Shown piece after piece: positions 1 to 64,000 of a DNA stretch of 64,000 bases. Origin of the DNA: Nemertoderma westbladi (Eukaryota; Animalia; Xenacoelomorpha); NCBI GenBank assembly GCA_032718475.1, contig JAUCBJ010008124.1:1-64000 (forward strand), in the 5' to 3' direction. The notes beneath the pieces were generated by a model, which was given only the letters and a program-made list of their open reading frames with translations, was not told the DNA's origin and made no database searches. Each line of letters begins with the position of its first letter. Within the stretch, counting starts at the first letter, position 1. Both the position numbers and the translations under genes were made by a program.

Positions 1-3000
1 CCCCCTTATGTGACACACTATCACACATGTTGGACCCCGTCCCTGCATCCCCCTCCCTTACCCCCCTTATGTAACACACTATCACCATGTTGGACCCCGT
101 CCCTGCATCCCCCCTACCCCCCTTATGTAACACACTATCAACATGTTGGACCCCGTCCCTGCATCCCCCCCTACCCCCCTTATGTAACACACTATCACCA
201 TGTTGGACCCCGTCCCTGCATCCCCCCCTACCCCCCTTATGTAACACACTATCACCATGTTGGACCCCGTCCCTGCATCCCCCCTACCCCCCTTATGTAA
301 CACACTATCACCATGTTGGACCCCGTCCCTGCATCCCCCCTACCCCCCTTATGTAACACACTATCACCATGTTGGACCCCGTCCCTGCATCCCCCCTACC
401 CCCCTTATGTAACACACTATCACCATGTTGGACCCCGTCCCTGCATCCCCCCCTACCCCCCTTATGTAACACACTATCACCATGTTGGACCCCGTCCCTG
501 CATCCCCCCCTACCCCCCTTATGTAACACACTATCACCATGTTGGACCCCGTCCCTGCATCCCCCCTACCCCCCTTATGTAACACACTATCACCATGTTG
601 GACCCCGTCCCTGCATCCCCCCCTACCCCCCTTATGTAACACACTATCACCATGTTGGACCCCGTCCCTGCATCCCCCCCTACCCCCCTTATGTAACACA
701 CTATCACCATGTTGGACCCCGTCCCTGCATCCCCCCTACCCCCCTTATGTAACACACTATCACCATGTTGGACCCCGTCCCTGCATCCCCCCCTACCCCC
801 CTTATGTAACACACTATCACCATGTTGGACCCCGTCCCTGCATCCCCCCCTACCCCCCTTATGTAACACACTATCACCATGTTGGACCCCGTCCCTGCAT
901 CCCCCCTACCCCCCTTATGTAACACACTATCACCATGTTGGACCCCGTCCCTGCATCCCCCCTACCCCCCTTATGTAACACACTATCACCATGTTGGACC
1001 CCGTCCCTGCATCCCCCCCTACCCCCCTTATGTAACACACTATCACCATGTTGGACCCCGTCCCTGCATCCCCCCTACCCCCCTTATGTAACACACTATC
1101 ACCATGTTGGACCCCGTCCCTGCATCCCCCCTACCCCCCTTATGTAACACACTATCACCATGTTGGACCCCGTCCCTGCATCCCCCTACCCCCCTTATGT
1201 AACACACTATCACCATGTTGGACCCCGTCCCTGCATCCCCCCTACCCCCCTTATGTAACACACTATCAACATGTTGGACCCCGTCCCTGCATCCCCCCTA
1301 CCCCCCTTATGTAACACACTATCACCATGTTGGACCCCGTCCCTGCATCCCCCCTACCCCCCTTATGTAACACACTATCACCATGTTGGACCCCGTCCCT
1401 GCATCCCCCCTACCCCCCTTATGTAACACACTATCACCATGTTGGACCCCGTCCCTGCATCCCCCCCTACCCCCCTTATGTAACACACTATCACCATGTT
1501 GGACCCCGTCCCTGCATCCCCCCCTACCCCCCTTATGTAACACACTATCACCATGTTGGACCCCGTCCCTGCATCCCCCCTACCCCCCTTATGTAACACA
1601 CTATCACCATGTTGGACCCCGTCCCTGCATCCCCCCCTACCCCCCTTATGTAACACACTATCACCATGTTGGACCCCGTCCCTGCATCCCCCCCTACCCC
1701 CCTTATGTAACACACTATCACCATGTTGGACCCCGTCCCTGCATCCCCCCTACCCCCCTTATGTAACACACTATCACCATGTTGGACCCCGTCCCTGCAT
1801 CCCCCCTACCCCCCTTATGTAACACACTATCACCATGTTGGACCCCGTCCCTGCATCCCCCCCTACCCCCCTTATGTAACACACTATCACCATGTTGGAC
1901 CCCGTCCCTGCATCCCCCCCTACCCCCCTTATGTAACACACTATCACCATGTTGGACCCCGTCCCTGCATCCCCCCCTACCCCCCTTATGTAACACACTA
2001 TCAACATGTTGGACCCCGTCCCTGCATCCCCCCTACCCCCCTTATGTAACACACTATCACCATGTTGGACCCCGTCCCTGCATCCCCCCTACCCCCCTTA
2101 TGTAACACACTATCACCATGTTGGACCCCGTCCCTGCATCCCCCCTACCCCCCTTATGTAACACACTATCAACATGTTGGACCCCGTCCCTGCATCCCCC
2201 CTACCCCCCTTATGTAACACACTATCAACATGTTGGACCCCGTCCCTGCATCCCCCCCTACCCCCCTTATGTAACACACTATCACCATGTTGGACCCCGT
2301 CCCTGCATCCCCCCCTACCCCCCTTATGTAACACACTATCACCATGTTGGACCCCGTCCCTGCATCCCCCCCTACCCCCCTTATGTAACACACTATCACC
2401 ATGTTGGACCCCGTCCCTGCATCCCCCCCGCCTACCCCCCTTATGTATCACACTATCACCATGTTGGACCCCATCCCTGCATCCCCCCTACCCCCCTTAT
2501 GTAGCACACTATCACCATGTTGGACCCCGTCCCTGCATCCCCCCTACCCCCCTTATGTAACACACTATCACCATGTTGGACCCCGTCCCTGCATCCCCCC
2601 CTACCCCCCTTATGTAACACACTATCACCATGTTGGACCCCGTCCCTGCATCCCCCCTACCCCCCTTATGTAACACACTATCACCATGTTGGACCCCGTC
2701 CCTGCATCCCCCCCTACCCCCCTTATGTAACACACTATCACCATGTTGGACCCCGTCCCTGCATCCCCCCTACCCCCCTTATGTAACACACTATCACCAT
2801 GTTGGACCCCGTCCCTGCATCCCCCCGCCTACCCCCCTTATGTATCACACTATCACCATGTTGGACCCCATCCCTGCATCCCCCCCCCCCTTATGTAGCA
2901 CACTATCACCATGTTGGACCCCGTCCCTGCATCCCCCCATACCCCCCTTATGTAACACACTATCACCATGTTGGACCCCGTCCCTGCATCCCCCCCTACC

Positions 3001-5310
3001 CCCCTTATGTAACACACTATCACCATGTTGGTCCCCGTCCTTGCATCCCCCCTACCCCCCTTATGTAACACAATATCAACATGTTGGACCCCGTCCCTGC
3101 ATCCCCCCCCCTACCCCCCTTATGTAACACACTATCAACATGTTGGACCCCGTCCCTGCATCCCCCCCTACCCCCCTTATGTAACACACTATCACCATGT
3201 TGGACCCCGTCCCTGCATCCCCCTACCCCCCTTATGTAACACACTATCACCATGTTGGACCCCGTCCCTGCATCCCCCCTACCCCCCTTATGTAACACAC
3301 TATCAACATGTTGGACCCCGTCCCTGCATCCCCCCCTACCCCCCTTATGTAACACTCTATCACCATGTTGGACCCCGTCCCTGCATCCCCCCCTACCCCC
3401 CTTATGTAACACACTATCACCATGTTGGACCCCGTCCCTGCATCCCCCCTACCCCCCTTATGTAACACACTATCACCATGTTGGACCCCGTCCCTGCATC
3501 CCCCCCGCCTACCCCCCTTATGTATCACACTATCACCATGTTGGACCCCATCCCTGCATCCCCCCCCCTTATGTAGCACACTATCACCATGTTGGACCCC
3601 GTCCCTGCATCCCCCCTACCCCCCTTATGTAACACACTATCACCATGTTGGACCCCGTCCCTGCATCCCCCCCGCCTACCCCCCTTATGTATCACACTAT
3701 CACCATGTTGGACCCCATCCCTGCATCCCCCCCCCCTTATGTAGCACACTATCACCATGTTGGACCCCGTCCCTGCATCCCCCCATACCCCCCTTATGTA
3801 ACACACTATCACCATGTTGGACCCCGTCCCTGCATCCCCCCCTACCCCCCTTATGTAACACACTATCACCATGTTGGTCCCCGTCCTTGCATCCCCCCTA
3901 CCCCCCTTATGTAACACAATATCAACATGTTGGACCCCGTCCCTGCATCCCCCCCCCTACCCCCCTTATGTAACACACTATCAACATGTTGGACCCCGTC
4001 CCTGCATCCCCCCCTACCCCCCTTATGTAACACACTATCACCATGTTGGACCCCGTCCCTGCATCCCCCTACCCCCCTTATGTAACACACTATCACCATG
4101 TTGGACCCCGTCCCTGCATCCCCCCTACCCCCCTTATGTAACACACTATCAACATGTTGGACCCCGTCCCTGCATCCCCCCCTACCCCCCTTATGTAACA
4201 CTCTATCACCATGTTGGACCCCGTCCCTGCATCCCCCCCTACCCCCCTTATGTAACACACTATCACCATGTTGGACCCCGTCCCTGCATCCCCCCTACCC
4301 CCCTTATGTAACACACTATCACCATGTTGGACCCCGTCCCTGCATCCCCCCCGCCTACCCCCCTTATGTATCACACTATCACCATGTTGGACCCCATCCC
4401 TGCATCCCCCCCCCTTATGTAGCACACTATCACCATGTTGGACCCCGTCCCTGCATCCCCCCCTACCCCCCTTATGTAACACACTATCACCATGTTGGAC
4501 CCCGTCCCTGCATCACCCCCTACCCCCCTTATGTGTCACACTATCACCATGTTGGACCCCGTCCCTGCATCCCCCCTACCCCCCTTATGTAACCCACTAT
4601 CGCCATGTTGGACCCCGTCCCTGCATCCCCCCCCCCTTATGTACCACTCTATCACCATGTTGGACCCCGTCCCTGCATCCCCCCCTACCCCCCTTATGTA
4701 ACACACTATCACCATGTTGGACCCCGTCCCTGCATCCCCCCTGCCCCCCTTATGTAACACACTATCACCATGTTGGACCCCGTCCCTGCATCCCCCCCTA
4801 CCCCCCTTATGTAACACACTATCACCATGTTGGACCCCGTCCCTGCATCCCCCCTGCCCCCCTTATGTAACACACTATCACCATGTTGGACCCCGTCCCT
4901 GCATCCCCCCTAACCCCTTTATGTAACACACTATCACCATGTTGGACCCCGTCCCTGCATCCCCCCCTACCCCCCTTATGTAGCACACTATCACCTGTTG
5001 GACCCCGTCCCTGCACCCCCCCTGCCCCCCTTATGTAACACACTATCACCATGTTGGACCCCGTCCCTGCATCCCCCCCCCCCTACCCCCCTTATGTAAC
5101 ACACTATCACCATGTTGGACCCCGTCCCTGCATCCCCCCCCTACCCCCCTTATGTAACACACTATCACCATGTTGGACCCCGTCCCTGCATCCCCCCTGC
5201 CCCCCTTATGTAACACACTATCGCCATGTTGGACCCCGTTCCTGCATCCCCCCTACCCCCCTTATGTAACACACTATCACCATGTTGGACCCCATCCCTG
5301 CATCCCCCTC
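1..5310. repeat. 56/57-bp C-rich tandem array (open at window start), ~94 copies
   Basis: Unit TTATGTAACACACTATCACCATGTTGGACCCCGTCCCTGCATCCCCCC(C)TACCCCCC; length varies in the C-run and copies degenerate toward the right end. Confidence 0.98.
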
Positions 5311-5763
5311 CCTTGCTCCCTTGCTCCTTAAGGAGACTCTTTCGACGCAATCAAAATTAATCCTTCTCGATTTGAAAACCAGCGCTAGAGAGGTTAATAA
5401 AGGGTAGAGATAATACTGAACAATTTTTTTCCCATGTAATACGAAATTTATTCTTAACTTTAGTATTTTTTAGTTGCATAATTATATAATAATAGATAAA
5501 AGCGATATCTATATTGCGTCCATAGTTACTGGAATAAAATTATGAACTCCCTTACTCAACTGCCTTACTCAAAATGTTGATTAGTTTTAATGTACTTGAA
5601 TATTTATTAGGTAACTAGAGAGCTGCTTAACAACATAAGCCAACATTGGATATTAAGTCCGTTTTGGAGTATACGCCTTTGTATACATTAAAGTTACAAT
5701 AACTTTTGATTGTGTGAATGGATTTTGATCAAATGGGGTAGGTGTGCGAGGAAATAGTTGGGC

Positions 5764-8700
5764 TAGAAGTTTTACATGCAAACCTTTTCTACTCCGATGC
5801 TCTAGAAGTTTTATTATGCAAACCTTTTCTACTTCGATGCTCTAGAAGTTTTATTATGCAAACCTTCTCTACTTCGATGCTCTAGAAGTTTTATTATGCA
5901 AACCTTTTCTACTTCGATGCTCTAGAAGTATTATTATGCAAACCTTTTCTACTTCGATGCTCTAGAAGTTTTATTATGCAAACCTTTTCTACTTCGATGC
6001 TCTAGAAGTTTTATTATGCAAACCTTTTCTACTTCGATGCTCTAGAAGTTTTATTATGCAAACCTTTTCTACTTCGATGCTCTAGAAGTATTATTATGCA
6101 AACCTTTTCTACTTCGATGCTCTAGAAGTATTATTATGCAAACCTTTTCTACTTCGATGCTCTAGAAGTTTTATTATGCAAACCTTCTCTACTTCGATGC
6201 TCTAGAAGTTTTATTATGCAAACCTTTTCTACTTCGATGCTCTAGAAGTTTTATTATGCAAACCTTTTCTACTTCGATGCTCTAGAAGTTTTATTATGCA
6301 AACCTTTTCTACTTCGATGCTCTAGAAGTTTTATTATGCAAACCTTTTCTACTTCGATGCTCTAGAAGTATTATTATGCAAACCTTTTCTACTTCGATGC
6401 TCTAGAAGTTTTATTATGCAAACCTTTTCTACTTCGATGCTCTAGAAGTTTTATTATGCAAACCTTTTCTACTTCGATGCTCTAGAAGTATTATTATGCA
6501 AACCTTTTCTACTTCGATGCTCTAGAAGTATTATTATGCAAACCTTTTCTACTTCGATGCTCTAGAAGTTTTATTATGCATACCTTTTCTACTTCGATGC
6601 TCTAGAAGTATTATTATGCAAACCTTTTCTACTTCGATGCTCTAGAAGTTTTATTATGCAAACCTTCTCTACTTCGATGCTCTAGAAGTTTTATTATGCA
6701 AACCTTTTCTACTTCGATGCTCTAGAAGTTTTATTATGCAAACCTTTTCTACTTCGATGCTCTAGAAGTATTATTATGCAAACCTTTTCTACTTCGATGC
6801 TCTAGAAGTTTTATTATGCAAACCTTTTCTACTTCGATGCTCTAGAAGTTTTATTATGCAAACCTTTTCTACTTCGATGCTCTAGAAGTATTATTATGCA
6901 AACCTTTTCTACTTCGATGCTCTAGAAGTATTATTATGCAAACCTTTTCTACTTCGATGCTCTAGAAGTTTTATTATGCATACCTTTTCTACTTCGATGC
7001 TCTAGAAGTATTATTATGCAAACCTTTTCTACTTCGATGCTCTAGAAGTATTATTATGCAAACCTTTTCTACTTCGATGCTCTAGAAGTATTATTATGCA
7101 AACCTTTTCTACTTCGATGCTCTAGAAGTATTATTATGCAAACCTTTTCTACTTCGATGCTCTAGAAGTATTATTATGCAAACCTTTTCTACTTCGATGC
7201 TCTAGAAGTATTATTATGCAAACCTTTTCTACTTCGATGCTCTAGAAGTATTATTATGCAAACCTTCTCTACTTCGATGCTCTAGAAGTATTATTATGCA
7301 AACCTTTTCTACTTCGATGCTCTAGAAGTTTTATTATGCAAACCTTTTCTACTTCGATGCTCTAGAAGTATTATTATGCAAACCTTTTCTACTTCGATGC
7401 TCTAGAAGTATTATTATGCAAACCTTTTCTACTTCGATGCTCTAGAAGTTTTATTATGCAAACCTTTTCTACTTCGATGCTCTAGAAGTATTATTATGCA
7501 AACCTTTTCTACTTCGATGCTCTAGAAGTATTATTATGCAAACCTTTTCTACTTCGATGCTCTAGAAGTTTTATTATAGAAACCTTTTCTACTTCGATGC
7601 TCTAGAAGTTTTATTATGCAAACCTTTTCTACTTCGATGCTCTAGAAGTTTTATTATGCAAACCTTTTCTACTTCGATGCTCTAGAAGTTTTATTATGCA
7701 AACCTTTTCTACTTCGATGCTCTAGAAGTTTTATTATGCAAACCTTTTCTACTTCGATGCTCTAGAAGTATTATTATGCAAACCTTTTCTACTTCGATGC
7801 TCTAGAAGTATTATTATGCAAACCTTTTCTACTTCGATGCTCTAGAAGTTTTATTATAGAAACCTTTTCTACTTCGATGCTCTAGAAGTTTTATTATGCA
7901 AACCTTTTCTACTTCGATGCTCTAGAAGTTTTATTATGCAAACCTTTTCTACTTCGATGCTCTAGAAGTTTTATTATGCAAACCTTTTCTACTTCGATGC
8001 TCTAGAAGTTTTATTATGCAAACCTTTTCTACTTCGATGCTCTAGAAGTTTTATTATGCAAACCTTTTCTACTTCGATGCTCTAGAAGTTTTATTATGCA
8101 AACCTTTTCTACTTCGATGCTCTAGAAGTTTTATTATGCAAACCTTTTCTACTTCGATGCTCTAGAAGTTTTATTATGCAAACCTTTTCTACTTCGATGC
8201 TCTAGAAGTTTTATTATGCAAACCTTTTCTACTTCGATGCTCTAGAAGTTTTATTATAGAAACCTTTTCTACTTCGATGCTCTAGAAGTTTTATTATGCA
8301 AACCTTTTCTACTTCGATGCTCTAGAAGTATTATTATGCAAACCTTTTCTACTTCGATGCTCTAGAAGTTTTATTATGCAAACCTTCTCTACTTCGATGC
8401 TCTAGAAGTATTATTATGCAAACCTTTTCTACTTCGATGCTCTAGAAGTTTTATTATGCAAACCTTTTCTACTTCGATGCTCTAGAAGTTTTATTATGCA
8501 AATCTTCTCTACTTCGATGCTCTAGAAGTATTATTATGCAAACCTTTTCTACTTCGATGCTCTAGAAGTTTTATTATGCAAACCTTCTCTACTTCGATGC
8601 TCTAGAAGTATTATTATGCAAACCTTTTCTACTTCGATGCTCTAGAAGTATTATTATGCAAACCTTTTCTACTTCGATGCTCTAGAAGTATTATTATGCA

Positions 8701-10363
8701 AACCTTTTCTACTTCGATGCTCTAGAAGTTTTATTATGCAAACCTTTTCTACTTCGATGCTCTAGAAGTTTTATTATGCAAACCTTTTCTACTTCGATGC
8801 TCTAGAAGTTTTATTATGCAAACCTTTTCTACTTCGATGCTCTAGAAGTTTTATTATGCAAACCTTTTCTACTTCGATGCTCTAGAAGTTTTATTATGCA
8901 AACCTTTTCTACTTCGATGCTCTAGAAGTTTTATTATGCAAACCTTTTCTACTTCGATGCTCTAGAAGTTTTATTATGCAAACCTTTTCTACTTCGATGC
9001 TCTAGAAATTTTATTATGCAAACCTTTTCTACTTCGATGCTCTAGAAGTTTTATTATGCAAACCTTATCTACTTCGATGCTCTAGAAGTTTTATTATGCA
9101 AACCTTTTCTACTTCGATGCTCTAGAAGTTTTATTATGCAAACCTTTTCTACTTCGATGCTCTAGAAGTTTTATTATGCAAACCTTTTCTACTTCGATGC
9201 TCTAGAAGTTTTATTATGCAAACCTTATCTACTTCGATGCTCTAGAAGTTTTATTATGCAAACCTTTTCTACTTCGATGCTCTAGAAGTTTTATTATGCA
9301 AACCTTTTCTACTTCGATGCTCTAGAAATTTTATTATGCAAACCTTTTCTACTTCGATGCTCTAGAAGTTTTATTATGCAAACCTTATCTACTTCGATGC
9401 TCTAGAAGTTTTATTATGCAAACCTTTTCTACTTCGATGCTCTAGAAGTTTTATTATGCAAACCTTTTCTACTTCGATGCTCTAGAAGTTTTATTATGCA
9501 AACCTTTTCTACTTCGATGCTCTAGAAATTTTATTATGCAAACCTTTTCTACTTCGATGCTCTAGAAGTTTTATTATGCAAACCTTATCTACTTCGATGC
9601 TCTAGAAGTTTTATTATGCAAACCTTTTCTACTTCGATGCTCTAGAAGTTTTATTATGCAAACCTTTTCTACTTCGATGCTCTAGAAGTTTTATTATGCA
9701 AACCTTTTCTACTTCGATGCTCTAGAAATTTTATTATGCAAACCTTTTCTACTTCGATGCTCTAGAAGTTTTATTATGCAAACCTTTTCTATTTCGATGC
9801 TCTAGAAATTTTATTATGCAAACCTTTTCTACTTCGATGCTCTAGAAGTTTTATTATGCAAACCTTATCTACTTCGATGCTCTAGAAGTTTTATTATGCA
9901 AACCTTTTCTACTTCGATGCTCTAGAAGTTTTATTATGCAAACCTTTTCTACTTCGATGCTCTAGAAGTATTATTATGCAAACCTTTTCTACTTCGATGC
10001 TCTAGAAGTATTATTATGCAAACCTTTTCTACTTCGATGCTCTAGAAGTTTTATTATGGAAACCTTTTCTACTTCGATGCTCTAGAAGTTTTATTATGCA
10101 AACCTTTTCTACTTCGATGCTCTAGAACTTTTATTACGCAAACCTTTTCTACTTCGATGCTCTAGAAGTATTATTATGCAAACCTTTTCTACTTCGATGC
10201 TCTAGAAGTATTATTATGCAAACCTTTTCTACTTCGATGCTCTAGAAGTTTTATTATGCAAACCTTTTCTACTTCGATGCTCTAGAAGTATTATTATGCA
10301 AACCTTTTCTACTTCGATGCTCTAGAAGTTTTATTATGCAAACCTTTTCTACTTCGATGCTCT
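5764..10363. repeat. 40-bp AT-rich tandem array, ~115 copies
   Basis: Unit TCTAGAAGT(T/A)TTATTATGCAAACCTTTTCTACTTCGATGC, held in phase over 4.6 kb. Confidence 0.98.
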
Positions 10364-10769
10364 TTCAACATAAGTAATACAATTTACCAAAAATATTTTA
10401 TTTCACTCACTGTAATTATATTTACTGTTTGCTTAATCTGCTTGTGTTTATATCTGTTTATGTGCAGTATTTAGTGACCTACGTCAAAGAAACTTATAAA
10501 TTTATAGCATTATTTACATTTCTAATTATGTAATTAAAAACGTGTTGGTGTTATTATTATTCATTTATCGGAATTTATACTGTAGGATAGGAATTTAATA
10601 TTCCGTTATGGATGCTAGTTAATTAATCGATATAAATAACGATATAATTATGTAAATAAAAATTGTTTTGATTAAATTAAATAATACATAATACGTATAA
10701 TAATACATATTAAAGTGATTGACATTTTGATAATGTTAATGTATGCCTACTATGTTTTTGTAAGGCATT

Positions 10770-11042
10770 GGCAAATTCCAACAAATTCCGATGGCCTCAA
10801 ACAGATTCACTTCAAACAGCTTCAGACAACTTCAGACAGCTTCAGATAGCTACTAACGACATCCAACATAAATTTCAATCACTTTCAGACAGATTCAGAT
10901 GGGCTCCAACAGACAAAACTTGTTGGAAATATTTTCTCCAACAGAATCAAACAGTACTAAATCTCCGTAGGTTAGCATTGTGCTTGTTTGGAGCTGTCGG
11001 AGTGTGTTGGATCCGATCGGATCCGATGGCACTCTGTTGGTG
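10770..11042. repeat. Degenerate dispersed repeat, probable non-autonomous DNA transposon remnant; related copy at ~17895-18075
   Basis: Short ACAGCTTCAG/CCAACAG repeats in the left part, inverted counterparts in the right part. Ends in GATCGGATCCGATGGCACTCTGTTGGTG, also found at ~18020-18046. Confidence 0.5.
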
Positions 11043-11316
11043 AGCGGGACTGTATCCGCCATCGGTCCCATAAAGACTGGTAAAGTAAACTATTGGTGCC
11101 AACGGCGCCATAGAGTGAGGTAAGGAAAACTATTAGTGCAAAAAGTGCCATAAAGCGCCCATGTGAAGAACAATCGGTGCCATAAAGAAGGGCAAGGGAA
11201 ACTGTTAGACCTATCGGTGCCATAACGACTGGCTGGTAAGGTATCTATTGGGGCCAAAGTTACCATAAAGAGTGGTATTTGTGTTGTGGGGTTTAGTTAT
11301 GAAATAAAGGAAGGGA

Positions 11317-13178
11317 AGATAATTTCTTTGGAACACACTTATCATCAGATAATTTCTTTGGAACACACTTATCATCAGATAATTTCTTTGGAACACACTT
11401 ATCATCAGATAATTTCTTTGGAACACACTTATCATCAGATAATTTCGTTGGAACACACTTATCATCAGATAATTTCTTTGGAACACACTTATCATCAGAT
11501 AATTTCTTTGGAACACACTTATCATCAGATAATTTCTTTGGAACACACTTATCATCAGATAATTTCTTTGGAACACACTTATCATCAGATAATTTCTTTG
11601 GAACACACTTATCATCAGATAATTTCTTTGGAACACACTTATCATCAGATAATTTCTTTGGAACACACTTATCATCAGATAATTTCTTTGGAACACACTT
11701 ATCATCAGATAATTTCTTTGGAACACACTTATCATCAGATAATTTCTTTGGAACACACTTATCATCAGATAATTTCTTTGGAACACACTTATCATCAGAT
11801 AATTTCTTTGGAACACACTTATCATCAGATAATTTCTTTGGAACACACTTATCATCAGATAATTTCTTTGGAACACACTTATCATCAGATAATTTCTTTG
11901 GAACACACTTATCATCAGATAATTTCTTTGGAACACACTTATCATCAGATAATTTCTTTGGAACACACTTATCATCAGATAATTTCTTTGGAACACACTT
12001 ATCATCAGATAATTTCTTTGGAACACACTTATCATCAGATAATTTCTTTGGAACACACTTATCACCAGATAATTTCTTTGGAACACACTTATCATCAGAT
12101 AATTTCTTTGGAACACACTTATCATCAGATAATTTCTTTGGAACACACTTATCATCAGATAATTTCTTTGGAACACACTTATCATCAGATAATTTCTTTG
12201 GAACACACTTATCATTAGATAATTTCTTTGGAACACACTTATCATCAGATAATTTCTTTGGAACACACTTATCATCAGATAATTTCTTTGGAACACACTT
12301 ATCATCAGATAATTTCTTTGGAACACACTTATCATCAGATAATTTCTTTGGAACACACTTATCATCAGATAATTTCTTTGGAACACACTTATCATCAGAT
12401 AATTTCTTTGGAACACACTTATCATCAGATAATTTCTTTGGAACACACTTATCATCAGATAATTTCTTTGGAACACAGTTATCATCAGATAATTTCTTTG
12501 GAACACACTTATCATCAGATAATTTCTTTGGAACACACTTATCATCAGATAATTTCTTTGGAACACACTTATCATCGGATAATTTCTTTGGAACACACTT
12601 ATCATCAGATAATTTCTTTGGAACACACTTATCATCAGATAATTTCTTTGGAACACACTTATCATCAGATAATTTCTTTGGAACACACTTATCATCAGAT
12701 AATTTCTTTGGAACACACTTATCATCAGATAATTTCTTTGGAACACACTTATCATCAGATAATTTCTTTGGAACACACTTATCATCAGATAATTTCTTTG
12801 GAACACACTTATCATCAGATAATTTCTTTGGAACACACTTATCAACACATAATTTCTTTGGAAACCACTTATCAACACATAATTTCTTTGAAACACACTT
12901 ATCATCAGATAATTTCTTTGGAACACACTTATCATCAGATAATTTCTTTGAAACACACTTATTATCAGATAATTTCTTTGAAACACACTTATCATCAGAT
13001 AATTTCTTTGGAACACACTTATCATCAGATAATTTCTTTGAAACACACTTATTATCAGATAATTTCTTTGAAACACACTTATCATCAGATAATTTCTTTG
13101 GAACACACTTATCATCAGATAATTTCTTTGAAACACACTTATTATCAGATAATTTCTTTGAAACACACGTATTATCAG
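11317..13178. repeat. 30-bp tandem array, ~62 copies
   Basis: Unit AGATAATTTCTTTGGAACACACTTATCATC, nearly invariant, with variants concentrated at the right end. Confidence 0.98.
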
Positions 13179-13676
13179 AAAGATACATTAGTGGGAGATT
13201 TCTAAATTGAGTGGAACAAATATTAATTGGCAATTTATTTGGTGTAACACCTTGTGGACTGCGGTAGTTAAATGAAAATACAAAACACAACTTACTGTAG
13301 GACAGAACTACATGTCCCATAAGCCATCATTTCTGTTTGAGTTTCATAAAGTAGGCCTACAGTATGTCCTCTAGTTAATTAAATGAAGCAAAGTGTTTTA
13401 TTGTAAGATCGCATCTGAGATTGACATTTTTTGTGACAATATGACACACATTTGCATTGTAATTGTTTCCCTATCCATACACAGTATCAGTATATGTACC
13501 TATGGTGGACTTTCGCCACTCACAATATAACCATTTAATTATTCATAAGGGGGCCATCCATGCCACAATATTTACTGTCACGACGCCATTAGTCAGACAA
13601 TGTAACTGACTGACTTTATTCCTGACCTGTTGGCCATTATTGTAATTAATCTAATGGGCTAAGGAGTAAATACAGT

Positions 13677-13774
13677 AACAGGGCACGCCCGTAAGGCCTA
13701 CATACAGCCAAAATACTGAAACAGGGCACGCCTGTAAGGCCTACATACAGCCAAAATACTGAAACAGGGCACGC
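13677..13774. repeat. 43-bp tandem duplication (~2.3 copies)
   Basis: GGGCACG starts at 13681, 13724 and 13767; unit AACAGGGCACGCC(C/T)GTAAGGCCTACATACAGCCAAAATACTGA. Confidence 0.9.
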
Positions 13775-14203
13775 AGTTTGGCCTATAAGAGGCTGCTACT
13801 GTTATGTATTAATGAGATATTGACTCTTAAAAGCTCACGGTAACCAAAGAACTGCGATTGACTACACACTGTAACATAGAGTGATGGACTGATTGGGAAT
13901 TAAGTCCTTAATGTGATTAATAATCACTTTGCAGTCTGCTCAACTTTTCAGCATATTATTAGAAAAAATTGTCATAAATGACTACACCTACAGTACTATA
14001 GGGCCTACCCTGTTATTTAGCGTGATAAACGTATAATCAGATGAATTCATCCCAAACCATTGGAATTCCATGATACTGTATATAAGGCCTAGATCCCTAT
14101 GTTGATATCAGTATCCATTGTAGCCAAGTCAGGTCAGGTCAGGTCCGCAGATCCTGCTACGACTATGGCAGAAATGTGGTACTACCTGTAGCTGTCAGCC
14201 CAG

Positions 14204-15261
14204 ATGATAGTGGCCGTCAGCCCAGATGATAGTGGCAATGGTGGTATTGGTCTATTGATGAATCCTACTGCCCATGCAGGATTGGACAAAATAAACCAAA
14301 TCTCTAACCGCATCATCCGTTGCCACTTCTCATGTTCTGGAAGACTGGCTAAGAAGTTTCCTAAGGTTGTCCTGATTGTGTGCTACTCTCCAACTCGAGT
14401 TGCCCCTGTAGAGGAGGTGGAAAATTTCTACCACAATCTACCAGCAGCTACTGATGGAGTGGATCAGCATGCATTCTTAACATTCCTGGGAGACTTTAAT
14501 GCAAGTCTGCATCAATCACCTACATCGCCCTGGGTCTATAGCAATAGAGATAACCGAAATTACGTCCATCTTCAGGATTTTATCTCTGGAAATGGATTGT
14601 TTTCGGCTGGAACCCAGTTTAAGAAGCAAACTGGAAGGCTATGGACTCATAGTGGACCCAGTGGTCACAAGTCCCAGATAGACCATATTATGTTTCGTAG
14701 GAAGTACAGGAGCTCTATACAAGACTGTAATGCATTTACACTACGACCCTTCTCCAGTGATCACCACCTTATTGTGGCCAAGGTAAGACTTAGTCTGCGT
14801 GCTAGCAGAACAACAAAATCTGCCTTGCCGCGGCATGACTGGTCCTCTCTGTTGCAACAGCCAAGTATGAGATCCAGCTTCACACTACAGCTGAGCAACA
14901 TGTATGAGGTTCTTGCCTCTGAGGCGGCAGATCACTGTGAGGGCTATATTGCCTTCATAGAAGCAGTTCAGTTAGCAGCTGCAGAAACAGTTCCTGTATA
15001 CCCTCGAAGCAGGAAACGGGCCCCCTGGACTGACAACAAAATCCAGAAGAGCCGAAATGATGACAGGGTATTGACTGATAACTTTATAGAAGTAAAAGTG
15101 TCTGAGTCTGTACTCCCAGATATTCCCATTGGCGATATCTCCTTTGCAGAAGTGAAGGCTGCTGCAAAGATCATTAAGACCAATCGTGCCAGTGGAGTAG
15201 ATGGTGTTCCCCCTGAGGTCTTTAAAATACCGGAGTGTTTAAAGCTCATCTATCCCATTAT
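14204..15261 (+). pseudogene. LINE ORF, AP-endonuclease part
   Basis: ORF 14204..15265 with APE motifs. The protein (..KLIYPI) resumes as IVDMYRT.. after the Penelope-like insert. Confidence 0.9.
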
Positions 15262-15714
15262 GTAAAGATGATAAAAAAATAAAGTATTGAGGGTCTTTAG
15301 CTGGTTATATTATATTAGATAAAGATACAATAGTAAACGTTTTCGACCTACCGGTCTGCATCAGACTATGTACTGGCAACTAACAGGAAAAGGTAGGGGT
15401 CTATATATATATATATCTAAGTTTTAAAGGGGAATACCTGATAGGTGAATCCCAGAAAGGTTAACGTATATGTATGTACTGTATAACGTAAGGTAATTGT
15501 GATAGGGAAAGTACAGCGAGTTAGTTGTAAGCTGTCCATCTAAAGTACAAATATAGGGTTGCAGGTTGGGTTATAAGGTTGGGAGAAGTTGATAGGGACA
15601 TAATAGTTGATAGGGGATAATATAACCAGCTAAAGACCCTCAATACTTTATTTTTTTATCATCTTTACACTATGCTGCCGCTGGTGAATGCCTACCACTT
15701 CATCCGTTCGTTTA
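15262..15714. mobile_element. Penelope-like retroelement remnant (inverted pseudo-LTR arrangement)
   Basis: Flanked by 12-bp direct repeat CTATCCCATTAT (15250-15261, 15715-15726). Perfect 52-bp inverted repeat (15261-15312 / 15618-15669) with a ~45-bp extension on one side. Contains a hammerhead-like motif. Confidence 0.8.
15326..15372 (-). ncRNA. Minimal type I hammerhead ribozyme motif (core variant)
   Basis: Minus strand: UACAUAGU-CUGAUGCA-GACC GGUA GGUC-GAA-AACGUU-U-ACUAUUGUA. Stem I, 4-bp stem II and palindromic stem III, as in Penelope hammerheads. Confidence 0.7.
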
Positions 15715-15726
15715 CTATCCCATTAT

Positions 15727-17134
15727 AGTAGACATGTACCGAACAACAAGAGTCCCACAAGAAATGAAAACAAATAAGTTGGTGCCAGTTCCCAAGAAGG
15801 GCAACCTAACACTCTATGGTTCTTTTCGGGGAATCTCATTGATCTTGATTGCTGCAAAGCTATACAATACGATTCTATTAAATCGCATCCGCGATCACAT
15901 TGAGAGACTGCTCCGTGGAAATCAGAATGGTTTCCGTAAAGGTCGTGGGACCATGGAGCCCATTTTGGCACTTATAAGGATAATTGAAGAGTTATCAAAA
16001 AAGAAAGACAGGCACCTGGCTGTTATCTTTGTTGACTTCTTCAAGGCCTCCCGCTCACGTATGTTCAGCATACTTTCATTATATGGGACTCCTGATGAAA
16101 TTATTGCAGCAATCAGATCAGTATACGATGGTTTGACAACATTTGTGTCTACTGTTGATGGTGACACAGAACCATTTGAAGTGTTATGGGGCGTCCTCCA
16201 GGGAGACACACTAGCACCATTCTTGTTCATAATTGTGGTTGACTATGTTCTACGCATGTCCTTAGATGATCATAATGATGATAGGGTAATGTTAACTCCA
16301 CCTACTGGCTCCAGAATTCGAGGAAATCTTGCCAAGTACCTAACTGATCTAGACTTTGCTTAAGACTTAGGAGTACTCTAAGAATCACTAGAGGGAGTCC
16401 AACGGCTCCTCAGCTCATTAGAACATGCTGCTTCTAGTGTTGGTCTTTTTATTAACTCCAGAAAGACCAAAATTTTGACAGTTAACTTTGAAAGTTCTCA
16501 GCAAGTCTCTGATCGGATGAGCATAAGCTCAAAGGATGGTATGCTTGAGCATGTGGACGACTTCTGTTACCTGGGATCATGGATCCGGAAGTCAGGTGAG
16601 GACATTCGAATAGGTAAGGGAATGGCATGGGCAGCCTTGAATAGGCTTTCCAGGATTTGGAAGTCACCGATAATTAATCGGAAACTTAAGGTCCATTTAA
16701 TTTGAGATGCAGTAGTTCCAGTACTCCTCTATGGGAGTCCATGCTGGGCTCTAACTGCTGAGGACACCAAATCTCTGGACGGCACATTCACAAGAATGCT
16801 ACGCCGGGCTCATTGTGTCAAGTACAATGCACACATCTCCAACCAGACACTATATAACATTGGAGGTGTCTCATTGGTTCCCCCAAGCTTGACACTAGAA
16901 CAAAATCGCCTCCGCTTTGCAGGACATTGCTTTTGCCGTGAGGACCAGCCAGTGCATAATCTTGTACTTTGGCAGCCTCATGGAGTGAATAAGTATGGTG
17001 GACAGCCCATGACTTTCTTGAGACGCATCTTAAAGGACACTGGCCTTGAAGATGCGGATGATCTAGCAAATGTCATGGGTGATAGGGCGTTGTGGCGGCG
17101 CAATTTTGTCGACAAGCCGGCACAGCATTCTTAA
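15727..17134 (+). pseudogene. LINE ORF, reverse transcriptase and C-terminal part, with in-frame stops
   Basis: ORFs 15734..16363, 16475..16705 and 16796..17134 share one frame. The catalytic FADD is mutated to FA*D. Confidence 0.9.
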
Positions 17135-17242
17135 AAATGCAGCTGCAATGCAGCATGCCGATACTAGTAGTCATCCCAGTAGAGCCCGATAAGCACCAGT
17201 AGCCTATTCATTATATATTTGATAAAGATTGGGTTGGTTTTA

Positions 17243-17307
17243 GCCCCGTGGGGGTTTGGGGGGCAGCCCCCAACCTAAGAAGCGGGGGTTTGGGGGCTGC
17301 AGCCCCT
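17243..17307 (+). repeat. Two copies of GGGGGTTTGGGGG..GCAGCCCC motif
   Basis: Direct repeat seen in sequence; resembles hairpin motifs common in invertebrate non-autonomous DNA elements. Confidence 0.5.
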
Positions 17308-17454
17308 AATTAAAAGAAAAACAAACAAAATTTGACTAAAAAAATGTTTCTTTTATAATTTGAAAAAACTTGACTAGATACAACTTGTCCTGTAACCATC
17401 TTTAACTTTTGTTTATTGCTTTGGTGCACCCAGATTAATTTTAACACTTTAACT

Positions 17455-17778
17455 GGGGGGGAGGGGAAGTGTCCGCGGGGGAAGTGTCCGGGGGAGAAGT
17501 GTCCGGGGGAAGTGTCCTACTTGGGCGGGTGGAAAGTGTCCGGGGCGGAACTGTCCGGGGGGGAGTGTCCTACTTGGGCGGGGGGGGGGGAGTGTCCGGG
17601 GGGAATTGTCCGTGGGGAAAGTGTCCGGGGGGAATTGTCCGGGGGGAAGTGTCCTACTTGGGCGGGTGGAAAGTGTCCGGGGCGGAACTGTCCGGGGGGG
17701 AGTGTCCTACTTGGGCGGGGGGGGGGGGAGTGTCCGGGGGGGAACTGTCCGGGGGGGGGGGAAGTTTCCTAGATCCCC
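17455..17778 (+). repeat. G-rich short-period repeat (GGGGGAA(G/T/C)TGTCC)n with a longer internal duplication
   Basis: Repeated G-run + TGTCC units and four TGTCCTACTTGGGCGGG blocks, ending TCCTAGATCC. Probably one arm of a non-autonomous DNA transposon. Confidence 0.75.
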
Positions 17779-17894
17779 CAGCCCATTCTGCCGTTGTTGC
17801 TTATGAATGAGTTTCTGTAGTATGTTCAGATGCTTTCACTCTGTGTCCAGGAAGACGGGAGTTGAGTTGGAGTTGAGTGTGGGTGGAGTGATTG

Positions 17895-18075
17895 ACAAGT
17901 TGTAGGAAGTTGTTTGAAGCTGTCTGAGTTTGTTAAAAGCTGTCTGAATTTGTTTGAAGTTGTTGGACTGTTGGAGTTTGTCTGTAAGTGTTTGAAACTG
18001 TTGGATCCGATCAGTTCAGATCGGATCCGATTGCACTCTGTTGGTGCTCACCAACAAGGTGCCATCGGATTCGAC
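17895..18075. repeat. Second remnant of the 10770-11042 repeat family, with a head-to-head junction
   Basis: GGATCCGATTGCACTCTGTTGGTG is followed after 2 nt by its near reverse complement CACCAACAAGGTGCCATCGGATTC. Confidence 0.55.
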
Positions 18076-18331
18076 TGTAGAACGTAAATGCAATTCTCGA
18101 TATTACAGCGGATAGACATAGACACATTAGTTTAGTGCGGTGTGTATTAGTTACTGTAGGGCGGCTGGGTAACTAATTAGGTGGACCCACTACTGGGACT
18201 ACGTCAGGAGGCTGAATAGAGTTCACCCAACCGTGGCGAACGCGATACATAACGGTTACGCTTCAATAGGTTTCCTATGGCCTTGGGTACTAATTCTGTA
18301 CAAAATATAATATGTATTATCTGTTGCAATG

Positions 18332-21300
18332 CTGCCACTACGGTAGTATTAGGCACAATTCGACTTATTTTCTTCTGTCACTACTCTGACCTATTTTCTT
18401 CTGCCACAACTCGACCCATTTTCTTCTGCCACTACTGTAGTATTAGGTACAATTCGACCCATTTTCTTCTGCTACAACTCGACCCATTTTCTTCTGCCAC
18501 TACTCTAGTATTAGGCACAATTCGACCCATTTTCTTCAGCCACTACTCTGACCTATTTTCTTCTGCCACTACTGTATAGTATTAGGCACAATTCGACCCA
18601 TTTTCTTCTGCCACAACTCGAACCATTTTCTTCTGCCACTACTGTAGTATTAGGCACAATTCGACCTATTTTCTTCTGCCACAACTCTGACCTATTTTCT
18701 TCTGCCACTACGGTAGTATTAGGCACAATTCGACCTATTTTCTTCTGCCACTACTCTGACCTATTTTCTTCTGCCACTACGGTAGTATTAGGCACAATTC
18801 GACCTATTTTCTTCTGCCACTACTGTATAGTATTAGGCACAATTCGACCCATTTTATTCTGCCACTACTGTAGTATTAGGCACAATTCGACCTATTTTCT
18901 TCTGCCACTACTGTATAGTATTAGGCACAATTCGACCCATTTTATTCTGCCACTACTGTAGTATTAGGCACAATTCGACCTATTTTCTTCTGCCACTACT
19001 GTATAGTATTAGGTACAATTCGACCCATTTTATTCTGTCACTACTGTAGTATTAGGCACAATTCGACCCATTTTCTTCTGCCACTACTCGACCTATTTTA
19101 TTCTGCCACTACTGTAGTATTAGGCACAATTCGACCCATTTTCTTCTGCCACTACTCGACCTATTTTATTCTGCCACTACTGTAGTATTAGGCACAATTC
19201 GACCGATTTTCTTCTGCCACAACTCGACCCATTTTCTTCTGCCACTACTGTAGTATTAGGCACAATTCGACCTATTTTTCTTCTGCCACAACTCGACCCA
19301 TTTTCTTCTGCCACTACTGTAGTATTAGGCACAATTCAACCCATTTTCTTCTGCCACTACTGTAGTATTAGGCACAATTCGACCTATTTTCTTCTGCCAC
19401 AACTCTACCCATTTTCTTCTGCCACTACTGTAGTATTAGGCACAATTCGACCCATTTTCTTCTGCCACTACTGTAGTATTAGGCACAATTCGACCCATTT
19501 TCTTCTGCCACTACGGTAGTATTAGGCACAATTCGACCTATTTTCTTCTGCCACAACTGTATAGTATTAGGCACAATTCGACCCATTTTATTCTGCCACT
19601 ACTGTAGTATTAGGCACAATTCGACCCATTTTCTTCTGCCACTACTCGACTTATTTTATTCTGCCACTACTGTATAGTATTAGGCACAATTCGACCCATT
19701 TTCTTCTGCCACTACTCGACCTATTTTCTTCTGCCACTACGGTAGTATTAGGCACAATTCGACCCATTTTCTTCTGCCACTACTGTATAGTATTAGGCAC
19801 AATTCGACCCATTTTATTCTGCCACTACTGTAGTATTAGGCACAATTCGACCTATTTTCTTCTGCCACAACTCTGACCTATTTTCTTCTGCCACTACGGT
19901 AGTATTAGGCACAATTCGACCTATTTTCTTCTGCCACTACTGTATAGTATTAGGCACAATTCGACCCATTTTATTCTGCCACTACTGTAGTATTAGGCAC
20001 AATTCGAACCATTTTCTTCTGCCACAACTCTACCCATTTTCTTCTGCCACTACTGTAGTATTAGGCACAATTCAACCTATTTTCTTCTGCCACTACTGTA
20101 GTATTAGGCACAATTCGACCTATTTTCTTCTGCCACAACTCGACCCATTTTCTTCTGCCATTACTGTAGTATTAGGCACAATTCGACCTATTTTTTTCTG
20201 CCACAACTCGACCCATTTTCTTCTGCCACTACTGTAGTATTAGGCACAATTTGACCTATTTTCTTCTGCCACAACTCGACCCATTTTCTTCTGCAACTAC
20301 TGTAGTATTAGGCACAATTCGACCCATTTTCTTCTGCCACAACTCGACCCATTTTCTTCTGCCACTGCTGTAGTATTAGGCACAATTCGACCTATTTTCT
20401 TCTGCCACAACTCGACCTATTTTCTTCTGCCACTACTGTAGTATTAGGCACAATTCGGCCCATTTTCTTCTGCCACTACTGTATAGTATTAGGCACAATT
20501 CAACCCATTTTCTTCTGCCACTACTGTAGTATTAGGCACAATTCGACCCATTTTCTTCTGCCACAACTCGACCCATTTTCTTCTGCCACTACTGTAGTAT
20601 TAGGCACAATTCGACCCATTTTCTTCTGCCACAACTCGACCCATTTTCTTCTGCCACTACTGTATAGTATTAGGTACAACTCGACCCATTTTCTTCTGCC
20701 ACTACTGTAGTATTAGGCACAACTCGACCCATTTTCTTCTGCCACTACTGTAGTATTAGGCACAATTCGACCTATTTTCTTCTGCCACTACTGTATAGTA
20801 TTAGGCACAATTCGACCCATTTTATTCTGCCACTACTGTAGTATTAGGCACAATTCGACCTATTTTCTTCTGCCACTACTGTATAGTATTAGGTACAATT
20901 CGACCCATTTTATTCTGTCACTACTGTAGTATTAGGCACAATTCGACCCATTTTCTTCTGCCACTACTCGACCTATTTTATTCTGCCACTACTGTAGTAT
21001 TAGGCACAATTCGACCCATTTTCTTCTGCCACTACTCGACCTATTTTATTCTGCCACTACTGTAGTATTAGGCACAATTCGACCCATTTTCTTCTGCCAC
21101 TACTGTATAGTATTAGGCACAATTCGACCCATTTTATTCTGCCACTACTGTAGTATTAGGCACAATTCGACCTATTTTCTTCTGCCACAACTCTGACCTA
21201 TTTTCTTCTGCCACTACGGTAGTATTAGGCACAATTCGACCTATTTTCTTCTGCCACTACTGTATAGTATTAGGCACAATTCGACCCATTTTATTCTGCC

Positions 21301-22231
21301 ACTACTGTAGTATTAGGCACAATTCGAACCATTTTCTTCTGCCACAACTCTACCCATTTTCTTCTGCCACTACTGTAGTATTAGGCACAATTCAACCTAT
21401 TTTCTTCTGCCACTACTGTAGTATTAGGCACAATTCGACCTATTTTCTTCTGCCACAACTCGACCCATTTTCTTCTGCCATTACTGTAGTATTAGGCACA
21501 ATTCGACCTATTTTTTTCTGCCACAACTCGACCCATTTTCTTCTGCCACTACTGTAGTATTAGGCACAATTTGACCTATTTTCTTCTGCCACAACTCGAC
21601 CCATTTTCTTCTGCAACTACTGTAGTATTAGGCACAATTCGACCCATTTTCTTCTGCCACAACTCGACCCATTTTCTTCTGCCACTGCTGTAGTATTAGG
21701 CACAATTCGACCTATTTTCTTCTGCCACAACTCGACCTATTTTCTTCTGCCACTACTGTAGTATTAGGCACAATTCGGCCCATTTTCTTCTGCCACTACT
21801 GTATAGTATTAGGCACAATTCAACCCATTTTCTTCTGCCACTACTGTAGTATTAGGCACAATTCGACCCATTTTCTTCTGCCACAACTCGACCCATTTTC
21901 TTCTGCCACTACTGTAGTATTAGGCACAATTCGACCCATTTTCTTCTGCCACAACTCGACCCATTTTCTTCTGCCACTACTGTATAGTATTAGGTACAAC
22001 TCGACCCATTTTCTTCTGCCACTACTGTAGTATTAGGCACAACTCGACCCATTTTCTTCTGCCACTACTGTAGTATTAGGCACAATTCGACCTATTTTCT
22101 TCTGCCACAACTCGACCCATTTTCTTCTGCCACTACTGTAGTATTAGGCACAATTCGACCCATTTTCTTCTGCCACTACTGTAGTATTAGGCACAATTCG
22201 GCCCTATTTCTTCTGCCACAACTCGACCCAT
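18332..22231. repeat. Composite satellite of ~25-bp and ~43-45-bp subunits with higher-order duplication
   Basis: Core CGACC(C/T)ATTTTCTTCTGCCAC(A/T)AC alternates irregularly with TGTA(TA)GTATTAGGCACAATT. Confidence 0.95.
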
Positions 22232-22330
22232 CAAAAATCAAAAATATTGTGGAAAGATTTGTGAACAATATTAATATTAATTTTCCTTTTCATGTTTACT
22301 GTTTGTTGTTTTCATGTAACATTGAGACCT

Positions 22331-23247
22331 GGAGACCTGGAACACCAAGGCCACCAAAGCCGCAGAGACCTGGAACACCAAGGCCACCAAAGCCGCAGAG
22401 ACTTGGAACACAAAGGCCACCAAAGCCGCAAGACCTGGAACACCAAGGCCACCAAAGCCGCAGAGACCTGGAACACCAAGGCCACCAAAGCCGCAGAGAC
22501 CTGGAACACCAAGGCCACCATAGCCGCAGAGACCAGGAACACCAAGGCCACCAAGGCCGCAGAGACCTGGAACACCAAGGCCACCAAAGCCGCAGAGGCC
22601 TGGTACACCAAGGCCACCAAAGCCGCAGAGACCAGGAACACCGAGGCCACCAAAGCCGCAGAGACCAGCAACACCGAGGCCACTAAAGCCGCAGAGACCT
22701 GGAACACCAAGGCCACCAAAGCCGCAGAGACCTGGAACACCAAGGCCACCAAAGCCGCAGAGACCTGGAACACCAAGGCCACCAAAGCCGCAGAGACCTG
22801 GAACACCAAGGCCACCAAAGCCGCAGAGGCCTGGTACACCAAGGCCACCAAAGCCGCAGAGACCAGGAACACCGAGGCCACCAAAGCCGCAGAGACCAGG
22901 AACACCGAGGCCACTAAAGCCGCAGAGACCTGGTACACCAAGGCCACCAAAGCCGCAGAGACCAGGAACACCGAGGCCACCAAGGCCGCAGAGACCTGGA
23001 ACACCAAGGCCACCAAAGCTGCAGAGGCCTGGTACACCAAGGCCACCAAAGCCGCAGAGACCAGGAACACCGAGGCCACCAAAGCCGCAGAGACCAGGAA
23101 CACCGAGGCCACTAAAGCAGCAGAGACCTGGAACACCAAGAGCACCAAAGCCGCAGAGACCAGGAACACCGAGGCCACCAAGGCCGCAGAGACCTGGAAC
23201 ACCAAGGCCACCAAAGCCGCAGAGGCCTGGAACACCAAGGCCACCAA
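22331..23247. repeat. 33-bp GC-rich satellite, left part
   Basis: Unit GAGACCTGGAACACCAAGGCCACCAAAGCCGCA, cut by the Copia insertion. Confidence 0.97.
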
Positions 23248-23457
23248 TGTTAGATTAGGCCTAAGGCCTAGTAGGCTACCGGACTAACTGATACATAGAT
23301 TTAACCGGTACTTGGTGTTGGTAGAATATATTAACATATATTATAACATAATAACATATATTATATACCGGTACTTTATAGTCTGGGCATGGAGCCTAAT
23401 ATAGAAGTTATTTGATTATAAACAAACTTATATTTTGCCAAATACTAATCATTAACA
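23248..23457 (+). repeat. Copia 5' LTR (210 bp)
   Basis: TG..CA ends; matches 28015-28190 + 40653-40686 with one mismatch. Confidence 0.97.
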
Positions 23458-23459
23458 TT

Positions 23460-23477
23460 TGGTAGCAGAGCGTGGTT
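23460..23477 (+). promoter_or_regulatory. Primer-binding site, initiator tRNA-Met
   Basis: TGGTAGCAGAGCGTGGTT, 2 nt after the LTR. TGGTAGCAGAG is complementary to the animal tRNAiMet 3' end and typical of GalEa. Confidence 0.9.
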
Positions 23478-23480
23478 GAA

Positions 23481-26400
23481 ATGGCGATGTCCTCTTCAAC
23501 AGCTTCCGATCGATCTACTTCTTCATACAAGGCTCCTCCCCAATTACGAGATGGCGTTTCATACGAAATTTGGAAGAAGGAAGTCAGTGCTTGGAAACAC
23601 TTTACGGATATTAGGGCCGATAAACAAGGAACTGCGCTCGCTCTAAGCCTCAGTGGTAAGGCTAGAGATGCAGCTTTTGAACTAGAACTCGCCCAATTAA
23701 ATTCTGCTGGAGGGCTTGATTTGGTCATCCAAAAACTCGATTCGTTATACGAACTAAGTCGTCCATTGGTGATCTTCCAGGCAATAAACTCATTTATAAA
23801 GTTCCGGCGCCCAGCTGACATGTCAATGGTTGATTATCTTATAGAGTTTGAACGACTTTATAATAAATGTAAAATGTATAACCTGAATTTTCCCGAAGAA
23901 TTTCTCGCCTACCAACTTCTTGAATGTGCGAGTTTATCGGAAGCAGATTCCCACCTTGCACGAGCGTCAGTCAATGAGTTTACTTACAAGGATATGAAGT
24001 TACAAATTACCCGTATACATGGTGACTCCCGAATATCCGGAGAATCAAATAACAGTGATACTATGAATATTAAGGTTGAACCAACATTTCCAGCTGTTCA
24101 CACAACGGAGCCTATATTCGAGGAAGAATATTATCAAGACTATAATGACGGCTATCAGTGGAATGAACCAAATCCCCATGAAGAAGATGTTTATTATACC
24201 TACCGTGGCCCATTCCGTGGTGGATATAACAATAGAGGGCCAAGACGAAGTGGTAATTATTATCGAAGCTTTAAACAACGATTCCCCAGACAACAACCAG
24301 GTCGAGTAGCAAATTTAAGACGACATTATGGTGGAATAGGAAGTACAAGTACAAGTAAAATTAATCCTTTGGATTATGATGGAAAACCCAGTGGTTGCTC
24401 CGTTTGCCATTCTATTTACCACTGGGCAGCCAACTGTCCAGAACTTCCACAAGAGGAGGATTGTAAAATTACACTATTTACAGATAAAGATATCCATCCT
24501 GATACCGAGTTATTTGGAGAAACCATTGGTTGTGCCATTATTGATTGTGGTTGTACGGCAACAGTATGTGGAAAGAGTTGGGTTGCGATTTATATAGACA
24601 GTCTGAATGGGTCTGATCAAAGATTGGTTAAAAAAACTCCGAGCTCAACTGTATTTAAATTTGGAGATGGAAATCGGAATGTTTCTTTATATAAATTAGA
24701 AATTCCAATATATATTGGTTCAAGAAAAATTTTTCTAGTAACAGATGTGGTTGATTGTGAAATCCCTTTACTTTTCTCACAGCCCAGTCTAAAGAAAGCT
24801 AAAGCAGTTATCAATTTTAAAAATGATACTGTGACAATGTTCGGAGAACCACAAAAGGTTATGGTTACAAAAACTGGCCATTATTGTTTGACCCTTTCTA
24901 GATCTATGAATCCTAGTAATTCCGATACTAGACGGTGTTTATTCGCTGCTCCACTTGATGAGTTGGAGGGATCTGATCTGAATAATGCAGTCTATAAACT
25001 TCATAGACAATTTGCTCATCCACATGCAGATGCATTGAAGAACTTGATAAAGACTGCTGAGTGTAAAAACCCAGAGATAATGTCTATTGTAGATGAAATA
25101 AGCAAAGAATGCAAAATATGTCGGATTTATAAGAAACCATCACCCCGCCCTGTGGTTGGATTACCAACAGCTACGCAATTTAATGAAATGGTTGGCCTCG
25201 ATTTGAAGGAATTCCGCCCTGGGGTATATTTCTTACATATGGTAGACCATGTTACACGTTATGGATCAGCTGCTGTTATTAGAAGCAAAAAGAAAGAAGT
25301 TGTAGTTGAAAAACTAATGGAATATTGGATACGAATTTTTGGGGCCCCTAAGAAATTCCTTTCTGACAATGGAGGAGAGTTCATTAACCATGAGCTAATT
25401 GAGTTAAGTGAACAATTTAATATATTAATTAAAACTACAGCTGCAGAGAGTGCTTGGTCGAATGGTTTAGTAGAGAGACATAATGGTATACTTAGTACCA
25501 TGGTGGAGAAAATCCTAGCTGATACTCCATGTAAACTCGAAATCGCAGTACATTGGGCTGTTGCTGCCAAAAACAGCTTACAGAATGTTTATGGTTATAG
25601 CCCTAATTCCTTGGTATTTGGCTGTAATCCCATAATCCCTTCCAATATGGTGAATAAACCACCAGCTCTTAGTGGACTTGGTATAAGTGACCTTATATGT
25701 GCGAATATTAAGGCCCTCCACAGTGCACGTAATGCCTACATTCAACAAGAAAGTTCAGAAAAACTACGTAGAGCATTAAATAAACAAGTACGGTCCTATA
25801 GTGATACTATTTTCCTGAATGGTGATAATGTTTATTATAAACGGAATAATTCCTCTGCTTGGAAAGGTCCAGCAAGGATTCTTGGATCTGATGGTCAACA
25901 ATTCCTAGTCAAGCATGGTGGACTTTATTATAGAGTTCACCCTTGCCGAATGACATTGGCATCGATTCCGCTAGAAGTTAAGGAAAGATCCATAGATCCA
26001 AAGAATGACAATAAGGTAAACAGTGAGGGTAAAGAAGTTGATAATAAACAGAAACGAGCCATACCAAGTGATGGAGATGATGAAACAGATGGGGAGAAAC
26101 AACCCAATAATTCCATTCCACACGATATCACAACTGCCAATAATCAAACTACTGAAAAGCCAAGTACCCAGGATGGTAAGCTGGAAATGCCTAAGACAAA
26201 TGATAATATAAAATATCAGCCAATGGGTAGTTCTGACTGGAAAACTGGAAAAGTTATAGGGAGAGCTGGAAAGGCTTCAGGAAAATATTGGCATTGCTAC
26301 AATATAAAAGATAAAATAACTGGTGATTCAAAATGTTTAAGCTTCAAGGACGACATCCAACAGTGGAATTTTGACCATGGGACAGAAGATGAAGATAAGT

Positions 26401-27878
26401 CATGCAATATTGTTTATCAGGCCAGAGATTCATTTGATCCTGTGAGGGTAAAACAGGCTATATCTGAAGAACTGCAAAAATGGAAGGATATGAACACCTA
26501 TACTGAAATTGAAAATGTTGGGCAACCTTTCATTACAACGACTTGGAATTTTGATGAACGAATTAAAGGTGGAATATTACGTCTTAAGGCAAGATTGTGT
26601 GCCAGAGGTTATGAGTGTTTTGATTCAATGCGTTCAGATTCCCCAACATGTGGTAAGGACTCTGTTAGAATTGGCCTTGTCATTATTACATCTAATAAAT
26701 GGAGGTTGAACACAATGGATATAAAGAGTGCATTCCTGCAAGGGCTTGATGTTGACAGAGATTTATTTATAAAGCCTCCAAAAGAGGCACTTACCAACAA
26801 GCTTTGGAGGTTGAATAAATGCGTATATGGTTTAAGTGAGGCTGGTAGACAGTGGTACTTAAAACTAGAACAAACCTTAAAGTCTGTTGGTATGGTAAAG
26901 TCTAAATATGACCCTGCGTTATTTTTTTATCATTATCAAGAACTTCTTCAAGGTATTATCTGCTGTCATGTCGACGACATCCTATGGGGAGGTACTGACA
27001 TATTTGTTCAACAAATAATCACTAAATTGCGCAAAGAGTTCCTTATAAGTACTGAGGAAAATACAATGTTGAAATATGTTGGTTTAAATCTAAAGCAAAG
27101 TAATAATGTCATATCACTTGACTTAAATGACTATATACGTAATACCGAAGGAGTGAAAGTCGATTCTAAGCGTCCTAAAGATAGTGCTTTAACACAGAAG
27201 GAAATTGCTGACCTTCGGAGTTTTTGTGGGAAACTCAACTGGATAGTTAGCCAATCTCGACCTGATTGCTTCTTTGAATCTTGTTACTTAGCCTGCATTG
27301 CCCGGAAAGGAACTGTGAAAGACTTGTATTATGCTAATAAGACATTAACAAAATTAAAGAATACAGAATGTATTTTATGTTATCCTGAGATTGGTAATTT
27401 ATCTAAATCATACATTGTCATATATACTGATGCCAGTTTTGGAAATCTTCCCGATTCAGGTTCTCAGGCAGGCTATATTGCATTTCTAGTTGGTGAGAAT
27501 GGTCATTGTGCTCCAATTAGCTGGAAGAGCCATCGTATACGACGAGTAGTGAAGAGTACATTGGCAGCGGAAGCTCTTGCATGTTCTGCAGCCTGTGAGG
27601 ATGCATATGCTTTGTCTTGCACTGTATCAGAAATTATAAATACTAAACATACACCAGTATATGTCCTAACTGATAACCAATCATTGGTAGATGCTATTGA
27701 CTCTTCAAAGCCGGTTATTGAGAAACGACTTCGACTCGAGATTGCTGTACTCAAGGAAATGGTTGATAAAGGGGAAGTCGATGGATTAACCTGGGTTCCA
27801 ACATACAATCAACTTGCGGATTGTTTAACTAAACAAGTAGCAGTCAATATACGACTGCTAAACTTATTGGTATTTTGA
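23481..27878 (+). CDS. gag-pol: Copia Gag-Pol polyprotein (1465 aa from first ATG), uninterrupted
   Basis: CCHC knuckle CSVCHSIYHWAANC; protease IDCGC; integrase HRQFAH..CKIC, LDL, SDNGGEF, ERHN; RT KARLCARG, DIKSAFLQG, VYGL, HVDD; RNase H YTDASF, TDN, QLADCLTK. Confidence 0.96.
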   Translation: MAMSSSTASDRSTSSYKAPPQLRDGVSYEIWKKEVSAWKHFTDIRADKQGTALALSLSGKARDAAFELELAQLNSAGGLDLVIQKLDSLYELSRPLVIFQAINSFIKFRRPADMSMVDYLIEFERLYNKCKMYNLNFPEEFLAYQLLECASLSEADSHLARASVNEFTYKDMKLQITRIHGDSRISGESNNSDTMNIKVEPTFPAVHTTEPIFEEEYYQDYNDGYQWNEPNPHEEDVYYTYRGPFRGGYNNRGPRRSGNYYRSFKQRFPRQQPGRVANLRRHYGGIGSTSTSKINPLDYDGKPSGCSVCHSIYHWAANCPELPQEEDCKITLFTDKDIHPDTELFGETIGCAIIDCGCTATVCGKSWVAIYIDSLNGSDQRLVKKTPSSTVFKFGDGNRNVSLYKLEIPIYIGSRKIFLVTDVVDCEIPLLFSQPSLKKAKAVINFKNDTVTMFGEPQKVMVTKTGHYCLTLSRSMNPSNSDTRRCLFAAPLDELEGSDLNNAVYKLHRQFAHPHADALKNLIKTAECKNPEIMSIVDEISKECKICRIYKKPSPRPVVGLPTATQFNEMVGLDLKEFRPGVYFLHMVDHVTRYGSAAVIRSKKKEVVVEKLMEYWIRIFGAPKKFLSDNGGEFINHELIELSEQFNILIKTTAAESAWSNGLVERHNGILSTMVEKILADTPCKLEIAVHWAVAAKNSLQNVYGYSPNSLVFGCNPIIPSNMVNKPPALSGLGISDLICANIKALHSARNAYIQQESSEKLRRALNKQVRSYSDTIFLNGDNVYYKRNNSSAWKGPARILGSDGQQFLVKHGGLYYRVHPCRMTLASIPLEVKERSIDPKNDNKVNSEGKEVDNKQKRAIPSDGDDETDGEKQPNNSIPHDITTANNQTTEKPSTQDGKLEMPKTNDNIKYQPMGSSDWKTGKVIGRAGKASGKYWHCYNIKDKITGDSKCLSFKDDIQQWNFDHGTEDEDKSCNIVYQARDSFDPVRVKQAISEELQKWKDMNTYTEIENVGQPFITTTWNFDERIKGGILRLKARLCARGYECFDSMRSDSPTCGKDSVRIGLVIITSNKWRLNTMDIKSAFLQGLDVDRDLFIKPPKEALTNKLWRLNKCVYGLSEAGRQWYLKLEQTLKSVGMVKSKYDPALFFYHYQELLQGIICCHVDDILWGGTDIFVQQIITKLRKEFLISTEENTMLKYVGLNLKQSNNVISLDLNDYIRNTEGVKVDSKRPKDSALTQKEIADLRSFCGKLNWIVSQSRPDCFFESCYLACIARKGTVKDLYYANKTLTKLKNTECILCYPEIGNLSKSYIVIYTDASFGNLPDSGSQAGYIAFLVGENGHCAPISWKSHRIRRVVKSTLAAEALACSAACEDAYALSCTVSEIINTKHTPVYVLTDNQSLVDAIDSSKPVIEKRLRLEIAVLKEMVDKGEVDGLTWVPTYNQLADCLTKQVAVNIRLLNLLVF

Positions 27879-27998
27879 ATGGAAACATATATTTCGATAA
27901 ACTAAACAACACTATGTTAAATATTGCCAAGGACCACAAATATTAAATAACTTAATACTTGCAACGATGAAGGATCAAAAGTGGTTTGTTTTACAAAT

Positions 27999-28013
27999 AG
28001 AAAGAAAGTGAGA
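27999..28013 (+). promoter_or_regulatory. Copia polypurine tract
   Basis: AGAAAGAAAGTGAGA just before the 3' LTR start at 28015. Confidence 0.8.
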
Positions 28014-28014
28014 T

Positions 28015-28190
28015 TGTTAAATTAGGCCTAAGGCCTAGTAGGCTACCGGACTAACTGATACATAGATTTAACCGGTACTTGGTGTTGGTAGAATATATTA
28101 ACATATATTATAACATAATAACATATATTATATACCGGTACTTTATAGTCTGGGCATGGAGCCTAATATAGAAGTTATTTGATTATAAAC
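28015..28190 (+). repeat. Copia 3' LTR, first part
   Basis: Identical to the 5' LTR except position 6 (G/A); interrupted after ..GATTATAAAC. Confidence 0.97.
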
Positions 28191-28736
28191 TGTTAGCTTA
28201 TTCAATCCCGCTAACACCCCATAAAGTTTAGCCGATAAGCAATATTGGGAGCCACGAGATTGGGTAATTAACCAACTCGTGCCATCCCAATAAGAATGGG
28301 AAGGAAACACACAATGAGGGTCAGGGGCCAAACCCCTAACCCAGAGAGAACAGGTGGAGTGAACGGGAACACTCCAAAGGGCGCCAACAAGGGTATCAAC
28401 CAATCAGAGGGGGGAAAGGCATCGATTAGGTAGAGTAACAAGGCCAACCGTGCAATATAGCCACTTGGCAGTAATCATATCAATTCAGTTATCTCAGTGC
28501 AATACTGGTGCTAGTTTAGGTTACATAGTTTAGCTAGGGAAGGACCGGGACTTTAGTTACCGTATCCCGCCTTCCGTGTACAACAACAATATTATCTCAT
28601 ATCTATATCTGTATCTATATCTCTATACCCAAACATTATATACGACGAACAGCACAAACTCATTCACTCTTTACACACGGCGGGGACGCGTAAACTAACA
28701 ACGGATAAACCGGGATCCCTCTTGGATCCCGTCACA
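28191..28736 (+). repeat. BEL/Pao 5' LTR (546 bp)
   Basis: Matches 40102-40647 with 13 substitutions by eye. Initiator-like TCAGTT at 28485-28490. Confidence 0.97.
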
Positions 28737-28819
28737 GTAACTAAAACCGAGCTGCTGCCCTAGTTAAACTGTAACAACTGCTGCCCTAGCTAGCTGAACT
28801 CCACCGATCACCAACCGAG

Positions 28820-31800
28820 ATGAGTCAGTCGGGAGAGATAACACCGACGCGGACCCCGGACGAAGAGCTAACGATCCGCGAGGCCGCAACCAGGCGATAC
28901 AGGCCCACAACGCCGGACCCATCGGTAACGGGTCATCCGGCAGTTCAGGACGAGGGGGGCCTGGAACCCGAGGTCGAGCCGAGAGGAAGAGAGAGCGAGA
29001 CGGAGGGAGACGGAGACGAGTCGACACGGGACGGGGGTCGACGCACCGGTGTCGCCGGCCAGCCACAGGCCGAGGGCGACGAGCGGCCCACCGAAACGGC
29101 GACGGTGGGGCCGACGGTGCGGCCCCGGACGCAGAGAGACGAAGGAGATATCGGTACCGATGTCGCCGGCCAGCCACAGGCCGAGGGCGACGGACGGCCC
29201 ACCGGAACGGCGACGGTGGGGCCGCCGGTACGACGTCGAACCCGGAGAGACGGACGAGAGGTCGGCGACGAGGACGTCGGGGTTTCTGAGCGACTTCGAC
29301 GGGCCTACAACGCGACCCGGAGACTACTAGACGAGGCCAGAAAGGGGAAGACGATAGACGAGGTAAAACTAAAGTCAGGACTAGGTAAGTCGGACAGACA
29401 TTTATATTATCTGATGCGCTTCGGGCAGAGAGAACTAGCCGAGGAGAGAGCGAAAGGGGTTGCCAGTGAACTGTTCGAACTATGGGAATGTGGGAGTATG
29501 GAACCTAGCGTAGCGTCAGTGTACATAGGGCCATACTTGGTCGATGCCCGGGGTATAAAATTAGTGGGTTGGAACAGACCTGAAGGGGGCGAATCCGAGG
29601 TTAACCCCGAGGATTCGGCCTCGTCGGTCGGAGGAAGTTCCGGGAAGCGGGGGAAAGTTAGTAGGACGGGGAGGCGAAGGGAGTCCGTCGTGACCGATAA
29701 GTCTGCTACATCCTCCGCGAAAGAAAGACTGGTGAGAGAGGCAGGTGCCGCGTACCGTCTCGAGCTGATAGAGCAAGGTCAGAGGGAAATGGATAAACGG
29801 CTAGAGGAGGGGAGAATGCGGCTAGAGAGGGAAGCGGCATTGATTAGAGAAACCGGAGAGAAGGCCGAAAGGGCTTTGAGAAGCCTTAGGGAGTATGATG
29901 AAATAGAGTTGAAGGAACAAGAGGAGCGTGTGGCAAGAGAGAAAAGTGAACGCGAGAAACGTGAGGTGAGAGAGAAAAGTGAACGCAAGGAGCGTGAGGC
30001 GAAGTGGGAAAGTGAACGAAAGGAACGTGAGGCGGAACGCGAGAAACGTGAGGCGAGGGAGGAAAGTGAACGAAAGGAACGTGAGGCGGAACGCGAGAAA
30101 CGTGAGGCGAGGGAGGAAAGTGAACGCAGAGAGCGTGAAGCGAGACGAAGGGAGAGCGCTAGGAGAGTAGCAGAGTTGGCTGGCCAGGACGCGCGGGAGT
30201 GTGAGAGGAGAATGGCAGAAGCTGAGCGAGAGCAAAAGGAATTAGAGAGACGCCAAAGTGAGCTTTCGGAACATAGGATTAGACGCGCGCACGAGTTGCA
30301 AATGGTGCGGGCGGGGGCGTCTGAGAGCGAGACTGGCTCGAGTATTTTAGAGGAGCCAGGGGCCGTGGATGCATTTATTAATACCCCACTTACAGGGACC
30401 GCACGACAGACCCAAAACTGGTGTGACCGTACGGGCGGGGGGGGGGGGGGGGGGGGGGGGTAATAATGATAATGGTACAGTAGACGTGGTTAATATTAAT
30501 AGTACCGTATGGGATAATTCTAATCAAACCTTTATTGCAGGAAATACTTTACCTAGTGGTAGTAATTTAAATTTAAATCAGAACAATCCTAATGTTAATG
30601 TAGAAAATAATTCTAATAATGTGGTTATACAAAGTAATCCAAATAATTTAAATAATAGCCCGAATTCGAACCTACAAAATAATTTAAGTAACGCAATTAC
30701 GCAAAATAATCCAAATAATTTAAATAATGATCCAAGCCCGAATTTACAAAATAATTCAGATAGTGTAGTCGCGCAAGATAATTCAAATGATTTTATTTCG
30801 AACGAACAAATTAATTCCGTTTCCAATACGGGTGCTATTAATGTAAACACGTCGGGCGTGTATGGCCAGACAGATGGGGCCCTGGTAGGCCACGTAGTTA
30901 GTAGGCCGGAAGTAGCTGGGTTAGGTAGACCCGGCGAGGGCCTGGTAGGCCACGTAGTTGGTAGGCAGGGAGTGGCTGGGTTAGGTAGACCCGGCGAGGG
31001 CCTGGTAGGCCACGTAGTTGGTAGGCAGGGAGTGGCTGGGTTGAATAGACCCAGCGAGGGCCTGGTAGGCCACATAGTCGGTAGGCAGGGAGCAGAGGGC
31101 CTGGTAGGCCACGCAATAGCAGAGAGAGAGGCGGGGGTGAATAGACCCGACCGCGGTAGGGTTGATGTGTCGACTAGAGAGGGATATAGTAGCGGGATGA
31201 GAGATAGCGAAGTTAGATGTGGCGAGTGGGGGGGGGGGGGGGGCTACGAGAGCCCCACAACAGCGAGTTAGCGGCGAAAGGGGGGGGGGGCAGAGAGTGT
31301 CCCACAGCCGTCAGCGGATAATGCGAGGGCCGAAATAGGTAAACCGCAACAACCGGCAACGGAAAGTAATAGGGGGATTGCGAGTATCCCCAGCGGCGTG
31401 CGACCGAGCAGAGAGAGACAGGTTGACGTCGTAAGAGGGCGGACGAAGCGTTGAGCCCGATCAGAAGAGGGAAGAAGAACAGTGGGGTTTAACCGGGAGG
31501 TCGACGAGAGATCTCACGAATGGGAATATTCCACTGAAAGGAGAAGAAGAGAAGACAGTAGTAGAAGTATCGCCGCGAACGATAGAAGAGCGAGGACGGA
31601 TAGCGAGCCGTCGGTAGTCGAGATGAGAACGGAGAGTCAGTGGGGTCGGACTCCGGGAGATTGCCGTCGCCCCGGAGAGATGCGACCCGGTGAGGTGCAT
31701 TGCGCGCCAACGAGAGCAGTAGAGGAGGGGGTCGAAGAGAAACTTTCCGACGGAATATACCTACCGATCGAGAGTACGGTAGCCACGGGGAGGACTATTC

Positions 31801-33331
31801 GAGAAGAATAAACTTCGATCCCAAGCGACACATGCAGACTGCAGGACATACTGTAGGCCTTACTGCACATACCATAGGCCATACTGAGAGAGGCAATGTA
31901 GGGGATAGGATGGCGCGGACAACGGGATTAAACCCGGAAGTCGCGGAATACATACCGGCGAGTAGGCCAGAAGCTGATAGGCCTATACCGGTACCAGTAC
32001 AGCAGTATGACTACAGCATGCAGGGACATAACATATACCCAGGGGAGGGGGGAATTATTGCGGATAGGTGTATGGGCCCCAACATATTAACATCAACCCC
32101 ATTACCAAACATACCGGCGGGGGGGGGGGGGGGGCAGGGTGACATTCCCCCATCACAATATCAACAATATACCCTGATAGGAGCAAGAACAACGAGACCC
32201 TTAGATGAAAACAGGTCGTGTGACACAGAAATATGGAGGGGGCCGCTACCTCCGATGACATACCCAAGTCAGAGAAGATCAAGAAATAGGACGGACGAAC
32301 CGCGCCAGACAGGAGAAACTATACAGCACCCGTCGAATCCATTGGAAGCGCAGGCGATGGGGATGGCCACGTTGATCGATGCGTTGAAAACGAGGATCGA
32401 GCTACCACCCGTGGAACCATTCAAATTCGATGGGAGTAGGCCGGAAGAATATCTACAGTTTCGGCGCATGTATAGTAACGAAATACTAACAAAAAACTTG
32501 ACGCAGGCGGAGTGCCTAAAGTATCTGCAAGTATATACGGGAGGCCCAGCATACGATATCATGAGGCAATATCAAGGAATAGAGGGCGGCTTCACGACAG
32601 CATGGCGGGCACTGGATAGGGAATACGGGCACCCGGCCAAGATCATCAGGCAGACGCTGAGGGGCATAACATCGGGTGGCCTACAGGATAATCCCGTTAG
32701 CATTAAGACGTTCGCTAACAAAGTCGAAAAGGCGCTGATCGTGCTGAAGACGCTAGACGCGCCATACGAGCTCAATGCGTCCAATAACATCACCACGATA
32801 GCGCAGGCACTACCGAGTTGGATGCGCAACAAGTGGAGGAAAATTGCTTTCTCCACTCGAGACAAGAAGGGTGCGGAACCGGGTTTAGAAGAAATGTCAA
32901 ACTTCTTAAACTACGAGGCTGAGCTAATAACTGACCCAGTCTACAGCGAAGATAGCCTGGGAAAGGGACCGAAGACGGAATACCATAGACCGAAACCAGA
33001 GCACAATACATCAAACGCATTACCGAGGCTCAGGCAATCATTTCCATATGCAGCGACGCAGGGGACTGCAAGTCCACAGCTAGCCGAAGATGAGACAACA
33101 CCATGGAACGGACAGGGGAACAATAACAGCACGAATAAACATAACCCCAGTACGTCCAGTAGGCTGAATCCAAACAATAAGAATAGTAGGGACTTTGGTA
33201 CGAACGCAACTGCGATACGCAATGCGCTGTATAAAGAGGGCTACGACCCAAAGAGCAAATGCCAGCTACACGCAAATGCGCTTCATCAAACCATGAACTG
33301 CAGGTACTGCTACCTAGGCAAGATCAGATAG
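28820..33331 (+). pseudogene. gag: BEL/Pao gag region with very long low-complexity N-terminal extension, broken into several ORFs
   Basis: ORFs 28820..30463 (E/R coiled coil), 30369..31271 (Asn-rich, 20-aa repeats) and 31700..33331 (ELPPVEPFKFDG..L..EYG Pao Gag core, first knuckle). Several breaks fall at long G homopolymers. Confidence 0.8.
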
Positions 33332-36300
33332 ATTATGCGTTGAGCAATAATATCTGCTCGCGATGTGTAATGAGTGGACATAGAGCAAGGGAGTGCAAGG
33401 AGAAGCCGACAAAATTTGGTCAGAGAAGAGGCCAAACGATGGCGACGAGCACAGTAGGAGCGAAGAAGAGAGGAACGGTGCTACTTGGAGTAGTACCCGT
33501 GCGAGTGATTGGGGAAGGCAATCGATCAATAACAACGCTAATGCTGGTTGATAGTGGAGCTGCCTTCACATTAGTCGAGGAATGGGTGGCCGAAGAGATA
33601 GGATTGAGAACGAGGCCAAGCAGAATGGCGGTAACAACCATCTCTAGCAAAGATGAGATCCTAGAGATGAGGACAGGACGGTGCGCAATTGCAGCAGTGG
33701 CACCAGGATGCGATTATGGGGCAACCATCGACCCCATCCAAGTAATAGAGTCAATTAACATCAATGCCAGGCGGCCAACCAACATCGAGGTCGAGCAATA
33801 CAAATTCCTGGACGACATTGACTTCTCGATCCCAGACGTGTACGTTAGGAAGGTATCCATCATAGTAGGAATGGACTGCCCGACGGCCCACGAAAGAATG
33901 CAAACGGTCTTCGGCGAAGACAAGCAGAGTGACCCGGTGGCCATACTAACACCATTCGGGTGGACGCTGAGTGGTCCAATTAAGAGCAAGATACCATTCA
34001 GGATGTCGGAGACATCAGGATGCATGTTCGCGGGAACAATGCAGGAAATGGGTGATGAGGGAGCAGAGGAGCAGCTTAAAAGACTGCTCAGACAAGACTT
34101 TGAGGGACTGAAAGAGACCGGGGTCGGGACCTCGGTAGAAGACAAGCAGGCTCTACAAAGCGTGGAGGAATCGATGACGTGTGATGAGGGGCGGTATACA
34201 ATAGGAATGGTATGGAAACTACCGAAGATACCGCTACCCGATAATAGAGGGATGGTACTCACGAGACTCCGCAAGCTGAAACAAACACTAAAACGGAGCC
34301 CCGAGAAGAATGAGTACATCCACAGGACGATTAAGAAGTACGTCGAGAAAGGATGGGCCGTGGAGTTACCGGTCGACGAGCCGAACACGGACAGGACATA
34401 TTACCTGCCACTACACGTGGCCATAGACCCAAAGAAAGGTAAACTACGGATGGTAGTCGACGCATCGGCAAAGACAGACGGAAAATGCTTAAACGATTAC
34501 CTGTTAGAAGGCCCAAACATATACAATTCGGGCATAGAGGTGCTACTTAGATTTCGAAATGGGAAACACGCCTTCACGTGTGACATAGAAGGCATGTTCA
34601 ACCAAGTCCGTGTAACGGAAGAAGATAGCGACAGTCAACGCTTCATATGGTATAACGGCGAGGAAGAACCGCCGATAATACCAGCATATAAGATGGTAGT
34701 ACAGAACATGGGGGCCAAGTCGTCTTCATTTACGACGACTATGGCAGTGAGAGACACAGTGAAAGGGAAGGAAGATAGATACAGCAGTAGGGCCGTCGAT
34801 ATGATTCGATGTGGCTTCTACATAGACGACGGAATTGAATCTGGAAATACGGTTAAAGAAATACTGGACACAGGGCGCGAGGTTCGCGACATCCTAAAAG
34901 GATCCGGTTTTAACCTGACCAAATTCCAATCCAGTTCGGAAGAATTTATCAAGGCGATAGAGGACAAGAGGCCAGAATCGACCATGGATAATCCCACAAT
35001 GGCCAAAGGGCAGGACATGGCGATTAAAAGAACAGAATCTCAACAGAAGGCGTTGGGAATCGTGTGGGATAGAGAGACAGACGAACTTAAATATCAGCTG
35101 AGCCAGGAGGGCGCAGACATCCACACGAAGAGGGGCTATGTATCGTATATAGCAAGGATATACGATCCCCTAGGCCTAGCATCCCCATTATTAGTCACGG
35201 GGAAACAGATACTCAAAAGATTATACAAATTGAAGGATGAGTGGGACGTAGAGGTACCAGAGGAAATCAAGAAGCAGTGGAGCAAGTGGACAAGAGACTT
35301 GGAGAAGATGGGAACATACAACATGCCTCGAGTGTATTTCCTGGATGGGAACATGACGAGTCTGGACCTACACATGTTCTCCGATGCGTCGTTGGAGGCG
35401 TACGGAGCGGCACTCTATTTAGTACAACGAGAGGGGGCTCATAAGCCCAGACTAGCCTTTAGCAAAGCAAAGTCAACGCCGCCAGATTCAGCATCAGTTC
35501 CCAAGTTAGAATTGACAGCTGCGAGACTAGGAGTTAGAGCCACAGCCTACCTAGTGGATACTATTCCCAACATAGTGGAGACACACTACTGGACGGACTC
35601 CATGGTAGTGCTTGGTTGGCTACATAACGAAAGGACGAGATACCCGATATTCGTCGCAAATAGAGTGGACGAAATAAGGGCGACCACAGAACTGGAAAGG
35701 TGGCACTACTGCCCAACAGACGAGAACCCAGCGGACTTGCTGTCGAGGGGCGTAGAACGCCACACTTTCCTGAAGAAGGAAGTATTGTGGCAGCATGGGC
35801 CACAATTTCTGAGCGATAAGGAGGCCTGGCCGCCGATGAGAAAGGTGGATCCGGGCTCAGAAGTGGTATCAGAAGGAGAAGAGGGAGATTCAGAGGGAGA
35901 AGAGATATACTCCCAGATGGTGAGGGAGATTAGGGACGTGCAACCAGGACGAGAACTGTGCGATAACCCGACGGATAAACTCCTCAGCTACAGTTCTAGT
36001 TGGTATAAGACCAAGAAACTAGTGGCGTACTGGAGAGCCTTCGGGAATTTCCTTGCGGGAGTCGGCAAGGACAAGAAGATCAGGACAACCATAGATCTGG
36101 AAGGAGCGGCCAAGGCAGTGATCCGCTATGAACAACGGAAGAACTATGGCGACGAGGTGGAACGCGTCGGTAACCAACAGCACCTCCGACGGGACAGCGA
36201 GTTGATTACGCTGTCGCCACAACTCAATGACGACGGGATTCTAGTAATGAATTCTAGGGTGGGATACAACAATAGCATAGTCGTACCACCGAAACCCATC

Positions 36301-37459
36301 ATCATTCCTACAGGATCGCCAATAGTCCACCAGATTATCTGGGACTTCCCATAAGTCGATATTGCACGGGGGCACCAACCGAACCCTCACAGAGATAAGG
36401 AGGACCTATTGGGTCAAACAATTAAGGAAGAAGGTTAAAGCGGTAGTGGGGCAGTGCCAGACCTGCCGACGAGCGAAGAAGGAGCGAGCCGTACAGGAGA
36501 TGGCGCCACTACCGGCGAGTAGGGTAAGACAGCACGACCCGCCATTTACGCATTGCGGTGTGGACATGTTCGGGCCGATAAAGATCAAAGTGATGCGACA
36601 CACGGAGAAACGCTACGGCATCATCTTCGTATGCAACAACACACGGGCGGTAGGGATAGAACTCGCCCAAGATGCAACTGCATCAGCATTCATTAATGCC
36701 TTAGAAAGGTTTAGGGACTGCAAAGGTGGGACGATCGCAGTGATATACAGCGACAACGGCACCAACTTTGTGGGCGCAGAGAGTGAGATGGCAGAGGCCT
36801 TGGACATCTTGGAGGGAGAAGAAGTCAGGGCAGCCATGAGGCGACGACAAGTAAAGTGGGAGAGAAGGACGCCGTATGCACCACATACACTAGGGTGCGT
36901 CGAGAGACTGGTGGGCAGTTCAAAGCATCTAATGACGAAGCTAATGAACACCCACATGGTCACTGAGGACGTCTTACGGACAGTACTTGCGAAGTGCGAG
37001 GGGATCATTAATAGCAGACCGCTATATCCGGAGAATGATGACCCTGATTCGTTAGACGTGCTGACGCCTAGCCATTTCCTGATGGAAAGGCCAGCGACCA
37101 TCGATATGCGGGGTGTAGACCCAGATGACATACACTCCCGCCAAAGTTGGAAAGTCGCTAAAGCAATAAGCGCAGAGTATTGGAGGAGGTGGGTAGAAGA
37201 ATACCTACCCACGCTCCATAAGCGAAGCAAGTGGAGGAAGCCGAACAGGGAGTTAAGAGTAGGAGATCTCGTAATCGTTACGGATGATACTATCATCAAC
37301 AACCAGTGGCGGTTGGCGAGAGTTGTAGGCACCTACTCCGATGAGGACGGAAGAGTCCGATCGGTAGAAGTGCGGATAGGTGGTAAGATAGGTGCGAAGG
37401 ACAGGAAAACCTACAGGAGAGCAGTAGGCAAATGCTGTCTGCTAGAAGGAGCACCTTAA
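33259..37459 (+). pseudogene. pol: BEL/Pao pol (PR, RT, RNase H, IN) with a frameshift near 36350
   Basis: Knuckle CSRCVMSGHRAREC; protease LVDSGA; RT DIEGMF, FYIDD; RNase H FSDAS; integrase HGG..CQTC, VDMFGP, SDNGTNF, ERL. An extra C in GACTTCCCATAAG breaks ..DFHKSILHGG... Confidence 0.93.
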
Positions 37460-37579
37460 CTTGGAGTTAGAGTAGAGTTTAGTCGTCCAAGATTTGGACT
37501 GAGGGGGGTGGGATTGAGGGCGAGACGCCCTTCCCACACAAATAAAATAAAAACAAAATAAAAATAATAAGTACACAGT

Positions 37580-38105
37580 AGGTACGCAGTTAGTAGGCAG
37601 AGGTTAGTTAAGAGGTACGTAGTACCTAGTTAGTTAGTTAGTTAGGAGGTACGTAGTACTGATAGTTAGTTAGAGAGTTAGAGGGTACGTAGTACCGATA
37701 GTTAGTTAGTTAGTTAGGAGGTACGTAGTACCGTTAGTTAGAGAAGAGTTAGAGGGTATGTAGTACCGTTAGTTAGAGGAGAGTTAGAGGGTACGTAAGT
37801 ACCGTTAGTTAGTTAGAGAGTTAGAGGGTACGTAAGTACCGTTAGTTAGTTAGAGAGTTAGAGTGTACGTAGTACCGTTAGAGTAGAGTTAGAGTTAGGG
37901 TACGTAGTACCGTTAGTTAGAGAAGAGTTAGAGGGTACGTAGTACCGTTAGTTAGAGGAGAGTTAGAGGGTACGTAGTACCATTAGTTAGAGAAGAGTTA
38001 GAGGGTACGTAGTACCGTTAGTTAGAGGAGAGTTAGAGGGTACGTAGTACCGTTAGTTAGAGAAGAGTTAGAGTTAGAGGGTATGTAGTACCGTTAGTTA
38101 GAGAG
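37580..38105 (+). repeat. ~39-bp degenerate minisatellite inside the BEL 3' region
   Basis: Unit approximately GAGTTAGAGGGTACGTAGTACCGTTAGTTAGAG(A/G)A, each with a GGTAC-GTA-GTACC hairpin. Confidence 0.9.
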
Positions 38106-38369
38106 AGAGAGTAAGTGGTAGAAGGGTATATAAGATATAGATATTAGTTAGCAGTTAGTAGCGTTAGTAGCGAGAGGGGGGCATATGAGTACAGCTGGGT
38201 AAATCGTGTGGCCACACGACGCACACTGCTGTACTGCATAGGCCCACAGAGTAGGCCAGAATGTGGATTAGGGAATAGAATAATCAATAGGAAGCAGTAA
38301 GGTAGTAGGATTGAAATTAAATCAAAATTAAAATTAGAATAAGAATAGGGCTAAGAAGGGGAACAAATT

Positions 38370-39420
38370 ATGGTAACAGTAGTAAGAATAGGCAATAACT
38401 CAGAAATTCAGAAAGAGATAGGCCATCGAACTGAACTTAAACCACCTAAACCCATCACTCATCACGTTTGCGCCTTGGCAAGGCACCACCTACGGGTGAG
38501 CGATCGGGCAGAGTTCGAGATGGCAGGTAAACTTGTGAGAGCGGAGAGAAGCAGAGGAGAGGGAGGAGGAAGCTAGGGCGCAGAGCTACGGCTTCGAGGA
38601 ATAAGCAGCCTTAGACGAACTTCGTTGGGCTTCGTCAGGGAGTTCGGGGGAGTCTCTAGGGAAAGAACTGGGGTGGACGGTGGGATCACCGAAACAGTCG
38701 ACGTCGGGATTGCAAGCGATGCCCATACCAGCGGGCGCCGAGGGCGAACAACCGCAAAAGAAGTTAAGGGAGTTGGAGGGATGGAGAGCTACGGGCGAGA
38801 GCCAAGGCGGGAAGGGACATAGTGGGTCCACCGGGATACCGGGGTTGGGACCACTGCGAGAGGAGGACGAGGACGACGACGAATTCGGAGAGATGCCGCC
38901 CATCGAGAGGATAGGCCACTCGGACACGGACTGGGTTGGCGGGAGGGTGGTGACGGCCAGTGGGGCGAGAGCCTTCTGGGACAAACCCGGCAAGCGGGCC
39001 TGGGTGCACGAGGAGCCGGCGATGGATTTCGCGGGGAGCACTATCAGGTTGGGCAAGCAACCGGGGACGGCACCACGGGTAGTATTCGGAGAGACGATGC
39101 CCGGGAGGGGCGAGGAGACGTAGACAGGGACGCTAACGTCTAGAAGTTCGCCTATCAGCGATTCCACAGACCGCGGAGATCGCTTGGGATGAAAGACGAC
39201 GTGGGGCGGGAGACATTGGTACTCGGTTGCGGCTACTGTGGGAGACAGACCCACCAGGAAAGGAGCTGCTTGTACCGGTTCCAGAAAGGGACCAGCTGTC
39301 TCTACTGCCACGAGACGAGCCACAGGATGGGAGCGTGTCCACGGTTGCAGAACCGATGTCCGAAGTGCAACTTTCGGGGACACCACGGACGCCAAGGAGG
39401 GATGGACTGAGGCATTGATG
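38370..39420 (+). pseudogene. Degraded additional ORF downstream of pol with tandem CCHC zinc knuckles
   Basis: 39189..39410 encodes CGYCGRQTHQERSC, CLYCHETSHRMGAC and CPKCNFRGH. Upstream GC-rich ORF fragments at 38370 and 38680. The 5' boundary is uncertain. Confidence 0.65.
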
Positions 39421-40064
39421 TAGTGCGCCTGGAAGGCGCCACATGAGACGTGCGAACTATGTACAAATTTAATTAATGCGAATAATCATATAAGTACAAT
39501 TTGTATGTACGTACGTAGCAATCAGTAATCTACAAATATACATTCGGAGTAAGTACTATAGTCATACAACCTTTCTCAATTAGCTACTGGGACTGGGGGG
39601 TAAACTGACTATGGCACTATGGACGAGACACCAGACAATTTCACACTTCTTGAGTGCGACGGCACAAAGAGGGGGGGGGGGGGGGGAGATTCGTCGGAAG
39701 GGATGAGGTAGTCAAAGTGGGGTTGAGGGACGGAGTAGTGAGAGCGAAGTGCGGAGAGAGTGCGGACGCAATTCTAGTGTGGGGGGGGGGGGGAGAATAA
39801 GAGGCTGAGTGGGGGACGAGGAGGTCCGAGTGTATGAGAGAGTTAGGGTGAGAGTGAAGAAGAGATAGGGCGAAAGTGTTGGGGAAACAAAAGTTGCGTG
39901 AGAGGTGAGCGCGATCGGCCCGACATGAGACGCCAGGCACACAGGGTAGCGTTATCATACCCATAGGGAGCGGCCTGGAAAGCCGACTCCGAGAGAAAAG
40001 AATTCCACCCACACACCCGATACTAGATCGGGATCCAGCGGGATTGCAGCGCACTTTTTGGTTG

Positions 40065-40101
40065 ATGCTATCTTCTTACCGGGAAGATAGCATGGGGGGA
40101 G
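40065..40101 (+). promoter_or_regulatory. Hairpin plus polypurine tract of BEL element
   Basis: 11-bp stem ATGCTATCTTC/GAAGATAGCAT, then GGGGGGAG abutting the 3' LTR. Confidence 0.85.
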
Positions 40102-40647
40102 TGTTAGCTTATTCAATCCCGCTAACACCCCATAAAGTTAAGCCGATAAGCAATATTGGGAGCCACGAGTTTGGGTAATTAACCAACTCGTGCCATCCCA
40201 ATAAGAATGGGAAGGAAACACACAATGAGGGTCAGGGGCCAAACCCCTAACCCAGAGAGAATAGGTGGAGTGAACGGGAACACTCCAAAGGGCGCCAACA
40301 AGGGTATCAACCAATCAGAGGGGGGAAAGGCATCGATTAGGTAGAGTAACAAGGCCAACCGTGCAATATAGCCAGTTGGCAGTAATCATATCAATTCAGT
40401 TATCTCAGTGCAATACTGGTGCTAGTTTAGGTTACATAGTTTAGCTAGGGAAGGACCGGGACTTTAGTTACCGTATCCCGCCTTCCATATACAACAATTA
40501 TATTATCTCATATCTATACCTATATCTATATCTGTATACCCAAGCATTATATACGACGAACAGCACAAACTCATTCACTCTTTATACACGGCGGGGACGC
40601 GTAAACTAACAACGGATAAACCGGGATCCCTCTTGGATCCCGTCACA
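40102..40647 (+). repeat. BEL/Pao 3' LTR (546 bp)
   Basis: Direct repeat of 28191-28736. Confidence 0.97.
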
Positions 40648-40652
40648 TAAAC

Positions 40653-40686
40653 AAACTTATATTTTGCCAAATACTAATCATTAACA
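40653..40686 (+). repeat. Copia 3' LTR, terminal 34 bp
   Basis: AAACTTATATTTTGCCAAATACTAATCATTAACA matches the end of the 5' LTR. Confidence 0.97.
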
Positions 40687-43373
40687 ACCAAAGCCGCAGA
40701 GACCTGGAACACCAAGGCCACCAAAGCCGCAGAGACCTGGGACACCAAGGCCACCAAAGCCGCAGAGACCTGGAACACCAATGCCACCAAAGCCGCAGAG
40801 ACATGGTACACCAAGGCCACCAAAGCCGCAGAGACCTGGAACACCAAGGCCACCAAAGCCGCAGAGACCTGGAACACCAAGGCCACCAAAGCCGCAGAGA
40901 CCTGGAACACCAAGGCCACCAAAGCCGCAGAGACCTGGAACACCAAGGCCACCAAAGCCGCAGAGACCTGGAACACCAAGGCCACCAAAGCCGCAGAGAC
41001 CTGGTACACCAAGGCCACCAAAGCCGCAGAGACCTGGAACACCAAGGCCACCAAAGCCGCAGAGACCTGGAACACCAAGGCCACCAAAGCCGCAGAGACC
41101 TGGAACACCAAGGTCACCAAAGCCGCAGAGACCAGGAACACCGAGGCCACTAAAGCCGCAGAGACCTGGAACATCAAGGCCACCAAAGCCGCAGAGACCA
41201 GGAACACCGAGGCCACCAAGGCCGCAGAGACCTGGAACACCAAGGCCACCAAAGCCGCAGAGGCCTGGTACACCAAAGCCACCAAAGCCGCAGAGACCTG
41301 GAACACCAAGGCCACCAAAGCCGCAGAGACCAGGAACACCGAGGCCACCAAGGCCGCAGAGACCTGGAACACCAAGGCCACCAAAGCCGCAGAGGCCTGG
41401 TACACCAAGGCCACCAAAGCCGCAGAGACCTGGAACACCGAGGCCACCAAGGCCGCAGAGACCTGGAACACCAAGGCCACCAAAGCCGCAGAGGCCTGGT
41501 ACACCAAGGCCACCAAAGCCGCAGAGACCTGGAACACCAAGGCCACCAAAGCCGCAGAGACCAGGAACACCGAGGCCACCAAGGCCGCAGAGACCTGGAA
41601 CACCAAGGCCACCAAAGCCGCAGAGGCCTGGTACACCAAGGCCACCAAAGCCGCAGAGACCTGGAACATCAAGGCCACCAAAGCCGCATAGACCAGGAAC
41701 ACCGAGGCCACCAAGGCCGCAGAGACCTGGAACACCAAGGCCACCAAAGCCGCAGAGACCTGGTACACCAAGGCCACCAAAGCCGCAGAGACCTGGAACA
41801 CCAAGGCCACCAAAGCCGCAGAGACCTGGAACACCGAGGCCACCAAAGCCGCAGAGACCAGGAACACCGAGGCCACTAAAGCCGCAGAGACCTGGAACAC
41901 CAAGGCCACAAAAGCCACAGAGACCAGGAACACCGAGGCCACCAAAGCCGCAGAGACCTGGAACATCAAGGCCACCAAAGCCGCAGAGACCTGGAACACC
42001 GAGGCCACCAAAGCCGCAGAGACCAGGAACACCGAGGCCACTAAAGCCGCAGAGACCTGGAACACCAAGGCCACAAAAGCCGCAGAGACCAGGAACACCG
42101 AGGCCACTAAAGCCGCAGAGACCTGGAACACCAAGGCCACAAACGCCGCAGAGACCAGGAACACCGAGGCCACCAAGGCCGCAGAGACCTGGAACACCAA
42201 GGCCACCAAAGCCGCAGAGGCCTGGTACACCAAGGCCACCAAAGCCGCAGAGACCTGGAACACCAAGGCCACCAAAGCCGCAGAGACCAGGAACACCGAG
42301 GCCACCAAGGCCGCAGAGACCTGGAACACCAAGGCCACCAAAGCCGCAGAGGCCTGGTACACCAAGGCCACCAAAGCCGCAGAAACCTGGAACATCAAGG
42401 CCACCAAAGCCGCAGAGACCTGGAACACCAAGGCCACCAAAGCAGCAGAGACCTGGAACACCAAGGCCACCAAAGCCGCAGAGACCTGGAACACCAAGGC
42501 CACCAAAGCCGCAGAGACCTGGAACACTAAGGCCACCAAAGCCGCAGAGACCAGGAACACCAAGGCCACCAAAGCCGCAGAGACCTGGAACACCAAGGCC
42601 ACCAAAGCCGCAGAGACCTGGAACACCAAGGCCACCAAAGCCGCAGAGACCTGGAACACCAAGGCCACAAAAGCCGCAGAGACCTGGAACACCAAGGCCA
42701 CCAAAGCCGCAGAGACCTGAAACACCAAGGCCACCAAAGCCGCAGAGACCAGGAACACCAAGGCCACCAAGGCCGCAGAGACCTGGAACACCAAGGACAC
42801 CAAAGCCGCAGAGACCTGGAACAACAAGGCCACCCAAGCCGCAGAGGCCTGGAACACCAAGGCCACCAAGGCTGCAGAGACCTGGAACACCAAGGCTACC
42901 AAAGCCGCAGAGACCTGGAACACCAAGGCCACCAAAGCCGCAGAGGCCTGGAACACCAAGGCCACCAAAGCCGCAGAGACCTGGAACACCAAGGCCACCA
43001 AAGCCGCAGCGACCTGGAACACCAAGGCCACCAAAGCCGCAGAGACCTGGAACACCAAGGCCACTAAAGCCGCAGAGACCTGGAACACCAAGGCCACTAA
43101 AGCCGCAGAGACCCGGAACACCAAGTCCACCAAAGCGCAGAGACCTGGAACACCAAGGCCACCAAAGCCGCAGAGACCTGGAACACCAAGTCCACCAAAG
43201 CCGCAGAGACCTGGAACACCAAGGCCACCAAAGCCGCAGAGACCTGGAACACCAAGGCCACCAAAGCCGCAGAGACCTGGGACACCAAGGCCACAAAAGC
43301 CGCAGCGGGCCTGGAACACCAAGGCCACCAAAGCCGCAGAGACCTGGAACACCAAGGCCACCAAAGCCGCAGA
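40687..43373. repeat. 33-bp satellite, right part (~81 copies)
   Basis: Same unit as 22331-23247; resumes in phase after the TSD. Confidence 0.97.
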
Positions 43374-43905
43374 TGTATTGTGTGATAATCCGAATAAGAT
43401 TTAACTAAAATCTCGTTATAGTATAACGGGAGGGGCGGAGAGGGACCGAATTTAGGGGCCAATGAACCGTAAATAATCCCCAAAGCGTGTCTCAGTGTCA
43501 GAGAGATAGTTGTACCGTTATGGGATTTATATAAACTGTGTCACTCCAAGCAAATAGAATGAATATCCATACAATGGGGATATTAGAGGCAGCACGGAAA
43601 GCAGATGGGCCCTCACGGGCACGCAGTCTTTAGTGGTGTCTAGTAGACTGGAAACAGGAAAGACACATTGATAACCTGCAACTCTCCAACTGGAACTAAG
43701 TGGATATATTAAGCCACCGACACACACAAGCCAGCAAATAGAGTCAATGACACAGCATGGAGGTTGCAAACGATATACCATCTACTCTAGCATAACCACA
43801 GCATACTCTACTTTAATGAGAGTGGGCCCTTTATGGCCCAGTTCAATTACTTTCCTTTCGTTAAATACTTGGACCAGTTTCTTAGCGTAAATAATTTACA
43901 ATACA
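43374..43905. mobile_element. Probable solo LTR (532 bp) of a third family
   Basis: 8-bp inverted ends TGTATTGT..ACAATACA; flanks GCAGA / GCCGA (5-bp TSD with one mismatch); LTR-like size. Confidence 0.65.
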
Positions 43906-44503
43906 GCCGATTACAGAGTGTGCTTGATAATTCTTGCTTGAATATGTTACAGGTGTATCAGTTCATCCATTAGGCCTACTGAGATTCGTAGGTCCTGTTG
44001 CCATTAGTGACGCAATTCACTAATTGTACACAAACTCTGTGGACCATTAGATCATATCTGATTCCTGGAGTGGTTGAGAATGAGGTCTGGTTTATCTATG
44101 GGAGGTGACTGGCGGACACACCAGACACCAATGTAATTTTGTTTATTTAAAAACCGACCCACTCAAACTATTAAATCGCTAAAAGGCCATAAATTTGCTT
44201 CAGTTGTCAGATTGGGGCCATAAAATGACTGAAGTTTGAGAGTAATTGGTTCTTAGGGATGTCATTGAGCTGATTTATTTATAACAAACATAATTAACTG
44301 GCTGATAAACTTTTCGTTTTTGCCTCTTAAAAAGAAGATAAACATCTCAGAATTGGCTAATGTATATACCCAAAGCTGTAAAAGGCCGCCAAAGTAACTC
44401 ACACGAATATGAGCCTTCATAAAGAGTGTGGGGCAAGCGACGAAAGTAAGCGAGCTTAGCATACAGGTACCACTAACTCAATCGGTGTGTCTGTTGCTCT
44501 GTC

Positions 44504-44950
44504 GGGCGAGCCACGAAGTGAGTGAGCCTTAGCGTAGTGGTACCATTAATGAACCTGTGGGGCGAGCCACGAAGTGAGTGAGCCTTAGCGTAGTGGTACC
44601 ATTAATCAACCTGTGGGGCGAGCCACGAAGTGAGTGAGCCTTAGCGTAGTGGTACCATTAATCAACCTGTGGGGCGAGCCACGAAGTGAGTGAGCCTTAG
44701 CGTAGTGGTACCATTAATCAACCTGTGGGGCGAGCCACGAAGTGAGTGAGCCTTAGCGTAGTGGTACCATTAATCAACCTGTGGGGCGAGCCACGAAGTG
44801 AGCGAGCCTTAGCGTAGTGGTACCATTAATCAACCTGTGGGGCGAGCCACGAAGTGAGTGAGCCTTAGCGTAGTGGTACCATTAATCAACCTGTGGGGCG
44901 AGCCACGAAGTGAGTGAGCCTTAGCGTAGTGGTACCATTAATCAACCTGT
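44504..44950. repeat. 56-bp tandem array (~8 copies) in a probable Helitron/Helentron-derived element
   Basis: Unit GGGGCGAGCCACGAAGTGAGTGAGCCTTAGCGTAGTGGTACCATTAATCAACCTGT, followed by CTGTCGTT microrepeat and ..AAACTTGGTACAC. The array is certain; the element class is inferred. Confidence 0.85.
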
Positions 44951-45562
44951 CGTTCTGTCGTTCTGTCGTGTTCAATTTTAAACGTTAATAACTCGGCCAA
45001 TCTTTGATGAAATCTATCCAAACTTGGTACACATGTTGTTTGGCAAAAGTTTAGAAATTTTCCAAGTAGAATTTCCGTGTGGCCTTCGAGAAGCTAAGAT
45101 AATAGCAGTTAATTATTCAATTAAGTTGATTACGGTAAAAACACCATTTTCAACCTGCATTTTAAGGGAAATTAATTGTTTTACAGTATAAGATTTAAAT
45201 AATTATACTTAAAAATTATACAGATGTAATCCACATACGCCATTCTATTATAGTTTTTAATTAGTTCAAGTGATTTGCTTTAATAATTGTGTCTTTAATT
45301 GATCTAAAGTAATTAAAACGGCAAAAAAAATTGATTCTCATTAAATACTGCTCATTTATTGGTTAACTTCCAAGTTGGCTTGTTTCCCAAAAACACTTGA
45401 GGTATTCAGTCAGCCTTGCTTGTAAGAGGCAGACTGCTGCTGCTGCTGGTAGGATAGCATTAATTCCCCATCCATTCACTCACTCTCCTTTCAACTGGCT
45501 GACTGGAGAGTGGAGGTGTGAGGGGCGAGACACGTATGGCGAGCCATCAGCGAACTGATATA

Positions 45563-46860
<1,298 letters not shown>

Positions 46861-46889
46861 CTTACAAACACACTTCTTACACTTACATT

Positions 46890-48590
46890 CCATTTGTACC
46901 AACTACCAAGTGCTAAATGATTATAAGACCGCAAATACCCCAATAAGCTAACTCGCTGAATGTTAATTGCAAATACCCCTCCGTTTCGCGAATAGCCAAT
47001 TGTACACGTATAACCTAATAATAAAAGCGTTTTGCACAAACTGCGGTGGCGCTAAAGTCTTAACTTATTACTTTTAGATAGTCTTTGAAAGTACTCTATA
47101 CAAAGTCCTAACCCGATAACTGTGTATTGTCATGGAAACGTAATGGTTTCTTACCTGGACATCCATACAATGTATTTAAATTTATTGCACAGGCGACATA
47201 TTATTATGTAGTGAGTGATTGCCGTGGAATGGAAATACCTAGATATATTGACAATCGTTATTTCAAAATTCATCCGGTCTAATTGTTGAGATACCCCAAA
47301 TTGAGGTTCTAAATTTGTGAAAATATTAGTGAAACAATTTTATGGTTAAAGAGAAAACTCTATTTGTTTTTATGTAGAGTAATGCGTAATTTTATTCCAC
47401 AAAGTTGCCTTTTCTTTTATAGCAGGTAAATTGCAATAATTAGTGCATTATAGGCGTACCTAAACGTGCGCTATTTTTATGAAAATTAACCACTTCTCGA
47501 TGTGGTGATATCCTCGTAACGCAGCTAAGTAATAATCACTAACTTAGTAACAATAAACTTATATAACAAATATTGATAGTATTTCCCATTACTGATAACC
47601 ATTGATTGTAGGCGAAGTGTAAGTTTAGTTGATGTACCAACTGCAATTAATTGCATAAAAAGGATATGAATTTCATTAATATTCCTAAACATTACAATAT
47701 TAATGCTAATAATGAAGCATTCAGAACGCCCTTAAATCGACATAACTTAACAAAATGGCACCATTTTGTGAAAAGTGAACTGTCAACGTGTATGAATGAA
47801 TGACCCTTGTATATTTATGGAAACATCCATCGCCACCCTCGCTCGGTACATAAATACTGCTTATGTGAAACCTTTCACACAATCATGTAAAATAGTTATA
47901 GTTTCACTTTTATTAATTTACAATATTTGCAGGAAAAAATAATACAATTCAATCATTATTCGTGTAACATCAGTTATAAATCGCTAAATTATGAAAGTTC
48001 CTTTACATAAATCATTACGTCGGTTTTTCTTACTTTTATTGTCTGCTATATTTTTTTTTTTTTTACTTATTATCAATAATGTTTTTTACTTTCTCTCGTG
48101 TTATTTTAATTTTCGTTGGTTAGTCAATCACACTTATATTCAATTTGTACTAAGTGCTAAATGATTGTAAGACCGAAAATATTGATTGCGAATACCCCTC
48201 AGTTTCGCAAATAACCAATTTCACATCGAACACAAAAATAAAACCGTTTGCATAAACTCCGGGAGCGCTAAAGTCCTAACTTATACTTTCTTTTGAAAGT
48301 ACTTTATACAAAGTCCTAGCCCGATAATTTTGTATTGTCATGGAAACCTAATGGTTTCTTACCTGGACATTGACAACTAGTCTAATGAAACATAGGCAAA
48401 CCGAAATTTATTCCCAGATTGAAACGAATAAGAATGGTGAAATGGAAACTTACACATAGATAGACAATCGTTATTAGAATATTTCCTCGTTTTGTCTATT
48501 GTTGAGATATAATAAAATACATAAAACACAAACTCAAACTGTGGCAAATTTAATTTGGGTTGTAAATTGGTGAAATTAGTTAGTGAAACA
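46890..48590. repeat. Diverged direct duplication: ~46890-47340 vs ~48140-48590
   Basis: Shared colinear blocks AAGTGCTAAATGATT, GCGCTAAAGTC, TTGAAAGTACT.TATACAAAGTCCTA, TGTATTGTCATGGAAAC.TAATGGTTTCTTACCTGGACAT, GACAATCGTTATT, TTAGTGAAACAAT. Confidence 0.85.
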
Positions 48591-49285
48591 ATAAATATAA
48601 TATGCGTCAGATTAATAATTAACAATTGTTAAAATTCGAAACAATTAAAATTCACTATAATGATAGGCTGATCAGAGTAACTTAAACCCACATAAATAAT
48701 TCCCTTGAGTGAATTCTATCCGCGTACGAGAAATTAAATATAAAAATGTTAATTATGCGATCATTTTAGAAATTTTGATCTTATGAAAAGATAATGAAAG
48801 GAGTCATAGTGAAATTCTCATATTAAAGCAACGTTTCAAAACCAATCCGGATAATTCTAAAGTGCCGGGGGAAAATAAATTAACACAGTCCAAGAATTGG
48901 AGCCGCACCTAACTAATATATCGTGGACACTGATAAAACACAAGATATACTGTATAATAATAATTTCGATGAAAAATATGAAGCATTAGTTGCATCATTA
49001 ACTGAAATATGACTCATCTCACTGCACTGATTAAAATGAATAGCCTTGAATTATTATATAGGAGCTACGGCAATTTTGATATTTTGTATCTCTTAGAATT
49101 TTCCCAGGAGTCTTTTTCCCAAGTTTTGTTTTGAATCCTTTACTGTAAAATGATGATCCATTACCAAATTTAATAGAACATTCCCTTGCAATAAATAGAC
49201 CTATAAACTGATCTCAATTTTTCAAAACCAAGTTGCATATCGTCACTACTGTAATCTTTGACAAGTTTTTCTGATAAATGAAAAA

Positions 49286-49403
49286 TCAGGTATCCCGAAT
49301 GCCAACTAGCTAGGATCGGCATGATGCATTGCAGCTGCATTTTTAAAAATGCTGTGCCGGCTTGTCGACAAAATTGCGCCGCCACAACTCCCTATCACCC
49401 ATG
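49286..49403 (-). mobile_element. Short 3'-end copy of the same LINE family
   Basis: Reverse complement matches 17074-17165 (CATGGGTGATAGGG..GTCGACAAGCCGGCACAGCATT..GCAGCTGCAATGCA) and ends in ACCTGA. Confidence 0.88.
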
Positions 49404-49500
49404 CAGGGTTGTTTGAATTAAATCATTTGATTTAAATCACATATAAAAATAAAAAAAATTCAGATAGTTTTGATTTTTTTTAAATCATGAATTTTATCAA
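49404..49500 (+). mobile_element. Possible hAT-like element end
   Basis: Starts CAGGGTTG followed by repeated TTAAATCA motifs. No matching other end found. Confidence 0.3.
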
Positions 49501-49740
49501 TTATGCTTTAAGGCCAGGATAAACATTGCATTACTGATTATTAATAAATGATTCAAATTACCTTAATATTTACATAACAATACAGTATCATCTCGCATTT
49601 CCAATACCCTACAGTATTCACAGGCCCATTAATTAAGTTGTACTTTAGAGTTCTATTCAGTTTGTTGTTTATTTAGTTTATATTCGAATTCAAACTTTTC
49701 GGGATTTCCGGGATCGGGACCGGGATTATTCCTCTCGAGA

Positions 49741-52700
49741 TAACAGGATGTATGATTGTAGGATGTATGTTTGAGTGTAGACTTTAGAACCATAACAGGA
49801 TGTATGATTGTAGGAAGTATGTTTGAGTGTAGACTTTAGAACCATAACAGGGTGTATGATTGTAGGATGTATGTTTGAGTGTAGTCTTTAGAACCATAAC
49901 AGGATGTATGATTGTAGGATGTATGTTTGAGTGTAGACTTTAGAACCATAACAAGGTGTATGATTGTAGGATGTATGTTTGAGTGTAGACTTTAGAACCA
50001 TAACAGGGTGTATGATTGTAGGATGTATGTTTGAGTGTAGTCTTTAGAACCATAACAGGATGTATGATTGTAGGATGTATGTTTGAGTGTAGACTTTAGA
50101 ACCATAACAGGGTGTATGATTGTAGGATGTATGTTTGAGTGTAGTCTTTAGAACCATAACAGGATGTATGATTGTAGGATGTATGTTTGAGTGTAGACTT
50201 TAGAACCATAACAAGGTGTATGATTGTAGGATGTATGTTTGAGTGTAGACTTTAGAACCATAACAGGATGTATGATTGTAGGATGTATGTTTGTGTGTAG
50301 ACTTTAGAACCATAACAGGGTGTATGATTGTAGGATGTATGTTTGTGTGTAGACTTTAGAACCATAACAGGGTGTATGATTGTAGGATGTATGTTTGAGT
50401 GTAGACTTTAGAACCATAACAGGATGTATGATTGTAGGATGTATGTTTGTGTGTAGACTTTAGAACCATAACAGGGTGTATGATTGTAGGATGTATGTTT
50501 GAGTGTAGTCTTTAGAACCATAACAGGGTGTATGATTGTAGGATGTATGTTTGAGTGTAGACTTTAGAACCATAACAGGGTGTATGATTGTAGGATGTAT
50601 GTTTGAGTGTAGACTTTAGAACCATAACAGGGTGTATGATTGTAGGATGTATGTTTGAGTGTAGACTTTAGAACCATAACAGGGTGTATGATTGTAGGAT
50701 GTATGTTTGAGTGTAGACTTTAGAACCATAACATGGTGTATGATTGTAGGATGTATGTTTGAGTGTAGACTTTAGAACCATAACAGGGTGTATGATTGTA
50801 GGATGTATGTTTGAGTGTAGACTTTAGAACCATAACAGGGTGTATGATTGTAGGATGTATGTTTGAGTGTAGACTTTAGAACCATAACAGGGTGTATGAT
50901 TGTAGGATGTATGTTTGAGTGTAGACTTTAGAACCATAACATGGTGTATGATTGTAGGATGTATGTTTGAGTGTAGACTTTAGAACCATAACAGGATGTA
51001 TGATTGTAGGATGTATGTTTGTGTGTAGACTTTAGAACCATAACAGGATGTATGATTGTAGGATGTATGTTTGAGTGTAGACTTTAGAACCATAACAGGG
51101 TGTATGATTGTAGGATGTATGTTTGAGTGTAGACTTTAGAACCATAACAGGGTGTATGATTGTAGGATGTATGTTTGAGTGTAGACTTTAGAACCATAAC
51201 AGGGTGTATGATTGTAGGATGTATGTTTGAGTGTAGACTTTAGAACCATAACAGGGTGTATGATTGTAGGATGTATGTTTGAGTGTAGACTTTAGAACCA
51301 TAACAGGGTTTATGATTGTAGGATGTATGTTTGAGTGTAGACTTTAGAACCATAACAGGGTGTATGATTGTAGGATGTATGTTTGAGTGTAGACTTTAGA
51401 ACCATAACAGGGTGTATGATTGTAGGATGTATGTTTGAGTGTAGACTTTAGAACCATAACAGGGTGTATGATTGTAGGATGTATGTTTGAGTGTAGACTT
51501 TAGAACCATAACAGGGTGTATGATTGTAGGATGTATGTTTGAGTGTAGACTTTAGAACCATAACAGGGTGTATGATTGTAGGATGAATGTTTGAGTGTAG
51601 ACTTTAGAACCATAACAGGGTGTATGATTGTAGGATGTATGTTTGAGTGTAGACTTTAGAACCATAACAGGGTGTATGATTGTAGGATGTATGTTTGAGT
51701 GTAGACTTTAGAACCATAACAGGGTGTATGATTGTAGGATGTATGTTTGAGTGTAGACTTTAGAACCATAACAGGGTGTATGATTGTAGGATGTATGTTT
51801 GAGTGTAGACTTTAGAACCATAACAGGGTGTATGATTGTAGGATGTATGTTTGAGTGTAGACTTTAGAACCATAACAGGGTGTATGATTGTAGGATGTAT
51901 GTTTGAGTGTAGACTTTAGAACCATAACAGGGTGTATGATTGTAGGATGTATGTTTGAGTGTAGACTTTAGAACCATAACAGGGTGTATGATTGTAAGAA
52001 GTATGTTTGAGTGTAGACTTTAGAACCGTAACAGGGTGTATGATTGTAGGAAGTATGTTTGAGTGTAGACTTTAGAACCATAACAGGATGTATGATTGTA
52101 GGATGTATGTTTGAGTGTAGACTTTAGAACCATAACAGGATGTATGATTGTAGGATGTATGTTTGAGTGTAGACTTTAGAACCATAACAGGGTGTATGAT
52201 TGTAGGATGTAGTATGTTTGAGTGTAGACTTTAGAACCATAACAGGGTGTATGATTGTAGGATTTATGTTTGAGTGTAGACTTTAGAACCATAACAGGGT
52301 GTATGATTGTAGGATGTATGTTTGAGTGTAGACTTTAGAACCATAACAGGGTGTATGATTGTAGGATGTATGTTTGAGTGTAGACTTTAGAACCATAACA
52401 GGGTGTATGATTGTAGGATGTATGTTTGAGTGTAGACTTTAGAACCATAACAGGGTGTATGATTGTAGGATGTATGTTTGAGTGTAGACTTTAGAACCAT
52501 AACAGGGTGTATGATTGTAAGAAGTATGTTTGAGTGTAGACTTTAGAACCGTAACAGGGTGTATGATTGTAGGAAGTATGTTTGAGTGTAGACTTTAGAA
52601 CCATAACATGATGTATGATTGTAGGATGTATGTTTGATTGTAGACTTTAGAACCATAACAGGGTGTATGATTGTAGGATGTATGTTTGTGTGTAGACTTT

Positions 52701-55700
52701 AGAACCATAACAGGGTGTATGATTGTAGGATGTATGTTTGAGTGTAGACTTTAGAACCATAACAGGATGTATGATTGTAGGATGTATGTTTGAGTGTAGA
52801 CTTTAGAACCATAACAGGGTGTATGATTGTAGGAAGTATGTTTGAGTGTAGACTTTAGAACCATAACAGGATGTATGATTATAGGATGTATGTTTGAGTG
52901 TAGACTTTAGAACCATAACAGGATGTATGATTGTAGGATGTATGTTTGAGTGTAGACTTTAGAACCATAACAGGATGTATGATTGTAGGATGTATGTTTG
53001 AGTGTAGACTTTAGAACCATAACAGGGTGTATGATTGTAGGATGTAGTATGTTTGAGTGTAGACTTTAGAACCATAACAGGGTGTATGATTGTAGGATTT
53101 ATGTTTGAGTGTAGACTTTAGAACCATAACAGGGTGTATGATTGTAGGATGTATGTTTGAGTGTAGACTTTAGAACCATAACAGGGTGTATGATTGTAGG
53201 ATGTATGTTTGAGTGTAGACTTTAGAACCATAACAGGGTGTATGATTGTAGGATGTATGTTTGAGTGTAGACTTTAGAACCATAACAGGGTGTATGATTG
53301 TAGGATGTATGTTTGAGTGTAGACTTTAGAACCATAACAGGGTGTATGATTGTAAGAAGTATGTTTGAGTGTAGACTTTAGAACCGTAACAGGGTGTATG
53401 ATTGTAGGAAGTATGTTTGAGTGTAGACTTTAGAACCATAACATGATGTATGATTGTAGGATGTATGTTTGATTGTAGACTTTAGAACCATAACAGGGTG
53501 TATGATTGTAGGATGTATGTTTGTGTGTAGACTTTAGAACCATAACAGGGTGTATGATTGTAGGATGTATGTTTGAGTGTAGACTTTAGAACCATAACAG
53601 GGTGTATGATTGTAGGATGTATGTTTGAGTGTAGACTTTAGAACCATAACAGGATGTATGATTGTAGGATGTATGTTTGAGTGTAGACTTTAGAACCATA
53701 ACAGGGTGTATGATTGTAGGAAGTATGTTTGAGTGTAGACTTTAGAACCATAACAGGATGTATGATTATAGGATGTATGTTTGAGTGTAGACTTTAGAAC
53801 CATAACAGAGTGTATGATTGTAGGATGTATGTTTGAGTGTAGACTTTAGAACCATAACAGGGTGTATGATTGTAGGATGTATGTTTGAGTGTAGACTTTA
53901 GAACCATAACAGGGTGTATGATTGTAGGATGTATGTTTGAGTGTAGACTTTAGAACCATAACAGGGTGCATGATTGTAGGATGTAGTATGTTTGAGTGTA
54001 GACTTTAGAACCATAACAGGGTGTATGATTGTAGGATTTATGTTTGAGTGTAGACTTTAGAACCATAACAAGGTAAATGATTGTAGGATGTATGTTTGAG
54101 TGTAGACTTTAGAACCATAACAGGGTGTATGATTGTAGGAAGTATGTTTGAGTGTAGACTTTAGAACCATAACAGGATGTATGATTATAGGATGTATGTT
54201 TGAGTGTAGACTTTAGAACCATAACAGAGTGTATGATTGTAGGATGTATGTTTGAGTGTAGACTTTAGAACCATAACAGGGTGTATGATTGTAGGATGTA
54301 TGTTTGAGTGTAGACTTTAGAACCATAACAGGGTGTATGATTGTAGGATGTATGTTTGAGTGTAGACTTTAGAACCATAACAGGGTGTATGATTGTAGGA
54401 TGTAGTATGTTTGAGTGTAGACTTTAGAACCATAACAGGATGTATGATTGTAGGATGTATGTTTGAGTGTAGACTTTAGAACCATAACAGGATGTATGAT
54501 TGTAGGATGTATGTTTGAGTGTAGACTTTAGAACCATAACAGGGTGTATGATTGTAGGATGTAGTATGTTTGAGTGTAGACTTTAGAAGCATAACAGGGT
54601 GTATGATTGTAGGATGTATGTTTGAGTGTAGACTTTAGAACCATAACAGGGTGTATGATTGTAGGATGTATGTTTGAGTGTAGACTTTAGAACCATAACA
54701 GGGTGTATGATTGTAGGATGTATGTTTGAGTGTAGACTTTAGAACCATAACAGGATGTATGATTGTAGGATGTAGTATGTTTGAGTGTAGACTTTAGAAC
54801 CATAACAGGATGTATGATTGTAGGATGTATGTTTGAGTGTAGACTTTAGAAGCATAACAGGGTGTATGATTGTAGGATGTAGTATGTTTGAGTGTAGACT
54901 TTAGAACCATAACATGGTGTATGATTGTAGGATGTATGTTTGAGTGTAGACTTTAGAACCATAACAGGGTGTATGATTGTAGGATGTATGTTTGAGTGTA
55001 GACTTTAGAACCATAACAGGGTGTATGATTGTAGGATTTATGTTTGAGTGTAGACTTTAGAACCATAACAGGGTGTATGATTGTAGGATGTATGTTTGAG
55101 TGTAGACTTTAGAACCATAACAGGGTGTATGATTGTAGGATGTATGTTTGAGTGTAGACTTTAGAACCATAACAGGATGTATGATTGTAGGATGTAGTAT
55201 GTTTGAGTGTAGACTTTAGAACCATAACAGGATGTATGATTGTAGGATGTATGTTTGAGTGTAGACTTTAGAACCATAACAGGGTGTATGATTGTAGGAT
55301 GTATGTTTGAGTGTAGACTTTAGAACCATAACAGGATGTATGATTGTAGGATGTAGTATGTTTGAGTGTAGACTTTAGAACCATAACAGGATGTATGATT
55401 GTAGGATGTATGTTTGAGTGTAGACTTTAGAACCATAACAGGGTGTATGATTGTAGGATGTATGTTTGAGTGTAGACTTTAGAACCATAACAGGGTGTAT
55501 GATTGTAGGATGTATGTTTGAGTGTAGACTTTAGAACCATAACAGGATGTATGATTGTAGGATGTAGTATGTTTGAGTGTAGACTTTAGAACCATAACAG
55601 GATGTATGATTGTAGGATGTATGTTTGAGTGTAGACTTTAGAAGCATAACAGGGTGTATGATTGTAGGATGTATGTTTGAGTGTAGACTTTAGAACCATA

Positions 55701-58700
55701 ACAGGATGTATGATTGTAGGATGTATGTTTGAGTGTAGACTTTAGAACCATAACAGGGTGTATGATTGTAGGATGTAGTATGTTTGAGTGTAGACTTTAG
55801 AAGCATAACAGGGTGTATGATTGTAGGATTTATGTTTGAGTGTAGACTTTAGAACCATAACAGGGTGTATGATTGTAGGATTTATGTTTGAGTGTAGACT
55901 TTAGAACCATAACAGGATGTATGATTGTAGGATGTAGTATGTTTGAGTGTAGACTTTAGAAGCATAACAGGGTGTATGATTGTAGGATTTATGTTTGAGT
56001 GTAGACTTTAGAACCATAGCAGGGTGTATGATTGTATGATTTATGTTTGAGTGTAGACTTTAGAACCATAACAGGGTGTATGATTGTAGGATGTATGTTT
56101 GAGTGTAGACTTTAGAACCATAACAGGATGTATGATTGTAGGATGTATGTTTGAGTGTAGACTTTAGAACCATAACAGGGTGTATGATTGTAGGATGTAT
56201 GTTTGAGTGTAGACTTTAGAACCATAACAGGGTGTATGATTGTAGGATGTAGTATGTTTGAGTGTAGACTTTAGAACCATAACAGGGTGTATGATTGTAG
56301 GATGTATGTTTGAGTGTAGACTTTAGAACCATAACAGGGTGTATGACTGTAGGATGTATGTTTGAGTGTAGACTTTAGAACCATAACAGGGTGTATGATT
56401 GTAGGATGTATGTTTGAGTGTAGACTTTAGAACCATAACAGGGTGTATGATTGTAGGATGTATGTTTGAGTGTAGACTTTAGAACCATAACAGGATGTAT
56501 GATTGTAGGATGTAGTATGTTTGAGTGTAGACTTTAGAAGCATAACAGGGTGTATGATTGTAGGATTTATGTTTGAGTGTAGACTTTAGAACCATAGCAG
56601 GGTGTATGATTGTATGATTTATGTTTGAGTGTAGACTTTAGAACCATAACAGGGTGTATGATTGTAGGATGTATGTTTGAGTGTAGACTTTAGAACCATA
56701 ACAGGATGTATGATTGTAGGATGTATGTTTGAGTGTAGACTTTAGAACCATAACAGGGTGTATGATTGTAGGATGTATGTTTGAGTGTAGACTTTAGAAC
56801 CATAACAGGGTGTATGATTGTAGGATGTAGTATGTTTGAGTGTAGACTTTAGAACCATAACAGGGTGTATGATTGTAGGATGTATGTTTGAGTGTAGACT
56901 TTAGAACCATAACAGGGTGTATGACTGTAGGATGTATGTTTGAGTGTAGACTTTAGAACCATAACAGGGTGTATGATTGTAGGATGTATGTTTGAGTGTA
57001 GACTTTAGAACCATAACAGGGTGTATGATTGTAGGATGTATGTTTGAGTGTAGACTTTAGAACCATAACAGGATGTATGATTGTAGGATGTATGTTTGAG
57101 TGTAGACTTTAGAACCATAACAGGGTGTATGATTGTAGGAAGTAGTATGTTTGAGTGTAGACTTTAGAACCATAACAGGGTGTATGATTGTAGGATGTAG
57201 TATGTTTGAGTGTAGACTTTAGAACCATAACAGGGTGTATGATTGTAGGATGTAGTATGTTTGAGTGTAGACTTTAGAACCATAACAGGGTGTATGATTG
57301 TAGGATGTAGTATGTTTGAGTGTAGACTTTAGAACCATAACAGGGTGTATGATTGTAGATTATAGGATGTATGTTTGAGTGTAGACTTTAGAACCATAAC
57401 AGGGTGTATGATTGTAGGATGTATGTTTGAGTGTAGACTTTAGAACCATAACAGGGTGTATGATTGTAGGAAGTATGTTTGAGTGTAGACTTTAGAACCA
57501 TAACAGGGTGTATGATTGTAGGATGTAGTATGTTTGAGTGTAGACTTTAGAACCATAACAGGGTGTATGATTGTAGATTATAGGATGTATGTTTGAGTGT
57601 AGACTTTAGAACCATAACAGGGTGTATGATTGTAGGATGTATGTTTGAGTGTAGACTTTAGAACCATAACAGGGTGTATGATTGTAGGATGTAGTATGTT
57701 TGAGTGTAGACTTTAGAACCATAACAGGGTGTATGATTGTAGATTATAGGATGTATGTTTGAGTGTAGACTTTAGAACCATAACAGGGTGTATGATTGTA
57801 TGATTTATGTTTGAGTGTAGACTTTAGAACCATAACAGGGTGTATGATTGTAGGATGTAGTATGTTTGAGTGTAGACTTTAGAACCATAACAGGGTGTAT
57901 GATTGTAGGATGTATGTTTGAGTGTAGACTTTAGAACCATAACAGGGTGTATGATTGTAGGATGTAGTATGTTTGAGTGTAGACTTTAGAACCATAACAG
58001 GGTGTATGATTGTAGATTATAGGATGTATGTTTGAGTGTAGACTTTAGAACCATAACAGGGTGTATGATTGTAGGATGTAGTATGTTTGAGTGTAGACTT
58101 TAGAACCATAACAGGGTGTATGATTGTAGATTATAGGATGTATGTTTGAGTGTAGACTTTAGAACCATAACAGGATGTATGATTGTAGGAAGTATGTTTG
58201 AGTGTAGACTTTAGAACCATAACAGGATGTATGATTGTAGGATGTATGTTTGAGTGTAGACTTTAGAACCATAACAGGGTGTATGATTGTAGATTATAGG
58301 ATGTATGTTTGAGTGTAGACTTTAGAACCATAACAGGGTGTATGATTGTATGATTTATGTTTGAGTGTAGACTTTAGAACCATAACAGGGTGTATGATTG
58401 TAGGATGTAGTATGTTTGAGTGTAGACTTTAGAACCATAACAGGGTGTATGATTGTAGGATGTATGTTTGAGTGTAGACTTTAGAACCATAACAGGGTGT
58501 ATGATTGTAGGATGTAGTATGTTTGAGTGTAGACTTTAGAACCATAACAGGGTGTATGATTGTAGATTATAGGATGTATGTTTGAGTGTAGACTTTAGAA
58601 CCATAACAGGGTGTATGATTGTATGATTTATGTTTGAGTGTAGACTTTAGAACCATAACAGGGTGTATGATTGTAGATTATAGGATGTATGTTTGAGTGT

Positions 58701-61700
58701 AGACTTTAGAACCATAACAGGGTGTATGATTGTAGGATTTATGTTTGAGTGTAGACTTTAGAACCATAACAGGGTGTATGATTGTAGGATGTATGTTTGA
58801 GTGTAGACTTTAGAACCATAACAGGATGTATGATTGTAGGATGTATGTTTGAGTGTAGACTTTAGAACCATAACAGGGTGTATGATTGTAGGATGTATGT
58901 TTGAGTGTAGACTTTAGAACCATAACAGGATGTATGATTGTAGGATGTATGTTTGAGTGTAGACTTTAGAACCATAACAGGATGTATGATTGTAGGATGT
59001 ATGTTTGAGTGTAGACTTTAGAACCATAACAGGGTGTATGATTGTAAGATGTATGTTTGAGTGTAGACTTTAGAACCATAACAGGGTGTATGATTGTAGG
59101 ATGTATGTTTGAGTGTAGACTTTAGAACCATAACAGGATGTATGATTGTAGGATGTATGTTTGAGTGTAGACTTTAGAACCATAACAGGGTGTATGATTG
59201 TAGGAAGTAGTATGTTTGAGTGTAGACTTTAGAACCATAACAGGGTGTATGATTGTAGGATGTAGTATGTTTGAGTGTAGACTTTAGAACCATAACAGGG
59301 TGTATGATTGTAGGATGTATGTTTGAGTGTAGACTTTAGAACCATAACAGGATGTATGATTGTAGGATGTATGTTTGAGTGTAGACTTTAGAACCATAAC
59401 AGGGTGTATGATTGTAGGATGTAGTATGTTTGAGTGTAGACTTTAGAACCATAACAGGGTGTATGATTGTAGGATGTATGTTTGAGTGTAGACTTTAGAA
59501 CCATAACAGGGTGTATGATTGTAGGATGTAGTATGTTTGAGTGTAGACTTTAGAACCATAACAGGATGTATGATTGTAGGATGTATGTTTGAGTGTAGAC
59601 TTTAGAACCATAACAGGATGTATGATTGTAGGATGTATGTTTGAGTGTAGACTTTAGAACCATAACAGGGTGTATGATTGTAGGATGTAGTATGTTTGAG
59701 TGTAGACTTTAGAACCATAACAGGGTGTATGATTGTAGGATGTATGTTTGAGTGTAGACTTTAGAACCATAACAGGGTGTATGATTGTAGGATGTATGTT
59801 TGAGTGTAGACTTTAGAACCATAACAGGGTGTATGATTGTAGGATGTATGTTTGAGTGTAGACTTTAGAACCATAACAGGGTGTATGATTGTAGGATGTA
59901 GTATGTTTGAGTGTAGACTTTAGAACCATAACAGGGTGTATGATTGTAGGATGTATGTTTGAGTGTAGACTTTAGAACCATAACAGGGTGTATGACTGTA
60001 GGATGTATGTTTGAGTGTAGACTTTAGAACCATAACAGGGTGTATGACTGTAGGATGTATGTTTGAGTGTAGACTTTAGAACCATAACAGGGTGTATGAT
60101 TGTAGGAAGTAGTATGTTTGAGTGTAGACTTTAGAACCATAACAGGGTGTATGATTGTAGGATGTATGTTTGAGTGTAGACTTTAGAACCATAACAGGGT
60201 GTATGATTGTAGGATGTAGTATGTTTGAGTGTAGACTTTAGAACCATAACAGGGTGTATGATTGTAGGAAGTAGTATGTTTGAGTGTAGACTTTAGAACC
60301 ATAACAGGGTGTATGATTGTAGATTGTAGGATGTATGTTTGAGTGTAGACTTTAGAACCATAACAGGGTGTATGATTGTAGGATGTAGTATGTTTGAGTG
60401 TAGACTTTAGAACCATAACAGGGTGTATGATTGTAGGATGTATGTTTGAGTGTAGACTTTAGAACCATAACAGGGTGTATGACTGTAGGATGTATGTTTG
60501 AGTGTAGACTTTAGAACCATAACAGGGTGTATGATTGTAGGATGTAGTATGTTTGAGTGTAGACTTTAGAACCATAACAGGGTGTATGACTGTAGGATGT
60601 ATGTTTGTGTGTAGACTTTAGAACCATAACAGGGTGTATGATTGTAGGATGTATGTTTGAGTGTAGACTTTAGAACCATAGCAGGGTGTATGATTGTAGG
60701 ATGTAGTATGTTTGAGTGTAGACTTTAGAACCATAACAGGGTGTATGATTGTAGGATGTATGTTTGAGTGTAGACTTTAGAACCATAACAGGGTGTATGA
60801 CTGTAGGATGTATGTTTGAGTGTAGACTTTAGAACCATAACAGGGTGTATGATTGTAGGAAGTAGTATGTTTGAGTGTAGACTTTAGAACCATAACAGGG
60901 TGTATGATTGTAGGATGTATGTTTGAGTGTAGACTTTAGAACCATAACAGGGTGTATGATTGTAGGATGTAGTATGTTTGAGTGTAGACTTTAGAACCAT
61001 AACAGGGTGTATGACTGTAGGATGTATGTTTGTGTGTAGACTTTAGAACCATAACAGGGTGTATGATTGTAGGATGTATGTTTGAGTGTAGACTTTAGAA
61101 CCATAGCAGGGTGTATGATTGTAGGATGTAGTATGTTTGAGTGTAGACTTTAGAACCATAACAGGATGTATGATTGTAGGATGTATGTTTGAGTGTAGAC
61201 TTTAGAACCATAACAGGGTGTATGATTGTAGGAAGTAGTATGTTTGAGTGTAGACTTTAGAACCATAACAGGGTGTATGATTGTAGGATGTATGTTTGAG
61301 TGTAGACTTTAGAACCATAACAGGGTGTATGATTGTAGGATGTAGTATGTTTGAGTGTAGACTTTAGAACCATAACAGGGTGTATGATTGTAGGATGTAT
61401 GTTTGAGTGTAGACTTTAGAACCATAACAGGGTGTATGACTGTAGGATGTATGTTTGAGTGTAGACTTTAGAACCATAACAGGGTGTATGATTGTAGGAA
61501 GTATGTTTGAGTGTAGACTTTAGAACCATAACAGGGTGTATGACTGTAGGATGTATGTTTGAGTGTAGACTTTAGAACCATAACAGGGTGTATGACTGTA
61601 GGATGTATGTTTGAGTGTAGACTTTAGAACCATAACAGTGTGTATGATTGTAGGAAGTATGTTTGAGTGTAGACTTTAGAACCATAACAGGGTGTATGAT

Positions 61701-64000
61701 TGTAGGATGTATGTTTGAGTGTAGACTTTAGAACCATAACAGGGTGTATGACTGTAGGATGTATGTTTGAGTGTAGACTTTAGAACCATAACAGGGTGTA
61801 TGATTGTAGGAAGTAGTATGTTTGAGTGTAGACTTTAGAACCATAACAGGGTGTATGATTGTAGGATGTATGTTTGAGTGTAGACTTTAGAACCATAACA
61901 GGGTGTATGATTGTAGGAAGTATGTTTGAGTGTAGACTTTAGAACCATAACAGGGTGTATGATTGTAGGATGTAGTATGTTTGAGTGTAGACTTTAGAAC
62001 CATAACAGGGTGTATGACTGTAGGATGTATGTTTGTGTGTAGACTTTAGAACCATAACAGGGTGTATGATTGTAGGATGTATGTTTGAGTGTAGACTTTA
62101 GAACCATAGCAGGGTGTATGATTGTAGGATGTAGTATGTTTGAGTGTAGACTTTAGAACCATAACAGGATGTATGATTGTAGGATGTATGTTTGAGTGTA
62201 GACTTTAGAACCATAACAGGGTGTATGATTGTAGGATGTAGTATGTTTGAGTGTAGACTTTAGAACCATAACAGGATGAATGATTGTAGGATGTATGTTT
62301 GAGTGTAGACTTTAGAACCATAACAGGATGTATGATTGTAGGATGTAGTATGTTTGAGTGTAGACTTTAGAACCATAACAGGATGTATGATTGTAGATTG
62401 TAGGATGTATGTTTGAGTGTAGTCTTTAGAACCATAACAAGGTGTATGATTGTAGATTGTAGGATGTATGTTTGAGTGTAGTCTTTAGAACCATAACAAG
62501 GTGTATGATTGTAGGATGTAGTATGTTTGAGTGTAGACTTTAGAACCATAACAGGGTGTATGATTGTAGATTGTAGGATGTATGTTTGAGTGTAGACTTT
62601 AGAACCATAACAGGATAAATGATTGTAGATTGTAGGATGTATGTTTGAGTGTAGACTTTAGAACCATAACAGGATAAATGATTGTAGATTGTAGGAAGTA
62701 TGTTTGAGTGTAGACTTTAGAACCATAACAGGGTGTATGATTGTAGGATGTATGTTTGAGTGTAGACTTTAGAACCATAACAGGGTGTATGATTGTAGGA
62801 TGTAGTATGTTTGAGTGTAGACTTTAGAACCATAACAGGGTGTATGATTGTAGGATGTATGTTTGAGTGTAGACTTTAGAACCATAACAGGGTGTATGAT
62901 TGTAGGATGTAGTATGTTTGAGTGTAGACTTTAGAACCATAACAGGATGTATGATTGTAGGATGTAGTATGTTTGAGTGTAGACTTTAGAACCATAACAG
63001 GGTGTATGATTATAGGATGTATGTTTGAGTGTAGACTTTAGAACCATAACAGGGTGTATGATTGTAGGATGTATGTTTGAGTGTAGACTTTAGAACCATA
63101 ACAGGGTGTATGATTGTAGGATGTAGTATGTTTGAGTGTAGACTTTAGAACCATAACAGGGTGTATGATTGTAGGATGTAGTATGTTTGAGTGTAGACTT
63201 TAGAACCATAACAGGGTGTATGATTGTAGGATGTATGTTTGAGTGTAGACTTTAGAACCATAACAGGGTGTATGATTGTAGGATGTAGTATGTTTGAGTG
63301 TAGACTTTAGAACCATAACAGGGTGTATGATTGTAGGATGTATGTTTGAGTGTAGACTTTAGAACCATAGCAGGGTGTATGATTGTAGGATGTAGTATGT
63401 TTGAGTGTAGACTTTAGAACCATAACAGGGTGTATGATTGTAGGATGTAGTATGTTTGAGTGTAGACTTTAGAACCATAACAGGGTGTATGATTGTAGGA
63501 TGTATGTTTGAGTGTAGACTTTAGAACCATAACAGGATGTATGATTGTAGGATGTATGTTTGAGTGTAGACTTTAGAACCATAACAGGGTGTATGATTGT
63601 AGGATGTAGTATGTTTGAGTGTAGACTTTAGAACCATAACAGGATGTATGATTGTAGGATGTATGTTTGAGTGTAGACTTTAGAACCATAACAGGGTGTA
63701 TGATTGTAGGAAGTATGTTTGAGTGTAGACTTTAGAACCATAACAGGATGAATGATTGTAGGATGTAGTATGTTTGAGTGTAGACTTTAGAACCATAACA
63801 GGGTGTATGATTGTAGGATGTATGTTTGAGTGTAGACTTTAGAACCATAACAGGGTGTATGATTGTAGGATGTAGTATGTTTGAGTGTAGACTTTAGAAC
63901 CATAACAGGATGTATGATTGTAGGATGTATGTTTGAGTGTAGACTTTAGAACCATAACAGGGTGTATGATTGTAGGAAGTATGTTTGAGTGTAGACTTTA
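49741..64000. repeat. 52-bp satellite (55- and 59-bp variants), >14 kb, open at window end
   Basis: Unit CCATAACAGG(G/A)TGTATGATTGTAGGATGTATGTTTGAGTGTAGACTTTAGAA. Confidence 0.99.

What the first reader, a model, noticed from the sequence alone, without database searches (positions are those of the whole stretch)
28484..28798. BEL/Pao element with no tRNA PBS: leader pairs with its own transcript 5' end, suggesting self-primed reverse transcription
Seen: the sequence after the 5' LTR starts GTAACTAAA, not TGG. It is the exact reverse complement of TTTAGTTAC in the LTR (28552-28560), and pairing stops at the LTR/leader boundary. Complementarity continues colinearly: CCCTAGTTAAACT with AGTTTAGCTAGGG (one G-U), GTAAC with GTTAC, CTAGC with GCTAG, and TAGCTGAA with TTCAGTTA (one G-U). 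The last block overlaps the initiator-like TCAGTT. Known: S. pombe Tf1 self-primes by pairing its mRNA 5' end to the PBS followed by cleavage; BEL/Pao elements are generally described as tRNA-primed. Inference: cleavage after C28560 would leave a ~75-nt self-primer positioned to copy U5, much longer than the 11-nt Tf1 primer. I know of no such report for BEL/Pao but could not search.
Basis: partly seen in the sequence, partly recalled or inferred. Interest (0 to 1): 0.85.

Follow-up and report, generated by a model that had tools for sequence, protein, structure and literature searches.

The report
Self-priming signature in BEL/Pao retrotransposon
A BEL/Pao jumping gene has no tRNA landing site; that spot instead pairs with the element's own terminal repeat, as it also does, with matched letter changes, in many distant relatives, so the element likely starts copying itself with a piece of its own RNA, in a group that textbooks list as tRNA-primed.

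Summary
Confirmed. A 12.5-kb BEL/Pao element (28191-40647) has no TGG in its leader. Bases 28737-28745 are the exact complement of LTR 28552-28560, flush with the LTR end (35 of 20,000 shuffles), and 26 of 34 bases pair on without a gap. No close relative was found. In distant BEL/Pao loci (29-38% identity), 10 of 11 flank-defined LTR ends are followed by GT and none by TGG. In 22 families the leader start matches a 10-14-nt stretch of the same LTR, family by family; in 21 that stretch is a predicted splice junction. This element looks like the intron-less form, with a shorter 9-bp duplex that is predicted to need the upstream helix. Best reading: Tf1-like self-priming after a cut at C28560, with a primer of about 74 nt if transcription starts at A28487. 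Start site, cut and priming are untested (no RNA data, no host tRNAs). The scan noted this idea before on other DNA, and I took the splice lead from those notes. My searches found no paper on it.

The parts
28186..28190 (+). Left target-site duplication (5 bp; repeated at 40648-40652)
28191..28736 (+). 5' LTR, 546 bp, TG...CA
   Evidence: 13 mismatches to 40102-40647
28398..28406 (+). CCAAT-box-like motif, about 87 nt before the predicted start
   Evidence: pattern recalled from general knowledge; not tested functionally
28454..28460 (+). TATA-like motif, about 30 nt before the predicted start
   Evidence: recalled pattern
28485..28490 (+). Initiator-like motif; predicted transcription start A28487
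   Evidence: inference, no RNA data; a second initiator-like motif lies at 28660
28487..28526 (+). Distal part of the predicted R region; predicted to pair with 28771-28825, including the gag AUG
   Evidence: pair probabilities 0.7-1.0
28527..28539 (+). Anchor helix arm, 13 bp with one G-U, pairs with 28758-28770; predicted to be needed for the primer duplex
   Evidence: terminal primer pair 0.82 with it, 0.03-0.06 without; no variant listed at 3% or more in family copies
28546..28551 (+). CGGGAC just upstream of the primer duplex; a GGA lies at the same place in 14 of 23 rows against 29 of 279 background 11-mers
28552..28560 (+). Predicted 3' end of the self-primer, exact complement of 28737-28745; inferred cut after C28560
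28561..28736 (+). Stretch that minus-strand strong-stop DNA would copy (176 nt); holds an 8-bp hairpin at 28711-28731 next to the LTR end; no canonical poly(A) signal in this copy
28737..28745 (+). Primer-binding site position, GT start, no TGG, offset 0
   Evidence: family variant 28741 C>T keeps a G-U pair
28737..28770 (+). Leader copy a; 26 of 34 bases complementary to 28527-28560 without a gap
28771..28800 (+). Leader copy b, a diverged tandem duplicate of copy a
   Evidence: low contig depth
28820..37459 (+). gag-pol region in five open stretches: long unannotated N-terminal part, DUF1759, protease, RT, Pao peptidase A17 domain, integrase with DUF5641
40094..40101 (+). Polypurine tract
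40102..40647 (+). 3' LTR
23248..40686 (+). Copia element into whose 3' LTR the BEL/Pao element is inserted; it has an ordinary TGG primer site and serves as internal control
   Evidence: own-LTR complement at most 6 nt

Best explanation
This BEL/Pao retrotransposon has, where a tRNA site should be, nine bases that are the exact complement of a stretch of its own LTR, and it likely primes reverse transcription with that stretch of its own RNA. Steps: (1) shown: LTR ends, no TGG, 9-nt complement flush with the LTR end, further colinear complementarity. (2) Predicted: transcription starts near A28487; the first 74 nt fold onto the leader, the 13-bp anchor helix holding the weak 9-bp duplex in place and the distal helices covering the gag AUG. 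(3) Inferred from Tf1: a nuclease, probably the element's RNase H, cuts after C28560, and RT extends that 3' end into the LTR's terminal CA and copies 176 nt to the cut. (4) Inferred: the RNA's 3' end reaches beyond the cut site in the 3' LTR, which allows strand transfer and restores the primer sequence in the progeny. (5) Inferred: plus-strand synthesis copies part of the attached primer, which would keep leader and LTR complementary as they change. Most relatives examined would assemble the same kind of primer by splicing an LTR intron; this element resembles the intron-less form.
For: Element: (35-nt extension beyond the 9 bp: z -5.3, 0 of 300 base shuffles, the strongest of 24 rows). Family copies in two samples: no variant at 3% or more is listed between 28526 and 28581, while 11 rows fall in 28589-28719; the two leader variants are a wobble-keeping change (28741 C>T, 12% and 10% of depth) and a change at the first unpaired base (28746 A>T, 47% and 36%). 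Relatives: 10 of 11 flank-defined LTR ends are followed by GT, none by TGG; the eleventh (L070) starts AT and has a 9-nt own-LTR complement. A blind scan of all CA positions ranked an ACA|GT junction first in 27 of 63 loci (22 of 46 families), 1.6 expected. Six flank-defined families score 11-13 nt, null 0-10 of 3,000 each. Own-family match 9-14 nt against a cross-family mean of 3.5; 17 different first 9-mers in 23 rows; two to four Watson-Crick pair types at each of leader positions 3-11. Donors chosen only by complementarity have G at +5 in 18 of 21, background 143 of 793. A poly(A) hexamer lies downstream of the predicted cut in 19 of 24 rows and upstream in 0 of 24. Set fetched afterwards: 3 of 4 flank-defined loci give 11 nt (null 4, 0, 0 of 500); the fourth has 10 of 11 with one mismatch (read by eye). 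One family occurs with the intron (L019) and, in one LTR, without it (L008). Tf1 precedent: PMC7175516 passages; Tf1 cDNA carries a copied PBS, PMC11042837 passages.
Against: No RNA evidence for the start site, the cut or priming. The window element is a long branch outside the clade in which covariation was seen; nearest proteins are 39% identical at best, so the covariation is not from its own lineage. Its duplex (9 nt) is shorter than all 22 others, and the blind scan did not rank its true junction first. It has no canonical poly(A) signal. The 28741 C>T variant has no listed partner change at 28556, so the site is not strictly re-templated or is decaying. The distal leader is thinly covered by family contigs (depth 646 at 28771-28797 against 10,483 and 28,692 nearby), so the long duplex may be limited to a subfamily. 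In relatives, folding puts the terminal primer pair above 0.5 in only 11 of 18 spliced forms, and in 6 of 18 unspliced forms. 13 of 35 hand-picked families gave under 10 nt and 11 of 46 had no junction picked; many of these contigs are cut short. No common TATA spacing was found in relatives.
Confidence: 0.64

Rival explanations
1. The primer is element-encoded but is not the long 5' fragment of the genomic RNA: it is a short piece trimmed at both ends, or a separate short LTR transcript (also from solo LTRs) that anneals in trans.
For: Perfect pairing stops at 9-14 nt in all 23 rows. With only the last 14 nt, the terminal pair exceeds 0.5 in most relatives. A separate spliced RNA would explain how most families keep the LTR intron in their DNA.
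Against: For this element the short piece alone is predicted not to pair (0.01; 0.03-0.06). An upstream helix reaches 13 or fewer of 300 shuffles in 9 of 24 rows.
Confidence: 0.15
2. The LTR-leader duplex of this element serves packaging, dimerisation or translational control (it covers the gag AUG), and the 9-nt match at the LTR end is part of that structure and not a primer.
For: The strongest predicted helices are the anchor and the AUG helix, not the 9-mer. The element lies outside the clade with covariation.
Against: The match is flush with the LTR end, begins with GT and follows a GGA motif, as in the relatives; no other primer site is present. The two roles are not exclusive.
Confidence: 0.1
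3. A host tRNA, tRNA fragment or other small RNA primes at this site, and the own-LTR match is incidental.
For: The ICTV profile (PMC8742986, whole text) gives an 18-nt site for tRNA-Arg or tRNA-Gly as the family rule. Half-tRNA primers exist in copia lineages (PMC6317226 passages). Host tRNAs were not available.
Against: No TGG in the leader, so a mature CCA end cannot pair. 17 different 9-mers, each matched by its own LTR, cannot come from one tRNA.
Confidence: 0.06
4. The genomic RNA ends at the position equal to 28560 in the 3' LTR, and this natural 3' end loops back and primes without a cut.
For: It needs no nuclease; this copy has no canonical poly(A) signal downstream.
Against: In relatives the poly(A) hexamer lies 6-75 nt downstream of the site in 19 of 24 rows and never in the 60 nt upstream; a poly(A) tail would block the end (general knowledge).
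Confidence: 0.05

Closest known systems
Tf1/Tf2 of Schizosaccharomyces pombe, Tj1 of S. japonicus and the Tf1/sushi group (Ty3/gypsy)
   Same: No tRNA site; the PBS is complementary to a segment of the element's own 5' LTR transcript; a cut is needed to free the 3' end (PMC7175516 and PMC4600332 passages). The commonest match length in the BEL/Pao relatives, 11 nt, equals the Tf1 primer.
   Different: Other superfamily. [quoted passage not shown] Most relatives would need splicing to make the primer, which I did not find described for Tf1.
Plant Tcn1 (Ty3/gypsy) and TAR/Houba/Osr-1 (Ty1/copia) lineages
   Same: Self-priming predicted from LTR-PBS complementarity alone (PMC6317226 passages); shows that the trait arose in more than one superfamily.
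   Different: Plant elements of other superfamilies; BEL/Pao is not among those listed in the passages read.
Belpaoviridae (BEL/Pao) as described by ICTV
   Same: Domain order PR-RT-RH-IN, DUF1759, peptidase A17 and DUF5641 domains, LTRs of 0.2-1.2 kb, PPT.
   Different: ICTV gives an 18-nt tRNA-Arg or tRNA-Gly site and 4.2-10 kb; this element has no TGG and is 12.5 kb.
Retroviral U5-AUG and U5-leader helices (recalled, not read here)
   Same: 5' sequences pair with the gag start codon region and could switch the RNA between translation and replication.
   Different: Retroviruses prime with tRNA; here the pairing strand would itself be the primer.

Membership tests
BEL/Pao (Belpaoviridae) | PR-RT-RH-IN order with BEL/Pao-specific domains | tested here: met
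   DUF1759, aspartyl protease, RVT_1, Peptidase_A17, integrase, DUF5641
BEL/Pao (Belpaoviridae) | LTRs with TG...CA, target-site duplication, PPT | tested here: met
BEL/Pao (Belpaoviridae) | 18-nt PBS complementary to a tRNA 3' end (ICTV description) | tested here: not met
   no TGG in 28737-28819; membership rests on the proteins, the description is what fails
BEL/Pao named clades (Sinbad, Suzu, Sailor, Dan, Tas and others) | RT-RH grouping with labelled references | tested here: inconclusive
   long branch, no labelled references on hand
Tf1-type self-priming (works like) | PBS next to the 5' LTR complementary to own LTR, no tRNA site | tested here: met
Tf1-type self-priming (works like) | Complementarity kept through sequence change | tested here: met
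   met in distant families; only invariance and one wobble change within the own family
Tf1-type self-priming (works like) | Primer is the very 5' end (first 11 nt) of the RNA | not testable with these tools
   no RNA reads; promoter motifs predict a start 74 nt before the cut, which would differ from Tf1
Tf1-type self-priming (works like) | RNase H cleavage of the RNA duplex and extension by RT | not testable with these tools
   needs biochemistry
Tf1/sushi group (membership) | Ty3/gypsy chromovirus-type pol | tested here: not met
   BEL/Pao domains
Splice-built primer type (relatives; earlier scan notes) | GT...AG intron inside the primer whose removal lengthens the match | tested here: not met
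   best spliced match 9 nt, no gain; purine-rich tract before the AG; no insertion or joint listed there in family contigs
Half-tRNA priming | PBS complementary to an internal tRNA segment | not testable with these tools
   no host genome; no tRNA in the window

The most novel reading that the evidence does not exclude
tRNA-independent priming is the rule in a large part of BEL/Pao. Most families build an 11-nt primer end by splicing their own LTR; this lineage has lost the intron and uses a 74-nt primer that zips up the whole leader and hides the gag AUG, so one RNA fold switches the genome from translation to reverse transcription, and the leader is rewritten from the primer at each cycle.
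Probability: 0.3. Interest if true: 0.88.

Novelty: new variant of a known kind. Interest (0 to 1): 0.74.

Why it matters
The ICTV profile describes BEL/Pao as tRNA-primed and its replication as poorly understood. A self-made primer would add a third superfamily to the list of self-priming elements, explain why PBS searches against tRNAs fail for these elements, and free them from control by tRNA fragments. In the relatives it would tie reverse transcription to host splicing. The prediction is exact (cut after C28560; splice junctions in named loci) and can be tested with RNA end mapping.

Tried and rejected
No whole genome was held, so no copy-by-copy covariation and no host tRNA set. Run search: no RNA holder listed; one run guessed as RNA (X6) covers only part of the LTR as contigs, which says nothing on expression or start site. 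Viral contigs gave no relatives in four scans; the element's own protein found nothing in genome contigs. Broad alignments meant to sample other BEL/Pao clades were too diverse for the two large collections, so all 91 loci come from one set of patterns, and the 56 metagenome families form one clade (support 0.996); no tRNA-primed BEL/Pao control was obtained. Splicing in this element's LTR: introns of 40 nt or more give at most 9 nt, a 37-nt candidate 28520-28556 gives 9 nt; rejected. A loose tRNA-type pattern hit many places but no chosen LTR end except by overlap; uninformative. LTR-LTR identity over 28487-28560 (0 of 13 mismatches) is not significant (P 0.15). Rfam: 0 matches in 28100-40800. 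Pfam: nothing for the N-terminal and 3' open stretches. TATA spacing in relatives: no common position. Dropped from the flank-defined count: L067, L028, L037, L016 and the loci whose repeat covers only the LTR start, because the repeat does not reach the LTR end. Literature: nine searches found no report of self-priming or of a splice-built primer in BEL/Pao; may have missed the spelling with a slash, and most subscription papers and Repbase reports are outside the library. Supplements were not read.

Full report
Anatomy. The finding lies in the 5' end of a BEL/Pao element at 28191-40647 (12,457 bp). The LTRs are 546 bp each with 13 mismatches, there is a 5-bp target-site duplication and a polypurine tract. 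Pfam finds DUF1759, protease, RT, Pao peptidase A17, integrase and DUF5641 in the BEL/Pao order, spread over several open stretches. The element sits inside the 3' LTR of a copia element whose own leader has an ordinary TGG site and at most 6 nt of own-LTR complement. The window is satellite-rich; no whole genome is held.

Observation. The leader starts at 28737 and has no TGG before the first ATG at 28820. Its first nine bases are the exact complement of 28552-28560; 35 of 20,000 LTR shuffles contain that 9-mer. The reverse complement of 28737-28770 matches 28527-28560 at 26 of 34 positions without a gap. The region folds at z -3.2, 0 of 100 shuffles. The leader is a tandem duplicate, which lowers the weight of the later blocks. 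A CCAAT-like, a TATA-like and an initiator-like motif at about -87, -30 and +1 point to A28487 as start (recalled patterns, inference). The terminal primer pair has probability 0.82-0.83 when the RNA starts at or before 28527 and 0.03-0.06 when it starts at 28540 or later, so the short duplex is predicted to depend on the 13-bp helix.

Own family. Three DNA runs of one organism (two samples) hold more than half of the element's words, and 940-2,143 contigs per run lie on the LTR region. On 28496-28812, the complete list of differences at 3% or more has 13 rows: none in 28526-28581, 11 in 28589-28719 and two in the leader, 28741 C>T (keeps a G-U pair) and 28746 A>T (first base after the duplex). 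One search also lists variants at 28483-28525 and 28796, in the distal pairing. The distal leader is thinly covered, so the long duplex may not be family-wide. Contigs are too short to phase LTR and leader changes, and summed depth is not copy number.

Distant relatives. No protein closer than 39% was found. Earlier notes of this scan reported the same idea in other genomes, some with an intron in the LTR; I took that as a lead and tested it. A metagenome scan returned 79 BEL/Pao loci, the best 80 of 553 confirmed stretches, in 56 families. Seven had an LTR end fixed by flanks: six are followed by GT, and L070, with LTRs 71% alike, by AT with a 9-nt own-LTR complement. A blind scan of 7,043 CA positions in 63 loci ranked an ACA|GT junction first in 27 loci (22 of 46 families); 1.6 were expected. 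Single loci are weak in that scan, because the null maximum is about 9-10 nt. I then picked junctions by eye in 35 families: 21 give 10-14 nt across a predicted GT...AG intron of 90-536 nt, one (L061) gives 11 nt contiguous, and 13 give less than 10, often on cut contigs. For the six flank-defined families the null is 0-10 of 3,000. Each leader matches its own LTR and not others (cross-family mean 3.5 nt; 24 of 506 reach 9, among families with the same leader start), with several pair types at positions 3-11 and a sharp end after position 11; these families are related, so the counts are not independent events. Donors picked only by complementarity carry G at +5 in 18 of 21 against 143 of 793 background GTs. 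L019 has the intron, and L008 of the same family has one LTR without it; this could also be an assembly chimera. A poly(A) hexamer lies downstream of the predicted cut in 19 of 24 rows and upstream in none, as strand transfer needs. Twelve more loci fetched afterwards served as a check: 4 of 4 flank-defined ends are followed by GT; three give 11 nt (null 4, 0 and 0 of 500) and L081 fails the strict rule but shows 10 of 11 pairs by eye.

Where this element stands. It shares the GT start at offset 0 and a GGA motif just before the duplex (14 of 23 rows, background 29 of 279). It gains nothing from splicing and so resembles the intron-less forms L008 and L061. Its perfect duplex is the shortest of the set and its upstream extension the strongest (z -5.3). 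It is a long branch outside the clade of those loci, so the trait is either old in BEL/Pao or arose more than once; the tree cannot tell.

Mechanism. Shown: geometry, complementarity, family-specific matching in relatives. Predicted: start at A28487, the fold, sequestering of the gag AUG, splicing in relatives. Inferred from Tf1: cut after C28560 by RNase H, extension over 176 nt, strand transfer, and copying of the primer into the new leader. Against: no RNA data; short duplex; no canonical poly(A) signal in this copy; one leader variant without a partner change; folding supports the terminal pair in only 11 of 18 spliced relatives.

Literature. ICTV profile PMC8742986 (whole text): 18-nt site for tRNA-Arg or tRNA-Gly, replication poorly understood. 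PMC7175516 (passages): Tf1 primer is the first 11 bases, cut by RNase H. PMC4600332 (passages): Tj1. PMC6317226 (passages): three primer types; self-priming in Tf1/sushi, Tcn1 and TAR. PMC11042837 (passages): about half of Tf1 cDNA keeps a copied PBS. PMC3118150 and PMC554778 (term look-ups) do not mention PBS or tRNA. PMC3601003, PMC6934838, PMC4558846, PMC3532108 and PMC5443660 (passages) report no BEL/Pao self-priming. Nine searches found no such report; the library lacks most subscription papers, and supplements were not read.

Verdict. Real and more than chance; a BEL/Pao element that likely works like Tf1 in priming without being of its group. New variant of a known mechanism; interest 0.74.

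Noticed in passing
window 23248-40686: Copia element with one 1,470-codon open frame and LTRs differing at 1 of 209 compared positions, yet it holds a BEL/Pao insertion whose LTRs differ at 13 of 546; nine of the 13 cluster in 28576-28674. The nested element should be the younger, so its LTR differences may come from recombination or conversion and not from age.
   Followed up: partly
window 28820-31694: About 2.9 kb of coding-like sequence before the DUF1759 gag domain (charged coiled-coil-like part, Asn-rich part, short repeats) with no Pfam match; unusually long for the group.
   Followed up: partly
window 37460-40093: 2.6-kb region between integrase and PPT with a 35-bp tandem array (37599-38109) and a 299-codon antisense open stretch (38586-39485) without Pfam match.
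   Followed up: partly
L008:6918-6928 and L019:137-672: One family with the LTR intron in one locus and without it in the 3' LTR of another, the 5' LTR of the latter keeping the acceptor: possible intron loss through reverse transcription, or an assembly chimera.
   Followed up: partly
L046 3' LTR, about 6597-6906: One donor can join two acceptors followed by the same five bases, both giving an 11-nt match.
   Followed up: no
L080-L091: Bacterial MAGs in the GTDB collection hold whole BEL/Pao contigs, most likely animal host DNA binned by mistake.
   Followed up: no
window 14192-16363: Fragments of a non-LTR element (endonuclease and RT domains) with a 53-bp inverted repeat at 15261-15313 / 15617-15669.
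   Followed up: no
window 22332-23247 and 40687-43373: The copia element interrupts a 33-bp tandem array that is open in several frames; further satellites of 56, 40, 30 and 52 bp fill most of the window.
   Followed up: no
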